From an uncultured Spirochaetota bacterium (GTDB taxonomy: Bacteria; Spirochaetota; Spirochaetia; SZUA-6; Fen-1364), in assembly GCA_963781885.1 (NCBI GenBank), contig CAWAHW010000003.1, positions 96,001 through 160,000 on the forward strand: 64,000 nucleotides of DNA, given 5' to 3'. This document shows positions 1 through 64,000 of the stretch, piece after piece (the stretch's first letter is position 1; each line of letters starts with the position of its first letter). The notes under the pieces are model-generated. The model saw only the letters and a list, made by a program, of their open reading frames with translations. It was not told where the DNA came from and made no database searches. The position numbers and the translations under genes were made by a program.

Positions 1-614
1 CCGCGCGAGCGCGCCCAGTCTGCGAGCTCCTGCGTGCAGACCTTGATCTGGTTGACCGTGCCGGGCAGGGCGTTTATTTCGCGCGTGTAGAGGGTCTGCA
101 GCGAGTCGATGATGATGAGCACCGGCTTCACCTTCTCCAGGACCTGCACGATGGCGGTGAGCTCCGTCTCCGCCAGCACCTCGATGCGCTCCGAGGAGAC
201 GCGAAGCCGGTCCGCCCGCATGCGAAGCTGACCGGGGGACTCCTCACCGGACACGTAGAGGCTCCTGCCGGGGGCGGCAACGCGCGCGGCGATCTGCAGC
301 ATGAGCGTGGACTTGCCGATGCCTGGCTCCCCGCCGACGAGCACGGAAGAGCCCCGCATGAGCCCGCCTCCCAGCACCCGGTTCATCTCTTCGATGCCGG
401 TGTCCAGGCGCATGCCGTCGCGCGTTTCTATTGATGACAAGGGCACCGGAAGGGCGGCGGCATGCGCGCGCGCCGCCGCGCCGCGCGGCGGCTCCTCATC
501 GGCGCTCGCCTCCGCAAAGCTGTTCCATGTCCCGCATTCCGGGCATCGGCCCAGCCAGCGCGGCTCCCGGTGGCCGCAACCCGCGCATTCGAAGAGAGTC
601 CTGGTTTTTGCCAC
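1..614 (-). CDS. radA: DNA repair protein RadA/Sms (5' part, runs off window start)
   Basis: Minus strand from GTG 614 reads VAKTRTLFECAGCGHREPRWLGRCPECGTWNSF (C4 zinc finger), then Walker A GGEPGIGKSTL, YVSGEES and IIDSLQT. Confidence 0.95.
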   Translation of the reverse strand, partial: MAKTRTLFECAGCGHREPRWLGRCPECGTWNSFAEASADEEPPRGAAARAHAAALPVPLSSIETRDGMRLDTGIEEMNRVLGGGLMRGSSVLVGGEPGIGKSTLMLQIAARVAAPGRSLYVSGEESPGQLRMRADRLRVSSERIEVLAETELTAIVQVLEKVKPVLIIIDSLQTLYTREINALPGTVNQIKVCTQELADWARSR

Positions 615-744
615 GCTTTTCCTGCTGCCGAGCATAGGGGCGTCCCGCCGCGCTGTCAATTGCGGGCGCGCGGCGTCCGCGCGCGGAGGCCGCTCTGTTG
701 AATGCTCCTGCCCGGCATACTATGATCCCGACGAGAGACTTCCT

Positions 745-2699
745 TTGAAGGTCAGTCAGCCAGGATCCCGCTCCATCCTCATCGTCTCGGACAATGGCGT
801 GGCCGTGCACGTCCCTTACCGCATGGACTGGAACGGGCAGGAGCGGCCCGCGGAGAGCATCGTGCTCACGCCGCCCGGCAAGGCCGGCCGAGGCGGTACC
901 CCGAATCCGGACGCCCGGCCCGTGGCCTGGGAAGTGCGGGCCTTCTTCCTTTTCGGCGAGATCAGGGACCGGATCACGGCGGACCAGGCGGGCATCTGCC
1001 TGGAGAGGTCCTGGCTCGTGAAGACGACCGGTTCGCTCCATCTCAGCATCGACGTCGAGCTCGACGCGGCGGAAGACCTCCAATGCCTCTTTCCCGGGGT
1101 GCATGCCGCAGCGGGATTGCCGGCCGCAACGCTCTCCTTTCTGGCCGAAAAGACCAGCTATCCCGCGGGGTTGCTGCTCTCCTTCGGCCGCAAGGGCGTG
1201 CTCGTCTTCTCCCGCTCGCCCCTGTGCGAAGGCACGCCGGCGAGCATCGGAATCGCCCGGCCCGAGCGGCAGGACGAGCCGTCGCGTCTCCAGGTGACGG
1301 TGAGGTTCCCGGGCGTTGAAGAGCCGCCGGTCGCATCGGGCCCCGACCAGCCGACGTCCAGCCGCCGCAAGAGGTCGTACTGGACTCTCCGGGGAGTCTC
1401 GAACGCCGGCACGAGCTATTCCTGGTCTCCGCCTCCCGCGCGGGGCTCGTTCTGGGGGGTGCCTCTTCCGTGCTCCAGAGACTCCGGCCGCGCGTCGGGC
1501 GGAAGCTTCCGGCGGAGAGAAGCGTCGATGAGGCGATCCTGGCCGATGCAATGGACGCGGCGCTTTCCACGCACTTCGTGCAGGCGGGCGGCGTTGCCGG
1601 CATGCGCGAAACGCCCGGCAGCTCGTGGCTGTCCTCTGCGGCGGGGCTGGGCAGCGCTCTGGCATTGCGCAGGCTGTTTCCCGGCGACGAGCGCCGCGGC
1701 GAGCTTGCCTTGCGGCTTGCTGATTTCGCGCTCAAGGGACAGATCCCCTCGGGCTTCTTCCACGAGAGCTACAACGTCGAATCGGGGCGATGGAGAGGCG
1801 TGCGCGGCGAGACGGCCCGCACCCTGCTGTCGCTCGCGCACTCCGCGCATATCGCCGAGCTCCTGCTCGACCTCGTGGACGAGCTGTCGCGGGAGGGCAG
1901 GCCCTTTGAGAAGTACTATCTTGCGGCGCTCAGATTCGTCGAGTTCTTCCTGGATGAGAAGGGCAGGCTCAGCATGCCGGGGGCGCTGCATCTCCCCGCT
2001 GAACGCTCGCCCGCGTCAGCCCATCCCTCCTCGCTCGGCGGCCTGGAGCTTTTCTTCCCCATGGCATCCGTCTATGTCCGGACCGGGCGTGACCGGTACA
2101 AGAAAGCCCTCGACCAGCTCGTGAAGCGCTTTGCCGGCCTGGGGTGGGACCCCTTCCAGCCGCCGACCTCGCGCGAAGGGCGCGGACCGGACTCTGCCGG
2201 CGCGCAGCTGGCCGCGCGCCTTTTCCTGCGCATGCGCGGCCTCGGATGGAAGACCGTCGAGCAGCCGACCAGCAGCCGCGCCGAGGCCGCGGTGCGCGCA
2301 GGGGAGAGCGCGCGGCTCTTCGCGTCGCTGCTCGTGCCCTGGGTCCGCGTGCACGCGGAGGAGCCTGCCGCGAAAACCGCGCCGGCGGGCTGCATCGCCG
2401 ACTCCGCCGAGCGCCAGAGGCTCCTCTTTTCGGGAAATGAGACGGCGCTTCTCCTCCTGCGGCTTGGCGCGCTCTGCGCAGATGCGGATGTGAAAACACT
2501 TCTGCGGTCGATCGCGCGGCTTTGTCTTGAGGCTTCGGCTGCCGCCCCTCTGGGCACTGCCTGGCTTCAGCATACCGCGTGGAACGAGGAGGGGAAGACG
2601 GACGGGCGCCGGGGAAAGAGGGGGCCCGTGGATTCGCGTCGGCTCGCCCGGGAGGTGCTCGCCGCGCTTTCCATCGCGGCGGAGTTCCCGAGGATCTAG
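745..2699 (+). CDS. Large hypothetical protein, C-terminal half possibly alpha/alpha-barrel-like; frameshift near 1325
   Basis: Protein-like text in frame 1 (LKVSQPGSRSILIVSDNG...VRFPGVEEP) switches near 1325 to the frame of ORF 1470..2699 (GRIGPRPADVQPPQEVVLDSPG...ALRLADFALKGQIPSGFFHESY). TTG start at 745 is a guess. Confidence 0.6.
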
Positions 2700-4330
2700 A
2701 AGAGCTTCCGCGCGATGGGGATGCGGCGGCCCGTGCCGAAGGCCTTCGGCGACACCTTCAGGACGGGGGGCGCCTGCCGCCGCTTGTATTCGGCCTTTTC
2801 CACCATCGCAATGATGGAGCGCACGAGCGCCGCGTCGAAGCCGCATCCGGCGATGTCGGCGGCCGACATGTTCTTTACCAGGTACTTCTCCAATACCGCG
2901 TCCAGCGTCTCATACGGCGGCAGCGAGTCCTGGTCCTTCTGGTCGGGACGCAGCTCGGCGGAGGGTGCCTTGTCGATGATGGCCTGCGGTATCAGCGGCG
3001 TGCGCGCATTGATCCCGCGGGCAACCGCGTAGACCTGCACCTTGAAAAGATCGCCGATCACGGCGAGCCCGCCGCTCATGTCGCCGTAGAGCGTGCAGTA
3101 GCCGGTGGCGAGCTCCGACTTGTTTCCCGTCGTGAGCAGGAGCGAGTTGAGCTTGTTGGAGTACGCCATGAGGAGCGTTCCCCGGATCCTCGCCTGGATG
3201 TTCTCCTCCGTGATGTCGGGCGCCCGGCCGGCGAAGACGGGCGCCAGCGCGCGCAGGTAGGTGGAAAAGATTTCCTCGATGGGCAGGATCTGAAGCTCAA
3301 GGCCAAGCGCCTCCGCAAGGGCGCGCGCGTCGGTGACGCTGCCCTCCGACGAGTAGCGCGACGGCATGCCGAAGACCTCCACCTTGTCAGGGCCCAGCGC
3401 CTTCACCGCGAGCACGGCGACGAGCGCCGAATCGATGCCGCCGGAGAGCCCGAGATGCACCCGGGTGAAACCGCATTTCCGCACGTAGTCGCGGATGCCG
3501 AGCACGAGGCCGGCCTCGATCTGGCTCACGGGATCATCCGGCAGGGGGACGGCGGGTCCCGTCGCGGCCGTGTCCACGACGGCAAGCTCTTCTTCGAATG
3601 CCTTGCCCAGGTGAACCAGCGCGCCGGCGGCGGACGTGAGCATCGACTGGCCGTCGAAGATGATGTTGTCGTTCGCGCCGACGGTGTTGACGTAGACCAC
3701 GGGCACGCCTGAGTTCTTGCCGATGCTGGAAAGCAGGGCGAGCCGTATGCGCGGCATGCCGGGATGGAACGGCGAGGCTGAGGGGGAGATGATGAGCGTG
3801 GCGCCGGCATCCAGAAGCTCGGCGACAGGGTCCACGGGGTAGCGCAGGCCCGCGGCGGCCTCCGCCTCCCACCAGATGTCCTCGCAAATGGCGATGCCAA
3901 TGCGCTCGCCGCCGAACGGCACGACGGTGCGGCTTTCCGCACTCTCGAACCACCGCGCCTCGTCGAAGACGTCGTAGGTGGGAAGCAGGGTCTTTGCCTG
4001 TGTATGGATGATCTTTCCGTCGCAAAGGAGCGAGGCGACATTGCGCAGCGCCTTGCCGGGCCTGCCGCGGTTGCGGTCCACGTAGCCGACGACGATGCCG
4101 ATCCCCTTCGGCGCGCCGGACTGCACGCTGCGCAGCGCCTTCAGGTTCTCCTCCACGAACACGTCGTATTCCAGCAGGTCCATGGGCGGGTAGCCGCAGA
4201 GGCAAAGCTCGGGAAAGACCACGAGGGCGCAACCGGCCGCGGCCGCCTGCGTGGAGAGCGCGACGACCTTCGCGCAATTGCCCGTGAAGTCCCCGATCAC
4301 CGGGTTGATCTGGCCGCAGGCGACCTTCAT
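2696..4330 (-). CDS. nadE: Glutamine-dependent NAD+ synthetase
   Basis: N-terminal nitrilase domain (FPELCLCGY, K, ICEDIW) plus synthetase motifs GLSGGIDS, ENIQARIR, GNKSE, PSAELRPDQKD, EYKRRQAPP. Confidence 0.97.
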   Translation of the reverse strand: MKVACGQINPVIGDFTGNCAKVVALSTQAAAAGCALVVFPELCLCGYPPMDLLEYDVFVEENLKALRSVQSGAPKGIGIVVGYVDRNRGRPGKALRNVASLLCDGKIIHTQAKTLLPTYDVFDEARWFESAESRTVVPFGGERIGIAICEDIWWEAEAAAGLRYPVDPVAELLDAGATLIISPSASPFHPGMPRIRLALLSSIGKNSGVPVVYVNTVGANDNIIFDGQSMLTSAAGALVHLGKAFEEELAVVDTAATGPAVPLPDDPVSQIEAGLVLGIRDYVRKCGFTRVHLGLSGGIDSALVAVLAVKALGPDKVEVFGMPSRYSSEGSVTDARALAEALGLELQILPIEEIFSTYLRALAPVFAGRAPDITEENIQARIRGTLLMAYSNKLNSLLLTTGNKSELATGYCTLYGDMSGGLAVIGDLFKVQVYAVARGINARTPLIPQAIIDKAPSAELRPDQKDQDSLPPYETLDAVLEKYLVKNMSAADIAGCGFDAALVRSIIAMVEKAEYKRRQAPPVLKVSPKAFGTGRRIPIARKLF

Positions 4331-4354
4331 ACGACTCTCCTCATGCGCCCCAAT

Positions 4355-5962
4355 CTACCAAGGAAGGCCGGCAGGGGCAATCCAGTGCGCGGCGCGATGC
4401 AGGGCGGCGTTTTGAATTGACCCTCGCCGCCGGTCACGGTAGTATGACGCGATGCCCCGCACCGTCCTGATCACCGAAGGAGACTCCCCTCTGGGAGGCG
4501 CGCTCACCCGGCTGCTCGCTGCCCGCGGTTTCAGCGTCGTCGCGACGCGCGACCGCGCGGGCTCCGATGCGACGATGCCCGCGGGCTCGCTTGCCCACGT
4601 GCACGCGGTGGCGTGGAACCGCCGCTCGCCGGTGTCCGCGCGCTCGCTGATCCTCGACGCCGTGAGCCTTTCCGGTGCGCACGAAAACGCGGGCGGTCTC
4701 GACGAGGCAATCATCCTGGAGCCCCCGTGGCCCGCGGGCGCGCGGCTGGAGGAGGCCTCCAGCGCGGACATCGAGAGATCCTTCGACGAGGCAAAGGGTC
4801 CGCTGTTCGTCGCGCGGGAGGTCCTGGCTCTTTTCGCGCGCCGCGGCGCGGGGGTCCTTGCCTTTGTCATGGGAGCCCCCGGTCCCGGTCCCCTGGAGGC
4901 CGGGCTCCAGGCAGGCCTCCACGGCACCGCCGCCGGCATTCTCGCTGCCCCCCGGGACGCGTCAGTGCTCGTGAACGGTTTCCAGACCTCCTCCCCGGAG
5001 ATTGAAGAGTACGCGCAATTCATCGACAAGACGCTCGAGGAGCGGGCGCGCAGGATCGGCGGCCGCTGGTTCACCTGCCCTGCGCGCGGAGGCTTTTTCC
5101 GCAGGGCACCCTCGGCCGGTCTCTCTCCGGGCAGGCGCGCCAACACGTCGAGCTGGTGCGCGCAAAAAACGAGCTCTGCGTCGGCAATCTGCTGCCGTCG
5201 GCGGGCAAGCCACCCCTGCAGCGCGGCGGGCTCCACCTCTGGCCTGTGCGCGAGCGACTCCTCCATGAACGTGAGGATGCACGACAGAAAAAACGCCTCG
5301 TCAGCGGGGTACCTGCCGTCGCGGGGAAAGACCACCCAGTCGGACGAGCCTGCCTCCGCGATGCGATAGCCGCACCGGGGGAGGAGCGTGAGCAGGTGCC
5401 TGCCGCAGCGGCTGTCGCCCGACACCACCCCGTCGACCACGCGCTCGTCCATGGTCCGGTGATAGGCGTCGACGACCAGGCGATCCAGCACGGGATCGAT
5501 CTCGGGCTCCAAGGCCGTAAGACCGTCGAAGGTGATTGAAAAAAGCGCCCGCGCCCCCGGTGCTCCCAGCCGGGCGATGCTCCGCAGCGCAGCCTCGGGA
5601 TCGAAGAGATCCAGGAACGCGTTTGCCACCAGGAGATCGGCGGGGGGGAATCCCGAGTCGAGATACGCATCGAGGGTCGATGCGGAAAGCTCGGCAGGGA
5701 ATCCCAGCCCGGCCGGCAGCCTCCTCCGCGCCTCATCGACAAGACCGGGTTCCGCGTCGATCATCGTCCAAAGCGACGGCCGCAGCCTGCCGTCGGAGGC
5801 CACCCGACCGATCATCGTGCCGATGCCGCCCCCCAGCTCCAGGACCCGGGGGCGACTCCCCTCGAAGGCATGCACCATCGCGTCCCAGACGTTGCGGTTC
5901 AGAGACCTGTCGTCCACGCTCCTTTTTGCCGCCAGGTAGCGGATGAATGTCGTCTCCTCCAC
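4355..5962 (-). CDS. Class I SAM-dependent methyltransferase (folded part about 5130-5962; ORF reads through to 4355)
   Basis: YLAAKRSVDDRSLN, VLELGGGIGTM (motif I), ANAFLDL, GSSDWVVFP, AHQLDVLAR. Confidence 0.8.
   Translation of the reverse strand: MEETTFIRYLAAKRSVDDRSLNRNVWDAMVHAFEGSRPRVLELGGGIGTMIGRVASDGRLRPSLWTMIDAEPGLVDEARRRLPAGLGFPAELSASTLDAYLDSGFPPADLLVANAFLDLFDPEAALRSIARLGAPGARALFSITFDGLTALEPEIDPVLDRLVVDAYHRTMDERVVDGVVSGDSRCGRHLLTLLPRCGYRIAEAGSSDWVVFPRDGRYPADEAFFLSCILTFMEESLAHRPEVEPAALQGWLARRRQQIADAELVFCAHQLDVLARLPGERPAEGALRKKPPRAGQVNQRPPILRARSSSVLSMNCAYSSISGEEVWKPFTSTDASRGAARMPAAVPWRPAWSPASRGPGPGAPMTKARTPAPRRAKRARTSRATNSGPFASSKDLSMSALEASSSRAPAGHGGSRMIASSRPPAFSCAPERLTASRISERADTGERRFHATACTWASEPAGIVASEPARSRVATTLKPRAASSRVSAPPRGESPSVIRTVRGIASYYRDRRRGSIQNAALHRAAHWIAPAGLPW
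4452..5369 (+). CDS. Atypical SDR/Rossmann-fold protein; 3' end uncertain (protein-like to about 5100)
   Basis: MPRTVLITEGDSPLGGALTRLLAARG is a degenerate TGxxxGxG start. The tail after RWFTCP reads antisense to the methyltransferase. Confidence 0.6.
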   Translation: MPRTVLITEGDSPLGGALTRLLAARGFSVVATRDRAGSDATMPAGSLAHVHAVAWNRRSPVSARSLILDAVSLSGAHENAGGLDEAIILEPPWPAGARLEEASSADIERSFDEAKGPLFVAREVLALFARRGAGVLAFVMGAPGPGPLEAGLQAGLHGTAAGILAAPRDASVLVNGFQTSSPEIEEYAQFIDKTLEERARRIGGRWFTCPARGGFFRRAPSAGLSPGRRANTSSWCAQKTSSASAICCRRRASHPCSAAGSTSGLCASDSSMNVRMHDRKNASSAGYLPSRGKTTQSDEPASAMR

Positions 5963-7046
5963 TCAGCGTGCCTCGAGCTGCTCCCCCAGGAAGGTGCGCG
6001 CCGCCTCCATGCTCGCCTGCCAGCCTGCGAAGGCCGCGAATCGCCGCCGCGCGCCAGCGCTGAGCGCGGACAGGCGCGCCCTGTCGGTCGCGAGCATCCG
6101 CAAGGCGCGGGCGAGCGCGCGCGATCTGCCCACCGGGAAGAGGATGCCGCTGCCTTCATCCACGATCTCCGGCGTGCCGCCCGCGCGGCTTGCGACGGGC
6201 ACGACGCCAAAGCCCATGGCTTCGAGCGTCACGATGCCGAAGCCCTCGTACCGGCTGGGCACGACAAGAACATGGTGGGTGCGCAAGGCCTGCGCGAGGG
6301 AGTCGTCATCCAGGGTGCCCGTCCATTGCACGTTTCGTTCCAGCTGCCGCGTCCTGATCGACGTCTCCAAGGAGCGCCGTGTAGACCGGATCCACGTCCC
6401 GCGACCCTGCAATCGACAGGCGCCACCGATCCGCGGGAAGCATGTCCAGCGCCGGCACGAGGGTGTGCAGGCCCTTGCGAGGGATGACGTTCCCGACGAA
6501 GAGAATGCGCAGAGGTCCCGTCTCCGTGCAGCGGCGCGCGATCTCCTCCTCCGATGGTCCCGGGCCGAGCCTGTCTCCGCCCGGGGGCGCAACGATGGCA
6601 CGCGCGGGCGCTCCCCGTAGCGATTCGACCGTGCGGCGGGTCGTCGCGGAGTTGAAGATGAACGCATCGACGCTGCGGAGGTAGGCGCGCTCGACGGCCA
6701 CGTGCCCGCGGCTCCGAAGCCATCCGTCGCCTTCAGAAGTCCAGAGGTGATGGACGATGCCGACGATCGGCACGCCTGTTTTTACGCGCAGCTCGCCATT
6801 CAGCAAGTAGAGCGAGGCGTGGGCAAGCTCGTCCTCCAGCAGGAGGTCTCCCCTCCAGGAGAAAAGAGCTTCGCGGACGGGCGCATCCCCGTGGTGACCG
6901 CGCGCCTCCGCGTAGCTCACCCAGGGAAGCGAGATGATGTCGACCGTGTCGCCGTGCCCGCGCAGACAGTCGACGAGCAGGCGGTCGTACAGGAAGCCGC
7001 CGGAGATCGTTTCAATGCCGCCGTAAATGACGAGCCCGATGTGCAT
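5963..7046 (-). CDS. Glycosyltransferase family 4; frameshift near 6370
   Basis: N-part MHIGLVIYGG...SGGFLYDR...FVGNVIPRKG (frame of 6306..7082) joins C-part VVPSRYEGFGIVTLEAMGFG (frame of 5963..6667). Confidence 0.88.
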
Positions 7047-7053
7047 GCCTGCC

Positions 7054-7435
7054 TCAGCCTGTGACGGGGGCGGGCGCTTCATAGCCTGCCCACGCGGAAT
7101 CGTTTTCCCAGAGCCTTACCGCGCACGACGTCCGCGCCGGAAGCCCCGTGGAGAGCCGCTCCCAGAGCAGACGCACGAAGACTTCAAGCGATGGGTTGCG
7201 GCCCTCGAAATCTGCAAGCTCGTTCAGGAGCGCACCCTCGTAGCGCGCGAGCGTCCGGCTCGAGGCTCTTTTCCACCTCGATGAGGTCGACGAGATAGCC
7301 GCGTGCGTCGAGCTCCGCCGCGCGCAATTCCCACTCGATGCGATAGGCGTGGGCGTGCGGCGCGCCCTCCGGTCCGTCGCTTTCCCGCAGGAAGTGCCGC
7401 GCGCTGAATGCGCGCTGGAGGCACAATCTGTACAT
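7054..7435 (-). CDS. 6-pyruvoyl-tetrahydropterin synthase / QueD-like (COG0720) protein; frameshift near 7257
   Basis: MYRLCLQRAFSARHFL...GPEGAPHAHAY...GYLVDL joins LNELADFEGRNPSLE...VRLWE. Three Zn-binding His and the NPSxE motif are present. Confidence 0.85.
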
Positions 7436-7571
7436 CGAGTCAATGTAAAACTGCGCGGCGGGGCGAGCAAGACCCCCGGCCACGCCGGCCGCGGTACTCC
7501 GCGGCATTCGTAGCCTACCGTGGCTGCGGTATTCCGCGGCAATTGTATTCCGTGGCATTATTACGAACAGC

Positions 7572-8447
7572 ATGGAAGCGCGGGAGCGTGTCCTCCTGGA
7601 CATCAACACCCAGGACATCGTCTCGGCCATCGGGTGCCGCAATCTGCGGGTCATGCGCCGCTGGCTCGAGCTCGCCGTGCGCCGCCCCGCCCTTGCCTTC
7701 GCCCGGCAGGTGCTGGCGTTCGACGACGCCGTTGCCGCCGCCGGCATGCGCGACGCCGCGGCCGACCTCCTTTCCGTCTATGCGAACAGCTTCATCGTGC
7801 GAGGAACGGAGCGGATTCCCCCCGCAGGGCCGCTTCTCATCGTGTCCAATCATCCCGGCATGATCGATACCGCGGCCCTCTTTGCGGCCATCCCGCGAAC
7901 GGACCTCCGCATCCTTGCCGCGGACCGCCCCTTTCTCCGCGCCCTCTCTGCCGTTTCGCGGTCCCTCATCTTCATACCCGACGACGCGAGGCGGCGCATG
8001 TCCGCGATGCGCGCCGCAATCGGTCACTTGCGGGCGGGCGGCGCACTCCTCACCTTTCCCGCCGGGGAGATCGAGCCGGATCCTGCCGTGCTGCCCGGCG
8101 CTGCTGCCGCCCTGGACCGCTGGTCTTCGAGCACGGCCACGTTCCTCCGGTTCGCCCCCCGCTCCATCGTCGTGCCCGTGATCGTGAGCGGTGTGCTGTC
8201 GCCCCGCGCGCAGCGGCATCCCCTCACGCGGCTTCGGCGGACGCGCAAGGACAGGGAGTGGCTGGGAGCGATGCTGCAGATCGTGGCGCGTACGGTCTGG
8301 AACCGGTCGTGGCCGGTCCATGCCCGCGTGGATTTCCTTGCGCCGTTCGCGGCAGGCGCGCTCGTCGGCCCGTCGGAAGAGACGACACGCATGGTGCGGG
8401 ACCGGGTGGCGGATTTTCTTCACGCGTCGTGGGAGAAAATGACCTGA
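7572..8447 (+). CDS. Lysophospholipid/glycerol-phosphate acyltransferase family protein
   Basis: HX4D motif SNHPGMID and FPAG motif. Confidence 0.85.
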   Translation: MEARERVLLDINTQDIVSAIGCRNLRVMRRWLELAVRRPALAFARQVLAFDDAVAAAGMRDAAADLLSVYANSFIVRGTERIPPAGPLLIVSNHPGMIDTAALFAAIPRTDLRILAADRPFLRALSAVSRSLIFIPDDARRRMSAMRAAIGHLRAGGALLTFPAGEIEPDPAVLPGAAAALDRWSSSTATFLRFAPRSIVVPVIVSGVLSPRAQRHPLTRLRRTRKDREWLGAMLQIVARTVWNRSWPVHARVDFLAPFAAGALVGPSEETTRMVRDRVADFLHASWEKMT

Positions 8448-9415
8448 ATCGTGTCCCCCGCGCCGGCGGCGATCATGCGATACGCCTCTGGCGCGTGAGA
8501 GAAGGGTATCCTGTGTGTTATCCATCGGGCGGGCGTGAGGCGGCGGATCGCATCCCACGCCGCGTCCATCCTGCGCGGCATGTCCCAGAGACCGGTCAAC
8601 TCGGGCGCAAGGGTGCTCACCTGGCTGGAGATGATGCGCACCCTGCTGCGGTGGAATGCCGTGTCGAAAGCGTCGATCGTCGGCTGCCGGGTCCCATACC
8701 AGGATCCGATCACCAGACGCCCCGAGAAGGCGCAGGAGGCAAGGGCCTGCTGAAATCCCTTTGCCGCGCCGCTCACATCGATGGCAAGGTCTTCCGTTCC
8801 CCGCGGCGGCGATGCGGCCTGCGGATCGCCCGTGACGAGACCCATGACCGCGGCAGCCTCGCGCCTTTTTCCCTGCGGGTCCCACCCGGTCAGTTGCGCG
8901 AGGGGAAACCGGGCGAGCAGGCCGGCCGTGAGCAGGCCGATGACGCCCAGGCCGAATATGCTCACCCGTTCGGCCAGGAGCGGCCGCGCGTCGAGTGTGA
9001 GATTGACGGCCGTCTCGGCGTTCGCCAGAAACGCTGCGTCATCGACGCCGATGCCGTCGGGAACGGCGATTGCCTGCTCGACCGGTATGCAGAACGTCGA
9101 GGCGTGCGGCGCAAAGGCGAAGACGAGACGACCGACGCGCCCGCGGTCCACGCCCGCGCCCGCTTCCTCGATCCTTCCGACGCTCGCGTAGCCGTAGCGC
9201 AAGGGGTAGCGCAGCGGCGCGCGGTAGCCTGCAAGCGTGGCATCGACCGGGGACCCTTCCTCCAGGTAGCCCCTGTAGAAGAGCATCTCCGTTCCCGACG
9301 AGACGGCGCTCACGAGCGAGCGTACAAGAACCTCGCCGGGGCCCGGCGGCTCCTGCGTCTCCTCCCGCACCGTCACGTTTTCGGGTCCCTCGAACCAGAG
9401 AGCCTGCCGCGTCAT
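8420..9415 (-). CDS. Zinc-binding alcohol dehydrogenase (MDR) family protein
   Basis: SAVSSGTE, PLRYGYASVG, GLGVIG, GSWYG, FHRSRVRIISSQV. Confidence 0.9.
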   Translation of the reverse strand: MTRQALWFEGPENVTVREETQEPPGPGEVLVRSLVSAVSSGTEMLFYRGYLEEGSPVDATLAGYRAPLRYPLRYGYASVGRIEEAGAGVDRGRVGRLVFAFAPHASTFCIPVEQAIAVPDGIGVDDAAFLANAETAVNLTLDARPLLAERVSIFGLGVIGLLTAGLLARFPLAQLTGWDPQGKRREAAAVMGLVTGDPQAASPPRGTEDLAIDVSGAAKGFQQALASCAFSGRLVIGSWYGTRQPTIDAFDTAFHRSRVRIISSQVSTLAPELTGLWDMPRRMDAAWDAIRRLTPARWITHRIPFSHAPEAYRMIAAGAGDTIQVIFSHDA

Positions 9416-9423
9416 GCCCGCGC

Positions 9424-11214
9424 CTAGAAGAGCATCGCTTCCATGAAGCGAGCCTGGAACTCCGGTTTGCCGCCCAGCTCCACGAAACGCGCGCGCCGCG
9501 CGGCCTCGGAGGCCTTCCTGCCGTACGCGCGCGAAAGGAGCGTCATCACGGCGCCTCGCAGCGCGGCATTGCCCACCACTTCCACGCGCGCGAGGTCCAT
9601 GGGGGGGATGAGGCCGATGCGCATTGCTGCCCGCGCGGAAAGGCCCGCGCCGAAATTGCCCGCCAGGCGCAGCGCGTCCAGCTCGTCGACGGAAAGACCG
9701 CTCACGTCGAGGAGCGTGTCGATTCCCGTGCGCACGGCGCCTTTTGCCAGCTGCAGCTTGCGGATGTCGCTCTGTGCGATGTACACGCTCCTGTCCTCCG
9801 AGAGGGAGAAGGCCGATTCGCCGTCCTGGAAGAAGAGCCGGGCCCGGAGTGCGGGCTGCGCGATCTCCTCCGCGTCGACGAACCGACCGGTCGCATCCAC
9901 GACGCCCCAGTCCAGGAGCTCTGCGAGCCCGGCGATGAGCCCCGTCCCGCAGATTCCCCGGGGAGCCGCATCGCCGACCGTGCGAACTGAGGTACTCCCG
10001 TCGTCAGCAATGGATACGTCGAGGATTGCCCCCTGGATGGCGCGCATGCCGCAGGAGATCTGGGCGCCCTCGAAGGCGGGTCCAGCAGCCGTGGAGGTCG
10101 TGAGCATGTCGCCATTCCGCGCGAGCACCATCTCCCCGTTCGTCCCGATGTCGATGGACAGGGTGGTCTTCTTTTCCTCCGGGAGGTCCAGGGCGACGAT
10201 CATCCCGACGGTATCCGCGCCGACGTATGCAGAGACGAGCGGCAGGGTCTCCACGTACCCGTTCTCCTGGAATGTCCAGCCATAGTCGCGCGGCGGGCAC
10301 CGCAGGGAGCGCGCCACGACGGGCACGTAGGGAACGTGCGTGAGCTGGTAGGGATCGATGCCGTTGAGGATGTGGATCATGATGGGATTGCCCACCACGA
10401 CGGTTTTCACCACCTGTCCGGGGGAAACACCGGTCTCCGCGAGCATCTGCCGCGCGCCTTCTTCTATCGTACGCAGCGCGGCGGCGCGCACCGGGGTCCT
10501 GTCGGCATGGAAGCTCTGGGCGCGGGAAATGACGTCGGCGCCGAAGGAGACCTGGCCGTTCTGAAATGCCTTGCGCGACAGGCGCGCCCCGGTCTCCAGG
10601 TCGAGCAGCGCGATGTCCACGGTGGTGGTTCCGAGGTCCACCGCGAAGCCGTGACAGTGCGCGTCCCGACCGGCGAGCCAAAGGAGCTCGTTTTCTTCGC
10701 AGACTGCCTCGACGCTCCACTCACGTGCCCGCAGCATCTGCGAAAGCTTCTCCAGCGACGCCGGGTCGGGTGGGGTGGCCGCGATGCCCTGCCGCGCAAG
10801 GCCCTCTTCCAGGCGCTCCCAGTCGGCCCGCTCGTCCTCGAGGCTGGGCTGCGCAAGCTGCACCTTCACGCGCCGCGTCGATCCGCTTCCGATCGTCGTC
10901 TCGATGTCGTCATCGCGGAGGCCCTGGGTCCACGACCGTGCCGACATCCGTTCTTCGGGAATCTCGACCGTGCAGTCCTCCATCACGGGGAGCTGGCAGG
11001 CAAGCCTCACCCCGCCGGCCGCCTCGCTCTCCTTGAGGCGTCCTTTTCCCGCCGCAGGGGCAGGCGTGACCTTCACCCTGCATTGCCGGCAGCCTCCCTT
11101 GCCGCCGCATGGATAATCGAGGTGGATGCCCGCCGCCTGCAGGGCATCACGGAGAAGGGCGCCCGACGGCGTTTCGATCGTCCTGCCGATGGGGAGGACG
11201 GTGATGTGGGGCAT
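9424..11214 (-). CDS. ASKHA-domain [2Fe-2S] protein, RACo/DUF4445-type reductive activator of corrinoid enzymes
   Basis: N-terminal ferredoxin CGGKGGCRQC...LAC, then DLGTTT, GADVISR, DIGTNGE, AGPAFEG, GICGTG, LQLAKGA, AGNFG. Confidence 0.92.
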   Translation of the reverse strand: MPHITVLPIGRTIETPSGALLRDALQAAGIHLDYPCGGKGGCRQCRVKVTPAPAAGKGRLKESEAAGGVRLACQLPVMEDCTVEIPEERMSARSWTQGLRDDDIETTIGSGSTRRVKVQLAQPSLEDERADWERLEEGLARQGIAATPPDPASLEKLSQMLRAREWSVEAVCEENELLWLAGRDAHCHGFAVDLGTTTVDIALLDLETGARLSRKAFQNGQVSFGADVISRAQSFHADRTPVRAAALRTIEEGARQMLAETGVSPGQVVKTVVVGNPIMIHILNGIDPYQLTHVPYVPVVARSLRCPPRDYGWTFQENGYVETLPLVSAYVGADTVGMIVALDLPEEKKTTLSIDIGTNGEMVLARNGDMLTTSTAAGPAFEGAQISCGMRAIQGAILDVSIADDGSTSVRTVGDAAPRGICGTGLIAGLAELLDWGVVDATGRFVDAEEIAQPALRARLFFQDGESAFSLSEDRSVYIAQSDIRKLQLAKGAVRTGIDTLLDVSGLSVDELDALRLAGNFGAGLSARAAMRIGLIPPMDLARVEVVGNAALRGAVMTLLSRAYGRKASEAARRARFVELGGKPEFQARFMEAMLF

Positions 11215-11353
11215 GGCGGCATAGTAATGGCGGGCGCCGCGCCGGGCAAGGGGGCCGCCCCGGCCTTGCTCCGGGCACACCGTGTTGTGCCCCCGCGGCG
11301 ACGCCACACGACGCAAACTTGACGGTCCGCGTCGGGCGGGCTACCTTTGCTGT

Positions 11354-12091
11354 ATGCCACGGACATTGAAGGCTCCCCTTCGCGCAGCCGGCGTCGTCTG
11401 CCTCTGCCTCCTCGCCACCCTTTCCTGCTCGGTGAACCAGACCATCGCCATCAAGGGCGACGGCTCGGGCACGCTCGTCATGCACGCGGAGGTCTCCAAG
11501 CTCCTCCACGACTACATCGCAAGCCTCGCCGAGGTCTCGGGGACCGGCGCGGTCATGAAGGGCGGCAAGCTCTTCGACGTGGAAGCCATCCGAAAGGATT
11601 TCGAGTCCCGTCCGGGCATCACGGTGAACAAGGTCGCAAGCCCCACCGCGGACTCGCTCGACCTGCAGATCGCCTTCACCTCCCTGCAGAGCGTCTTTGC
11701 CCAAAACGACGCGCTGAAAAGCGCGGGCGCCGTCGTGTACACGGAATCAGAGGGAAAGAAGACGGTGAAGCTCCACCTCGACCGGTCGAATTACACGCAG
11801 CTTTCGTCCCTTTTTCCCCTCCTGAAGGATCCGGCGTTCGCGGGTCTTGGACCGCAGGTGAACGATACGATCAGCGATGCCGACTATACGGAGATGATCA
11901 GGTTCACAATGGGCGATGACGGCCCCGCGCTCCTAAAGAAATCCTTCATCACCATGACCATCAATCCCGATGGCGATATCGTTTCACAGACAGGGGGCAC
12001 GGTGAGCGGCGGCGCGGTGACGTTCCGCATCCCTCTCCTGCGCCTTCTCGTGCTCGACAAGCCCCTGGACTATTCGGTGACGTTCAAGTAA
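11354..12091 (+). CDS. Hypothetical lipoprotein
   Basis: Signal peptide with lipobox-like LLATLSC, followed by a beta-rich soluble domain. Confidence 0.75.
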   Translation: MPRTLKAPLRAAGVVCLCLLATLSCSVNQTIAIKGDGSGTLVMHAEVSKLLHDYIASLAEVSGTGAVMKGGKLFDVEAIRKDFESRPGITVNKVASPTADSLDLQIAFTSLQSVFAQNDALKSAGAVVYTESEGKKTVKLHLDRSNYTQLSSLFPLLKDPAFAGLGPQVNDTISDADYTEMIRFTMGDDGPALLKKSFITMTINPDGDIVSQTGGTVSGGAVTFRIPLLRLLVLDKPLDYSVTFK

Positions 12092-12914
12092 CGGGTTCCT
12101 TGCGCGGGGCCTGGCGCGCTGCGGGAGACGCGTGCGCCTTTTCGATTTCCAACGCCCTTTTGTACGACATGCGAAACCATCCCTTATCGATCCAGTACTG
12201 ATGTTCAAAATCCCCGTACGCGGACCCTTGCGTGTCCCTCGCGTGGGCGCGGCGCGTGTGGAACTTCATAAACACAAAAAAAACGTAGTTGATGAAACGT
12301 GGCCTGACGGGAGCGGCTCCGCTCAGCATTCGGGCAACCCTTCGGGCGAGCTTTCGATGCCTGTCCCTGTACAGCTCCCGATTCGGGAAACACCCCGGCT
12401 GTTGCGCGAACGCACGGAGATGACCGACCATGATGCAACCCATCATGGTCATCACCTGGGAAAGATATCTCTGCGTCGGACGGATTCCGTCCGATCCGGC
12501 CGTGACCGCGGTAAGGGCTGGTTTTCCCAAAAGGCCGACGAGGTGTATCCACATGAACGTCCGATCGAACAGGGCTTTCGTCTGTGCGGAGACATGTTGT
12601 TCGTACACGGGTGAGCCGACAATCAGGAGATCGCTTTCCCGCATCTTCTGCATGAGCTCCGGCAAGGCGTCTGTTTTTCGAATACACGCCCCTTTTTTCA
12701 TGCACGCCCAGCAGCCATGACAGGGCTCAACCCGGTGGTCGCCGAGAGAGAGGATTTCATATTCGACGGCGCCATTGCAGCTTTTCACCATTTCGAGGAA
12801 ATCCCGTGTCATCGCGATCGTGTTCGATCGTGCATCATTGGGACTCCCGACAATCGCAAGGATCCTTTTTGTGGCACCCGGGGCTTTTCCCGCGTCGAAA
12901 CCGGTCTGCATCAT
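12084..12914 (-). CDS. Flavodoxin-family / iron-sulfur flavoprotein (NADPH-dependent FMN reductase fold)
   Basis: GSPN...SNT, CHGCWAC...C, GSPVY, KALFDR; GGAGG ribosome-binding site upstream. Confidence 0.88.
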   Translation of the reverse strand: MMQTGFDAGKAPGATKRILAIVGSPNDARSNTIAMTRDFLEMVKSCNGAVEYEILSLGDHRVEPCHGCWACMKKGACIRKTDALPELMQKMRESDLLIVGSPVYEQHVSAQTKALFDRTFMWIHLVGLLGKPALTAVTAGSDGIRPTQRYLSQVMTMMGCIMVGHLRAFAQQPGCFPNRELYRDRHRKLARRVARMLSGAAPVRPRFINYVFFVFMKFHTRRAHARDTQGSAYGDFEHQYWIDKGWFRMSYKRALEIEKAHASPAARQAPRKEPVT

Positions 12915-12935
12915 CACGACAGCCTCCTGCAAATA

Positions 12936-13011
12936 TATGAACTAAAGTTCATAATACAAAGAGGTACCGACCCTGTCAAGCGGAATGTGCACTTTGGTTC
13001 ATATCTTGACA
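12936..13011. promoter_or_regulatory. Divergent promoter with two TetR-type palindromic operators
   Basis: TATGAAC-TAAA-GTTCATA (12936-12953) and variant TGTGCAC-TTTG-GTTCATA (12986-13003). Minus-strand TTGACA (12979-12974)-17 bp-TATTAT; plus-strand TTGACA at 13006. Confidence 0.75.
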
Positions 13012-13042
13012 CATCGCGGTCAAAGGGGCATGAGATTCTTCC

Positions 13043-13679
13043 ATGTCTTCAACGGCAAGGAAACCGGCCAGAAAAACCAGAATTCCTCGACAGAAGCGTG
13101 GCATCGACACGCGCGCACGCCTTCTGAAAGCCGCCAAGGCGCTTTTTGCGAAGGAGGGTTTCCATGCAACCAATACGAAGCGCATTGCGGCGAGAGCAGG
13201 CGTGGCGGTCGGAAGCCTCTATGCGTATTTTGCCGATAAAAAGGGCATCTTTCTTGCCGTGCTGGAAGAACACAATCGCGTGATCATTGGGAGAATGGGA
13301 GTCGCCGTTCCGGATCCTGGCCGTTTTGGCCGACAAAAAAGGCGGTCTCGAAAGGCTCATCCGGGAGCTCGTTCGTGCCCACCAGCTGAACCCCGGTTTG
13401 CTTCGACAGGCCTCGCTCCTGCGGGAGACTGATCCGGACGTACGGCGCCTGATGGATGGACAGGAGAAGGAGCAGCGCAACATTGCAGGGCAGTACCTGG
13501 CGGCGTGGCAGGATCAAATCGTGGCGAAAGACCTTCCCGCGGCGGCGTTTGTGGTCTTTGGCGCCGTCGAGTCCGTTGCGCACAGCCTGGCGCTGGCCGA
13601 AACTGACCTCGACCAGAAACGCCTCACCGCCGAGCTCAGTACGATGATTCTGCGTTATCTCTTCATTCAGGAAGAATAG
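13043..13679 (+). CDS. TetR/AcrR family regulator; frameshift near 13298
   Basis: HTH LFAKEGFHATNTKRIAARAGVAVGSLYAYFADK; C-terminal domain continues in the frame of 13287..13679 after an extra G in ATGGGA. Confidence 0.88.
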
Positions 13680-13759
13680 TCGCAGCCTCCTCTCGGGCCA
13701 GGGCAGGACCGGTCCTCTGCGGTGTTGAATGGGACGTGAGGCAATCCGGAGGGATCATC

Positions 13760-15265
13760 ATGCAGGAAAAGGTCGTCATCATCGGCGCGGGCGCGTCTGG
13801 CCTGTGCCTGGGAAGCTACCTGGCCATGAACGGGTTCGCGGTGGAAATCTTCGAGATGCACAACGCTCCCGGGGGCGTCTGCACCTCGTGGAAGAAACGC
13901 GGCTACACGTTCGACGGATGCATCCACTGGCTCATGGGCTCGGGCCCGTCGTCGCGCCTGCATGAGCTGTGGCGGGAGCTGCACGCCGTGCAGGGAAGGC
14001 AGTTCGTCGAATGGGATGAGTACATAAGCGTGCGGACGAAGAGCGGAGAAACATTCACGGTGTACACGGACCCTTCGCGGCTCGAAGCGGAGATGCTACG
14101 CATCGCGCCGGAAGACGCCGCGCCCATCCGCGCGCTCTGCCACGCGATCGAACGCGTCTCGAAGGCAGACATCCCCCTCGCCATGGAGAAGATGAGCCTG
14201 CCCCGCAGAATCCGCGCGCTCTTCGCGGCGGCGCCGATGGGTCTGGCCATGATGCGCTGGGGATCAATGTCCGTTCCCGCGTTCTGTGCGCGGCTTTCCA
14301 ACAAGGTCCTGGCGGAGGCGTTGTCCAGCCTGTACGGCGGAGACGACCAGATGCCCGACTTCCCCCTGACCGGGCTCATCATGATGCTCGCCTTCATGCG
14401 GAAGAAATCCAACGGTTACCCCCTCGGGGGTTCCCTGGCGTTTGCGCGTGCCATCGAGAAGCGATTCTGCGAGCTGGGCGGGGTCATTCACTACGGGGTG
14501 CGCATCGATCGGATCATGGTGCAGGAGGGGCGGGCGGTCGGCGTCGCCGATGGTATGGACGAGCACCCCGCCGACCTCGTGGTCTCCTGCGCTGACGGGC
14601 ATGCGACGATCTTCGACATGCTCGGCGGGCGATACGTGAGCGCCAGGGTTCGCGAGGCCTACGATTCGTTTCAGACTTTTCCCGGCCTTCTCTGCGTCGG
14701 GTTGGGGATCGCCCGCGACATGCGCGGCATGCCGTCGACCCTCCTCTTTCCGCTGAAGAAACCGATCCGCCTCGAGCAGGGCGCGCTCACGCTGAGCAGC
14801 CTCGGGGTGCGTTTCTTCACGTTCGACCCGACCATGGCGCTACCGGGCAAGACCGCGGCCGTCACCATGATCTCGACGCGGAACCATGAGTACTGGACGA
14901 GGCTGCGGGAGACCGATCCCGCGGCCTACGGAAGAGAGAAGACACGCATCGGGGAGCTCGTCGTCGCGGCGCTCGAAGAGGAGCTCGGCGGCATCAAGGA
15001 TTTCGTCGAGGTGATCGACGTGTCGACCCCCGCCACTTGGATCCGGTACACGGGCAACTGGAGGGGAAGCTACGAAGGGTTCGTCCCCACCAGGAAGACA
15101 ATGATGAAGAGCCTCGGATTCACGCTCCCCGGGCTCCGCCGCTTCTATATGAACGGCCAGTGGGTGACAATCGGGGGAGGCCTGCCGCCCGCGGCCATGA
15201 ACGGCCGCGCACTGGCGAAAGTCATCTGTCGCGAGTTCGGGAGGAAGTTCGCGGCGACCGTTTGA
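13760..15265 (+). CDS. Phytoene desaturase-like FAD-dependent oxidoreductase
   Basis: IIGAGASGL, GGVCTSW..GYTFDGCIHWL, TPATWIRYT, GQWV..GGGLP. Confidence 0.88.
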   Translation: MQEKVVIIGAGASGLCLGSYLAMNGFAVEIFEMHNAPGGVCTSWKKRGYTFDGCIHWLMGSGPSSRLHELWRELHAVQGRQFVEWDEYISVRTKSGETFTVYTDPSRLEAEMLRIAPEDAAPIRALCHAIERVSKADIPLAMEKMSLPRRIRALFAAAPMGLAMMRWGSMSVPAFCARLSNKVLAEALSSLYGGDDQMPDFPLTGLIMMLAFMRKKSNGYPLGGSLAFARAIEKRFCELGGVIHYGVRIDRIMVQEGRAVGVADGMDEHPADLVVSCADGHATIFDMLGGRYVSARVREAYDSFQTFPGLLCVGLGIARDMRGMPSTLLFPLKKPIRLEQGALTLSSLGVRFFTFDPTMALPGKTAAVTMISTRNHEYWTRLRETDPAAYGREKTRIGELVVAALEEELGGIKDFVEVIDVSTPATWIRYTGNWRGSYEGFVPTRKTMMKSLGFTLPGLRRFYMNGQWVTIGGGLPPAAMNGRALAKVICREFGRKFAATV

Positions 15266-15347
15266 GGGGGCTCTGCCCGCGGGCGCGTCGACCTTCGCGC
15301 GACGCGCCGTATCGCGCGCGCCTGCATTCGACGGCCCGCCGCGGCAT

Positions 15348-17516
15348 TTACGGCGCGAGCGTCAGGTGCGCTCCCGTCACCTCGAAATCGGCGCTGAGCG
15401 GGCGCGCGCCCAGCAGAGAGATGCTGCGCGAATCTGGCTGGCTGCCGCCGACGTGGACGGTGAAGCTGCCCGGCTCGATCACCCGGGCACCCGCGTCATT
15501 GACGAGCGACATCTGCCGCGCGTCTATCGTGAAGGAGACCTCGGCGCCCGCGCCCGCGTCCAGGTGCACGCGCCGGAACCCGACGAGACTCCACCGCGGC
15601 ACACGCGTGGATGCTTTCACATCGGTGAGATATGCCTGCACGATTTCATCCGCGCGCATCCGCCCTGTATTCGTGACGCGCACCTTCACCGCGAGGTCTT
15701 CGCCTGCCTTCACGGTCTTTTGGGAAAGCTCCAGGCCTTCATAGCGGAATGTCGCATACCCGAGACCGAAACCGAAGGGGTACAGCGGCTCCTCCTCGAT
15801 GAACTTGTACGTGCGGCCCTGCATGGAGTAGTCGGTGAAAGGCGGGAGCTGATCGGACGACGTGACAAAGGTCACGGGCAGCTTGCCCGAAGGGCTGTAC
15901 GCGCCGAAGAGGGCCTCGGCGACTGCGGTTCCTCCGGCCTGGCCGGGGTACCATGCCATGAGTATTGCCGCGACGTGCTCCGCTGCCCATGTGACCGCAA
16001 GCGGGCTTCCACCCGTGAGCACGAGCACGACCGGCGTGCCTGACGAAGCGACTGCCTCCAGGAGCTGCTGCTGGAGACCCGGCAGCCCGAGCTCCCGTCG
16101 ATCCCCCATCCATTCGGACGGATGGGCGGCGTCCTCCTCGCCTTCCAGGACGGGATTCAGCCCGAGACAGACGATGGCGACGTCGGCGCCTGCCGCGGCG
16201 GACACGGCTTCCGCAAAGCCATCGTCGGGCTTGTCGCCCCAGGGGCTGTCCATGCCCGGCGTGAAGTTGCATCCCCGCGCGTATTTCACCGCGGTGCCCG
16301 CGCCGGCGGTTGCGCGGATGCCTTCCAGCAGCGTGACCGGCCTTGACAGCATGCCGCTGTAGTTGCCCAGCAGCACGTCGCGGTTGTCCGCGGCAGGCCC
16401 GATCACCGCGATGCGTCGCGGCGAGGAGAGGGGGAGGAGGAGGCCCTCATTTTTCAGGAGCACGATGGATTCGCGCGCCATGGCGAGGGCAAGCGCGCCG
16501 TGCGCGGGGCTGTCATTCACCTCATAAGGGATCGAGGCGTAGGGCACATTCTCCGGCGGGTCGAACATGCCCAGCATGAACCGCGCGTGGAGGAGGCGGC
16601 CGAGGGAGCGATCGATCTCCGCCTCGGTGATGAGCCCCTGGCTCACCGCCTCGACGAGGCTGGGATACACCATGCCGCATTCAAGGTCGCATCCGGCTTT
16701 CACCGCGCGCGCCGCCGATTGCTCCGGGGTGCGCGTCACCGTGTGATGGAGGTGGATGTCGGCGATGGCGCCGCAGTCCGAGACGACATAACCCTTGAAA
16801 CCCCACTCCGTGCGCAGGATTTTTTCCAGGAGCGTCGGGCTCGCGCAGCAGGGCTCGCCATTCGTCCTGTTGTACGCGCCCATGATGGACAGCGCCTTTC
16901 CCTCCACGATGCAGTCGCGGAAAGCCGGCAGGTATGTCTCCCGGAGGTCCTTTTCGCTCACCTGCGCATCGAACTTGTGCCGGAGGGCTTCCGGACCGCT
17001 GTGCGCCGCGAAATGCTTCGGTGTCGCCACGACCTTCAGGAAGCGCGTGTCATCGCCCTGGAGACCCGTGACGAAAGCCACGCCCAGCCGTCCGGCAAGA
17101 TAGGGATCCTCGCCATAGGTTTCCTGGCCGCGCCCCCAGCGCGGATCCCGGAAGATGTTGACATTCGGCGTCCAGTAGGTGAGCCCCTTGTAGATGCGCC
17201 GATCGCCGCGGCGCGCGGACTCGTGATGCTTCGCGCGCGCCTCATCGGCGATGGCGCCCGCCGCCGTATGCAGAAGCTCGGTGTCGAATGAAGCGGCCAT
17301 GCCAATGGCCTGGGGAAAGACGGTGGCGACGCCCGCGCGCGCCACGCCGTGAAGACATTCATTCCACCAGTTGTAGGCCGGGATGCCCAGCCGGGGAATC
17401 GCGGCAGAGGCATTGACCATCTGGGAAACCTTTTCCTCCAGGCTCATGCGGCCCAGGAGGTCCTCGACGCGCGCATCGACAGGAAGCGCGGGATTCATGT
17501 AGGGAGAGACGGGCAT
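15348..17516 (-). CDS. Glycoside hydrolase family 3 (beta-xylosidase/beta-glucosidase) with Fn3-like domain
   Basis: WWNECLHG, RDPRWGRGQETYGEDP, KHF, nucleophile motif VSDCGA; no signal peptide. Confidence 0.95.
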   Translation of the reverse strand: MPVSPYMNPALPVDARVEDLLGRMSLEEKVSQMVNASAAIPRLGIPAYNWWNECLHGVARAGVATVFPQAIGMAASFDTELLHTAAGAIADEARAKHHESARRGDRRIYKGLTYWTPNVNIFRDPRWGRGQETYGEDPYLAGRLGVAFVTGLQGDDTRFLKVVATPKHFAAHSGPEALRHKFDAQVSEKDLRETYLPAFRDCIVEGKALSIMGAYNRTNGEPCCASPTLLEKILRTEWGFKGYVVSDCGAIADIHLHHTVTRTPEQSAARAVKAGCDLECGMVYPSLVEAVSQGLITEAEIDRSLGRLLHARFMLGMFDPPENVPYASIPYEVNDSPAHGALALAMARESIVLLKNEGLLLPLSSPRRIAVIGPAADNRDVLLGNYSGMLSRPVTLLEGIRATAGAGTAVKYARGCNFTPGMDSPWGDKPDDGFAEAVSAAAGADVAIVCLGLNPVLEGEEDAAHPSEWMGDRRELGLPGLQQQLLEAVASSGTPVVLVLTGGSPLAVTWAAEHVAAILMAWYPGQAGGTAVAEALFGAYSPSGKLPVTFVTSSDQLPPFTDYSMQGRTYKFIEEEPLYPFGFGLGYATFRYEGLELSQKTVKAGEDLAVKVRVTNTGRMRADEIVQAYLTDVKASTRVPRWSLVGFRRVHLDAGAGAEVSFTIDARQMSLVNDAGARVIEPGSFTVHVGGSQPDSRSISLLGARPLSADFEVTGAHLTLAP

Positions 17517-17716
17517 GGAGGTTCCTTTCTGCACGGGGCGCCGCCGCCGCGATCGAATGGCATCCACCCCGGCGTCTTGTCCCTGTAGGGTTGCGTGGAA
17601 AGTCCCTGTTGTCAATGGAGCCCTCCATTTTGGCCCGCGGGCTGCTCCGCCAGCCGCGAGATTGACAGGTCACCGCCCGTCAGCCAGAGTGCAGGAAGGT
17701 TCAACGGAGGTAGGAT

Positions 17717-18118
17717 ATGGTCATTGGAAAGCTTTCCGAACCGATGCTCGCGGCGCTCCTGGACACCCTCCCGGTGGAGTTCTCCATCACGGACGCCGAC
17801 AACAAGGTCGTGGCCTGGAACAGGCATGAGACGCGGCTTTTCCGCCGTTCCCCGACGGTCATCGGGAAGGACGTGCGCAACTGCCATCCCAAGAAGAGCG
17901 TGGCGATGGTGGAGCGGATACTCTCCGAGATGAAGGCCGGCACGCGCGAAAGCTCCGAGTTCTGGCTGGACCTCGATGTTGACGGGAAGCGGGAAAAGGT
18001 GCTCATCCAGTACTTCGCGCTGAGAGACGCGGCGGGGAAGTTCATCGGCTGTCTCGAATGCTCCCAGAAGATCGGGCATATCCAGTCTCTCGCGGGCCAG
18101 AAGCGCCTTATCGATTGA
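17717..18118 (+). CDS. Stand-alone PAS-domain protein (PAS_10-like)
   Basis: LLDTLPVEFSITDADN...IGKDVRNCHPKKS...IQYFALRD..GCLE; GGAGG ribosome-binding site. Confidence 0.85.
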   Translation: MVIGKLSEPMLAALLDTLPVEFSITDADNKVVAWNRHETRLFRRSPTVIGKDVRNCHPKKSVAMVERILSEMKAGTRESSEFWLDLDVDGKREKVLIQYFALRDAAGKFIGCLECSQKIGHIQSLAGQKRLID

Positions 18119-18230
18119 GAGAGATGGCCGCGCGCAGGCGCGGCGGCCGGGAGCGGCATCGGGAAAGTCGGCATTCCCGAGGGCGAAATCGGAGCGCGGC
18201 CGGACGGTGGGAATGGCGAATGAATTATCG

Positions 18231-18256
18231 CTGTATGTGCGATAGCGCGCATACAG
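18231..18256. promoter_or_regulatory. Palindromic operator, candidate Crp/Fnr-family site
   Basis: CTGTATGTGCG-ATAG-CGCGCATACAG, 11-bp arms with one mismatch, in an intergenic gap upstream of the Crp remnant. Confidence 0.55.
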
Positions 18257-18367
18257 GCGGCGTGCGATGACGTAGCTTGAGATGTCATGATTCTTATCTC
18301 ACCTGGACCTGAATGCCCTGCTGATCAAGGCGTCGATTGAGCTCATTCATGGCGCCGAAAAACGTCA

Positions 18368-18641
18368 ATGCCGCGGGTGCGATCCGCGCGGATGGCAGCG
18401 CGAAAGGACCGCCTCTCAGGTCCCGCGGGGGTCATAATCCTGCTTGCCGCAACGATCCTGTCGGTCGCTCTTGGGGTTACGGCAACACTCCTGGTTTTCG
18501 GTCAGGCAGGTTCAATGGCGGCTGTGCAAAGCCACTCTGCGATTGAAGCAGGCGTCGCGGCAGGCCTCCTGGCGATCCTGCTCGCCCTGCTGTTCGTTTC
18601 GTCGCGTTCCCGCCGATCGCGTCTCAGCCTCGTGAAGGGCC
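18368..18641 (+). CDS. Small two-TM membrane protein fragment running out of frame into the Crp remnant
   Basis: Two hydrophobic stretches (VIILLAATILSVALGVTATLLVF; GVAAGLLAILLALLFV); the frame becomes non-protein-like after about 18640. Confidence 0.4.
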
Positions 18642-19214
18642 GTCTCGCTTCACTACCTCACCGAGTCCGGAGCAACGGCCGAAGTCGCGGGCGTCGGCAA
18701 CGAGGGCATCGTCGGCGTCTCCATCTACATGGGAGGTATCAGCGCGTCCAACTCCGCCGTCGTGCAGACCGCCGGCGCCGCCTACAGGCTCGGGCGCGGG
18801 TGGCTCCTCCAGGAGTTCAACCGCGCCGGCACCGTGCAGAAGCTGTTGCTTCGCTACATGCAGGCTTTGATGACCCATGTCGCGCAAACGGCAGTCTGCA
18901 ACCGGCACCACACGGTGGAGCAGCAGCTGTGCCGCTGGCTGCTCCTCACGCTGGACAGGCTGCCGACGAATCAGCTCGTCATGACCCAGGACCTGGTTGC
19001 GAACATGCTGGGCGTTCGTCGGGAAGGCATCACCGAGGCTGCCGGGAATCTGCAGCGTTTCGGCTTCATCAGTTACCGTCGCGGGCATATCGCGGTCCTG
19101 GACCGCGCCGGCCTCGAAAAGCATGTCTGCGAGTGCTACAACGTGGTCAGGACCGAAATGAAAAGGTTGTTCTCTGACATGCAGATTCGACAGACAAGTC
19201 CCATTCCTGCCTGA
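18642..19214 (+). pseudogene. Crp/Fnr family regulator lacking its N-terminus
   Basis: VSLHYLTESGATAEVAGVGNEGIVG...CNRHHTVEQQLCRWLL...TQDLVANMLGVRREGIT; an in-frame TGA at 18633-18635 lies just upstream. Confidence 0.8.
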
Positions 19215-19394
19215 CGGTCAGCACGGCACGTCGGGATTCATTCCCTCGAACTGATGCCCATGCAGACGCATGAACCGCGCGATGCTTCGTTCCGGGCCGG
19301 ACAACGTCCGGGCGCTCCGCCGGGTCGATCATCGCCTCACTGGAGGCCCCCACCGGGAGACAATGTCGCTCGCCGCGTCGGTGCGCGCCACTAC

Positions 19395-19451
19395 TTGACA
19401 AAACCTCCTCCGCAAATCATCCTGTCGTCATGTCGACATGAAGACTATAAT
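19395..19451 (+). promoter_or_regulatory. Promoter with operator made of three 8-bp repeats (site 1)
   Basis: TTGACA at 19395, TATAAT at 19446; TCCTGTCG-TCATGTCG-ACATGAAG-ACTAT, matching the site at 22283. Confidence 0.65.
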
Positions 19452-19471
19452 TTATTAAGGGGAGGATTTCG

Positions 19472-21205
19472 ATGAGGAAGAAGCTTATAACCGCGTCTTC
19501 TGCTACGGTCGCAGTCTCACTCCTGGTTTTTTTCTTGTCAGCCTGCGGGGTTGGCAACACAAGCAAAAGCACACAGGCATCAACACCGGCATCGATGGCC
19601 GCCATACAGACCGTCGCGGTGTCCCCTGATGCCCTCAGCAAGTACGACCCGCCGATCAGCCTCATGATTGGCGGGCGTTCAACAAGCACGGAGGCCTACG
19701 TTCAAGGCGATTCCGCCGAGAACAACCCCTGGACCCGGGAGTTCAAGAGCGCTCTCGGGATCAACGTCGGATATGCCTGGCGCGTCGACGACTCCCAGTA
19801 TGACACGAAGGTGAATGTCGTGATCGCTTCGGGCACGATTCCGGACATGATGCGCGTCACCCTCAAGCAGTACAATATGCTTGTCGATGCGGGCCTCGCC
19901 GCGGACTTCACCGACATTCTGCCGAAGTACACCACGCAACTCTCGAGGAGCATCCTGACGGCAGATGAAAAAGCGTGGAGTGCCGCCAACAGCAGCGGCA
20001 AGATTTACGGAATCCCCAACAACAACAGCACCGTGCCGAACGCCCTGCAGGAAGTCTACATCCGCAAGGATTGGATGCAGAGCCTCAACCTGCAGGCTCC
20101 GAAGAACATGGACAACATGGTCAAAATCGCCGAAGCCTTCACGACGCAGGACCCCGACAAAAATGGCAAGGCCGATACCTTCGGATTGGCCCTCAGCAAG
20201 GATTTCATACCCTACGTCAATACCACAAGCAGCGGTAACACCACGAGCAGCCTGGGCTTCTTCAACGGTTATCGTGCCTATCCAGGCGCGTGGCTGCCGG
20301 ACAGCTCCGGCAAACTCGTGTACGGCAGCATACAACCCCCGGTGAAGGCAGCCTTGAAAGTACTCCAGAAGATGTATGCGGAAGGCGCCATGGACAAGGA
20401 GTTCGCGGTAAAAGACACTTCCAAGTTCAACGAAGCGCTGGTCTCGGGGAAAGCGGGGATCTTCTTCGGCCCGTTCTGGGCGGCCGCCTGGCCGTTGCAG
20501 GACCTCCGGACCGCCAACCCGAAGGCGGACTGGAACTATTATCCCGTGCTGTCCGTGGACGCGAAGCCGGCCCTGCCGCAGGTGAATGTGCCGCTGGATG
20601 GATTCTGGGTGGTCCGCAAGGACTACAAATATCCTGAAGCCGTCGTCAAGATGTTCAACCTGGTGGCGGACCACTATTTCTCGGACGACCTGTCGAAGAA
20701 CTGGTTTGTGACGGTGGACAACCTGGACAAGTATACCAGCAAGGGAATCGGCGTCTTCGATTACAGCATCATGTACCAGGAACCGTTTGACGTCGACCTG
20801 AGAGGCTACCTCGACACGGTGAAAGGCCTGAAGGCCAAGAGCGGAAAAAGCATCACGTACGGCGCCAGCGTCCAGGTCTATGACCAGGCCCAGAAGTTCG
20901 CCGACACCGGGGACAACTCCGTATGGAACTACTATGCAATGTTCTCGGAGAATGGCTCCATGAAGGTAATCGTCGACTACATCAACAGCAAGACAATGAT
21001 GTACAACAGTTTCTACGGCATTCCCGGGCCGGTGATGACGGAACGTGGCTCGACCCTTACCAAGATGGAGGTGGAGGAGTTCACGAAGATCATCATGGGG
21101 AGCGTGCCGATTGACGATTTCGACAAATTCGTGAAGCAGTGGCAGAGTACCGGTGGGGATGACCTCACGAAGGAAATCAACGACTGGTACGTAAAGAACA
21201 AATAG
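19472..21205 (+). CDS. ABC carbohydrate-binding lipoprotein (LplA-like)
   Basis: Lipobox LSAC, IASGTIPDM, DPDKNGKADTFG, IIMG...DFDKFVKQW...GGD; GGAGG ribosome-binding site. Confidence 0.92.
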   Translation: MRKKLITASSATVAVSLLVFFLSACGVGNTSKSTQASTPASMAAIQTVAVSPDALSKYDPPISLMIGGRSTSTEAYVQGDSAENNPWTREFKSALGINVGYAWRVDDSQYDTKVNVVIASGTIPDMMRVTLKQYNMLVDAGLAADFTDILPKYTTQLSRSILTADEKAWSAANSSGKIYGIPNNNSTVPNALQEVYIRKDWMQSLNLQAPKNMDNMVKIAEAFTTQDPDKNGKADTFGLALSKDFIPYVNTTSSGNTTSSLGFFNGYRAYPGAWLPDSSGKLVYGSIQPPVKAALKVLQKMYAEGAMDKEFAVKDTSKFNEALVSGKAGIFFGPFWAAAWPLQDLRTANPKADWNYYPVLSVDAKPALPQVNVPLDGFWVVRKDYKYPEAVVKMFNLVADHYFSDDLSKNWFVTVDNLDKYTSKGIGVFDYSIMYQEPFDVDLRGYLDTVKGLKAKSGKSITYGASVQVYDQAQKFADTGDNSVWNYYAMFSENGSMKVIVDYINSKTMMYNSFYGIPGPVMTERGSTLTKMEVEEFTKIIMGSVPIDDFDKFVKQWQSTGGDDLTKEINDWYVKNK

Positions 21206-21233
21206 GCAAAGTCCAAGGACATTCATGCGCCAT

Positions 21234-21259
21234 GGGGGGGGCTGATGGCCCCCCCTTCT
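21234..21259 (+). terminator. GC-rich hairpin after the binding-protein gene (weak terminator or mRNA stabiliser)
   Basis: G8-C-TGATG-G-C7 followed only by TTCT. Confidence 0.45.
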
Positions 21260-21372
21260 GGAGCGTCGAAAAAAGACGTTCTGCGGTGCGCCTCGCCAAA
21301 TCGAAAATCGATCTTGCGCGTCAGGGGGCGAATGAGCAGAATGGGACTGACGTCATCGAATGAGGGGGGCCG

Positions 21373-22167
21373 ATGCTGGGAAGCAATGCGAGCGAAGGAA
21401 TCCCAAAGTACATCCAGCTTGCAACAATCATCCGGGACAAGATTCTTCGGCAGGAGTATAAAGCGGGGGAGCAGATCCCCAGCGAGGTCGAGCTTTGCGG
21501 CGCCTACCAGGTGAGCAGAATCACGGTCCGCGAGGCGGTGAACAAGCTCGTGCAAGAGAACTACCTGAATCGCGTCCAGGGCAAGGGGACGTACGTGGTG
21601 CACCCGAAGCTGCGCAGGAACATTGCGAAGGTCTACAGTTTCAGCAGCGATATGAGGCATCTCGGGCTGGAACCGAGCTCCCGGGTGCTCGCTCTGGCGG
21701 TGGAGGAGGTGGAGGGAGAAATGGCGGAGAAGCTGCGGCTGCCGGCAGACAACCGCAGGGTCACCAGGATCAGCAGGGTGCGAATGGCAAACGGGGTACC
21801 GATACTCACGGAGACAACGTTGATACCCGAGCACTTGTGTGGCGGCCTTGTCGGCAGGGATCTGGAAGGATCGCTGTATCAGATCCTGACGGAAGAGTAT
21901 CGGCTGATGCCGCATCACGCGGAAGAGACCTACGAAGCGGTGATCATGGGGCAGAGGGATGCGGAGCTTCTTCAGTGCGAATCGAGCGCGCCGCAGCCTG
22001 CCTTTGCCATCGAGTGTATTGTCTATCTGGAAAGTGGATTGCCCATCGAGTATAGCAGATCGGTCGGCAGGGGCGATATGGTGACGCTCACCAATCATAT
22101 GGTTGCAGACAAGGCGGATTTTCAGCGCGTTGTTGGACTCGCTTCTTCTTCCAATTCTCAACAGTGA
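21373..22167 (+). CDS. GntR family regulator, HutC/UTRA subfamily
   Basis: PKYIQL...IPSEVEL...VSRITVREA...QGKGTYV and a C-terminal UTRA domain. Confidence 0.93.
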   Translation: MLGSNASEGIPKYIQLATIIRDKILRQEYKAGEQIPSEVELCGAYQVSRITVREAVNKLVQENYLNRVQGKGTYVVHPKLRRNIAKVYSFSSDMRHLGLEPSSRVLALAVEEVEGEMAEKLRLPADNRRVTRISRVRMANGVPILTETTLIPEHLCGGLVGRDLEGSLYQILTEEYRLMPHHAEETYEAVIMGQRDAELLQCESSAPQPAFAIECIVYLESGLPIEYSRSVGRGDMVTLTNHMVADKADFQRVVGLASSSNSQQ

Positions 22168-22251
22168 AACAACTTGACGAATTGATATATCAGTTATAAT
22201 TCGTCTCGCAGCCTTGCTTTATTTGCATTCGATAGATTGCAACTATTTCGC

Positions 22252-22312
22252 TTGACAGATCATTCATAGAAGGTCTATAGTCCTCATGACATCATGTCGT
22301 CATAAGGACTAT
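22252..22312 (+). promoter_or_regulatory. Sigma70 promoter and operator (site 2)
   Basis: TTGACA (22252)-18 bp-TATAGT (22276), followed by TCATGACA-TCATGTCG-TCATAAGG-ACTAT. Confidence 0.75.
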
Positions 22313-22346
22313 CGTCGTCAAGTTGCCATTTTAAAGGAGAAGCTCA

Positions 22347-22425
22347 ATGACTAAGATGATATTTACCTGCCAAGCTGCTTTTGTCATTGCAGAGATTAAC
22401 GGATTGGTACGCAAAGAACAAATAG
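22347..22425 (+). pseudogene. Internally deleted remnant of a second solute-binding protein gene
   Basis: AAGGAG, then MTKMIFTCQAAFVIA fused to EIN-DWYAKNK-stop, which copies the C-terminus (EINDWYVKNK-stop) of 19472..21205. Confidence 0.7.
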
Positions 22426-22479
22426 ACATAGTCGGAAGACGATAGCCGCCAGGGATGACCTTCTGCAAGGGATGAAGAG

Positions 22480-23379
22480 ATGGCTCTGCAGGTAAAGCTC
22501 CGAAATCTTCCTCTTCACATCATGCTGATACCAGGTGTGATCCTGACCGTCATGTTCTGCTACGTGCCGATGGCGGGACTGGTGATGGCTTTCGACAAGT
22601 ACGCCCCGGTCGAAGGCATCCTCCATTCCCGATGGGTGGGGTTGGCGAATTTCCGGTACCTGCTCAGCCTGCCGGACACGATGCAGGTGCTCTTCAACAC
22701 GGTCTATATCGCCTTCATGAAGATCATCAGTTTCATGGTTCTTCCGGTGATCTTTGCGCTCCTGCTCAATGAGGTGACACGAAGCGGCTTCAAGAAGCCG
22801 ATACAGACCATCATCTACACGCCCCACTTCCTTTCCTGGATCATTCTGGGTGGAGTCCTGATCGACATCCTTTCGCCTTCGGAGGGCCTGGTCAATCTTG
22901 CGATCAAGGCGATGGGATTGAAGCCCATATTCTTTCTCGGCGATCCCAAATGGTTTCCCTATGTCATGGTGATCACGAACATCTGGAAGGAGTTCGGTTT
23001 CGAAGCGATCATCTATCTGGCGGCTTTGACGAGCATAGATCCCTCGCTCTATGAAGCGGCCGTCATTGATGGCGCCGGTCGGTGGAAGCAGACTCTCCAC
23101 ATCACCCTGCCGGGCATCCTGCCCATCATCATCATGATGATGACCTTGAACATGGGCGATATTCTGAACGCGGGGTTTGACCAGATATTCAACCTCTACA
23201 ACCCCGCCGTTTATCAAACGGGCGACATCATCGATACCTTCATCTACCGCATGGGGATCATCGACGCGCAATACAGCGTCGCGACCGCGGTCGGGTTTTT
23301 CAAGTCCATCGTCTCTCTCGTCTTTGTCGCGGGATCCTTCAAGATGGCCGAGAGATTCTCCGGCTATCGGGTGTTGTGA
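22480..23379 (+). CDS. Carbohydrate ABC permease (LplB/YteP-like)
   Basis: WVGLANF, PHFLSWII, EAA loop LYEAAVIDGAGRW. Confidence 0.95.
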   Translation: MALQVKLRNLPLHIMLIPGVILTVMFCYVPMAGLVMAFDKYAPVEGILHSRWVGLANFRYLLSLPDTMQVLFNTVYIAFMKIISFMVLPVIFALLLNEVTRSGFKKPIQTIIYTPHFLSWIILGGVLIDILSPSEGLVNLAIKAMGLKPIFFLGDPKWFPYVMVITNIWKEFGFEAIIYLAALTSIDPSLYEAAVIDGAGRWKQTLHITLPGILPIIIMMMTLNMGDILNAGFDQIFNLYNPAVYQTGDIIDTFIYRMGIIDAQYSVATAVGFFKSIVSLVFVAGSFKMAERFSGYRVL

Positions 23380-23397
23380 AAGGGAGGAGACATTCCG

Positions 23398-24282
23398 ATG
23401 GTGAAGGATTCCGGCGTCGGCAGCAGGATATTTGTGATCATCAATTACACGCTTCTCTCCGTGACGGCGCTGGTGTGTTTGCTCCCACTGGTGCACATAT
23501 TGGCCATTTCGTTCAGCAGCAGCTGGGCGGCGTCGGCGAATGTCGTCACATTCTGGCCGGTCGACATCACGACGATGGCCTACCGCTATGTTGCCGCAAA
23601 ACGGGAGTTCCTCAGCTCTCTCCTGGTTTCCGTCGAGCGTACGGCGCTGGGCACTGCCGTGAACATGGCCTTGACGGTACTCGTCGCGTATGCGCTCTCC
23701 AAGGAAAAGACATCTTTCAAAATGCGCGACGTCTATTCGTGGTTTTTCGTCATCACCATCCTCTTCAGCGGCGGATTGATTCCCTGGTACATGACGATCA
23801 AGAGCTACGGACTGATCAACAGCATCTGGGCCCTCATTCTTCCCTCGGCGGTGCCCGTGTTCAACGTCATCATGCTGATGAATTTCTTCCGTCAACTTCC
23901 CCGGGAGATAGAGGAGTCGGCCTTCATGGACGGTGCCTCCCATTGGACCATCATGCTGCGGATGTACCTTCCGCTTTCGACTCCCGCGCTGGCAACACTG
24001 GTGTTGTTTGCGCTGGTATTCCACTGGAACTCCTGGTTCGACGGGCTGATCCTGATCAATCAGCCAGAAAGGATGCCGTTGCAGAGCTATCTGCAAACCG
24101 TCGTCATCGCCCGTGACACAAGAATGGTCTCGGTGGCGTCGCTGAAAATGCTCGCGAAGATCAATGACCGCACCGCCAAATCCGCGCAGATTTTCCTGGG
24201 AGCGCTGCCGATACTGTGCGTTTACCCGTTCTTGCAGAAGTACTTCATGAAGGGAATGGTCCTTGGCAGCATCAAGGGATGA
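23398..24282 (+). CDS. Carbohydrate ABC permease (LplC/YtcP-like)
   Basis: FSGGLIP, EESAFMDGA, HWNSWF, YPFLQKYF..G...GSIKG. Confidence 0.95.
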   Translation: MVKDSGVGSRIFVIINYTLLSVTALVCLLPLVHILAISFSSSWAASANVVTFWPVDITTMAYRYVAAKREFLSSLLVSVERTALGTAVNMALTVLVAYALSKEKTSFKMRDVYSWFFVITILFSGGLIPWYMTIKSYGLINSIWALILPSAVPVFNVIMLMNFFRQLPREIEESAFMDGASHWTIMLRMYLPLSTPALATLVLFALVFHWNSWFDGLILINQPERMPLQSYLQTVVIARDTRMVSVASLKMLAKINDRTAKSAQIFLGALPILCVYPFLQKYFMKGMVLGSIKG

Positions 24283-24393
24283 GGAACGAGAGAGGAATGC
24301 TGATGGCCTTCGACTGGCCAGGGCGGTCGCGTATCTACACTGATCCGCTCGACGTCAGGAATGATTGAAGAGAGCACAGCAAGGAGGCACCTA

Positions 24394-25851
24394 GTGAAGC
24401 ACGCATCATCGATTACAAATGGGGTCGTCCAGTGTTGTCCCGAAAACCCACGCTATCTTGCTTACAAAGGGAATCCGGTCATTCTCATCACATCGGCGGA
24501 ACCCTATGGCGCGGTGATCAATCTGGATTTCGACTACAAGACCTATCTGGAAAGGCTCTCCAGCTTCGAGCTGAACTACACCCGTATCTATCCCGGCGGC
24601 TATCTGGAAAAAGAGGGCATGTTTATTGAGGAAAACGTGATGGCCCCGGCGCCGGGCCGGCTGGCAGTGCCGTGGGCTCGCAGTGACGCGCGGGGCTATG
24701 CGGCCGGCGGCAACAAGTTCGACTTGAACAGGTGGGACGCAGGCTATTTTTCGCGCCTGCAGGATTTCATGGTCGAGGCGGAGAGACGCGGCATTGTCGT
24801 CGAGATATGCTTTTTCAATTGCCAATACCCTGAAGGTTGGTCGGACTGCCCGCTGAATGCCACCAACAATATACAAGGAATCGGCACGTGCGCTCCCGCC
24901 GAGTTTCAGACCCTACGTGAACCCGAGCTGGTGCGCGTCCAGGAAGAATACATTCGCAAGATCGTGCAGGAGGTCAACTCTTTCGACAACGTGATCCTGG
25001 AGATTTGCGACGAGCCGACGCTGAAGGGCACGCCGGGCGAAGAAGCGGTGGCCTGGATCGATCGTCTGGCGGATGTCATCGTTGAGACCGAACGCACCCT
25101 GCCGAAGAAGCACCTCATTGCCCAACAGCTCGAGGTGGGGGTCGATTTCACCGATGACGCAAGGATTCCCCTGATTGTCGCCCAATATGTCGAGCAGAAT
25201 GAGAACAGGCAGGTCGGAGGCATCGAGGCGCTCGATTGCGAATATGGCCATAACAAGCCCATTGAGTTCAATGAAACATCCGTTTTTCCCATCTGGTACA
25301 AGGGTGACCAAATCGCTGATTCCCGGGTGGAGGCGTGGGAGTTTCTGGTCGGCGGGGGTGCGGCATTCAACCAGCACAACAGCCTGTACACTGTCAGAAA
25401 CCCCGCGGGGAAGACGCCGGAAAATGAGAAGATTCTGGGCGCGCTTCGGATTCTCAAGCATTTCATGGAGGGATTCAGGTTTGAGAAGATGCGGCAGGAC
25501 ACGGGATTCCTGAAAGGTCCTGTCCCGCACGGGGCGCATATCCGGTGCATCAGTGAACCCGGCGTTCAATACGCCCTCTACATTCATCACAGCGTCATCC
25601 ACGAGCATCTGGATTATATTGTTACTCCCGGGGACTATAGCGCGGCGCTCGATGTGGATCTGCCCGCCGGTCGCTATCGCTTTGAATGGATCGATCCCGA
25701 AACCGGACGCGCCGTTCTCTCCGACACCTTCGCGCACACCGGAGGGGTGAGGCATCTTGCCGGACCGAAATACACAATCGATATCGCCTTGAAGATCCTC
25801 TCCGTGGAGGGGCGAAGCGTCATGAGTAGCGCAGCCCACGTTGAAGAATGA
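24394..25851 (+). CDS. Putative clan GH-A-like glycoside hydrolase with C-terminal beta-sandwich
   Basis: PENPRYL.YKG, KFDLNRWD..YF.RL, acid/base-like EICDEP, FNET, C-terminal LPAGRYRFEWIDP; AAGGAGG before GTG 24394. Confidence 0.65.
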   Translation: MKHASSITNGVVQCCPENPRYLAYKGNPVILITSAEPYGAVINLDFDYKTYLERLSSFELNYTRIYPGGYLEKEGMFIEENVMAPAPGRLAVPWARSDARGYAAGGNKFDLNRWDAGYFSRLQDFMVEAERRGIVVEICFFNCQYPEGWSDCPLNATNNIQGIGTCAPAEFQTLREPELVRVQEEYIRKIVQEVNSFDNVILEICDEPTLKGTPGEEAVAWIDRLADVIVETERTLPKKHLIAQQLEVGVDFTDDARIPLIVAQYVEQNENRQVGGIEALDCEYGHNKPIEFNETSVFPIWYKGDQIADSRVEAWEFLVGGGAAFNQHNSLYTVRNPAGKTPENEKILGALRILKHFMEGFRFEKMRQDTGFLKGPVPHGAHIRCISEPGVQYALYIHHSVIHEHLDYIVTPGDYSAALDVDLPAGRYRFEWIDPETGRAVLSDTFAHTGGVRHLAGPKYTIDIALKILSVEGRSVMSSAAHVEE

Positions 25852-27248
25852 GTATGGTCAGGCAGGCCGAGCTTCACGGTCCTCTGCGCAAAAATAGCGC
25901 AAACCCCCGGTACTTCACCGACAATACGGGAAAGGCGATCTTTCTTGCCGGCTTCCACACGTGGGCAGTTATGCAAGACATGTGGCTGGAGAACGAGCCG
26001 CGAAGAAGTATGGATTATGACGGATTCCTCCAGATGATGGAAGACAACGGGCACAACTTCTTGCGGTTCTGGCAGTGGGATCAGACCGCAAGCGCTGCGT
26101 GGAGCAAAGCGAGGACTATTTTTGCGCCGCAGCCGTATGAGCGTACGGGGCCGGGAGAGGCCGCAGACCGGCAACCGAAATTCGATCTCACGCGATGGAA
26201 CGAGGCATATTTTAAAAGGCTGCGGGAGAGAATCCGCGCGGCTGGCAGAAAAGGCATCTATGCCTCCGTCATGCTTTTCGAGGCGTGGTGCATCAAGTGG
26301 GCAACCTCCGCAGAGAACGACCCCTGGCTCTATCATCCCATGCGTCGGCAAAATAACGTGAATGGCATCTCGGATGACCCTGTCATTGCGAACGGAAGGG
26401 CATTGAATTTTTATTCGCTGAAATGTCCCCAACTGCTTCATTGGCAGAAGGAGCTTGTGAAGAAGATAATTGATGCCGTCAACGGCCTTGACAACGTGCT
26501 ATATGAAATCTGCAACGAGATTCCGTACACGCGCGATGCGATGGAGTGGCAGGATTACATGTGCGATTTCATCCACGATTATGAAGGCTCGAAACCTGTG
26601 CAGCATCCCGTCGGCATCACGGCCGAAGGTGGAGATCAGGACAACGGGGAGCTTTTCGCAACGCACGCTGATTGGATTTCCCCCAGCAACGGGCGCCTCT
26701 ACGAATATCGCTACAATCCTCCCGTGGCGAATGGCGAGAAGGTGGTGGTCAACGATACCGACCATTTGTGGGGGCATGGCTGCGAAACGGCCTGGATCTG
26801 GAAGAGCTTTTTGCGGGGCATGAACGTGCTTTTCATGGATCCATGGGAGCGCATCCCCGGGGAGCTGGACTGGTGGCAGGATGGGTCGGTCTCGAGGAAC
26901 CAGCGTTACTACTACGAATGGGACCCTGTGCGCCGAAATCTCGGATATGCACGACAGTATGGTTTGCGCATGGAATTGAACAATTGCACCCCCATGAATG
27001 ACCTCTGCACATCGACCTACTGTCTGGCGAATCCCAGCGTGGAATATCTTTTTTTTCTGCCGGCCGGGGGAACCGAGGGGATCGATCTGTGGAACTCGCG
27101 GGGCAGCTTTGAGACCGAATGGTTCAACCCGGTGACAGGCGGCCGAACGATGGGCGCCGCACTTTCCGGGCGAACGCGGCATGCCGTAAGGGCGCCGTTT
27201 GAGGGCGCTGCCGTACTGTATTTATATCGCAAGAAGGAACAGGAGTGA
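25848..27248 (+). CDS. DUF6298-like putative glycoside hydrolase, distant paralog of the upstream gene
   Basis: NPRYFTD, GFHTW, KFDLTRWNEAYF.RL, YEICNE, NDTDHLWG, LFMDP, EWFNP. Confidence 0.65.
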   Translation: MSMVRQAELHGPLRKNSANPRYFTDNTGKAIFLAGFHTWAVMQDMWLENEPRRSMDYDGFLQMMEDNGHNFLRFWQWDQTASAAWSKARTIFAPQPYERTGPGEAADRQPKFDLTRWNEAYFKRLRERIRAAGRKGIYASVMLFEAWCIKWATSAENDPWLYHPMRRQNNVNGISDDPVIANGRALNFYSLKCPQLLHWQKELVKKIIDAVNGLDNVLYEICNEIPYTRDAMEWQDYMCDFIHDYEGSKPVQHPVGITAEGGDQDNGELFATHADWISPSNGRLYEYRYNPPVANGEKVVVNDTDHLWGHGCETAWIWKSFLRGMNVLFMDPWERIPGELDWWQDGSVSRNQRYYYEWDPVRRNLGYARQYGLRMELNNCTPMNDLCTSTYCLANPSVEYLFFLPAGGTEGIDLWNSRGSFETEWFNPVTGGRTMGAALSGRTRHAVRAPFEGAAVLYLYRKKEQE

Positions 27249-28069
27249 TGTCGATGCTGGGAAATGAGATTCGCTTTTCGAGATTCTTGAATCAGGGCGA
27301 GAACGCCGTCATCGTTGCCGTCGATCACGGAATCTGCTCCGGACCCAACGCGGGTAACTGGAATCTGCCCGCCATCGTGGAAAACCTGACGGAGGCCGAT
27401 GGCCTCCTGATGAGCTCGGGAATGGCGGAAAAGTGCAAGAATACCCTGTTTGGCAAGGCAGGCCCCATTCTCCTGCTCAGGCTGACGTGGATCTCCTCCT
27501 ATGCGCCGTGGAATTATGACAAGTCCTACGAGGTCATGGCGCTCTCTCCGGAGGAGGCCGTGATGATGGGCGCGGACGTTGGACTTGCTTCCTGCAATCT
27601 GAACTCGGGCGACGAGCGCACCGACGCGGAGAATGTCAGACTCTTTGCGGACATCGTGAGGCGCAAGAGAGCATGCGGGCTGCCGGTCGCGGCGGAGTTC
27701 TATCCCGGCCACGCGGACGTCGTGGACAGGGAAGAGATCCATGGGGATGTCGTGAATGTCGCAAGGATCCTGAGCGAGCTGGGTGCGGACGCGATCAAGA
27801 CATTCTACACGGGCAGGAAGTTCCGCGAGGCAGTCACCGCGGCCTCGATTCCCATACTCGTGCTCGGCGCAGGCAAGACGAAAGAGCTTGCGGCGCTCCA
27901 GTCGGCGTATGACGCCGTCAACGATGGCGCGCGCGGGGTCTTCTTTGGCAGGAACGTCACGCAGGCGCGCAGTCCGAGGAGCTTTCTCTCCGCGCTCGTC
28001 AAGGTCGTGAAGAAGGGAGTGGAGCCCTCCGTGGCTGCACGCGAATCCGGGGTGGCTCTCGATGAGTAG
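27248..28069 (+). CDS. Class I aldolase, DhnA/LsrF family
   Basis: VAVDHG, ELGADAIKTFY (Schiff-base Lys), ILVLG, GVFFGRNVTQ. Confidence 0.88.
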   Translation: MSMLGNEIRFSRFLNQGENAVIVAVDHGICSGPNAGNWNLPAIVENLTEADGLLMSSGMAEKCKNTLFGKAGPILLLRLTWISSYAPWNYDKSYEVMALSPEEAVMMGADVGLASCNLNSGDERTDAENVRLFADIVRRKRACGLPVAAEFYPGHADVVDREEIHGDVVNVARILSELGADAIKTFYTGRKFREAVTAASIPILVLGAGKTKELAALQSAYDAVNDGARGVFFGRNVTQARSPRSFLSALVKVVKKGVEPSVAARESGVALDE

Positions 28070-29175
28070 TAGCCGGGATTTTACGCAGAGGAATGCTTCC
28101 GTGTGGGGCTTTGAGAAGGCGCATATCGAGACCCCCGCTTTGCTCATTGACCTTGACAACCTTGAGGAAAATATCGCGCACCATGGCCGACTTCTGGAAG
28201 GGCAGAAAGGCCAGGCTGAGGCCCCATTTCAAGACGGCCAAATGCCCGACCATCTCGCATCGGGAGATGGAAGCCGGTGCCAAGGGAATCACGTGCGCCA
28301 AGGTGAGCGAGGCGGAAGTCCTGGCACAGGCGGGCATCACGGACATCCTGATTGCAAACCAGATTGTGGACCCCGCAAAAATCCGGCGCATGGCCGGACT
28401 TGCCAGAAACGGCGCGAGGATCACCATTGCGGTGGACAACCCTCACAATCTTGTCGCCCTATCGGAGGCAGCGTCCACGCTCGGAACGCTCCTTCATGTC
28501 CTCGTCGAAGTCAATGTCGGGATGGAACGCTGCGGCGTCAACACCGTTGACGAGGTTCTTGCGCTCGCGCAGCGTGCTTCCTCCCTGCCGGGGCTTACAT
28601 TCGAAGGATTGCAGGCATACGAGGGCCATCTCAGCATCCTCCCGGATAGGGAGGAGCGACGCCGGGGCGTTTCAGCGGTGATTGAAAAGGTGAGCGGGAT
28701 CAAGTCGTCTCTGGAGGAGCACGGCGTCGCCGTGGCGACAATCAGCGGCGGAGGAACAGGCACGTACGAGTTTACGGGTAACGACACGATCTGGACGGAG
28801 ATACAAGCCGGTTCTTATGCATTCATGGACGGTGTCTACTGCGCCGCGGGAGTGCAGTTCAAGACCGCGCTCACGGTGCTTGCAACGGTCATCCACAAAA
28901 GGCCTGGCGTCGCGGTCACGGACGCCGGCATGAAGACATGCTCCACGGACGGCGGCGAGCCGGCGATCCTCGGTCATCCCTCCCTGAAGGTTGAGCTCCA
29001 TGAGGAGCATGGCCTCGTGCAGGACCCGCACGATGAGCTCCAGTATATGCAGAAGATTCAATACCTCCCCGGTCATTGCTGCACGACCGTCAACCTGCAT
29101 GACAGATACCTCTGCGTACGGCAGGACAAGCTGGAGTGCATCTGGCCAATCCTCGGGAGGGGGAAAAGCCAATGA
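28062..29175 (+). CDS. DSD1 / D-threonine aldolase family fold-type III PLP enzyme; frameshift near 28181
   Basis: IETPALLIDLDNLEENI (frame of 28062) joins LRPHFKTAK, AYEGH, SGGGTGT, EIQAGSY, EEHG, PGHCCTTVNLHD. Confidence 0.9.
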
Positions 29176-29211
29176 GGGGTCATGCCCCGGAGCATGGAAG
29201 GAGTGAATTGC

Positions 29212-29943
29212 ATGATCATCGACGTTCATGCGCATCTCGGCGTCGACTTTTCCTTCGACGAGGTGTACCGCGAAGAAGATCTCGTGCGGAAGATGAATGA
29301 TGGGTGCGACATCCAGATCGTTCAGCCGGGGACGACCCATACGCTAGGTGAGGCGGTACGGCAGCACGACGCCATCGCCACCCTGTGTGGAAAATACCCG
29401 GGCCGCTTTTTCGGCATGGCCAATCCCAGCCCGCATCTGCCCGGCGCGGAGTATGACGAAGAACTGACGCGGTGCGTGCGGGGATTGAACTTTGTCGGAG
29501 TCAAGCTGCATACGCTCGCCCATGCCGTGGGACCTGCCACAAAGGCGGGCAGGAAAGTATTCGATGCCGCGCGTCGGCTAAAGATTCCCGTCATGGTGCA
29601 TACGGGTACGGGAGCCTTCTCGGCGCCGATCAACCTTCTCGGCATCGCACGGGAGTTTGCCGACGTGAAAATCGTCATGGCGCATGGCGGGGAAATCGCG
29701 CTCGCAGATGAGGCGGCGGCCGTCCTGTCGGCGTGCCTCAATGTCTACGGAGATACATCCTGGGTGCCGGGCTTCCTGGTGAAAAACTGGACAAGGGCAT
29801 ACGGCAAAAGGATGATGTTCGCGTCAGACATGCCGGACAACTACGGCACGGAGCTCTGGAAGATGAAGACGTGCTTCCTCACGGATGAGGAGCAGGAGGG
29901 CATATTGTCGCGCACGGCCCTCGGTGTGTTCGATTTGCGCTGA
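29212..29943 (+). CDS. Amidohydrolase_2 family metal-dependent hydrolase
   Basis: IDVHAH, GVKLH, PVMVHTG, MAHGG, FASD. Confidence 0.88.
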   Translation: MIIDVHAHLGVDFSFDEVYREEDLVRKMNDGCDIQIVQPGTTHTLGEAVRQHDAIATLCGKYPGRFFGMANPSPHLPGAEYDEELTRCVRGLNFVGVKLHTLAHAVGPATKAGRKVFDAARRLKIPVMVHTGTGAFSAPINLLGIAREFADVKIVMAHGGEIALADEAAAVLSACLNVYGDTSWVPGFLVKNWTRAYGKRMMFASDMPDNYGTELWKMKTCFLTDEEQEGILSRTALGVFDLR

Positions 29944-29978
29944 ATGACCGTACGGCTCTGAAAGGAAGGAGGCGCAGC

Positions 29979-31469
29979 ATCGAATACATACTTACCATTG
30001 ATGTGGGGACGACGTCCGTCAAGGCGGTCCTGTTCGACGCGGATCTCGGCATCGCCGCCCAGAGCGGCAGGGAATATGCCCTTCTTACGCCGCGTGCCGC
30101 GCACGTCGAGCTGCCGGGCCCGGTCTACTGGACCACCTGCCGGGATTGCATTCGCGAGGTCGTTTGCGCGAGCGGCGCGGGCCCTGACGACATCCGCATC
30201 CTCATCATCACGACGCAGGGAGAGACCTTTCTGACGCTTGACGAGAACGGCGCGGAGATCGGCAACGCAATCGTCTGGATCGATAGTCGGGCGGTCGAAG
30301 AGGCGGATCTTCTTAGCGCGGATTTCGGCAGGATGGTGTTCTTCAAGAACACGGGTCTGGGGGAAATCTCGCCGATCTGGCCGGCGTGCAAAATTCTTTG
30401 GCTGCGGCGCAACGAACCCGAGCGTTTCAAGAGGACCAGGAGGTTTCTGCTGTTGCAGGACTACATCCTGTACCGCCTTACGGGGGAATTCGTGTGCGAG
30501 GCGTCAAATGCCTCCTCCTCGGGCTTCACCAGCATCATGACGGGCGCCTGGTGGCCGCGCATGATGGACTATCTGGAGCTTCGCCCGGAGAACTTCGGTC
30601 GACCGGTTGCCAGCGGCACGGTCATCGGCAGGATCGCGCGCGACGCGGCCGGGTTTCTCGGCCTCAGCGGCAGCACGCTCGTGGCAGCGGGGGCGCAGGA
30701 TCAGGCCGCCTCGGCAATCGGTGGAGGCAACATCCGCCTCGGCGTGCTCACGGAAAATACGGGCACCGCGCTTGCCATGGTCCGCTCCATCGGCGCGCCT
30801 GTCTATGCGATCGACGCCAATATCAATTACGAACGTCACTGCGTCCCCGACCTGTTCATCGCCCTGGCCGTCAGTCAGACCTCCGGGATCGTGCTCAAAT
30901 GGTTCAAGGACACGTTCTGCGAGGGCGAGATCGCGGCGGCCGAGGGCAGGCAAGTCTACGGCATGCTGGACGCGATGGCGGCCGCGGTGCCGGCGGGCGC
31001 CGAAGGCCTCGTGATGTCACCCCATTTCAACGGGAAGCTGTTTCCAAAGATCGATTCATCGGCGCGCGGATCGTTCACCGGTCTGTCCTTCCATCATACG
31101 CGCGCCCATTTCATCAGGGCCATCATGGAGGCGGTGGCGTTCATGCTCAGGGAAAACAACGAGTTCCTGGAGAGCGTGTACGGTCCGATCGACTCCGTCA
31201 TCTCGCTCGGGGGTGGATCGAGGAGCATGCTGTGGGGCCAGATCAAGAGCAGCGTCCTCAAAAAGCCCGTCCATCTCCTGCAATGCGGCGAATCGACGTC
31301 CATCGGTTCGGCCATCCTCGCGTCCGTTGCATTGGGCGGCGTCAGAAACGTGCAGGAGGCCTGCGCGCGGTTCATTCGGATCAGAGAGAGCATCGACCCG
31401 GACCCGCGGCAGGAGGTGATCTACGACGAAGCCTATCGGGAGTTCCTCAGGCTGACAACCCCGCGGTAG
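29979..31469 (+). CDS. FGGY carbohydrate kinase (xylulokinase-like); apparent ATC start
   Basis: EYILTIDVGTTSVKA, TTQGE, WIDSR, GAQDQ, TGTA, LGGGSRS. GGAGG lies 6 nt upstream of the in-frame ATC at 29979. Confidence 0.9.
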   Translation: MEYILTIDVGTTSVKAVLFDADLGIAAQSGREYALLTPRAAHVELPGPVYWTTCRDCIREVVCASGAGPDDIRILIITTQGETFLTLDENGAEIGNAIVWIDSRAVEEADLLSADFGRMVFFKNTGLGEISPIWPACKILWLRRNEPERFKRTRRFLLLQDYILYRLTGEFVCEASNASSSGFTSIMTGAWWPRMMDYLELRPENFGRPVASGTVIGRIARDAAGFLGLSGSTLVAAGAQDQAASAIGGGNIRLGVLTENTGTALAMVRSIGAPVYAIDANINYERHCVPDLFIALAVSQTSGIVLKWFKDTFCEGEIAAAEGRQVYGMLDAMAAAVPAGAEGLVMSPHFNGKLFPKIDSSARGSFTGLSFHHTRAHFIRAIMEAVAFMLRENNEFLESVYGPIDSVISLGGGSRSMLWGQIKSSVLKKPVHLLQCGESTSIGSAILASVALGGVRNVQEACARFIRIRESIDPDPRQEVIYDEAYREFLRLTTPR

Positions 31470-31484
31470 AAAGGAGGACGCGTC

Positions 31485-32333
31485 ATGGCGCGGTTCTCGA
31501 TTCACAGCTCCAATTGGAGCGGGACATTCACGCGCCGCGACTTCTACATCCTCGAGAAGGCAGCGGCCATGGGCTACGACGGCGTGGAAATCTCCATGAT
31601 TGCGTCGGTCGTCGGGAGCCTGCCGGTGAAGACGACAATAAGAAGATTCAACGACCTCGGGCTGAAGGCGTCCTTTGACGCCGCGCTCGGCCCCGATGAG
31701 GACATATCTTCGGAGAATAGAACCCGCCAACAGAACGGCATCGACCACCTCAAGCGGAGTCTCGACATCGTTGCGGAATTCGGCGGCGATGAAATGGGAG
31801 GAATGACCTACGGCGTCTGGGGCGGTTTCAGCGGCGCTCCGCCTGCCGCCGCGGAGCTCGCGCGCTCGGCAGAATGCTTGAGGACGGCAGCCGACTATGC
31901 CCTGCCCCTTGGCATCGACATCGCCATTGAGCCGCTCTGCAGGTTTGAGGGGTATCTGATCCCCACGGCCGAGGCCGGCCTCGACTACCTCAAGATGGTC
32001 GGCGCGACGAATGTCGGCCTTCACCTGGACACTTTCCAGATGAATATTGAGGAGAAAAGCCTGCCTGCCGCAATCCTGCTTGCGGGAGACCGGCTTGTTC
32101 ATTTCCACCTGTGCGCGAGCAACCGGGGCGTCCCGGGTGATGACCACATCGATTGGCCCGGCGTGTTCGCCGCGCTGAAGCAGATCGGGTACAAGCGATG
32201 GATCACCGTCGAGGCCATAAGCCCGGACGCGGGGGAAAGTGCTTTGGCCGCCAGGGTTTGGCGACGCGTGGGGGAGCCGGATGAGATTGCGGCCGGCGGC
32301 CGTGCACTCATACGGAAATATCTCGGTGCATAG
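31485..32333 (+). CDS. Sugar isomerase/epimerase, D-psicose/D-tagatose 3-epimerase-like
   Basis: GYDGVE, IEPLCRFE, LDTFQMNIEE, HFH...NRG.PG, ITVE. Confidence 0.88.
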   Translation: MARFSIHSSNWSGTFTRRDFYILEKAAAMGYDGVEISMIASVVGSLPVKTTIRRFNDLGLKASFDAALGPDEDISSENRTRQQNGIDHLKRSLDIVAEFGGDEMGGMTYGVWGGFSGAPPAAAELARSAECLRTAADYALPLGIDIAIEPLCRFEGYLIPTAEAGLDYLKMVGATNVGLHLDTFQMNIEEKSLPAAILLAGDRLVHFHLCASNRGVPGDDHIDWPGVFAALKQIGYKRWITVEAISPDAGESALAARVWRRVGEPDEIAAGGRALIRKYLGA

Positions 32334-32353
32334 CAATTGAAGGAGGCAGAGAG

Positions 32354-33379
32354 ATGGCAGACGACAGGAAGCTGAGATTCGCGGTGATCGGGGTTGGATA
32401 CTGGGCGTCGCTGCAAATACAGGCATGGAGCGAGGTCAAGGGAGCCGTGCTGGTCGCCATTTGTAACCGCACGGTCTCAAAGGCCAGAGATTTCGCGGCC
32501 ACCTACCACATCCCGAAGGTCTATGGCGACATCGAGGAAATGTTCCGCAAGGAGAAGCTGGATTTCGTGGACATCATCACCTATCCCTCGGCGCATCTGC
32601 AGGCCGTACAGCTTGCCGCGAAGCACAAAGTGCCGGTGATCTGCCAGAAGCCAATGGCTTTCGATTTCGCCAGCTGCCTTGCCATGCACAAGGCCTGCAA
32701 AGATGCGGGCGTTCCGTTCTCTATTCATGAAAACTACCGGTGGCAGCCGCCCAACCGAGGGGTCAGGGAATTGCTCGACCAAGGATGCATCGGCGAGCCA
32801 TTCCGCGCCCACATCCAGCTTTCCTACGGCACGGCGGAGACATTCGTGACGGAGGCATCGCTGAAGGACTACGTCGATTTTGCGCTGACGGATATGGGGC
32901 CGCATTTATTTGACCTGGCGCGCTACTTGTTCGGGGAGCCCGAAAGCATGTACTGCCAGACATATAAAAGCCTCGATTTTCTTCCCTCTGATGACATCGT
33001 CTGCGCGATGGTGCGATTCCGCAACGTCATCTGCACCTGCGAGATCACCTCGCTCGTCAATTACCGCGTGTTTGTCGAGGGAAAGAATGGATCACTGGAG
33101 CTGGGCACAGGCGAAAATGTCACGCTCAAATCAGGAAAAGAGACGTCCGTCCGGCAATACCCCTCCCCCCATTACTCCTGGATCAGCGACTACGACGAGA
33201 ATTATCATGGAAAAGATTGCATTCACAGCATCGTCCAGTGCAACCGGCATCTCTTCGATGCCCTGTGCGCCGGCAGGCCGCCGGAAACCTCCGGCGATGA
33301 AGAGCTCAAAGTCATGAGGATGATCGAGGCCGCCCGGGAGTCATCGAAAAGCAACCAGGTGGTGCGCCTGTCATTCTGA
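32354..33379 (+). CDS. Gfo/Idh/MocA oxidoreductase resembling D-apiose dehydrogenase
   Basis: VIGVGYW...AW, DFVDII, VPVICQKP, HENYRWQ, DMGPHLFD. Confidence 0.85.
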   Translation: MADDRKLRFAVIGVGYWASLQIQAWSEVKGAVLVAICNRTVSKARDFAATYHIPKVYGDIEEMFRKEKLDFVDIITYPSAHLQAVQLAAKHKVPVICQKPMAFDFASCLAMHKACKDAGVPFSIHENYRWQPPNRGVRELLDQGCIGEPFRAHIQLSYGTAETFVTEASLKDYVDFALTDMGPHLFDLARYLFGEPESMYCQTYKSLDFLPSDDIVCAMVRFRNVICTCEITSLVNYRVFVEGKNGSLELGTGENVTLKSGKETSVRQYPSPHYSWISDYDENYHGKDCIHSIVQCNRHLFDALCAGRPPETSGDEELKVMRMIEAARESSKSNQVVRLSF

Positions 33380-33399
33380 AATCCAGAGAGGAGGGCTCG

Positions 33400-34305
33400 A
33401 TGAAGGTCAACCTGGGCATGAATCTCAGCTATGCGGTCAAGCGGTGGCCGGAGCCGGATATCTGGGGCAGGCAGGTGAGCGAACGCTGGGCGTTGAAGTC
33501 CGTGGAGTTCAACTTTGACCTCTTGGACCCGCGCGGGACCGGGTCGGCGCGGGACGCAATGTGCGAGGAAATCAGACGCGCGTCCCGGAAATACAGTCTT
33601 GAGGTGCGCAGCGCCACCATCGGCGGGGGCGCCTATGCCTACAATCTGCTGATGCATCCCTTCGTGGAGTTCAGGAAGGATGCGCTGGCGTGGTGCGAGC
33701 TCGCGGCAATCGCCTCCGAGAAGATGGGGTCCCGTTCGGTCGGCGGGCCGGTGGGAGCCATGAGCGTGGAAGGAATGCACAACCCCGCGAAACGTGACTA
33801 CCTGCTCGAGGAGTTCATTGAAGGAATGCGATGTTTTGCGCGCGTGGCCGCGCTGCACAATCAGGACTGCATCACATGGGAACCTACCCCGATCGCGCGG
33901 GAGCTCTCCGTGGACATCGACGCGACGTATCGACTGTACGAACGGATGAACAAGGATGTGCCCATCCCCATCTTGCTCAGCCTGAACGTGGGGCACCAGT
34001 GCTCAGGCGCCGGCATGACGGGGAAAAATCTGGATCTCTACCAGTGGCTCAAGGAGCTCGGAAAGATCTCGTCGTGCGTCCGTCTCCAGCAATCCGACGG
34101 CGTGATGGACAGGCACTGGCCGATGAGCAAGGAATACAACGATAAAGGGATCGTGCGGATGGACAAGGTTCTGGAGGCGCTCGCCAAGTCCGGCTCTCAA
34201 GAGGTGGACCTTTTTCCCGAGATCATATTCGCCTTTGAACACAACGAGGAGAGGCTCCTGGAAGAGATGGATGAGACGATCAGCCACATAAAAAAGTACA
34301 TATAG
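33400..34305 (+). CDS. Xylose-isomerase-like TIM barrel protein (EryC-like sugar-phosphate epimerase family)
   Basis: LGMNLSYAVKRWPEP, FDLLDP, WEPTP, NVGH, LQQSDG.MDRHWP. Confidence 0.72.
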   Translation: MKVNLGMNLSYAVKRWPEPDIWGRQVSERWALKSVEFNFDLLDPRGTGSARDAMCEEIRRASRKYSLEVRSATIGGGAYAYNLLMHPFVEFRKDALAWCELAAIASEKMGSRSVGGPVGAMSVEGMHNPAKRDYLLEEFIEGMRCFARVAALHNQDCITWEPTPIARELSVDIDATYRLYERMNKDVPIPILLSLNVGHQCSGAGMTGKNLDLYQWLKELGKISSCVRLQQSDGVMDRHWPMSKEYNDKGIVRMDKVLEALAKSGSQEVDLFPEIIFAFEHNEERLLEEMDETISHIKKYI

Positions 34306-34436
34306 AACCATCGGGTGTCGTTGCCGGCCTCGTCGTCTCCCGCCGGCTCAAGACATTTCCGACGGCCTCGAGAGGTCCCAGATCCTCAAAGGCATCGACT
34401 CGGAGGGAAGCACACAGGCCGTCGTATCCCTTTGTC

Positions 34437-35054
34437 TCAGCGCCCGATGAGGTCCGTTCGCGTGAGTTGGACGTTCCCCTTCACCGCCGGCGCGTTGAGC
34501 AGGTGCCAGGCGACATACTGCTCCGCGTAGAGCTCGGGCGAAGCGGTGCCGTCGACAGGAACGATGACCTTGAAGCCGCGCAGGCAGGCGCCGATGCTGG
34601 TCCCCAGGACCGCACCTTCCGCCTGAAGGCCCGTGATGATCAGCGTCGTGATGCCCTTTGACGTGAGGTAGGCTTCCAGATCGGTTCCATAGAACTTGTC
34701 CACGCTTGCATGTACCACGTGCTCGGTCGACGTCGGCTTCAGGTCGGCCGTGATCGATGCGACGTCCGCGGAGCCGCCCAGGCTGTATGCAACCACGAGC
34801 CCGGAGCTCCGCGCGAAGGCGAGCAGCTTTTTCACCCTCGGCACGGTGGCAAGCGACCGCGGGCGTCCACCGATGATGCGATCCTGGAAGTCGAGCAGAA
34901 GGAGCGCTGTCGTCGCGGGATCGACCTTGACGGGGACGAGGCCGGGCGCCGGTGGCGGCTGGACGGTGGACCAATCGTCCACGATTGTTTTCCCCTGGGC
35001 GCTGGCCGCGACGGCCACGACCGACAAGATGAAGACGCTCAGCAATCCTTTCAT
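34437..35054 (-). CDS. Secreted isochorismatase-family protein lacking the catalytic Cys
   Basis: Signal peptide MKGLLSVFILSVVAVAASA; TALLLLDFQ, DKFYGTDL, ITGLQAEGAV. Confidence 0.8.
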   Translation of the reverse strand: MKGLLSVFILSVVAVAASAQGKTIVDDWSTVQPPPAPGLVPVKVDPATTALLLLDFQDRIIGGRPRSLATVPRVKKLLAFARSSGLVVAYSLGGSADVASITADLKPTSTEHVVHASVDKFYGTDLEAYLTSKGITTLIITGLQAEGAVLGTSIGACLRGFKVIVPVDGTASPELYAEQYVAWHLLNAPAVKGNVQLTRTDLIGR

Positions 35055-35231
35055 GGCAGACCCCCCAGTTGATTTGCCCCTTTTCATTTGGAGCATTTCA
35101 GACAAAGTTAACCCTTTTTGGGGATTGGTGGCCTCGGAGAGATGCAGCTGTTCCCGTTCAATGGCGCGTCTTCATCTTATTTTGTGGTTATTTTCTTCTA
35201 TACAAGTAACCATTTCACTCAGGAGGATTGG

Positions 35232-36110
35232 ATGGAGCAAAAAACAGTCATCGTGGCAGGGGCGACGGGCTACCTCGGCCAGAAAATCGTCAAGGCCCTC
35301 CTGGCCCAGGGTGCCCGGGTAAAGGCCATGGTTCGGGTGACAAGCGACCGGACTGCATTATCGGCCCTCGGCGTCACTGACTTCGTGGTCGGTGACATGA
35401 TGGACCGGGGATCCCTGAAAACGGCGCTGGCGCAGAGCCCCCGGGCCGATGCCCTTATTGCCAGTGCGGCGGGCTACACCCGGCATACCCAAGGGGATTC
35501 CGAGGCAACGGACACCGAGGGGTATAAAAACCTCGTCGATGCAAGCAAGGAAGCGGGGATTCCCCGGTTTGTCCTGATATCAATCCTGGAGAGCGACAAG
35601 GCCGTCAACGTCCCGCATTTTCACAACAAGTACCTCGCGGAAGAGCAACTGAAAAAGGCAAAACAGCCTTTCATTGCCCTCCGCGCAGGAGCCTTCCTCG
35701 ACCAGGCTCGCGACATGGTGCTTTCCCAGGTGAAGGAGGGGATCTATCCCGGGCTTTTTGCTGATGTCTCCCTTGGGATGGTCTACACGCCGGACCTGGC
35801 ACGGTACGCGGCCCTGGCGGCAACCACTTTGCCGGACACCGCACTTGGTCGTTCGGTAGATATCGGTTGGGCAACCCCTGCCAGCGGCGCTCTCCTGGCC
35901 AAAGCCTTCACGCAGGCACTGGGAAAACAGGTTGTGGCGAAACAGTTCGTTCCTCCCATGATGAACCCGGATATGGCGGCAATGATGGAGTGGGTAAGGA
36001 CCGGAGCCTATGTCAGCCGCAATCCTCAAGTCCAGAAAGAGCTTTTCGGAGACCTCCCCACGGTTGAAGAGGCTGTTCGGCGATATTGCCGGGACCGCGG
36101 CCTGGTGTAA
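35232..36110 (+). CDS. NmrA-like NAD(P)-binding atypical SDR
   Basis: VAGATGYLG, LVDASKEAGIPRFV; AGGAGG ribosome-binding site. Confidence 0.88.
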   Translation: MEQKTVIVAGATGYLGQKIVKALLAQGARVKAMVRVTSDRTALSALGVTDFVVGDMMDRGSLKTALAQSPRADALIASAAGYTRHTQGDSEATDTEGYKNLVDASKEAGIPRFVLISILESDKAVNVPHFHNKYLAEEQLKKAKQPFIALRAGAFLDQARDMVLSQVKEGIYPGLFADVSLGMVYTPDLARYAALAATTLPDTALGRSVDIGWATPASGALLAKAFTQALGKQVVAKQFVPPMMNPDMAAMMEWVRTGAYVSRNPQVQKELFGDLPTVEEAVRRYCRDRGLV

Positions 36111-36203
36111 GGTCCGAAGCGGCACTTGCAGGGAGCCCGGAAATTGGGATAGACGGGAGGCTGCCTTGCAGGCCCGCTGATGGTCGCAAAAGTTCGTACC
36201 CGA

Positions 36204-37025
36204 CTAGGGATTGACTGTGTACTCCTGAACCAGGTGGATGTCGTTTTTCACCTCGAGAACGCCGGGTACCGTTCTGGCCGCGGCGACCGCCACTTCGATC
36301 GGCGCTTCCGTATTCGACAGTCCGTCGAGAGTCACCACCCCGTGTTCGGAGGTTGCGGTCAGGTTTGGTATATGTACCTTCTTCACGCAGATTATCGCTG
36401 TCAAAACCTTCTGCCCCAGGAGAAGGTCCGAGATCATCCTCCCCCCTGCGGCCTCGTCGCGAGAGTCTATCGTCAAGGTCACACAGCTTTTGATCATTTC
36501 CGCCGCCTTGACGGCGTCCAGTCTCGCCGTATTGATGATCAGGTCGTAGCCTCGGGCGTCAGCCCAGTCGATTTTAAAATTGATCTTGCTGAAGCCGATG
36601 CGGTCATGATCGCACTGTTCCAGTAGGTGCCCGGCTTGCCGCTCATTGCAGGAAAATTGCCTCATCGCTCGTTCAACGCGCAGGCCCATGGGCGCCGTGA
36701 TGCGGATGGCCAGGTGGCTAGGGACTTTTTTGAATACGATGGAGCCCCCCCTCCCCACGATGATGCAATTGCCTTCCGACGCTTCCTCGTACAATGCGAG
36801 CTTCAAGTACTGGATGTAATCAGTCCAATTCTGGGAAAAAGAGGACCAGAAGCCGGGCCTTTTCTCATCGTACTTCTGCTGTTCCGCCGGCTTGAATCCA
36901 TGCTCTGCGAGACGCCTCTCAACATAGTCGCGGTCGATGATCCGCCAGCCGGTCATCCGACTGAGCTCACGGGCGGTCTCCTCACCGAGTGCGGCAAGTT
37001 CACGTGAAACAGTGATGATGGGCAT
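36204..37025 (-). CDS. Cytidylate kinase-like family protein with C-terminal BON domain
   Basis: IITVSRELAALG, IIVGRGG, YDLIINT, then GVVTLDG...VPGVLEVKNDI. Confidence 0.85.
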   Translation of the reverse strand: MPIITVSRELAALGEETARELSRMTGWRIIDRDYVERRLAEHGFKPAEQQKYDEKRPGFWSSFSQNWTDYIQYLKLALYEEASEGNCIIVGRGGSIVFKKVPSHLAIRITAPMGLRVERAMRQFSCNERQAGHLLEQCDHDRIGFSKINFKIDWADARGYDLIINTARLDAVKAAEMIKSCVTLTIDSRDEAAGGRMISDLLLGQKVLTAIICVKKVHIPNLTATSEHGVVTLDGLSNTEAPIEVAVAAARTVPGVLEVKNDIHLVQEYTVNP

Positions 37026-37170
37026 CGTGCGCCCCCTCTCAAACGAGCATCTGGGAATGTCGCTATTTTCAATTCTGAAGGCCTCGCCACCGTCTGTCAA
37101 GCAAACAAGCGGGGACGCACGCCTCAAGCCGCGGAAATCGTGAACCAGTTGTTCAACGACGCACACGCTT

Positions 37171-37866
37171 TCATGGAGTCACCAGGAACCGCACCCCGGC
37201 CTCCGCGTGCGCGGCCATGGTGTCGAAACGTGGCACGGAAAGATCCTCCTGCGTGACGATGAGGGGAAGCTCCGTACAGCCCAGCACGATCCCCTCGGCG
37301 CCGCGCGCGACGAGCTCCGCGGCCGCCTCCAGCACGTATGTGCGGGACGAATCGAGGAACTGTCTCGCGCACAGTTCGTCGAAGATGATGGCGTTGATCC
37401 GTTGTCGGCGCGGCGCATCCGGGATGAGGGATTCAACGCCGAAGCGCTCACGAAGACGCGCCCGGTAGAAGTCCTTCTCCATGGAATAGCGCGTGCCCAG
37501 GAGCCCAATCCTCTTCACCGAGGCCGCCCGGATCCTCTCTCCCACCGCGTCCGCGATATGGAGAAGGGGAACGCCCGCGGCCTGTTCGACTTCGTCGGCG
37601 AACAGGTGCATGGTATTGGTGGCAATCATGATCCCGTCCGACCCGGCGGCGGCCAGAAGCCGCGCCTCGGCCAGGAGCACGGCCTTCACCGCGGGCCAGT
37701 CTCCGCGCCCCATTGCGTCGGAGAGCTCCTGGAACTCCACCGAGCTCACGAGCAGCCGCGCGGAGCGTGACCCGCCCAGCTCCCGCTGCACCCCCTCGTT
37801 GATGAGCCGGTAGTATTCAGCGGTTGAGAGCCAGCTCATGCCACCGATGATTCCCAGCCTCTTCAT
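37171..37866 (-). CDS. Aspartate/glutamate racemase family protein (YgeA/RacX-like)
   Basis: GIIGGMSWLST.EYY, ATNTMH, LLGTRYSME, LGCTEL. Confidence 0.92.
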   Translation of the reverse strand: MKRLGIIGGMSWLSTAEYYRLINEGVQRELGGSRSARLLVSSVEFQELSDAMGRGDWPAVKAVLLAEARLLAAAGSDGIMIATNTMHLFADEVEQAAGVPLLHIADAVGERIRAASVKRIGLLGTRYSMEKDFYRARLRERFGVESLIPDAPRRQRINAIIFDELCARQFLDSSRTYVLEAAAELVARGAEGIVLGCTELPLIVTQEDLSVPRFDTMAAHAEAGVRFLVTP

Positions 37867-37879
37867 TCCCGTCCCCCCT

Positions 37880-39280
37880 TCACTTCTTTTCTACCGCCGC
37901 GCGCGCAGCGACGAACGCCCTGACCGACCTCTCGACGTCATCCCCCGCGGTCGCGTAGGAGCAGACGCTGATGCGGATTGCGGGTGCGCCGTTCCATGTC
38001 GTCCCTCCGCACCAGCATTCACCCGACGCCTGGATTCGTGAAAGGGTCGCCTGGGTGAGCTCAGGCGTCGCGCAAGCCGCAAGAACCTGGTTGAAGACAA
38101 CATCGTTCAGGATCGTGAAGCCCTCCCGGGAGAGCAGGCGGGCGAAGAGCTTCGCCATGCTGTGCAGTTCCTCCACGAGAGCGGCCGCGCCGGACCTGCC
38201 CAGGGACATGAGGGTGGCCCACAGATCCACCGCACGGGCGCGGCGGGACATGTCGGGGACGTAGAGCATCTCGTCGCGGTTCTCTCCATACTCGACATAC
38301 GCCGCCGAGGCGCGCATGGCGTTCACGAGCGCGTCCCTGTCCCGGCAGAAGACGATCCCATTGTCGTAAGGGGCATTGAGGGTCTTGTGTGCGTCGGTGG
38401 ACCAGGAGTCCGCGAGTGCCGCGCCTTCGGTCAGATGGCGCAGGCGGGGGGAACCCGACGCCCAGAGTCCGAAGGCGCCATCGACGTGCACCCATGCGCC
38501 TGCCGCGCGCGCTGGGGGGATGATGGCGGTGAAGGGATCAAAGGCGCCCGTGTTCACGTTCCCCGCCTGGAGAATGAGGAGGGTCCGCGCATCCAGGACG
38601 GGCATGCGGGATGGGTCCATCCTGCCGTGCGCGTCCACGGGAACGAGCTCCACCCGGTCCCGGCCGAGGCCGAGGAGGCCCAGGGCCCTGAAGACGCTCA
38701 TGTGCGCCTGCGTGCCCAGGACCACACGGATCTCAGGAGCACCGATCAGCCCCCTGCCGCCGCAATCCCATCCAGCGCGGCGGAGGAGCTCGTCACGCCC
38801 GGCGGCCAGGCCGCAGAGTGTGGCCATCGACGTGCCCCCCACCAGTCCGGCCACCGTCCCGGGAGGCAGACCGAGCAGGTCCACGAGCCACCTCTCACAG
38901 GCGGACTCCAGATGGGCGGCGATGGGGGACATCACGTACAGCGCGGCGTTCTGATCCCACGCATCCGCGATCCATTTGGCGGCAATAGCGCCCGGGAGGC
39001 TTCCACCGTTCACGAAGCCGAAATACCGCCCACCCGTCGTGGCCGCGGTTGCGGGAGAGCCGTGCCGATGGAGCAGATCCACGATACGTGACGGCTCCGT
39101 CGGATCTTCCGGCAAGGCCGCGGGGAGCACGGCAAGCCCCTTGAGAGCGGCGGCGTCCGGCACGACGCGCATCTCCCTTGCGCCGGCCGCATACTCGGCG
39201 GCGCAGGCGCTGGCGTGGTCGAGCAAACGCGTGTCCCGCGCCTGCTCCCGCAATGTCCGTAGAATCTGCTGTGATTCCAT
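37880..39280 (-). CDS. Group II PLP-dependent amino acid decarboxylase
   Basis: RYFGFVNGG, AGNVNTG, WVHVDGAFG, SWSTDAHK (PLP Lys), SRRAR; GGAGG upstream of MESQQ. Confidence 0.92.
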   Translation of the reverse strand: MESQQILRTLREQARDTRLLDHASACAAEYAAGAREMRVVPDAAALKGLAVLPAALPEDPTEPSRIVDLLHRHGSPATAATTGGRYFGFVNGGSLPGAIAAKWIADAWDQNAALYVMSPIAAHLESACERWLVDLLGLPPGTVAGLVGGTSMATLCGLAAGRDELLRRAGWDCGGRGLIGAPEIRVVLGTQAHMSVFRALGLLGLGRDRVELVPVDAHGRMDPSRMPVLDARTLLILQAGNVNTGAFDPFTAIIPPARAAGAWVHVDGAFGLWASGSPRLRHLTEGAALADSWSTDAHKTLNAPYDNGIVFCRDRDALVNAMRASAAYVEYGENRDEMLYVPDMSRRARAVDLWATLMSLGRSGAAALVEELHSMAKLFARLLSREGFTILNDVVFNQVLAACATPELTQATLSRIQASGECWCGGTTWNGAPAIRISVCSYATAGDDVERSVRAFVAARAAVEKK

Positions 39281-39370
39281 CTCCGCCTCCTGGTCTCCGG
39301 GGGGCGCGTCGCGTTGACAGCCGTGTCTGGCCGGGCGCCCCGGGGGGATGCACGAACGGTAGCCCTGGAA

Positions 39371-39409
39371 AATGTATGCAGTCAATACTATACTTGTCTG
39401 CAATACATT
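39371..39409. promoter_or_regulatory. Imperfect inverted repeat, candidate MocR-type operator
   Basis: AATGTATGCAGTCAA...TTGTCTGCAATACATT in the AT-rich divergent gap. Confidence 0.6.
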
Positions 39410-40807
39410 ATGAATGCAATGACTACATCCTGGAAGCCGGCAAGCCTCAATGACGACCTTCCCCTTTACCGCGCCATTGCCGAGGCTCTTGCCGGGGATA
39501 TCTCCTCGGGGAGGCTTCGTCCGGGGCAACGGCTCCCCTCCCAGAGACGGCTTGCCGCCCTGATCGGCGTGGACCTGAGCACCGTCACACGCGCCCTTGC
39601 CGAATGCCAGAGGCGCGGCCTCATTCAGTGCACCGTGGGACGCGGGACCTTCGTCACGGCGGACGGGGGTGCGCCCCTTGCCCTGGCGCGCGTGGAGCAG
39701 GCGTCCCGGGCGCCACTCATTGAGATGGGCCATGTGCTGCCTCTCTATGACCAGGAGAAGACGGGCAGGGATGCAATCCGCCGCTTCCTTCCCGCTCTGG
39801 ATCTGGAGCGATGTTTACGCTACACGGACCCCGAGGGCATGCGCAGGCATCGGGAAGCGGGCGCGGCATGGGTGAAGCGCGCGGGGGTCGCGGTGCGGCC
39901 GGAGAACGTGCTTGTGACCGCGGGTTCGCAGAATGCCATTGCCTGCTGCCTGCTGGCGCTCTTCAAGCCGGGGGATTCCATTGCCGTTGACGAGCTCACT
40001 TTCACCGGCCTCAAGGCCATAGCGCGGATGCAGGATATCCGGCTGATCCCAGTCGAGATGGATGACCATGGCATGCTCCCCGACGCATTGGAGAGGGCCT
40101 GCCGGCGCGAGCACCCGCGTGGGCTCTACCTCATGCCGGATTTTCAGAACCCCACGACCTCGGCGCTGCCGGAGGATCGGAGGAGTGAAATTGCCCGGCT
40201 CATCGAGCTGCACGATCTCATATTCATCGAGGATGACGCCTACGGACACACGGTGGGACGCCACACGGCGCTCAGCGCGCGTGTCCCCGAGCGGGGGATC
40301 TACCTTGGGGGGACCTCGAAGCTCTTCGGCGCCGGGTTGCGCATCTCATTCGTGGCCTGTCCGGCCCGCTTCGTCGCACAAATGGGGGGCGCCGTTCTCG
40401 GCACGGTGTGGATGGCCTCTCCGCTGAACGCGGAGCTCATGACGCGGATCATCACGGGCGGCCATGCTGAGCGGATCATCACCGCCAAGCGGGCGGAGGC
40501 GCGCGCGCGGACCGTGATGGCCCAACGGAAACTGGCGCCGTACCGTCTGCATGCGCGCGAATCCGGTTTCTCCGCATGGCTCGCCCTTCCGTCGGGCTGG
40601 ACGGGACGTGATTTCGAGCTCTCCGCGCGGGACGTGGGGGTCCGGGTATTCGCGGCTGAGAGGTTTGCCATTGGCGGCAGGGCGGCGCCCGCCGCGGCGC
40701 GGATCTCGCTCACGGGGCCGGAGACGAGGGAGGAATTGTCCCACGGCTTGGATATACTGGCGGATGTGCTCGCCCGGGGACGTGTCTCTTCCTCCGCCAT
40801 CCTGTAG
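39410..40807 (+). CDS. MocR/GabR-type regulator (GntR HTH plus PLP aminotransferase domain)
   Basis: PLYRAIA...LPSQRRLA...GRGTFV, QNPT, IEDDAY, TSKLFGAGLR. Confidence 0.93.
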   Translation: MNAMTTSWKPASLNDDLPLYRAIAEALAGDISSGRLRPGQRLPSQRRLAALIGVDLSTVTRALAECQRRGLIQCTVGRGTFVTADGGAPLALARVEQASRAPLIEMGHVLPLYDQEKTGRDAIRRFLPALDLERCLRYTDPEGMRRHREAGAAWVKRAGVAVRPENVLVTAGSQNAIACCLLALFKPGDSIAVDELTFTGLKAIARMQDIRLIPVEMDDHGMLPDALERACRREHPRGLYLMPDFQNPTTSALPEDRRSEIARLIELHDLIFIEDDAYGHTVGRHTALSARVPERGIYLGGTSKLFGAGLRISFVACPARFVAQMGGAVLGTVWMASPLNAELMTRIITGGHAERIITAKRAEARARTVMAQRKLAPYRLHARESGFSAWLALPSGWTGRDFELSARDVGVRVFAAERFAIGGRAAPAAARISLTGPETREELSHGLDILADVLARGRVSSSAIL

Positions 40808-40856
40808 CCCACGGTGGATGTTCGGCCTCAGAGCTCCCCTCCGCTTTGGCCCGGGC

Positions 40857-41996
40857 TCATCCGCGGTAGGATCGCCGGTAGGCGCCGGGCGTTGCACCCT
40901 GGACTTTACCAAAAGTGGAATAGAAACGCGGGGCGCTGGCGAAGCCGGTTTCTGCCGCGATGGCGGCGATCGTGAGGGTCGTGTCCCGAAGCAGCCGGCG
41001 CGCCTCGTCGATCCGCCTGCGGACGATCTCCTGGTGGATGCTGCGGCCCAGCGTGCTCCGAAACCTTTTCTCCAGCGTCCGCCGCGAGCACGGGATTGAC
41101 ACGAGGAGCTGCGCGACGGTGAGCCGTCCCGCCGCGGCACCGTGTATCGCTGCCAGTGCACGGTCCACCAGTGCGTCTCCCGTGGCGAGCGCCCGGGTGG
41201 ACTCGCGTTCCACCACTTCGCGCGGGGCAACGACGGCCGGCTCGGAGGGGCCGGGCCGGCCGTCCAGCAGGGCGGCCAGGGCCTCCGCCGCCTCCCACCC
41301 GATGCGTTCCAGGTCCAGCGCGATGCTGGAAAGGGGCGGCACCGACAGCTCGCAGAGGATATCTTCGTTGTCCACCCCCAGGATGGCGAGATCCGACGGA
41401 ACGTGCAGGCCCAGCCGCCGGCAGGCGGCCGCCGCCTTCAGTCCCACCGTGTCGTTGCAGGCGAAAAGGGCGGCGGGCGGGGGGAGGGCGGCAAGCCACC
41501 GGTCGAAACGCTCCGAGTGATGAAGCTTCTCCCACCAGTCCAGGGGCTGCTCGAACACGGAGAGGCGGGCAGGTCCGACCGCCTCGCGAAAGGCCTCGCG
41601 TCGTGCCCGCGACCATCCCACGCGCGCCACGCCGCAGAAGGCGAAGCCGCGTCGCCCCAGCGCCTTCATGTGGCGGCCGGCGAGACGGCCCGTGGCGCGG
41701 TCGTCGTTGCTGACCTGGCGGAACCCCGGACGGAGCCACGCGCCGGCAACGTCCACCACCGGGATCCCGCGCGCGGCGAGGCGGTCCGCGTCGCGGCGGG
41801 ATTCGATGCGCGCGATGATCCCGTCCCCGTCCCAGCGCTCCAGGGATCCCATCGCCTGGAACATCCACCCGAAGCCGTACAGGTCCCAGTCCGGCCGGCC
41901 GCGGGCGTAGCGCACGACCCCCCGCGCCACCCCGTGCTCGTAGTGGTCGATGAGACCCATGAACAGGCCGACCCGCTTTCGTCGATGCGCCCGCAT
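40857..41996 (-). CDS. XylR-type regulator (periplasmic-binding-protein fold plus AraC HTH)
   Basis: DGIIAR, FACND, VPSDLAILGVDNE, LSSI, RRTLEKRFR, IAAETGF...F....G.TP..YR. Confidence 0.92.
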   Translation of the reverse strand: MRAHRRKRVGLFMGLIDHYEHGVARGVVRYARGRPDWDLYGFGWMFQAMGSLERWDGDGIIARIESRRDADRLAARGIPVVDVAGAWLRPGFRQVSNDDRATGRLAGRHMKALGRRGFAFCGVARVGWSRARREAFREAVGPARLSVFEQPLDWWEKLHHSERFDRWLAALPPPAALFACNDTVGLKAAAACRRLGLHVPSDLAILGVDNEDILCELSVPPLSSIALDLERIGWEAAEALAALLDGRPGPSEPAVVAPREVVERESTRALATGDALVDRALAAIHGAAAGRLTVAQLLVSIPCSRRTLEKRFRSTLGRSIHQEIVRRRIDEARRLLRDTTLTIAAIAAETGFASAPRFYSTFGKVQGATPGAYRRSYRG

Positions 41997-42008
41997 GATC
42001 ATCCCTTT

Positions 42009-42070
42009 CGTAAAACGTTATAAAGTATACGCATTTCGGGCATCCCGGGAACGGGCCGGCGGCTTATGAT
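42009..42070 (+). promoter_or_regulatory. Candidate AraC/XylR tandem site and -10 element
   Basis: CGTAAAACG-N12-CGCATTTCG (21-bp period); TATGAT at 42065. Confidence 0.45.
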
Positions 42071-42089
42071 GAGGATGTGGAGGAACCGC

Positions 42090-43097
42090 ATGGAGAAGAA
42101 TGACCTGATCACAGTGGCCGGTGCGGGCGGGTTCATCGCCGGCTCGCTCGTCCGCTATTTCCACGACAAGGGATTCACCCGGATCCGCGCCGTGGACAAG
42201 AAGCCCCTCACGGAATGGTACCAGCGCACGCCCGGCGTGGAAAGCCTCAGCCTCGACCTGAGCGATCCCGATAATTGCCGGCGCGCCGTGGAGGGTGCCG
42301 CCGAGGTGTACAACCTGGCCGCGGACATGGGGGGCATGGGCTTCATCGAGCGTCACCGCGTGGACTGCCTTCGAAGCGTGCTGATCAACACGCACATGGT
42401 CGAGGCCGCCTGGCGCGCGGGGGCGCAGCGCTACTTCTTCTCATCCTCGGCCTGCGCGTACAACACCGATCTGCAGAAGGACCCGAAGGTACGGGCGCTG
42501 AAGGAGTCCGACGCCTATCCCGCGATGGCGGAGCGGGGTTACGGCTGGGAGAAGCTGATCTCGGAGATGTTCTGCCAGGAGTACACGGCGGAACGGGGCT
42601 TGTCGACGTTCATCGCGCGGTTTCACAACGTCTACGGTCCCAACGGCACGTGGGACGGGGGCCGTGAGAAGGCGCCCGCGGCGTTGTGCCGCAAGGTCAT
42701 CGAGGCCAAGGACGCCGGTGCGAAGGAGATCACGATCTGGGGAGACGGGACGCAGACGCGCAGCTTCATGTATATCGACGACTGCACGAAGGGCATCGAC
42801 CAGATCATGCACTGTGAGAAGCTGCTGGCCACCCCCATCAACCTCGGCTCATCCGAGCTTGTCTCCATCAATGAGCTGGCGACACTGGCGGAGAAGATCG
42901 GGGGCGTGAAGCTCACGCGGCGCTATGATCCCACCGCGCCTCGGGGCGTGGCCGGGCGCAACAGCGACAACACGATGATCCACTCCATCCTGGGCTGGGA
43001 GCCGAACACGCCGCTTTCGGACGGGCTGGCAAAGACCTACCACTGGATCGAGCAGCAGTACCGGGACAAGAAGTCAGGCAAGCGGACAGTGAGCTGA
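42090..43097 (+). CDS. GDP-mannose 3,5-epimerase-like NAD-dependent epimerase
   Basis: GAGGFIA, GME-type LAADMGGMGFI, SSSACAY (catalytic Cys), YGWEK, RFHNVYGP, GGREKAPAALCRK. Confidence 0.85.
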   Translation: MEKNDLITVAGAGGFIAGSLVRYFHDKGFTRIRAVDKKPLTEWYQRTPGVESLSLDLSDPDNCRRAVEGAAEVYNLAADMGGMGFIERHRVDCLRSVLINTHMVEAAWRAGAQRYFFSSSACAYNTDLQKDPKVRALKESDAYPAMAERGYGWEKLISEMFCQEYTAERGLSTFIARFHNVYGPNGTWDGGREKAPAALCRKVIEAKDAGAKEITIWGDGTQTRSFMYIDDCTKGIDQIMHCEKLLATPINLGSSELVSINELATLAEKIGGVKLTRRYDPTAPRGVAGRNSDNTMIHSILGWEPNTPLSDGLAKTYHWIEQQYRDKKSGKRTVS

Positions 43098-43102
43098 CCG
43101 GC

Positions 43103-43900
43103 ATGGGGCATGATCTGCGCACGGTCATCGGGCCGATCCCCTATCGCATGGCATTCGCGGGCGGCTGGATCGACCAACCATTCGTCTCCCGGCTGAACCC
43201 GCAGCCGCCGGGCTCCATGGTGACGGTGGCGGTTGAGCCGACATTTCGATGGATGGATCGCTGCGGCATGGCCACCTCCACGCGCACGGTGGCCATGCGC
43301 CACTGGGGCGGGCGGATGCCGGACGGGGACCCCGCCCGTCTGGTTCGGGAGCTGTATGACGCGGAGAATCGGGGCAAGGCCGAGCCGTCCGGATCCCAGG
43401 ACATGGTCGGACTGCTCTATCCCGGCGTGTGCCGGCTTGACTATGACGCATCCGTGGAGGGCGGCGTGTTCCCGAGCGCCGTGGAGAGTTGCTCGTCGCC
43501 CGAGGTGGCGCGGTGGCTGGAGCGGATCATCAAGGTGCTGCCCGTGGCCCCGAGGCCGGCGGGCTACGAGCCGCTGGCGGTCAAGAACCTGGACCCGGCG
43601 TGGATCGCGCGGCTGGGGAGATCGGGACGCTCCTGCTGGGAGGCGATCCTGGCGATGGACGCCGCCGCGCTGGGTGAGTCGATGAACGAGTGCATGCGAT
43701 GCTGGGAAGCGCTGCTGCCCCTCGTGGTACGGCCGCCGGAATCGCCCGTCGACCTGGCAGGGCTCCTGCGCTGCTACCAGGAGCGCTCTCACGGGGCGAT
43801 GTACTCGGGATGCGGCGGGGGCTACCTGTACATCGTGAGTGAGGAGGCGGTCCCGGGCACTTTCGGCGTGCAGGTCCGCACCCGGAGCGCCGGGGGGTGA
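43103..43900 (+). CDS. Divergent GHMP-family sugar kinase
   Basis: PYRMAFAGGWIDQ (motif 1), CGMATST (motif 2 variant), SGSQD, SGCGGG (motif 3). Confidence 0.7.
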   Translation: MGHDLRTVIGPIPYRMAFAGGWIDQPFVSRLNPQPPGSMVTVAVEPTFRWMDRCGMATSTRTVAMRHWGGRMPDGDPARLVRELYDAENRGKAEPSGSQDMVGLLYPGVCRLDYDASVEGGVFPSAVESCSSPEVARWLERIIKVLPVAPRPAGYEPLAVKNLDPAWIARLGRSGRSCWEAILAMDAAALGESMNECMRCWEALLPLVVRPPESPVDLAGLLRCYQERSHGAMYSGCGGGYLYIVSEEAVPGTFGVQVRTRSAGG

Positions 43901-44721
43901 GCGTGCGCACGGTATTTGTGACGGGGGCATTCGACGACCTGGGAGCCCGCCACGCGCGCCTGCTGCACGAGTGCTCGCGGATCGGCGAGGTCGTGGTCGG
44001 GCTGTGGTCGGATGCGGCGGTATCCGCGGCGTCCGGTACGCCGCCGAAGTTCACGTTTGCCGAACGGCGCTATCTCCTGGAGTCGCTGCGTTTCGTCGCC
44101 CGCGTCATTCCCGTCGAAAACCACCGGCAGCCGGAGCTGTCGCGGGAGGGGGCCGCCGCGCCCGTGGTGGGCTGTGACGTCGGCGCATCTTCCGCGGAAT
44201 CAGTCGCCGCCCGCGCGGCGGCCGGGGCGCTCCACGCCGACCTGCGCACGTTCGGGGACGTGGAGCTGGCGGGGTTTCCGGACATCCCGGTCTCCCCTCC
44301 CGATCCGTCGCGGCGGCGGGTGGTCGTCACCGGATGCTTTGACTGGCTTCATTCCGGGCATGTCCGGTTCTTCGAGGAAGTGGCGGGCCATGGAGAGCTG
44401 TACGTCGTCGTCGGTCATGATGCGAACGTGAGGCTCCTCAAGGGCGAAGGCCATCCTCGATTCTCCCAGGACCACCGCCGCTACATGGCGGGCAGCATCC
44501 GCCACGTCCACCAGGCACTCATCTCCTCGGGATCGGGATGGATGGACGCCGAGCCGGAAATCGCCGCCATCGGCGCGCAGGTCTACGCGGTGAACGAGGA
44601 CGGCGACAAGCCCGAGAAGCGAGAGTTCTGCCGCACGCACGGCCTGGAATACCTTGTGCTCAAACGGGTGCCAGCGGCGGGGCTGCCGCGCCGGTCCAGC
44701 ACCGACTTGCGTGGCTTTTAG
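43897..44721 (+). CDS. Tandem HxGH nucleotidyltransferase (cytidylyltransferase-like); first domain degenerate
   Basis: TGAFDDLGARH...FAERRYL and TGCFDWLHSGH...RRYM...RSSTDLR. Confidence 0.82.
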   Translation: MSVRTVFVTGAFDDLGARHARLLHECSRIGEVVVGLWSDAAVSAASGTPPKFTFAERRYLLESLRFVARVIPVENHRQPELSREGAAAPVVGCDVGASSAESVAARAAAGALHADLRTFGDVELAGFPDIPVSPPDPSRRRVVVTGCFDWLHSGHVRFFEEVAGHGELYVVVGHDANVRLLKGEGHPRFSQDHRRYMAGSIRHVHQALISSGSGWMDAEPEIAAIGAQVYAVNEDGDKPEKREFCRTHGLEYLVLKRVPAAGLPRRSSTDLRGF

Positions 44722-44781
44722 CGGCCTCTCCGTGGCGCTCCGGTATCTGCCCGCGCCGGCGCGGGTTCCGCGCGCGAGTGC

Positions 44782-44811
44782 CGGAAATCGAACGTTTTGT
44801 GACGTATTCTC
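44782..44811 (+). promoter_or_regulatory. Second candidate AraC/XylR tandem site upstream of the ABC importer
   Basis: CGGAAATCG-N12-CGTATTCTC, same 21-bp period as the 42009 site. Confidence 0.4.
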
Positions 44812-44864
44812 GATTGTGTTCGCTCCGGGCCCGTGCCTACATGGGCGGTGAGCAGGTCCCCCTC

Positions 44865-46421
44865 ATGCAAGAGATAATTCTCGAGGTCGAAAACGTTTCC
44901 AAGAGCTTTCCCGGCGTGAAAGCGCTTGACCAGGTCTCGTTCGATCTCCACAAGGGCGAGGTCCATGCCCTGGTGGGGGAAAACGGGGCGGGCAAGTCGA
45001 CGCTCATGAAGATACTTTCCGGCGTGCACCAGCCGGACGAAGGTGTCATCCGCTTCAAGGGACGCGAAGTGCGTTTCCACGATTCCACCCAGGCACGGGA
45101 TGCCGGCATCGGGATCATCTACCAGGAGCTCAACCTTATTCCCCACCTGTCGGTGGCTGCCAACATCTTCATCGGCAGGGAGCCGCTCACGCGGCTTTTC
45201 ACCCTGAACGAAAAGAAAATGAATGAAGACGCCGTCGCCATCCTGGGGCGGCTGAATATCCGGATCGACCCGACAATCAAGCTGAATCGGCTCCCGATCT
45301 CCAAGCAGCAGATGGTGGAAATCGCGAAGTCCCTCTCGTTCGATTCGGAAGTGCTCATCATGGATGAGCCGACCAGCGCGCTTACCGAATCGGAGATTGA
45401 CGAGCTGTTCACCGTCATCCATACGCTTCGCGACCGTGGGGTCGCGATCATCTACATCTCCCATCGCCTGGAAGAGCTGAAGCATATCGTGGACCGCATC
45501 TCCATCTTCCGCGACGGTCGCTCCGTCAGCACGGACGTGTACTCCGCGATCACAATGGACACCATCGTCAACCGGATGGTGGGCCGGACCCTGGAGCAGA
45601 AGTTCCCCGCGCGGCACAACGTGCCCACGGAGGAGAAGATCCTCGACGTCAGAGGCATCACGCGCAAGGGCGTCCTGCACGACATCTCCTTCGACCTGTA
45701 CCGCGGCGAGATCCTCGGCTTTGCCGGGCTCATGGGCGCCGGCCGCTCCGAGCTGGCGCGGGCAATCTTCGGCGCAGACCCCATCGACGCGGGAACCGTG
45801 ACGATGAACGGGAAGAAGCTCACGTCGCTCACCCCCTCGGAATCGATCCGGGCGGGAATCGCCTATCTCTCGGAAAACCGCAAGCAGGAAGGGCTCGCGG
45901 TGAGGATGAAGGTGGCGGAGAACGTCTCCATGGCCAACATGGCCGGTGTGACCAGCCGCATGGGTGTGATCTCGCGCCGCCGCGAGCTGCAGGCGTGCCA
46001 GCGGTACGTGGATGAGCTGGCCATCCGCACCCCGAGCCTCATGCAGGTCGTCAACAACCTCTCCGGCGGGAACCAGCAGAAGGTCGTCGTGGCCAAGTGG
46101 CTCTTCTGCGATTCGAAGGTCCTCATCTTCGACGAGCCGACCCGGGGAATCGACGTCGGCACCAAGTTCGCCATTTACGAGCTGATCGAGCGGCTGGCCC
46201 GGGAGGGGGTCGGGGTCATCATGATTTCCTCGGAGCTCCCCGAAATCCTGGGAATGACCGACCGCGTCCTCGTGCTGCACGAGGGCAGCCTTGAAGCCAC
46301 CCTGGTGACGAAGAATACGACACAAGAGGAAATCCTCAACTTTGCGGCGGGTCTGGGCGGGAGGGCCGAAAGGCCTTTGAATGGCCAGTCACGCCCGGCG
46401 GAAGAGAGAACCCAACCATGA
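44865..46421 (+). CDS. Monosaccharide ABC transporter ATP-binding protein (RbsA-like)
   Basis: GENGAGKST, MDEPT, LSGGNQQK, DEPTRGIDVG. Confidence 0.96.
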   Translation: MQEIILEVENVSKSFPGVKALDQVSFDLHKGEVHALVGENGAGKSTLMKILSGVHQPDEGVIRFKGREVRFHDSTQARDAGIGIIYQELNLIPHLSVAANIFIGREPLTRLFTLNEKKMNEDAVAILGRLNIRIDPTIKLNRLPISKQQMVEIAKSLSFDSEVLIMDEPTSALTESEIDELFTVIHTLRDRGVAIIYISHRLEELKHIVDRISIFRDGRSVSTDVYSAITMDTIVNRMVGRTLEQKFPARHNVPTEEKILDVRGITRKGVLHDISFDLYRGEILGFAGLMGAGRSELARAIFGADPIDAGTVTMNGKKLTSLTPSESIRAGIAYLSENRKQEGLAVRMKVAENVSMANMAGVTSRMGVISRRRELQACQRYVDELAIRTPSLMQVVNNLSGGNQQKVVVAKWLFCDSKVLIFDEPTRGIDVGTKFAIYELIERLAREGVGVIMISSELPEILGMTDRVLVLHEGSLEATLVTKNTTQEEILNFAAGLGGRAERPLNGQSRPAEERTQP

Positions 46422-47422
46422 GCGACACCCACGCACCACGCAAAGACCCGAGGGGCCACGACCCGGCCGCTGCTCCCGGACGATCCCGGATGGCGGTGGA
46501 CAGGTTCCTCACGTTCGGCGCGGTGGTCGTGCTGTTCGGCGTGTTTTCAATCACGGCGAAGAACTTTTTCACCATGCGCAACGTCCTGAGTCTCCTCCTG
46601 CAGACCAGCACGACCACTCTCATGGGAATCGGCGTGACATTCACCATCATCACCGCCGGCATCGACCTTTCCATCGGTTCGGTGGTCGCCTTTACCGGCA
46701 CGGTCGCGGTGATGGCCGCCATCGCCGGGGTCCCGATCTGGATCAGCTGGATAATCGGCCTGGTGGTCGGGGCCTTCTGCGGCTTCCTGAACGGTCTCAT
46801 GATCACCGGGCTGAAGCTCCCGCCGTTCATCGCCACCCTGGGCATGACCTTCGTCGTCCGAGGCGTGGCGCTCACGATCACCAACGCCAACGCGTGGCCC
46901 GCGCCGGATGCGTTCGGCGCGCTGGGCAACAACACGCTCTTCCGCACCGGGCCCAAGTTCCCCGGCATTCCCTACCCCGTCATCGTCATGGCAGTTGTTG
47001 CCGTGCTTTTCCATTTCATCCTCCGCAAAATGCGCGTCGGCAGATACACGTACGCGGTCGGTTCGAATGAAGAGGCGGCCCGGCTTTCCGGCATCAAGGT
47101 CGGCCGCATCAAGATCATCAACTACATCATCTGCTCGACACTCGCCGGCCTGGTCGGCGTCATTCTCGCTTCCCGCATGGTCACCTCGCAGCCCAACAGC
47201 GCAAGCGGATACGAGCTGAATGCCATCGCCTCCGCGGTCATCGGCGGCACGAGCCTCATGGGCGGCGTCGGCACGGTGGGGGGAACGGTGATCGGCTCGT
47301 TCATCATCGGCATCATGACGGTGGGGCTCACCATGCAGGGCACGAACTATTTCATGCAGCAGATCGTGATCGGCGTCGTGGTGATCCTGGCCGTGGCCTT
47401 CGATCAGAGACGCAACAAATAG
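46418..47422 (+). CDS. Monosaccharide ABC permease (RbsC-like)
   Basis: GIDLSIG, PPFIATLG, NEEAARLSGI, YELNAIASAVIGGTS. Confidence 0.95.
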   Translation: MSDTHAPRKDPRGHDPAAAPGRSRMAVDRFLTFGAVVVLFGVFSITAKNFFTMRNVLSLLLQTSTTTLMGIGVTFTIITAGIDLSIGSVVAFTGTVAVMAAIAGVPIWISWIIGLVVGAFCGFLNGLMITGLKLPPFIATLGMTFVVRGVALTITNANAWPAPDAFGALGNNTLFRTGPKFPGIPYPVIVMAVVAVLFHFILRKMRVGRYTYAVGSNEEAARLSGIKVGRIKIINYIICSTLAGLVGVILASRMVTSQPNSASGYELNAIASAVIGGTSLMGGVGTVGGTVIGSFIIGIMTVGLTMQGTNYFMQQIVIGVVVILAVAFDQRRNK

Positions 47423-47425
47423 GAG

Positions 47426-47471
47426 TCATTGCGACAGCAATGAGAAATACCGCGACCCGTATGGGCCGCGG
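47426..47471 (+). other. Two tandem RNA hairpins before the binding-protein gene
   Basis: TCATTGC-GACA-GCAATGA and CCGCGACCC-GTAT-GGGCCGCGG, just upstream of AAGGAGGT. Confidence 0.45.
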
Positions 47472-47492
47472 AGTTGGTTCAAGGAGGTCGGT

Positions 47493-48453
47493 ATGAAGAA
47501 GCTTCTTTTCATTCTCGTGGCGCTCGCCTTCATCGCCGGATTCGCGTCCGCGCAGGAAATCGCGGTGATCGTGAAAACGGGCAACTCCAGCTACTGGCAG
47601 AACGTCCAGACCGGGTGCTTCGACGCACAGAAAGAGCTGAAGGCAAAAACCCCGAAGCTGTCGGTGACGTTCCTCGGGCCCCAGTCGGAGAGCAACATCG
47701 CGGAAGAAATCAACATCGTCGAGAGCGCGATTGACCGTGGCGTGAAGGCGATCGTCCTTGCGCCGTCGGATGTCACCGCCCTTGTGCCGGCCGTGAAGAA
47801 GGCCAAGGATGCCGGCATCCCGGTCATCGTCATTGACTCGCTGCTGAGCGGTCCCACTTCCAACTACGTCTCCTTCCTCGCCACCGACAACGACGCGGCG
47901 GGAAGGGCGTGCGCGAAGGAAATGATCGACCGGGTGAAGGCAGCCACCGGCAGTGACAGCGGGAACATCGCCGTCATGTCGTATGTCGCCGGCGTTGGCT
48001 CGGAGATTGGCCGCGTGGGCGGCTTCAAGGATTACATCGCGAAGAACTCGCACCTCAAGATCGTGACCACGCAGTACTCCAATGCCGATATGCCGACCGC
48101 GCTCAACCAGACCACCAACGTCCTCGCGGCGAACCCCGACCTCGTGGGAATCTTCGGGGCCAACGAGCCGACGGCCGTCGGCATGGGCCGCGCCATCGCG
48201 CAGGCAGGTCTCGCGGGCAAGATCGTTGCCATCGGGTTCGACGGGAACGCCGCCCTCCAGGGCTTCATCAAGGACGGGACCATTCAGGCAATCGCGGTGC
48301 AGAGCTCTTACAACATGGGGTACCTCGGAGTGAAGTCCGCGTACGACGCCGCTTTCGCCAAGAAGAAGATCCCCGCGACAGTCGATACCGGGTTCATCAT
48401 CGTGACCAAGGACAACATCGACTCCACGGCCGCCAAGAACGTCCTGTACCTAG
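47493..48453 (+). CDS. Monosaccharide ABC substrate-binding protein; stop displaced by one extra C
   Basis: Signal peptide, IAVIVK...YWQ, ATDN, GFDG. It ends KNVLY then C-TAG (48451-48453); as read it extends to 48548. Confidence 0.9.
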
Positions 48454-48575
48454 ACCGGGCCATTTTCTGCGACCGCCCTTGTTCTCCTTCGCGAGGGCGG
48501 TCGCTCCTTTCTCCACCTGGCAGGCAGGCCCGCTTTTGGTTATCCTGAGCGCGGTGAAAGAACGGCGCGTGACAT

Positions 48576-50189
48576 ATGTACAGGTTCCTGATGGTGGACG
48601 ACGAAGAAATCGTCCGCCGCGGCTTCCGACGCAAGATAGACTGGGCCAGCCTCGATTTCGAGTTCCTCGAGCCGTGTGAGAACGGGGAGCAGGCCATCGA
48701 GGCCATCGGGGCACTCCATCCCGATGCCGTCATGACGGATATCGCCATGCCCCACGTGGACGGGCTGGACGTCGCTGCCTGGGCCGCGGAGCACCACCCC
48801 GAAATCGTCATTTTGATTCTCTCGGGGTACGACGAGTTCGAATACGCCCAGAGGGCAATCAAGAGCAACGTCTTCGAATATGTGCTCAAGCCGGTAACCT
48901 CCCGGGATCTCACCGCACTGCTCGAAAGGCTGAAGGTGCGGCTGGATCACCTCCGGCGTTCCCGCGAGGAAACGAAGTCACTCGAGCTGCGGGCGGAAGC
49001 CGCATCGAGCTTTCTGAAGGCGCGGACCCTCCTCGACCTCGTGAGCGGCGCGGCGGACAAGATTCCCGATTCCCGGTTCCAGGAGGTCTTTGGCTTCCCG
49101 CCGCAGGGCCTGGCCGGTGCCGTGGTGATTGCGCAAGATGATCCCGCCGGCGAGGGAGAGCTCGACGTCTCGACCCGACTCCCGGCAGCGGCGGCGGAGG
49201 TAGCCGGCTCGGCCCGCCGCGTGTTCTGCTTTTCTCCCGGTGAAGGGCGGGAGGCCATCCTGATCCTGGAGCAGGATACCCTCTCCTGCGACCGCCTGGC
49301 TTCCGCGATCGCCGCACGGGCGGCGGCCCCCGTCGGCCCGGCGCCGTCCGCGGTTCGCGTTCCGATCGTCGGAATGGGTCGGCCGTACGAATCGTGGCGT
49401 GACGCGGCCCGAAGCTTCGCGGAGGCGGTCGCCGCCCTTTCCTACAGGCTCGTTTCGCCGCCGGGGGGAGTCTTTCGCTACGGGAGGGAGCGGGAGGACG
49501 ACCCGCAGACCCTCGAAGGTCTTGCCGAACAGCGAGAGCGCACCTGCCGCGCCACGGTCGCCGGTGAGACGGTGGAAGCGGAAAACCATTCAGCCGCTTT
49601 CGCGGCGCTGCTGCGGGAGGGCGGCATCTCTGCCCACCGCGTGCGGCACGAGATCGAGGCGCTGTTTGCCGCCGTCCTGGACGCGTTGCGGGACCTTGGC
49701 GTCTCCTCGTCAGCCGTGGCCCAGGACCTCCGGCTGGACCCCGATCTCGCCGTGCAGCGACTGCGCACGTCAGAGGACGTGACGGCGCTCCTCGTGCGGT
49801 TGGCGACCTACGCGGGCTCGATCCTCGATGGGCGCAACCTTCCCGCCCCGGAATGGAAGGTGCGCGACTTCAAGGACTACGTGGCCCGGCACTATGGGGA
49901 GCGGGCGCTCTCGGTGCAGACCATCGCCGCGAGCCTCTCCATCAGCGCGAGCTACCTCTCCAAGCTGATCAAGCGCCACCTGGACCGAAGTGTGGTAGAC
50001 TATCTCATCGACTACCGCATGGAGCGCGCCAAGGAGCTTCTCTCAACCTCCGACCTGATGACGTACGAGATCGCGGAAGCAACGGGCTACCCTGACGCGC
50101 AGTACTTCAGCACCGTGTTCAAGCGGCACATCGGGATCACCCCGACGGAGTTCCGGGCCCGGCGGAGAGGCAAGATCTCGCGCCCATGA
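48576..50189 (+). CDS. YesN-type response regulator (receiver plus AraC)
   Basis: VDDE, TDIAMP, LSGYDEFEYA, YVLKP, C-terminal AraC HTH. Confidence 0.93.
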   Translation: MYRFLMVDDEEIVRRGFRRKIDWASLDFEFLEPCENGEQAIEAIGALHPDAVMTDIAMPHVDGLDVAAWAAEHHPEIVILILSGYDEFEYAQRAIKSNVFEYVLKPVTSRDLTALLERLKVRLDHLRRSREETKSLELRAEAASSFLKARTLLDLVSGAADKIPDSRFQEVFGFPPQGLAGAVVIAQDDPAGEGELDVSTRLPAAAAEVAGSARRVFCFSPGEGREAILILEQDTLSCDRLASAIAARAAAPVGPAPSAVRVPIVGMGRPYESWRDAARSFAEAVAALSYRLVSPPGGVFRYGREREDDPQTLEGLAEQRERTCRATVAGETVEAENHSAAFAALLREGGISAHRVRHEIEALFAAVLDALRDLGVSSSAVAQDLRLDPDLAVQRLRTSEDVTALLVRLATYAGSILDGRNLPAPEWKVRDFKDYVARHYGERALSVQTIAASLSISASYLSKLIKRHLDRSVVDYLIDYRMERAKELLSTSDLMTYEIAEATGYPDAQYFSTVFKRHIGITPTEFRARRRGKISRP

Positions 50190-51937
50190 AGATCCGCCGC
50201 ATCCAGGACACCCTGATCCGCGCCATCGCCACACTCATCGTGGTCGCCCTGGTCCTGCTTGGGACGCTGTCGTACTACTACCTTCACAAGATCCTCATCC
50301 AGAACGCGGAGGAAGGGACGATGCAGCTGGTGAGCCAGCTGAACCGCATCATCGAGAACTACATCAGCTACATGGACGACATCGCCCTGATGGCCATCAA
50401 CAACACGGACGTGAGGGAGTTCATGTCACGCCCTCGCGCGGATTCTCCCCAGCTGCGCGCGAAGATCGAAGCCACGTTCGAGTCCCTCCGGGCCGTCCGC
50501 CGCGACATCGATTCCGTGTTCGTCATCACCCGGGACGGGCGCGCCATCGCCGCGACCACCGGGCGCGCGTTGAATCCCACGGTGGACCTCCGGCAGCGGT
50601 TCCTGGAGCTGGAGGCCGGGGTCGTTCCGGACCGGCCGTCGGTGTCTTCCGCCCACGTGGAAAACCTCGTGGATTACCGTTATCCCTGGGTGATCTCCCT
50701 GGTTCGCGTCTTGCCGGTCGGACCCGGAGAGCAGAGCCCCGGGCTCATCCAGGTGGACCTCAACTACGACATCATTGCGCGCCTGTGCAAGGACATCCAG
50801 CTGGGCACCTCCGGGTACGTTTTCATCCTGAGCCGCGGCGGAGACATCGTGTATCACCCGCGGCAGCAGCTCATCTACGGGAACCTCAAGTCGGAGCGGA
50901 TCGCGGAAATCATGGCCCTCCATGGCGGGAACCTCAACGCCGTGGTGGACGGCCGGGCGATCCTCTACACCGTTGTGAGCTCGAAGGACACGGGCTGGGA
51001 CGTCGTTGCCGTCTCCTACCTGGACGAGCTGTTCCGCGCCAGCCGGCAGGCGGAGTACGTCTTCCTCATGCTCTCGCTGCTCGTCCTCGTCGGGGCCATC
51101 GCCGCCGCAATGGCGATCTCGTCGAACATCTCCCGGCCGATCGAGAGCCTGCGGCACTCGATGCAGGCCGTGGAGAGCGGCAACTTCGACATCGACATCA
51201 CCGTCAATGCGCGCAACGAAATGTACCAGCTCGCGCGGGATTGCGACATCGCGGTGAAGAAGGTGCGCGACCTCATCGAGCAGAACCGCCGCGAGCAGGA
51301 GATCAAGCGGAAGCTGGAGCTGCGGGCGCTGCAGGCGCAGATCAACCCCCATTTCCTCTACAACACGCTGGACTCGATCATCTGGATGATCGAGCTCGGC
51401 GAAACCGAGCGGGCCATCGACATGACCTCCTCCCTGGCCCGGTTCTTCCGCATCGGAATCAGCCGCGGAGAGGAGACCATCAGCGTCCGCACGGAGATGG
51501 AGTACATGCAGACGTACCTGGAGATCCAGAAGCAGCGCTACAAGGACAAGCTCTCCTATGAGATCGCCTTCTCGCCGGATCTCTACGATTCCCAGATCCT
51601 CAAGCTCCTTCTGCAGCCGCTGGTGGAGAACGCCATTTACCATGGGATCAAGAACATCGCGGGGCCCGGGCTCATCCGGATTGACGGCGTGCGCGACGGG
51701 GAGTCAATGGTGATCCGCATCAGCGACAACGGCGTGGGGATGGCTCCCGATCAGCTCGCGGCGCTCCGCGAGGGGGTGATCGAGCCCCGTCCGACCAACG
51801 GCGTGGGGGTGCGCAACGTGCAGGAACGCATTCACGTCTACTTCGGGCTGGAGTACGGCGTGAGCTTCGAGAGCACGCCCGGGGCCGGTACGGTGGCAAC
51901 GGTCCGCATCCCGGTGAGCGCGGGGAGCGCAACGTGA
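50186..51937 (+). CDS. YesM-type sensor histidine kinase (Cache/HAMP)
   Basis: LQAQINPHFLYNTL, LQPLVENAIYHG, DNGVG. Confidence 0.95.
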   Translation: MKIRRIQDTLIRAIATLIVVALVLLGTLSYYYLHKILIQNAEEGTMQLVSQLNRIIENYISYMDDIALMAINNTDVREFMSRPRADSPQLRAKIEATFESLRAVRRDIDSVFVITRDGRAIAATTGRALNPTVDLRQRFLELEAGVVPDRPSVSSAHVENLVDYRYPWVISLVRVLPVGPGEQSPGLIQVDLNYDIIARLCKDIQLGTSGYVFILSRGGDIVYHPRQQLIYGNLKSERIAEIMALHGGNLNAVVDGRAILYTVVSSKDTGWDVVAVSYLDELFRASRQAEYVFLMLSLLVLVGAIAAAMAISSNISRPIESLRHSMQAVESGNFDIDITVNARNEMYQLARDCDIAVKKVRDLIEQNRREQEIKRKLELRALQAQINPHFLYNTLDSIIWMIELGETERAIDMTSSLARFFRIGISRGEETISVRTEMEYMQTYLEIQKQRYKDKLSYEIAFSPDLYDSQILKLLLQPLVENAIYHGIKNIAGPGLIRIDGVRDGESMVIRISDNGVGMAPDQLAALREGVIEPRPTNGVGVRNVQERIHVYFGLEYGVSFESTPGAGTVATVRIPVSAGSAT

Positions 51938-52926
51938 GGAGCCGGTCCGTCCTGTTCCTGCTCGCGGCGGCGGTCCTTGCCGCCGCTTCGCTCACCATCC
52001 TGTACCACGGGGCTCGTCTTCTCAACCCCGTCTCCGCCGCGACACGACGTGTGATCGTCATCTTCAAGACCGTCGACTACCGCACCACGCCGTTCTGGGG
52101 CAACGTGCGGGATGGCGTGGTGTCCGCCGGCGAGGACCTGGGCATGACGGTGCAGATTCGGGGACCGACCCTCGAAACCGACATCGCGGGCCAGATCGAC
52201 ATCGTGCGCCAGGCCATTCGTGAAAAGCCCGACGCCATTGTCCTGGCCGCCGCGGACTACAACCTGCTCGTGCCGTTGGCGCGGGAGATCAAGCGCCAGG
52301 GCATCCCCCTTGTCTGCATAGACTCATTCATCAATTCCGATGATGCCGACACGCGGATCGGCACGGACAGCTACGAGGGCGGCCAGAAATGCGCGGCGGC
52401 CCTGATGCGCTATGTGAAGCCCGGCGACCTGGTCGCGGTCATGAGCTACGTGAAGGGCAGCTCGACGGCCATCGACCGCGAGTCCGGAACCCGTGACTAC
52501 CTGGACGGCAAGGTCAGGATCCTCGACACGCTGTACAGCAACGCGGATGCAAAGCTCGCCTATTCCCAGGCGGCCCGATTGATCGCCGATACTCCGCAGC
52601 TTCGCGGGATCGTCGCATTGAACGACCCCACCGCCAGCGGGGCGGCCCGCGCCCTGGATGAATCGGGCAAGGCAGGCTCCATCGCGCTCGTCGGCTTCGA
52701 CAATTCACTCCTGGTGCTGCGCGATGTGGAGAGGGGCATCATCCGCGACACCGTTGTGCAGAAGCCGTTCAACATGGGGTACCTCGGGATCACGACGGCG
52801 CGGGACCTCATCATGCGCCGCAAGCCCGCAAAGTTCATCAACACGGGCTCGGTCGACATCTCCCGGCTCAACATGTTCCAGCCGGAGAACCAGAAGCTGC
52901 TATTTCCCGTCACCGAAGGACAGTAG
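51934..52926 (+). CDS. Sugar-binding periplasmic protein, probably a sensory partner of the kinase
   Basis: N-terminal anchor, PFW, GTDS, VGFD, VVQKPFNMGY; overlaps the kinase stop (GTGA). Confidence 0.88.
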   Translation: MRSRSVLFLLAAAVLAAASLTILYHGARLLNPVSAATRRVIVIFKTVDYRTTPFWGNVRDGVVSAGEDLGMTVQIRGPTLETDIAGQIDIVRQAIREKPDAIVLAAADYNLLVPLAREIKRQGIPLVCIDSFINSDDADTRIGTDSYEGGQKCAAALMRYVKPGDLVAVMSYVKGSSTAIDRESGTRDYLDGKVRILDTLYSNADAKLAYSQAARLIADTPQLRGIVALNDPTASGAARALDESGKAGSIALVGFDNSLLVLRDVERGIIRDTVVQKPFNMGYLGITTARDLIMRRKPAKFINTGSVDISRLNMFQPENQKLLFPVTEGQ

Positions 52927-52983
52927 CCGCGGCCCCGGCCGCCCTGCCCGTGCGCAAAAACCCCGCCATGCTATACTCCCTCC

Positions 52984-54345
52984 ATGGGATTTACTTCACA
53001 ACGTGCCCGGACCGCCCGGACAAGGACTGCCGCCCGGCTCGCTCTGGCCTTCGGACTCTCCTGCTGCCTGGCGGCGTGTGGGGCCTGGAAGGGCCCATCT
53101 CCCGTTGCCAGCTCGCCCCGGAAGATCCAGGTGATGGCGTCAGACGGCTGGATCTACGATGTCATGGGGGAGAACGCGAAGCGGTTCGAGAAGGAGACCG
53201 GAATCAAGGTCTCATTCTCGATCTACGCGCCGCACGTGTACTTCCGTGCGCTCCAGACGATGCTCGCCTCCGGTGAGGCAGCCGACATTTTTCTCATGCA
53301 GTCCACGCGGTGGTACCTGGGCAGCGAGATCGATCCCGGGAAGTGGTGCATCGACCTGACGTCGGAGGAATGGACGAAACGCCTGAAGCCGGAATGGCTT
53401 CCTGCCGTCTCGTACAAGGGACGGGTCTACGGCCTCATCGTGTGGGACGACACCCTGGGATGGGTCTATACCTACAACGACAGGATCTTCCAGCGGCTGG
53501 GTCTCTCGGCGCCGCGGACATATGAGGAGTTCATGGCCGTCTGCGAGCGGATCAAGCGGGCGGGCATCGTTCCCATCTACGAACCCGGGGCCAGCCGATG
53601 GCACACGTCCCTTACCTTTTTCGAGATGGGCGCCACTTTCGAGGAGCGGGACCCCGGACTCTACGAGCGGCTCAACACGAACCGGTTGAAGTTCGCCGAC
53701 TACGCGCCGTTCCACCAGGCGCTCGGCCAGATTCTTTCCGCGGCCAATCGCGGCTTCTTCGGCAGCGACTTCATGGCGGACACGATCGAAGGGTCGAAGA
53801 CCGCTCTCCTCTCGGGCGCCGCCGCCATGACGCTGAACAAGATCGGGTTTGCCCGAAGCGTTCTGAAGACCAACCCCGACTCCGGTGCCCAGACTTGGGG
53901 GATGTTTCCCATCCCCTGGCTGGACAACAGCACGGTGAGCATCGAGCGCTCGGCGCCCACGTGGTTTGGGAACGCGAAAAGCCGGGACCGCGCGGCGGTT
54001 CTCGAGTTCTTCCGGTTCCTGACCCGTGATGACAATCTCTACCGGTACGCCAGCGAGCAACCGGAAGGCATCAGCCTGTCGTTCCCCACGCGTCCCGTGC
54101 CTCTCCTGCCGAACGAACAGGCGTTCGTTGGCGCGGCTCGGCTCGGCGGGGAGCCGTTCCAGGGCGGGGTCAAGTACATCATGACGCAGTGGATGGAAAT
54201 CGAGGCCGATTTCGAGTCGATGCTCGCCGGAGCGATGAGCCCCTCCGGTTTCCTGTCGGCCGTCGATGTGCGGAGGGCCAACATGGCAGCCGCAGCCCGG
54301 GATCCTGCGTGGCCGCCGCCTCTCACCGGCGCATCGAGTCCCTGA
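52984..54345 (+). CDS. Extracellular solute-binding lipoprotein (family 1) with no adjacent permease
   Basis: Lipobox LAAC, FEKETGIKV, GRVYGL, YNDRIF..LG...PRTYEEF. Confidence 0.85.
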   Translation: MGFTSQRARTARTRTAARLALAFGLSCCLAACGAWKGPSPVASSPRKIQVMASDGWIYDVMGENAKRFEKETGIKVSFSIYAPHVYFRALQTMLASGEAADIFLMQSTRWYLGSEIDPGKWCIDLTSEEWTKRLKPEWLPAVSYKGRVYGLIVWDDTLGWVYTYNDRIFQRLGLSAPRTYEEFMAVCERIKRAGIVPIYEPGASRWHTSLTFFEMGATFEERDPGLYERLNTNRLKFADYAPFHQALGQILSAANRGFFGSDFMADTIEGSKTALLSGAAAMTLNKIGFARSVLKTNPDSGAQTWGMFPIPWLDNSTVSIERSAPTWFGNAKSRDRAAVLEFFRFLTRDDNLYRYASEQPEGISLSFPTRPVPLLPNEQAFVGAARLGGEPFQGGVKYIMTQWMEIEADFESMLAGAMSPSGFLSAVDVRRANMAAAARDPAWPPPLTGASSP

Positions 54346-55087
54346 ATGCGGTGGGGTTCTGCCCGGTTTCCTTCTTGAACAGGCGGGAGAAATAAAGAGC
54401 GTCCTCGTATCCCACCGCCGCGGCGACCTGCTTGACCTCCATCAGCGGGTGCCCCACGAGCAGACGCTTCGCCTTCTCGATCCTCAGGCGGATCAGGTCC
54501 TGTGTCGGGGTGCATCCCTTGATTCGGCGGTAGAGCCGCAGCAGGTAGGCGGCCTTGCACCCGAACCCCGCGGCCAGCCGCTCCAGCGAATAGGGCAGGC
54601 GGTAGTTCTCCTTGAGATACAGCTCGACCGAGTCCGCCAGGTCCTGCTCCCGGGATCCGATTCGGTCCAGTCCGAACTCCGCGTCGACCGATCCCGCCGA
54701 AGCCTCCAGCCGGATGCGGATTTTGCGGAGGGTCTCCTGCAGCGCGGGGACCTCGACGGGCTTGAGGATGTAGTCGTCCACGCCGAGCTCGATGGCCCGA
54801 CGGGCATACTCGAACTCGCTGTACCCCGAGACGATCAGGATCCGGAGGTCCGGGTTGGTCCTTCGGATCCGCTCCACCAGCTCAAGCCCCCCAAGGACCG
54901 GCATCTTGATGTCGGTGATCAACAGGTCCGGAAGGTACCGCTCCACGAGCTCCACGGCTTCTTCCCCGTCCGCCGCGGTCCCGGCGCATTCGAGATTCGG
55001 GTCCAGCTCGGCGGTCTTGCGCGCCAGGTAGTCGCGCATCCGCTCCTCGTCCTCCGCGACGACGAACGTAAGCTTCCGGTCAGCCAC
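54323..55087 (-). CDS. YesN-type response regulator
   Basis: VAEDE, TDIKMP, SGYSEFEYA, YILKP, AraC HTH. Confidence 0.93.
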   Translation of the reverse strand: MADRKLTFVVAEDEERMRDYLARKTAELDPNLECAGTAADGEEAVELVERYLPDLLITDIKMPVLGGLELVERIRRTNPDLRILIVSGYSEFEYARRAIELGVDDYILKPVEVPALQETLRKIRIRLEASAGSVDAEFGLDRIGSREQDLADSVELYLKENYRLPYSLERLAAGFGCKAAYLLRLYRRIKGCTPTQDLIRLRIEKAKRLLVGHPLMEVKQVAAAVGYEDALYFSRLFKKETGQNPTAFRDSMRR

Positions 55088-56900
55088 GGAGCCCGGCCCC
55101 CATCGCGATGCGCGCTCCTCCACCAGGACGGTTGCCGAGGCTGAAGGCGACCTCGCTTCCGTATGCGAGCCTCAGCCGCTCGTAAGAATTGATGATTCCC
55201 ATCCCTGAGATCGACATGCCGGAACGCCCGTTTCCACCGCCCGGGCGGGCGGCAATCCGCTGGGAAATCCTTTTCAGCGTCTCATCGGAGAACCCGGGTC
55301 CATTGTCGAGGATCTCCATCGACCACCGCCCGTCCACGCAGGCGCCGCGCAGCTCGATGCACCAGGGAGGCCGCACCGACGTCGCGTATTTGAAACAGTT
55401 CTCGATGAACGGCTGCAGGATCAGCCGGGGCACGACGATCTGCCCCATTTCAGGTGAGACGTCGATGCGGTATTGGAGGCTCCCGCCGAACCTCGCCCGC
55501 ATGGCAGCGAGATAGCTCTCCGCGTATCCTATCTCGGTTCCCAGGGTCGCCGTCGTTCCCTCGGTGGACGACACGTAGCGCAGCACCCTCGCCAGGTTGA
55601 GGATCAGCTCCTGGATGGCGGGTGACGAGCCCTCCTCCGCCATGATGCCGATGGTCTGCAGCATGTTGTGGATGAAGTGCGGGTTGATCTGCGCCTGCAG
55701 CGCGACCAGCTGGGCTTCTTTCTCGTGCGCGCGCAGGGACACGGCCTCCTGGAGCGATTCGTTGAGCTTCCGTCGCATGTCACGGAAGGCCAGCCGCAGC
55801 TCATCGATCTCCCCCAGGACCGTCATGTGCGTGCCCGCCCCGCTCTCTTCGAGGTTTCCCAGGTCGAGCGCCTCGATCTCTGCGTGGAGGGCCTTGAGAG
55901 GCACGGTGACCCGGCGGGCAATGAAGTATGAGGCCCCCAGGGAGCAGGCGATCGCGATCAGCGCGAGAAGGCCGATCCGCAAGGCGTATTGGAGCACGCT
56001 CGCCGCAAGACCGCCCGGGAGCGCACCGATCAGGAGCGTCCACCCGGTGTCCTGCGACGTGGCCACCGCGAAGATGCGAGGCTCATGCGTCCCGGGAAGG
56101 ACGCCGGTCACGATGGGTCGGCGTGAGGCCTGCGCGGCAAGCGCACGGAAGACGGCAGGGTCCGCGGCGGTCCCGTCGTATGGATACAACTGGTTCCAAT
56201 CCGCGTCGAAAAGGGCGAACGACCCCGATGTGCCGCTCAACAGATCCAGCTCTCCGAACAGCGTGTCGCAATACTGCTCCACCTCGATGATCCCCTGCGT
56301 CGACAGCATGGCGTCCTGGAAGCTTCTGATGAGCGATATGTAGCGCTTGTCCTTGACGATGACCGAGGTTTCCTCAAGAAGCGGATCCGCGTGGGGAGGG
56401 AGAATCAGCCGTTCCCCACCGGATCGGAGGACCCGCGCGTACCACGGCTCCCGGGATACGTCCCGCTCGATGAGGCGGCTGTAGTACCCCGCGCCGATCA
56501 TCTCTCCCCGCAGATCGTAGACGTTGGCCTGGGGTGCCGAGCGGTTCGGGCCCAGGATCGTCTCGCTGATCTCGATCAGCGATTCCGTGTTCTCCAGCTT
56601 CCCGATCCTCTGCTCCGGCGTGGCGGGGTTGCGTGGAAGGGCGAGGTGCCGGGCGAACAGACCCTGAAAGACCTGGGAGTAGACCATCGTCAGGCTCAGG
56701 CGGTCCATCTCGGTCACCTGGGCGTCGAGGTTTGTTATGACGGACCGGCAGAGCGTGTTTAGCGCGTCGGCGAACCTCTCCCGGGCGACGCCCGCCGCGT
56801 AGTCGTACACCACGAGAGAAAACCCGACGAGCACGCAGACGAGGACCAGCGAAACGGCGAGGAAGATGGATCTGCGGACCGTGCTGCGGCGGTGTTTCAC
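55080..56900 (-). CDS. YesM-type sensor histidine kinase
   Basis: LQAQINPHFIHNML, LQPFIEN, DNGPGF; two TM segments. Confidence 0.93.
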   Translation of the reverse strand: MKHRRSTVRRSIFLAVSLVLVCVLVGFSLVVYDYAAGVARERFADALNTLCRSVITNLDAQVTEMDRLSLTMVYSQVFQGLFARHLALPRNPATPEQRIGKLENTESLIEISETILGPNRSAPQANVYDLRGEMIGAGYYSRLIERDVSREPWYARVLRSGGERLILPPHADPLLEETSVIVKDKRYISLIRSFQDAMLSTQGIIEVEQYCDTLFGELDLLSGTSGSFALFDADWNQLYPYDGTAADPAVFRALAAQASRRPIVTGVLPGTHEPRIFAVATSQDTGWTLLIGALPGGLAASVLQYALRIGLLALIAIACSLGASYFIARRVTVPLKALHAEIEALDLGNLEESGAGTHMTVLGEIDELRLAFRDMRRKLNESLQEAVSLRAHEKEAQLVALQAQINPHFIHNMLQTIGIMAEEGSSPAIQELILNLARVLRYVSSTEGTTATLGTEIGYAESYLAAMRARFGGSLQYRIDVSPEMGQIVVPRLILQPFIENCFKYATSVRPPWCIELRGACVDGRWSMEILDNGPGFSDETLKRISQRIAARPGGGNGRSGMSISGMGIINSYERLRLAYGSEVAFSLGNRPGGGARIAMGAGLRG

Positions 56901-57013
56901 GGCCGCATGGTACCACGGAATTTATTCCATGTCCTTGCGCAATCCAGTCCATTTACGCCACCGGGAGGCTGCCAGATACTGCCGGGGACTCAATACGCTC
57001 GAAGGAGGTATTC

Positions 57014-58294
57014 ATGACCAAACGACTGATTCTCTGTCTCGCCCTTGTTGCACTTTGCGCAGCGTTCGGATTCGCGAACGGCACAAGCGAAGCCTCTTCC
57101 CAGGGACCGGTGACCCTTACTGTCTGGGACTTCAAGTACGGGCCCAGCGATGCCCAGAAGCCCATGCAGCAGATCGACGCCTTGTTCCAGCAGAAGTACC
57201 CCGGCGTCACGATCAACCACATCGCGCAGCCCGGCGAGCCCCAGTACTACCAGATCATCCAGGCGGCCGCCAGCGCCAACCAGGGACCGGACGTGGCCAT
57301 GTTCCACCCCGGAGCCCGTGAGTACGGGTTTGGCGACATTCTCATCGATCTGACCCCCTACATCCAGGACATCAAGAGCCAGTTCACGCCCGCGAGCATC
57401 GCCATGGTCTCCATGGACGGCAAGGTCGGCGCGCCGATCAAGGTCCTGCCCATGACCATGCAGGGCTTCGGCATCTACTACAATAAGGCCTACTTCAAGA
57501 AGGCGGGCCTGGATCCCGAGCAGGCTCCCAAGACCGCGGCGCAGTTCCTGGCGGCATGTGACAAGCTGCAGGCGGCCGGGATCGTTCCCATCGCGGTCGG
57601 CCAGACCTATTCGATCGACTTCCTCCTCCGCTGCCTCGTCGCGAACGCCTTCGGGCCGAACGTCGCGGGCCTCAAGGATGGATCCGTGACGTACTCGGAC
57701 CCGCTGTTCCGCGAGAGCGTCGAGTTCGTCAAGACGCTCGTGGACAAGGGGTACCTGGAAAAAGACGGCTTCTCCCGGCCCTACTTCATGGACGGGATCA
57801 ACAACTTCGCCGCGGGAAACGGTGGCATGTTCATCGGGCTTCTGTCTGACGTCGGCAACTGGAAGGCGTTCTGCGACAAGCTCGGGGCCGACAATGTCGG
57901 ATATTTCCCCACCATCAACTTCCCCGACGGCAAGTACAAGGACCAGCAGGTGGCCCAGGGCGCGGGCATCGGCTACGGCGTCATGACCTGGTCGAAGAAC
58001 CCGAAGGTGGGCGCCGCCTACGCGAAGTTCTACACAACCGGGGACGGGGCGCGCATCTACGCCAGCGCCACCGGGGCGCTGTCGCCCAATTCGGCCGTGC
58101 CCGCCTCGACCGACTATCCCCTTCTCACGACCATCCAGAAGTACCTCAAGGGAGGATTGGCTCTGGACTACCTCCCGATGTTCTACAACGGCTACGAGGA
58201 TGACGCGAACCGGCTGTGCGACCAGATGTTCGTCACCGGTCAGCTGACGACGGACCAGTTCATCACCGCGTACCAGAAGCTCATCACGAAATAG
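57014..58294 (+). CDS. Oligosaccharide ABC substrate-binding protein
   Basis: Signal peptide ...FANG, VTLTVW, GIYYNK.YF.KAG; AAGGAGGT ribosome-binding site. Confidence 0.9.
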   Translation: MTKRLILCLALVALCAAFGFANGTSEASSQGPVTLTVWDFKYGPSDAQKPMQQIDALFQQKYPGVTINHIAQPGEPQYYQIIQAAASANQGPDVAMFHPGAREYGFGDILIDLTPYIQDIKSQFTPASIAMVSMDGKVGAPIKVLPMTMQGFGIYYNKAYFKKAGLDPEQAPKTAAQFLAACDKLQAAGIVPIAVGQTYSIDFLLRCLVANAFGPNVAGLKDGSVTYSDPLFRESVEFVKTLVDKGYLEKDGFSRPYFMDGINNFAAGNGGMFIGLLSDVGNWKAFCDKLGADNVGYFPTINFPDGKYKDQQVAQGAGIGYGVMTWSKNPKVGAAYAKFYTTGDGARIYASATGALSPNSAVPASTDYPLLTTIQKYLKGGLALDYLPMFYNGYEDDANRLCDQMFVTGQLTTDQFITAYQKLITK

Positions 58295-58307
58295 AGCTCC
58301 TTCATGA

Positions 58308-58332
58308 AGGACGGGGCGTTCTGCCCCGTCCT
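58308..58332 (+). terminator. Intercistronic hairpin after the binding-protein gene
   Basis: AGGACGGGGC-GTTCT-GCCCCGTCCT, perfect 10-bp stem with no U-tract. Confidence 0.55.
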
Positions 58333-58357
58333 CTCTATTCCACTCTACGGAGCTGCC

Positions 58358-59233
58358 ATGCGTCATCGTAGTCTCGAAAGAGACGGAATCGCCCCTTACA
58401 TTTTCCTTTTGCCGCTGCTGGTGCTCCTTGCCGCTTTCATCCTCTATCCCGTCGTCATGAACCTGGTCGCGAGCTTCACCGAGTGGAAGGGCTACGGGCC
58501 CATGAAATGGACAGGCCTGTCCAACTACCGCACCATGCTCAAGGACCAGGCGTTCTGGACGTCCATCTGGAATACCGGCATCCTGGTCTGCTACATCCCG
58601 TTGAGCATGGTCGTGACCGTGTTCGTTGCCGCGCTCCTGCGCGAAGGCCTCCGAGGCTGGAAGGCGTACCGCGCCATCCTCTACATCCCCAACCTGCTGG
58701 GGCCGGTCATCATCGGCGTGGTCTTCTCCATCTACCTCCGGGATGACGGGTCGCTCAACCTCCTGATCAAGTGGGCCGGTGGGTCGACCGTGCGCTTTCT
58801 CACGTCCCCCTCCATCGCCATCAATTCGGTCGGCATGGTCCAGGTGGTCTGGGTGCATCTCGGGTTCGGTCTCATCTACTTCCTGGCCGCCATGAACGGC
58901 ATCGACCAGGGAGTCTACGAGGCGGCGCTCATCGATGGAGCGGGATTCTTCCGGACGCTGTGGAGCGTCACGATACCGAGCATACGCTTCGCGATTGAGT
59001 TCTGGGTGGTATTCAGCTTCATCGAGGTATTCGCCCGCATGTTCAGCTACATCTACACCCTCACCCGCGGCGGGCCCGGATTCGGCACGTTCACGCTGGA
59101 ATATGGCATTTTCGCCCAGGGATTCGAGAAGTTCCAGGCAGGGTACTCCAGCGCGTGGTCCGCGGTCCTGTTTATTTTCTGCGCCGCCATTTCGATCGCG
59201 CAAATACGCCTGATGCGAAAGAGAAGCCCATGA
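58358..59233 (+). CDS. Carbohydrate ABC permease
   Basis: WTGLSNY, YEAALIDGA, TRGGPG. Confidence 0.93.
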   Translation: MRHRSLERDGIAPYIFLLPLLVLLAAFILYPVVMNLVASFTEWKGYGPMKWTGLSNYRTMLKDQAFWTSIWNTGILVCYIPLSMVVTVFVAALLREGLRGWKAYRAILYIPNLLGPVIIGVVFSIYLRDDGSLNLLIKWAGGSTVRFLTSPSIAINSVGMVQVVWVHLGFGLIYFLAAMNGIDQGVYEAALIDGAGFFRTLWSVTIPSIRFAIEFWVVFSFIEVFARMFSYIYTLTRGGPGFGTFTLEYGIFAQGFEKFQAGYSSAWSAVLFIFCAAISIAQIRLMRKRSP

Positions 59234-60069
59234 AAAAGGCAACCGCGATCAATGCGAGCGCGCGGGTGCTCGTCCAGGTCTTCCTGCTTGTGCTCGTCAT
59301 CGGCTCGCTTCTTCCCCTCTACAACGTGATCGCCGCCAGCTTCAAAACCGGGGACGAGTACGTGGCGAACCCTTTCTTACCCGCGAAAGCGCCGACAGGC
59401 GACAACTACGTTTACGCCGCGCTCACGGCAAGGCTCCTGCACTACGCGGTCAACAGTCTCATCCTGGTGCCGCTGGGTCTCGTGCTCTACCTGGCAGTAT
59501 GCGTCTCCGCGGGCTATGCGTTCGGGAAGATGCGGTTCCGCCTGAGGCGGCCCCTGTTCTTGCTGGTGCTCTTCCTCACGATCTTCCCGCAGCTCCTGCT
59601 GGCAACCCAGGTCTTCAGGCTGATCTCCCTGCTGCACCTCACGAACACCGGCGCGGGCGTGATCCTCTCCTGGGTGGCATACTTCTCGCCTTTCGGGACC
59701 TACATCATGACCACCTACTTCACCGACATGCCCTACGAGCTCGTGGAGGCGGCGCGCATGGACGGCGCCTCCCATTCCCGAATCCTCGTGACCGTGATGA
59801 CGCCTCTGGCCATGCCCATGATCGCGACAATCGCCATCATCGGTTTCCAGTCCATGTGGAACGAGCTCCCGTTCTCCCTGCTCATTCTGCAAAACCAGGC
59901 TTCACGCACCCTCACGCTCGGCATTGCCATGATGAGGGGAGAGTACGGCATCGCGGTGCCCGCACTGAGCGCGGCCCTCGTCATTGCCATGGCAGTGCCT
60001 CTGCTCATGTTCCTTATCTTTCAGCGCCGCGTCACACTCGGTGCGACCGCCGGCGCCATCAAGGGGTGA
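59230..60069 (+). CDS. Carbohydrate ABC permease
   Basis: ELVEAARMDGA, WNE, GATAGAIKG; ATGA overlap with the upstream gene. Confidence 0.93.
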   Translation: MKKATAINASARVLVQVFLLVLVIGSLLPLYNVIAASFKTGDEYVANPFLPAKAPTGDNYVYAALTARLLHYAVNSLILVPLGLVLYLAVCVSAGYAFGKMRFRLRRPLFLLVLFLTIFPQLLLATQVFRLISLLHLTNTGAGVILSWVAYFSPFGTYIMTTYFTDMPYELVEAARMDGASHSRILVTVMTPLAMPMIATIAIIGFQSMWNELPFSLLILQNQASRTLTLGIAMMRGEYGIAVPALSAALVIAMAVPLLMFLIFQRRVTLGATAGAIKG

Positions 60070-60099
60070 GCACTCGTTGCCCTGCAAGAGGAGTCTCGC

Positions 60100-60984
60100 C
60101 TGAGCACATACGACATCACATTCGTCGGGCATCTCTGTCTTGACGAGATCACGCCGTACCACGGGAACACCGTCGTTGCTCCCGGCAGCGCGGTGCTCTG
60201 CGGCGCCGTTGCTGCCGCCCGCATCGGCCAGCGCGTGGCTGTCGTGACGAGAATGGCGCCCGCCGACGACGTGATCCTGCGGCCGCTTCTCGATCTGGGC
60301 GTGGAGACGTTCGTGATCCCCTCGCCGGAAACGTCCTACTCGGTGGTCATCCATCCGACTCCCAACGTGGACGAGCGCATCCTGAAGCTCGCGCGCAGCG
60401 CCGGGCCCTTTGCCGTCAGTGATGTTCCGGCGATCGCCACGCGCGACCTGCACCTGGCCGGGATCTCCGACCAGGAGTTCAGCCTGGATTTCATCCGCGG
60501 CTTGAAGGCTCAAGGCTACCGCCTGTCGGTCGACATGCAGAGCTTCGTTCGCCAGGTGGACCCCCATACCCGCACGATCGAGTTCCGCGACGTTCCCCTG
60601 AAAAAGGATATCGTTGCGCTGATGAGCAAGGTGAAGCTGGATGTCGTGGAGGCCAGGGTGCTCACCGGCACCGATGACCTCGAACAGGCGGCGCGCCAAA
60701 TCGAAGCCTGGGGCAGTCCGGAGACGGTCATCACGCATGCGGAAGGCGTGCTCGCCCGAGTGAATGGCCGGACCTACTATGAAAAGTTCTCGAACCACAG
60801 CACGGCGGGGCGGACGGGGCGGGGTGACACGACTTTCGCCGCCTATCTTGCCCGACGCGGAGATCACGACGTCGCGGAATCGCTGAAATTCGCGGCCGCG
60901 CTGGTCTCAATCAAGATGGAAACTCCGGGGCCTTTCCAGGGAACGCTGGCCGACGTTCTCACGCGCATGGAACAGGAGCATTGA
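60100..60984 (+). CDS. PfkB/ribokinase-family carbohydrate kinase; apparent CTG start
   Basis: YDITFVGHLCLD, PGSAV, SVDMQ, GRTGRGDTT (variant of GAGD). GAGGAG lies 6 nt before CTG 60100; in-frame stop at 60067. Confidence 0.85.
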   Translation: MSTYDITFVGHLCLDEITPYHGNTVVAPGSAVLCGAVAAARIGQRVAVVTRMAPADDVILRPLLDLGVETFVIPSPETSYSVVIHPTPNVDERILKLARSAGPFAVSDVPAIATRDLHLAGISDQEFSLDFIRGLKAQGYRLSVDMQSFVRQVDPHTRTIEFRDVPLKKDIVALMSKVKLDVVEARVLTGTDDLEQAARQIEAWGSPETVITHAEGVLARVNGRTYYEKFSNHSTAGRTGRGDTTFAAYLARRGDHDVAESLKFAAALVSIKMETPGPFQGTLADVLTRMEQEH

Positions 60985-60987
60985 CGT

Positions 60988-63333
60988 ATGCATCTTTTCA
61001 AGACATCGGAGAAATACTTCCAGGTTCATCCATGGACGGTCGTCGAAGAGGGCTTTGATCCCCGGAAACAACGCCTGGCAGAATCGATCTTTTCCCTGGC
61101 GAATGAGTTCATGTGCGTCCGGGGATACTTTGAAGAAGGCTACTCCGGGGATCACCTGCTGGGGAGCTATTTCAGCCAGCTGTACGAAGTGCTGGACGTG
61201 GACTATCCCCAGGTTTTCAAGGGTTTCGTGACGGAGGCCGCCAGCATGATCACCGCGGTGGACTGGCTCTACACGCGGATCACCCTCGACGGGGAAACCC
61301 TGGACCTGGCGACGGCACAGTTTTCGAGTTTCAGGCGCACGCTCGACCTCCGCGACGCCACCCTGGCGCGGGAGCTCGTCTGGACGACCCGCAGCCGCAA
61401 GCAGCTGAAGCTGACGTTCAACCGTTTCACCGATATCGATTCCACCGCGCGGGGGTGCCAGAAAATCACCTTCGAGCCGCTCAACTTCTCCGGCAAAGTG
61501 ACTGTCTGCAGCGGCCTGGATTTCAACACAATCTATGAGCTTGCGGCGGGGTGGGACCAGACCCAGGGAACGGGCGCCAGCAAGGAAAAGTCCGCCGAGA
61601 CCAACTTCTGGACGTGCGAACGGCGGCAGCGCCTGGGCGATGTTTGTGCGATTCAGGCCCGAACCCAGAGGAGCGGCTGTCACCTGTTTTCAAGCTTCCG
61701 CGTCTCGGCCGATCAGCCGATCAAGCCCCGGCTCGTCGAACGGGAGAAGTTCATCGGGGTCGACCTGGCGCTCCACCTCCGGGCGGGGCAGGCGACGGTG
61801 CTTTCGAAAACAACGGTCAGCCATTGGGAACAGACGGAGGACGCCGAGCAGGTCTGGACCAACGGCCTTCGGCTTGCCCAGCGGCTCACCGGGACAACGT
61901 TTGACCAGGCCATGGAAAAGCATCGCCTGAGTTGGAGCCGTTTCTGGGACCGAATGGATATTGAAATAGACGGCGACCCGGAGATGCAGCAGGGCGTCCG
62001 CTATTCCCTGTTTGCGATGTACATCAACTATCATGGAGAAAGCGACCGGCGGAACGTGATCTGCAAGCTCGGAGGCGAAGTCTACAGCGGCGTCAACTTC
62101 TGGGATACTGAAATCTATTGTCACCGGATGTACATGTTCCTCGATCCCAAGATTGCGCGCAAACTTCTCATGTACCGTTACCACTACCTGCCCAGAGCGA
62201 TCCAGAACGCGCAGCGGGTTGACCTGGAAGGCGCCCGGTACCCGTTCTCAACCATCACGGGGAATGAGGAAAGCGGCACCTGGCAGCATGTCGACCTGGA
62301 GATCCATCAAAACGAGGCGATCTACTACGCGATCTGGCATTATGCGCGCGTCTGCAGGGATACGGAGTTTCTGTACCGCGAGGGCATTGAAATGCTGCTC
62401 CAGATGTGCCGCTGCATGGCGAGCTGGGGCGGCTGGAGCCCGAAAAAAGGCGATTTTGGATTCTACGGAGTCATGGGGCCGGATGAGTTCCACATGATGG
62501 TGAATCACAACTGCTATACGAACTACCTTGGCAAGAAGATGTTCACCTATACTCTGGAGGTGCTCAGCGGGATGCAACGGGACGCCCCGGAGCTGTATCA
62601 GCAAGCGATTGCAAAAGTACAGCTGCGTCCAGAAGAGCCCGTGGAATGGAAGCGGATGGCGGAGAAGATGCGGATTCCCAAGGACGAAGCAACCGGCATC
62701 TACGAGCAGCATGACGGGTACTTCGATCTCCCGCACGTGGAAGTGAAGGACATCCCGATGTCCCAGATCCCGATCTACAAACACTGGGCGTACATCCGGA
62801 TTTTCCGATTCGATATGCTGAAGCAGCCCGACTTTCTCAACCTGCCGTATTTTTTCAGCCAGGACTTCAGCATGGAAGAAAAGCGGCGGAACTACGAGTA
62901 CTACGAGGCCCGCACCAGCCACGAATCGTCACTCTCCCCGTCCTTGCATGCCATCCTGGCCGCCGAACTGGGGAAGAGGGAGGAAGCATACAACTTTCTG
63001 GCCTATGCGGCCCGCCTGGACCTGGACAACTACAACAGGAATACCGAGCAAGGCATCCATTCTTCCTCGGCGGCGGGGGTCTGGGCGGGTATGGTCTCTG
63101 GTTTCGGCGGATTGCGCACCGACGCGGAGACGCTGATTCTCAATCCGACCATTCCGGTTCAGTGGACGGCGTACCGCTTCCGTATCTCCTATGCCAACGC
63201 GCTGCTCGCCGTGGAGGTCACTCGCGACATGGCGCGGTTCAGGGTGGTGGAGGGAGACGGCGTCATCGTGAGCATCTACGGCGAGGTCCGCCGGATCACC
63301 GCGGACGGCCTGGAGGTCATGATCCCGCAGTAA
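60988..63333 (+). CDS. Glycoside hydrolase family 65 alpha-glucoside phosphorylase/hydrolase
   Basis: ESIFSLANEFM..RG, YSG..FWDTE, GPDEFH (catalytic Glu), KQPD, HESSLS. Confidence 0.93.
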   Translation: MHLFKTSEKYFQVHPWTVVEEGFDPRKQRLAESIFSLANEFMCVRGYFEEGYSGDHLLGSYFSQLYEVLDVDYPQVFKGFVTEAASMITAVDWLYTRITLDGETLDLATAQFSSFRRTLDLRDATLARELVWTTRSRKQLKLTFNRFTDIDSTARGCQKITFEPLNFSGKVTVCSGLDFNTIYELAAGWDQTQGTGASKEKSAETNFWTCERRQRLGDVCAIQARTQRSGCHLFSSFRVSADQPIKPRLVEREKFIGVDLALHLRAGQATVLSKTTVSHWEQTEDAEQVWTNGLRLAQRLTGTTFDQAMEKHRLSWSRFWDRMDIEIDGDPEMQQGVRYSLFAMYINYHGESDRRNVICKLGGEVYSGVNFWDTEIYCHRMYMFLDPKIARKLLMYRYHYLPRAIQNAQRVDLEGARYPFSTITGNEESGTWQHVDLEIHQNEAIYYAIWHYARVCRDTEFLYREGIEMLLQMCRCMASWGGWSPKKGDFGFYGVMGPDEFHMMVNHNCYTNYLGKKMFTYTLEVLSGMQRDAPELYQQAIAKVQLRPEEPVEWKRMAEKMRIPKDEATGIYEQHDGYFDLPHVEVKDIPMSQIPIYKHWAYIRIFRFDMLKQPDFLNLPYFFSQDFSMEEKRRNYEYYEARTSHESSLSPSLHAILAAELGKREEAYNFLAYAARLDLDNYNRNTEQGIHSSSAAGVWAGMVSGFGGLRTDAETLILNPTIPVQWTAYRFRISYANALLAVEVTRDMARFRVVEGDGVIVSIYGEVRRITADGLEVMIPQ

Positions 63334-63432
63334 AGGCGCGGAGCGTCCTCTCTGACAGCCTTCGAGCCCCCGTAAAGCCTTGCCGATCCCCCTGATGGGC
63401 GTCTCTCCACGCAGGAATGATGCCGCGGGATC

Positions 63433-63493
63433 TTGACAGGCGAGTGTGGCAGGGGGTATTTTTATGAAACTGATTCTATGAAATCACTTTCAT
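63433..63493 (+). promoter_or_regulatory. Sigma70 promoter with palindromic (LacI-like) operator
   Basis: TTGACA (63433)-18 bp-TATTTT, then ATGAAACTGATT-N6-AATCACTTTCAT (11/12 inverted repeat). Confidence 0.7.
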
Positions 63494-63641
63494 GGACTCG
63501 ATGCACGTACGGCAGGCGGCCATGTGGCAAAAGGAGGTGAAAAGGTCCTACTAATTCGGTTTCAGCAGGCATTCGATCAATCCCGTTCCACGGTTGATTG
63601 ATTGCCGACAAGGGGAGTCTCAGGGACTCAGGAGGGATCTG

Positions 63642-63734
63642 ATGAAGAAGACTCTGAGTGTGTTGTCTCTACTCCTTGTATCGCTCACGACTTCTGTCGA
63701 CAAAAATCGAACCAAAGGGGGTTCACGCACATGA
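63642..63734 (+). other. 30-aa ORF resembling a truncated signal peptide
   Basis: AGGAGG, then MKKTLSVLSLLLVSLTTSVDKNRTKGGSRT-stop; the stop overlaps the next ATG (ATGA). Confidence 0.5.
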
Positions 63735-64000
63735 AACGCACGGCATTATTCACGTTGTCGCTGCTCCTCGTTGCCGCGGCTCTGTCATTCGCAGCAGGGT
63801 CCAAGGAGGCCTCCCCGGCTCCGTCCTCCGCGAATGCGTCTGCCGCGGCCCCGACTATCGGGACGGCTCCTATCGTGCTCAACGCCTACTTCGAGACAGG
63901 GTTCGACATCCCCTTCAAGCTCGCCGACGAGTTCACGAAGCAGTTCCCGAACGTGACCTGGAACATCAAGCAGGACCAGTTCGCGAATCTCATCAATGAG
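63731..64000 (+). CDS. ABC substrate-binding protein (5' part, runs off window end)
   Basis: MKRTALFTLSLLLVAAASLSFAAGSKEA...LADEFTKQFPNVTWNI. Confidence 0.82.
   Translation, partial: MKRTALFTLSLLLVAAALSFAAGSKEASPAPSSANASAAAPTIGTAPIVLNAYFETGFDIPFKLADEFTKQFPNVTWNIKQDQFANLINE

Follow-up and report, generated by a model that had tools for sequence, protein, structure and literature searches.

Downstream of a divergent regulator gene, three sugar-nucleotide enzyme genes and a monosaccharide importer lie together in the window, a stretch of 64,000 nucleotides from an uncultured Spirochaetota bacterium, raising the question of which sugar they handle and in which direction. With moderate confidence, we propose that L-galactose is used non-oxidatively, in the manner of the Leloir/Isselbacher pathway, via L-galactose-1-phosphate, GDP-L-galactose and GDP-mannose to mannose-1-phosphate. 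The initial annotation knew of no such pathway, and our literature search found only oxidative routes of L-galactose catabolism. If true, this would be an undescribed route from rare L-galactose to ordinary mannose phosphate. Nearly identical trios occur in many phyla.

Gene content and proposed route

The genes of the locus and those following it are as follows.

40857–42002, minus strand: XylR-type regulator, PBP-like sugar sensor with AraC HTH
42066–43097, plus strand: GDP-mannose 3,5-epimerase (GM35E/GME), matching plant GME structures
43103–43900, plus strand: compact GHMP-fold sugar 1-kinase, predicted L-galactokinase (L-fucokinase-like)
43897–44721, plus strand: tandem cytidylyltransferase-fold nucleotidyltransferase, predicted GTP:beta-L-galactose-1-phosphate guanylyltransferase
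44841–46421, plus strand: ABC importer ATPase, CUT2/RbsA type, two ATPase domains
46418–47422, plus strand: ABC importer permease, RbsC/AraH type
47493–48548, plus strand: periplasmic monosaccharide-binding protein, predicted ligand L-galactose or L-fucose
48576–50189, plus strand: AraC-type response regulator, possible sugar sensor part (Pfam)
50186–51937, plus strand: LytS/YesM-type histidine kinase, possible sugar sensor part (Pfam)
51934–52926, plus strand: second binding protein, possible sugar sensor part (Pfam)

Every gene described in the initial annotation was found, although two corrections were needed; its end at 48453 lies 95 nt before the stop of the binding-protein gene. The three enzyme genes are tightly coupled, as had been noted: the kinase gene starts 5 nt past the epimerase stop, and the GTG start of the nucleotidyltransferase gene overlaps the kinase stop by 4 nt. 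For the epimerase, the ATG at 42090 is the likelier start because GGAGGA lies 5 nt upstream. A gap of 120 nt separates the transferase and ATPase genes; the ATPase ORF opens at 44538, but 44841 is its likely start since family matches begin only near residue 110. No glycosyltransferase, flippase or polymerase is adjacent, again as annotated, and the nearest glycosyltransferase-like ORF is at 6306–7082. The gene divergent from the epimerase gene had been read as a sugar-responsive XylR-type regulator, which agrees with its matches to Pfam Peripla_BP_3 (2e-34) and the AraC-type HTH_18 (4e-20) and to PBP1_XylR (5.8e-06; 26.9 bits, slightly below the 27-bit cut-off). Orthologues occupy the same position in related loci L002 (86% identity) and L003 (67%).

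In the proposed route, the regulator would induce the enzyme genes in the presence of the sugar, and free L-galactose would be taken up by the CUT2 ABC importer. The kinase would phosphorylate C1 to give beta-L-galactose-1-phosphate, and the C-terminal HxGH domain of the transferase would use GTP to form GDP-beta-L-galactose and PPi. The epimerase, working in its thermodynamically favoured direction, would yield GDP-alpha-D-mannose, from which GDP-mannose pyrophosphorylase (ManC) would free mannose-1-phosphate and regenerate GTP; a quarter of the best 80 related loci have the ManC gene within the operon. Phosphomannomutase (PMM) and phosphomannose isomerase (PMI) would lead on to fructose-6-phosphate. 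We observed gene identities and folds, conservation of catalytic and sugar-site residues, synteny, fusions and patterns of displacement, and from these we infer the substrate, nucleotide, flux direction and regulation of this route.

The logic is that of the Leloir pathway and of the Isselbacher route, its version with a pyrophosphorylase, in which a GHMP-fold kinase makes a hexose-1-phosphate that becomes a nucleotide sugar, an SDR epimerase converts this to a common nucleotide sugar, and the nucleotide is recycled to leave a common hexose-1-phosphate. However, the Leloir pathway handles D-galactose on UDP with an epimerase acting at C4, whereas the locus would handle L-galactose on a predicted GDP carrier with an epimerase inverting C3 and C5. 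It has no GalT-type exchange enzyme, two pyrophosphorylases being proposed instead (an HxGH-fold enzyme in and ManC out), and none of its enzymes is orthologous to GalK, GalT or GalE. The predicted substrate is shared with oxidative L-galactose catabolism (Bacteroides vulgatus; Luteolibacter LG18, PMC12632266), to which the same ABC binding-protein clade is attached in Proteobacteria, but that route proceeds through L-galactonate, D-tagaturonate and KDG without phosphorylated or nucleotide sugars and has no enzyme in common with the locus.

Epimerase, kinase and nucleotidyltransferase

The epimerase matched Arabidopsis GME (2c59) with an E value of 1.3e-78, and its residues S128, C130, Y159, K163, N188, K202, R232 and R298 correspond to AtGME S143, C145, Y174, K178, N203, K217, R243 and R306. 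These eight residues, as listed in PMC8787198, define GM35E and set it apart from GDP-fucose synthase and GalE. With all eight retained, the sequence identifies a bona fide GM35E, sharpening the earlier description as GDP-mannose 3,5-epimerase-like. It has all catalytic and fingerprint residues in common with the plant and Methylacidiphilum fumariolicum enzymes, at about 50% identity to plant GME as estimated by eye from the alignment, and is conserved at 70–92% identity across phyla in most related loci. Known GMEs have biosynthetic roles, in ascorbate and cell walls in plants and, as proposed, in LPS in bacteria; the locus epimerase, by contrast, lies in what appears to be a sugar-inducible catabolic context with a predicted reverse direction.

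The kinase (265 aa) gave no Pfam, NCBIfam or PDB sequence match in a single-sequence search, and its family, with more than 7,700 homologues, is without any Pfam model. The family profile best matched the L-fucokinase domain of Bacteroides Fkp (E 3.4e-14), and Foldseek matched the AlphaFold2 model (pLDDT 92) to GHMP kinases. Fkp R592, W599, D601, G759, Q761 and D762 align to kinase R15, W22, D24, G97, Q99 and D100, and these six positions, sugar-contacting in Fkp, are invariant or nearly so across the family; motif II is atypical (GMATSTR). Profile and model thus indicate a compact GHMP kinase closest to the Fkp L-fucokinase domain, in keeping with the divergent GHMP kinase annotated before. 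Fkp, the closest solved relative, performs the same two-step conversion of sugar to sugar-1-phosphate and GDP-sugar and, according to PMC11982464 and PMC6678494, turns L-galactose into GDP-L-galactose in vitro. It differs in serving salvage for fucosylation without a link to an epimerase, in its larger kinase domain (361–419 residues in the 9iip fucokinase-domain chain) and in the fold of its pyrophosphorylase domain, the usual nucleotidyltransferase of the locus being HxGH cytidylyltransferase-like.

The transferase had been described as a tandem HxGH nucleotidyltransferase. The tandem fold was recovered, as an ECT-like cytidylyltransferase pseudo-dimer (TMq 0.71), but of its two domains only the C-terminal one keeps HxGH (CFDWLHSGH). 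The N-terminal domain has FDDLGARH instead, and this domain is degenerate in every relative; the C-terminal domain is predicted to be the catalytic one. Residues 140–211 match PF01467 and TIGR02199 (rfaE domain II), and the best family matches, heptose-1-phosphate adenylyltransferase domain II and glycerol-3-phosphate cytidylyltransferase, are all below cut-offs. Human ECT (3elb/4xsv) has the same pseudo-dimer architecture, and taken singly the domains are similar to HldC and TagD; sequence identity is 18%. Unlike ECT, the transferase has lost the N-terminal HxGH and has GTP and L-galactose-1-phosphate as predicted substrates. HldC also works on a beta-configured sugar-1-phosphate. To our knowledge, the HxGH superfamily has no known member that acts as a sugar-1-phosphate guanylyltransferase.

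GTP is nevertheless suggested as the nucleotide by the substitution of an Fkp-type GDP-fucose pyrophosphorylase for the transferase. Such an enzyme stands in its place in locus L069, and in P0272 an orthologous kinase is fused to an Fkp-type PF07959 domain. PF07959 was present in 5/5 genomes with epimerase and kinase but without the transferase, vs 1/6 with it (Fisher p 0.015). Kinase-transferase and epimerase-kinase fusions tie all three genes together; the initial annotation placed kinase/transferase fusions in some Bacteroidota, and such fusions do exist, the named cases being from Planctomycetota and one eukaryote.

Related loci and direction of flux

We surveyed the best 80 of at least 582 confirmed loci, that is, the closest orthologues only, from at least eight phyla (Spirochaetota, Chloroflexota, Verrucomicrobiota, Planctomycetota, Latescibacterota, Acidobacteriota, Armatimonadota and Lentisphaerota); the calling of ORFs and labelling of clusters were crude, each cluster being represented by one Pfam-scanned member. 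Among those with enough flank, an adjacent epimerase was seen in 59/72 loci and an adjacent transferase in 64/78, and epimerase, kinase and transferase follow in the same order in 46/70. In 5/5 genomes without an adjacent epimerase, one is encoded elsewhere. Neighbours within 4.5 kb in the 80 loci comprised ManC (20), LacI (19), AraC/XylR (16), GH29 (15), FucU mutarotase (9), ABC (7), MFS/SSF (6) and NUDIX (3), with PMM after ManC in L004 and PMI between transferase and ManC in L008. The triads are thus surrounded by sugar regulators, transporters, glycoside hydrolases, mutarotases and ManC/PMM/PMI. One or more neighbours of an uptake or catabolic type were present in 62/80 loci; counting against the proposal, a recognisable catabolic neighbour was absent from 18/80, including all seven Latescibacterota loci, and ABC importers (7/80) and MFS/SSF carriers (6/80) are few within 4.5 kb.

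The main rival explanation, which we consider unlikely, is supply for glycan synthesis: kinase and transferase would salvage external L-galactose or L-fucose, as Fkp of the same kinase type does, while ManC and the epimerase would make GDP-L-galactose de novo for glycosyltransferases encoded elsewhere. Adjacency of ManC, PMM and PMI is direction-neutral, fitting biosynthesis from fructose-6-phosphate to GDP-L-galactose equally well, and the only links made so far for bacterial GME are with LPS or antibiotic synthesis (PMC6678494, PMC8787198). Distant members of the kinase family (about 40% identity; P0183, P0204) carry fused GT2 or other glycosyltransferase domains, so glycan synthesis is among the roles of the wider family, and in five loci there are neighbours of a glycan-synthesis type, namely Wzy_C (one locus) or an extra SDR (four). 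However, glycosyltransferase families were absent from all 204 representatives of genes up to 2.5 kb from the triads, so a location mainly in LPS or capsule loci is not what was found. The loci contain importers, GH29 enzymes and mutarotases, and elsewhere the clade of the binding protein goes with catabolic clusters. De novo and salvage routes are alternatives, and their translational coupling under one sugar-sensing LacI/AraC/XylR regulator is hard to explain, whereas catabolism needs every gene together. The equilibrium also disfavours GDP-L-galactose, lying at about 80% GDP-mannose (PMC6678494).

Importer and choice of sugar

The annotated monosaccharide importer was confirmed. The ATPase matches NCBIfam RbsA (7e-174) and also XylG and AraG, the permease PF02653 (9e-44) and NCBIfam RbsC (1e-71), and the binding protein Peripla_BP_4 (2e-60). 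Permease orthologues (73–88% identity) adjoin triads in L002, L016, L021 and L072, and binding-protein orthologues (79–92%) do so in L002, L016 and L072. Whether the importer binds an unrelated sugar received a mixed answer, favourable on balance. The best solved homologue of the binding protein, 4WUT (E 6e-101), has D-fucose rather than an L-sugar in its crystal structure, but Proteobacterial orthologues of the locus protein (about 60% identity) belong to clusters of the oxidative L-fucose/L-galactose type in 5/5 cases inspected. These encode an aldose 1-dehydrogenase, an L-fucono-lactonase-like amidohydrolase, a Zn-dehydrogenase, a tagaturonate-reductase-like protein and an altronate dehydratase, the set known from oxidative L-galactose/L-fucose chemistry (PMC12632266). 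Neither this test nor that of LPS/capsule context refuted the annotated sequence of import, 1-phosphorylation, nucleotidylation and 3,5-epimerisation, which we regard as supported.

It is very improbable that triad and importer are unrelated neighbours and that an ADP- or CDP-activated sugar (heptose-like or polyol phosphate) is made for some other product. The transferase's best families, the 120-nt gap and the absence of this importer from most related loci point that way; against it, the epimerase fingerprint is fully that of a GDP-mannose epimerase, not HldD, a GDP-fucose pyrophosphorylase domain stands in for the transferase, and in Chloroflexota and Spirochaetota loci this importer again lies after the triad (73–92% identity).

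The same enzyme logic could instead act on another sugar, namely L-fucose (GDP-L-fucose to GDP-6-deoxy-D-mannose), L-gulose or an imported D-galacto-configured 6-deoxy sugar, which we judge quite improbable. By sequence, the kinase sugar site cannot tell L-fucose from L-galactose. GH29 enzymes are mostly fucosidases, some loci contain FucU and FucI, 4WUT holds D-fucose, and GME also produces GDP-L-gulose according to PMC6678494. Yet a 6-deoxy product should be unable to pass phosphomannomutase to a 6-phosphate, leaving the ManC, PMM and PMI neighbours without use. Our genome encodes a separate L-fucose isomerase (73% identity), so fucose has its own route, and the FucI route is also present in L052. 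L-gulose and D-fucose lack the L-galacto C2–C4 configuration that Fkp-type sites demand, as described in PMC11982464. The GH29 neighbours are closest to the exo-alpha-L-galactosidase BpGH29 (E 3e-87 vs 1e-38 to 1e-57 for ordinary fucosidases), and 15/20 GH29 ORFs retain the Asp that in BpGH29 holds O6 of L-galactose (PMC9774334). GH29 and fucokinase evidence thus favours L-galactose over L-gulose as the probable substrate.

Mutarotases adjoin kinase-family genes or are fused to them, which, together with the retained Fkp sugar-site residues, gives indirect support for a kinase that may act on free sugars. In the genome carrying the locus, ManC and PMI lie side by side and PMM is also encoded, ManC being 84 kb from the locus. 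The three genes at 48576–52926 recur after the importer in L002 at 83–92% identity and, judging by position only, possibly belong to the pathway.

Gene organization and distribution of the triad

The regulator, three enzyme genes and importer listed in the initial annotation were confirmed between 40857 and 48548; the end coordinate it had given, 48453, lies inside the binding-protein gene, whose stop is at 48548. GC content was 0.52–0.70 in the window and 0.62–0.70 in the locus, which is laid out as follows.

40857-42002, minus strand: XylR-type regulator, with a periplasmic-binding-protein-like sensor and an AraC-type HTH
42066-43097, plus strand: epimerase ORF, opening 63 nt from the regulator on the other strand
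43103-43900, plus strand: kinase-like gene, starting 5 nt past the epimerase stop
43897-44721, plus strand: nucleotidyltransferase gene, with a GTG start and a 4-nt overlap with the kinase stop
After a gap of about 120 nt: importer genes for a double-domain RbsA-like ATPase, a permease and a Peripla_BP_4 binding protein

The ATG at 42090 is the likelier epimerase start because GGAGGA lies 5 nt upstream of it. A scan of 40500-53200 found no promoter-like sites, and terminator-like sites were no commoner than in shuffled sequences. Among public sequencing runs, no RNA run was listed as containing this DNA, and three DNA runs contained just 5–8% of the words. The earlier statement that no glycosyltransferase adjoins the locus holds, the closest glycosyltransferase-like ORF (6306-7082) being 34 kb off.

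Right after the importer, 48576-52926 encodes an AraC-type response regulator, a LytS/YesM-type histidine kinase with a dCache domain and a second binding protein with 34% identity to the transport binding protein. This sensor-gene layout, which resembles three-component sugar sensors controlling ABC importers, also occurs in the related locus L002 with 83–92% identity.

Pattern-based scanning, with each species represented by a single genome, returned at least 582 confirmed loci, of which the best 80 (57–91% kinase identity) were kept and their gene order determined by tblastn and our own ORF clustering. These 80 come from Spirochaetota, Chloroflexota, Verrucomicrobiota, Planctomycetota, Latescibacterota, Acidobacteriota, Armatimonadota and Lentisphaerota. 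Upstream flank of at least 1.3 kb was available for 72 loci, and in 59 of them the epimerase immediately preceded the kinase on its strand; downstream flank of at least 1 kb was available for 78, and in 64 of them the transferase immediately followed. Of the 70 loci with enough sequence on both sides, 46 had the complete triad. Less stringent searching recovered remnants in three seeming misses (the epimerase in L033 and L014, the transferase in L063). The kinase is intact in both L033 and L014, beside an epimerase that carries a frameshift in the former and is broken into fragments in the latter, which may reflect pseudogenes or errors of long-read assembly. All five genomes with kinase and transferase and no adjacent epimerase carried an epimerase orthologue or fragment elsewhere. 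Three of these copies showed 78–79% identity and another 61%, and the fifth was a fragment at a contig end. Epimerase identity across phyla was unusually high in most of the best 80 loci (70–92%), which suggests that the triad may have spread by joint horizontal transfer. Close to the window's genome, the kinase was present in 20/20 genomes of the same genus, 23/24 of the same family and 2/16 of other families of the order; tblastn of the kinase against 72,556 plasmid records gave no match.

Predicted activities of the three enzymes

The window epimerase matched plant GDP-mannose 3,5-epimerases (GMEs) at E 1e-78 and the next class, GDP-fucose synthases, at 1e-27; its top NCBIfam match, GDP-fucose synthase, scored 122 bits against a 500-bit cut-off. 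In the available text of PMC8787198, GME is defined by S143, Y174, K178, C145, K217, R306, R243 and N203 (AtGME numbering). That text also distinguishes it from GDP-fucose synthase by a base Lys instead of His and by an Arg instead of Lys beside the Cys, and sets GalE apart as well. We mapped these residues by hand on an alignment with 2c59, whose chain numbering is native + 2, and all eight are kept in the window epimerase. The C4 oxidation/reduction triad S143, Y174 and K178 corresponds to S128, Y159 and K163, the acid-base pair C145 and K217 with the Cys-acidifying R306 to C130, K202 and R298, the diphosphate-binding R243 to R232, and the conserved Asn N203 to N188. The protein is thus assigned by its residues as a GDP-mannose 3,5-epimerase, predicted to interconvert GDP-D-mannose and GDP-L-galactose. 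An ADP-heptose (HldE/HldD-like) reading was rejected on this GME fingerprint and on the heptose-epimerase model, which scored 43 bits against a 275-bit cut-off. A plant-like ascorbate route was also rejected, as it has no place for a kinase.

As a single query, the 265-aa kinase had no match in Pfam, NCBIfam or PDB sequences (phmmer), and it was detected by family profile and fold only. At least 7,702 of 8,000 candidates scored were homologues, and the family comprised 662 cluster representatives at 50% identity. None of the 120 homologues listed had a Pfam domain, and their names, where given, were "hypothetical protein". The profile of a 25-member family alignment had as its top match the L-fucokinase domain of Fkp, the bifunctional Bacteroides L-fucokinase/GDP-fucose pyrophosphorylase (E 3.4e-14), followed by heptose-phosphate kinases and mevalonate kinases. 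An AlphaFold2 model (pLDDT 92.3) had the two-domain GHMP fold, and Foldseek matched it with probability 1.00 to 1vis (mevalonate kinase), 4usk (heptokinase WcbL) and 9iip (Fkp fucokinase domain) at TMq 0.61–0.67. Together with the shared sugar-site residues described below, these matches bear out the earlier label of a divergent GHMP kinase. GHMP motif II is a phosphate-binding loop of the Pro-x-Gly-Ser-Gly-Leu-Gly-Ser-Ser-Ala type; the candidate motif II here, GMATSTR, is atypical. The Gly-rich motif III reads SGCGGGY in the window kinase and GAGGGGY in relatives. Pfam GHMP_kinases_C scored above its cut-off in 3 of the 20 relatives scanned and below it in the window kinase.

According to the available text of PMC11982464, Fkp holds fucose-1-phosphate by R592, W599, D601, T602, G759, Q761 and D762, requires the L-fucose configuration at C2–C5, accepts a changed C5 substituent, and converts L-galactose to GDP-L-galactose. 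Six of these seven residues (R592, W599, D601, G759, Q761 and D762) are identical in the window kinase, as R15, W22, D24, G97, Q99 and D100, each invariant or at least 90% conserved in the 25-member alignment. The sole non-identical position is T602, which is Q25; Fkp E751 is matched to E88 by spacing only. The protein is a predicted minimal fucokinase-like anomeric kinase.

The transferase had been described as a tandem HxGH protein, of which the tandem fold and the C-terminal HxGH stood. Matches to PF01467 (45.5 bits against a 21-bit cut-off) and to an rfaE-domain-II-like model cover residues 140-211 only. The C-terminal domain is strongly conserved in the 49 and 20 orthologues aligned (VVTGCFDWLHSGHVRFF, LKGEGHP, GWMDAEPE, VNEDGDK and RRSSTDLRGF), and within its HxGH segment, CFDWLHSGH, H152, G154 and H155 are invariant in 20 sequences. 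The N-terminal domain is also conserved, yet its equivalent segment is FDDLGARH, with the first His and the Gly of HxGH absent in 49/49 and 20/20 aligned sequences. A structure model (pLDDT 87.5) superposed best on human ECT, a classic tandem cytidylyltransferase (TMq 0.71), and its halves on TagD and on the heptose-1-phosphate adenylyltransferase HldC. The N-terminal domain is most likely a stand-in for the second subunit of a dimer; that both domains are active, one per direction, was rejected since the N-terminal one has no HxGH.

Three observations point to GDP as the nucleotide carried, and so to predicted GTP use. The first is the gene order at the related locus L069, where the epimerase, a PF07959 (Fkp-type fucose pyrophosphorylase) protein, FucU and the kinase follow one another and the HxGH transferase is absent. 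The second comes from fusions: among close kinase orthologues (58–66% identity), many are fused to the HxGH transferase, one (P0272) to PF07959, and P0285, P0286, P0288 and P0295 to the epimerase, although some of these could be gene-call artefacts. The third is displacement by PF07959. Five genomes with epimerase and kinase and no adjacent transferase had no transferase orthologue genome-wide (best E 6e-11, a generic domain), and all five carried a strong PF07959 gene (E 1e-52 to 1e-64). By comparison, PF07959 occurred in 1/6 transferase-bearing genomes (the window's and five others), as a weak match (Fisher p 0.015, from a small sample of hand-picked genomes).

Of 20 distant kinase relatives scanned (30–45% identity), 12 were fused to cytidylyltransferase domains, present singly or as a pair (11 scored above the cut-off); one was fused to a RhaM mutarotase and a cytidylyltransferase, one to PNP_UDP_1 and two to glycosyltransferase domains. 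Such glycosyltransferase fusions in the wider family favour the main rival to a catabolic role, namely that the triad supplies GDP-L-galactose for glycans by salvage and de novo synthesis; we consider this rival rather unlikely on the neighbourhoods described below.

Fusions in distant kinase relatives (P0183, P0204, P0258, P0188 and P0298) include partners of the GT2, TcdA/TcdB-like glycosyltransferase, PNP_UDP_1 phosphorylase and RhaM mutarotase types. In the eukaryote Hondaea fermentalgiana, a CT-kinase fusion is annotated as ethanolamine-phosphate cytidylyltransferase.

Neighbouring genes, importer and candidate sugar

Neighbours were counted within 4.5 kb of the triad in the best 80 of at least 582 loci, each cluster being labelled from one Pfam-scanned representative. 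The full Pfam scan extended to 2.5 kb, and neighbours at 2.5–4.5 kb were labelled only through clusters already scanned.

Table. Neighbours of the triad among the best 80 loci (number of loci).
ManC-type GDP-mannose pyrophosphorylase: 20, mostly directly after the transferase
LacI regulator: 19, mostly at the operon head
Divergent AraC- or XylR-type regulator: 16
Other glycoside hydrolases, esterases or a sulfatase: 16
GH29: 15
FucU-type mutarotase: 9
ABC importer parts: 7
MFS or SSF carriers: 6
NUDIX hydrolase: 3
L-fucose isomerase: 2

At least one such neighbour was present in 62/80 of these loci, and in 36/49 of those with at least 3.5 kb on both sides. In single loci, ManC was followed by phosphomannomutase (PMM; L004), a type I phosphomannose isomerase (PMI) lay between transferase and ManC (L008), or a RhaM mutarotase was present (L018). 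The adjacency of ManC may also be counted toward GTP use by the predicted transferase. ManC, PMM and PMI are compatible with both directions, and thus with glycan supply as well as catabolism. Against glycan supply stand the absence of glycosyltransferases from the loci, the importers, hydrolases and mutarotases in them, and the sugar-sensing regulators that head the operons, under which this rival would have two alternative routes co-expressed. The initial annotation had asked whether such triads occur mainly in LPS or capsule loci; the best 80 show no such pattern. Within 2.5 kb, these loci had 238 ORFs encoding 170 aa or more, which were reduced to 204 representatives. None of the 204 matched a glycosyltransferase family at E ≤ 1e-10, and one was a Wzy_C protein, encoded on the opposite strand in L056.

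An extra SDR lay near the triad in 4/80 of the best loci. No recognisable neighbour was found in 18/80, including all seven from Latescibacterota, where triads are flanked by pantothenate kinase or malate synthase on one side and by a PcfJ-like protein on the other. In these seven (L012, L024, L025, L028, L040, L044 and L060) the triad is followed by a 511-aa PcfJ-like protein and an AAT-family protein; L040 and L060 have a C-5 DNA methylase and one more gene between kinase and transferase.

The GH29 neighbour, represented by the protein of L064, was closest to BpGH29 (7ljj/7lk7, E 3e-87; 7snk is the same protein), an exo-alpha-L-galactosidase from the porphyran locus of Bacteroides plebeius; ordinary fucosidases matched at 1e-38 to 1e-57. 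The available text of PMC9774334 places alpha-L-galactosidases among GH29 members and states that O6 of L-galactose is held in place by Asp327 of BpGH29, a position occupied by Thr in the Thermotoga fucosidase. The WQTD motif with this O6-binding Asp was present in 15/20 GH29 ORFs of the cluster, from 12/15 loci. L-galactose would also be the only Fkp-type substrate whose GDP derivative, once converted by the epimerase, ManC, PMM and PMI could carry on. L-fucose appears ill-suited because its epimerised product would be a 6-deoxy sugar, for which no 6-phosphate is possible. The window's genome encodes an L-fucose isomerase of its own (73% identity to that of L052), one distant GH29 and PMM, and has adjacent ManC and PMI genes 84 kb upstream of the triad; neither FucU nor PF07959 was found in it (completeness 92.6%). 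That the same enzyme logic acts on another sugar seems improbable to us.

The importer has the make-up of a CUT2 system (fused double ATPase, BPD_transp_2 permease and Peripla_BP_4 binding protein). No ribose, xylose or allose specificity was assigned to it, since all its NCBIfam scores are below the equivalog cut-offs. Binding-protein orthologues occurred in 62 Proteobacteria plasmid or chromid records, with about 57–63% identity among the 20 listed. All five Proteobacterial loci inspected (L084–L088) paired the same ABC system and a GntR regulator with a cluster of sugar-oxidation type, comprising an aldose 1-dehydrogenase or aldo-keto reductase, a Zn-dehydrogenase, an altronate dehydratase, an amidohydrolase (best score L-fucono-1,5-lactonase, 232 bits against a 400-bit cut-off) and a mannitol-dehydrogenase-family protein (best score tagaturonate reductase, 197 bits against a 359-bit cut-off). 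One of the five also encoded an L-fuconate dehydratase and a RhaM mutarotase. These enzymes correspond to the chemistry of oxidative L-galactose/L-fucose routes as described in the available text of PMC12632266. The importer accompanies the triad in the window, L002, L016, L021 and L072 (Spirochaetota and Chloroflexota), with 73–88% permease and 53–92% binding-protein identity. One importer clade thus appears coupled to an oxidative pathway in Proteobacteria and to the triad in Spirochaetota/Chloroflexota; we see very little prospect that triad and importer are unrelated neighbours. These contexts, from five loci with sub-threshold family scores, support a putative L-galacto-configured ligand and a catabolic role.

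On the earlier concern that the importer might bind an unrelated sugar, the evidence is divided, though it leans toward an L-galacto-configured sugar: all five orthologue loci inspected resemble L-fucose/L-galactose oxidation clusters, and the closest solved binding protein, 4WUT (E 6e-101), points the other way. The available text of a preprint (10.64898/2026.07.18.739369) counts 4WUT among eight PDB entries containing D-fucose, which counts against an L-sugar ligand. The clade's physiological ligand may have been mis-inferred from this crystal ligand.

Putative L-galactose route and other features of the window

A catabolic, pyrophosphorylase-type analogue of the Leloir pathway for L-galactose is the best-supported reading of these data, and one we modestly favour. 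L-galactose would be converted through beta-L-galactose-1-phosphate, GDP-L-galactose, GDP-mannose, mannose-1-phosphate and mannose-6-phosphate to fructose-6-phosphate. GTP and PPi would cycle between the HxGH transferase and ManC, for a net cost of one ATP, and the GME equilibrium, at about 80% GDP-mannose (PMC6678494), would pull the route toward GDP-mannose. We allow a slight chance for an explanation outside those considered here.

The GalT-type (HIT-fold) uridylyltransferase of the Leloir pathway is absent from the window locus and from the cluster representatives and 204 neighbour representatives scanned, and the design resembles the Isselbacher pyrophosphorylase variant rather than GalT-type exchange. 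Next to the oxidative L-galactose pathway, the route would stand as a non-oxidative counterpart, and one importer clade would serve both. Known L-galactose catabolism is oxidative in the available text of PMC12632266 (Luteolibacter, 2025, and Bacteroides vulgatus cited there). In the full-text literature searched, which includes few subscription journals, we found no phosphorylative or nucleotide-sugar catabolism of L-galactose, and no paper in which a kinase and GME act together on a GDP-sugar route for catabolism. The reports found otherwise describe bacterial GME as biosynthetic and Fkp as serving salvage. The pathway logic belongs to a known kind; among the parts are a large Pfam-less protein family and a predicted new HxGH-fold activity.

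We judge it an even question whether the triad represents an unrecognised central-metabolic entry of L-galactose, via GDP-L-galactose and reverse GME, horizontally spread through at least eight phyla of soil, peat, sediment and digesters. That broader reading would include two new activities, a minimal GHMP L-galactokinase family of 240–270 aa with more than 7,700 members and the first HxGH-fold hexose-1-phosphate guanylyltransferase.

L-galactose is a constituent of red-algal galactans, pectin RG-II, some xyloglucans and invertebrate glycans. Should the catabolic reading hold, a GDP-sugar and GDP-mannose 3,5-epimerase would for the first time be seen to serve catabolism, and bacteria would have a second way of consuming L-galactose, at low energy cost; this sugar would also be worth following in the carbon turnover of peat, soil and digesters. 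The reading would give functions to a very large "hypothetical protein" family without a Pfam model and to tandem "cytidylyltransferase family" proteins, and would correct the default view of bacterial GME as an LPS enzyme. Glyco-engineers would be able to connect L-galactose with GDP-L-galactose, a scarce and expensive compound (PMC6678494), or with GDP-mannose through a compact set of three enzymes.

Three other regions of the window were recorded. The one-strand block at 24361-34305 encodes two DUF6298 proteins, a DeoC/LacD aldolase, a D-serine-dehydratase-like PLP enzyme, an amidohydrolase, an FGGY kinase, a xylose-isomerase-like TIM-barrel protein and a GFO/IDH/MocA oxidoreductase, and looks like a further uncharacterised sugar or amino-sugar utilisation cluster. 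The stretch at 18368-24096, with four long ORFs without a Pfam match and a GC content of 0.52–0.57 against 0.62–0.70 nearby, may be a foreign insert. At 37880-40807, a PLP-dependent decarboxylase gene (minus strand) overlaps the ORF of a MocR-type GntR/aminotransferase regulator (plus strand) by about 420 nt as called, followed by an Asp/Glu racemase and a cytidylate-kinase-like/BON protein; the true start of the regulator is probably later than called.
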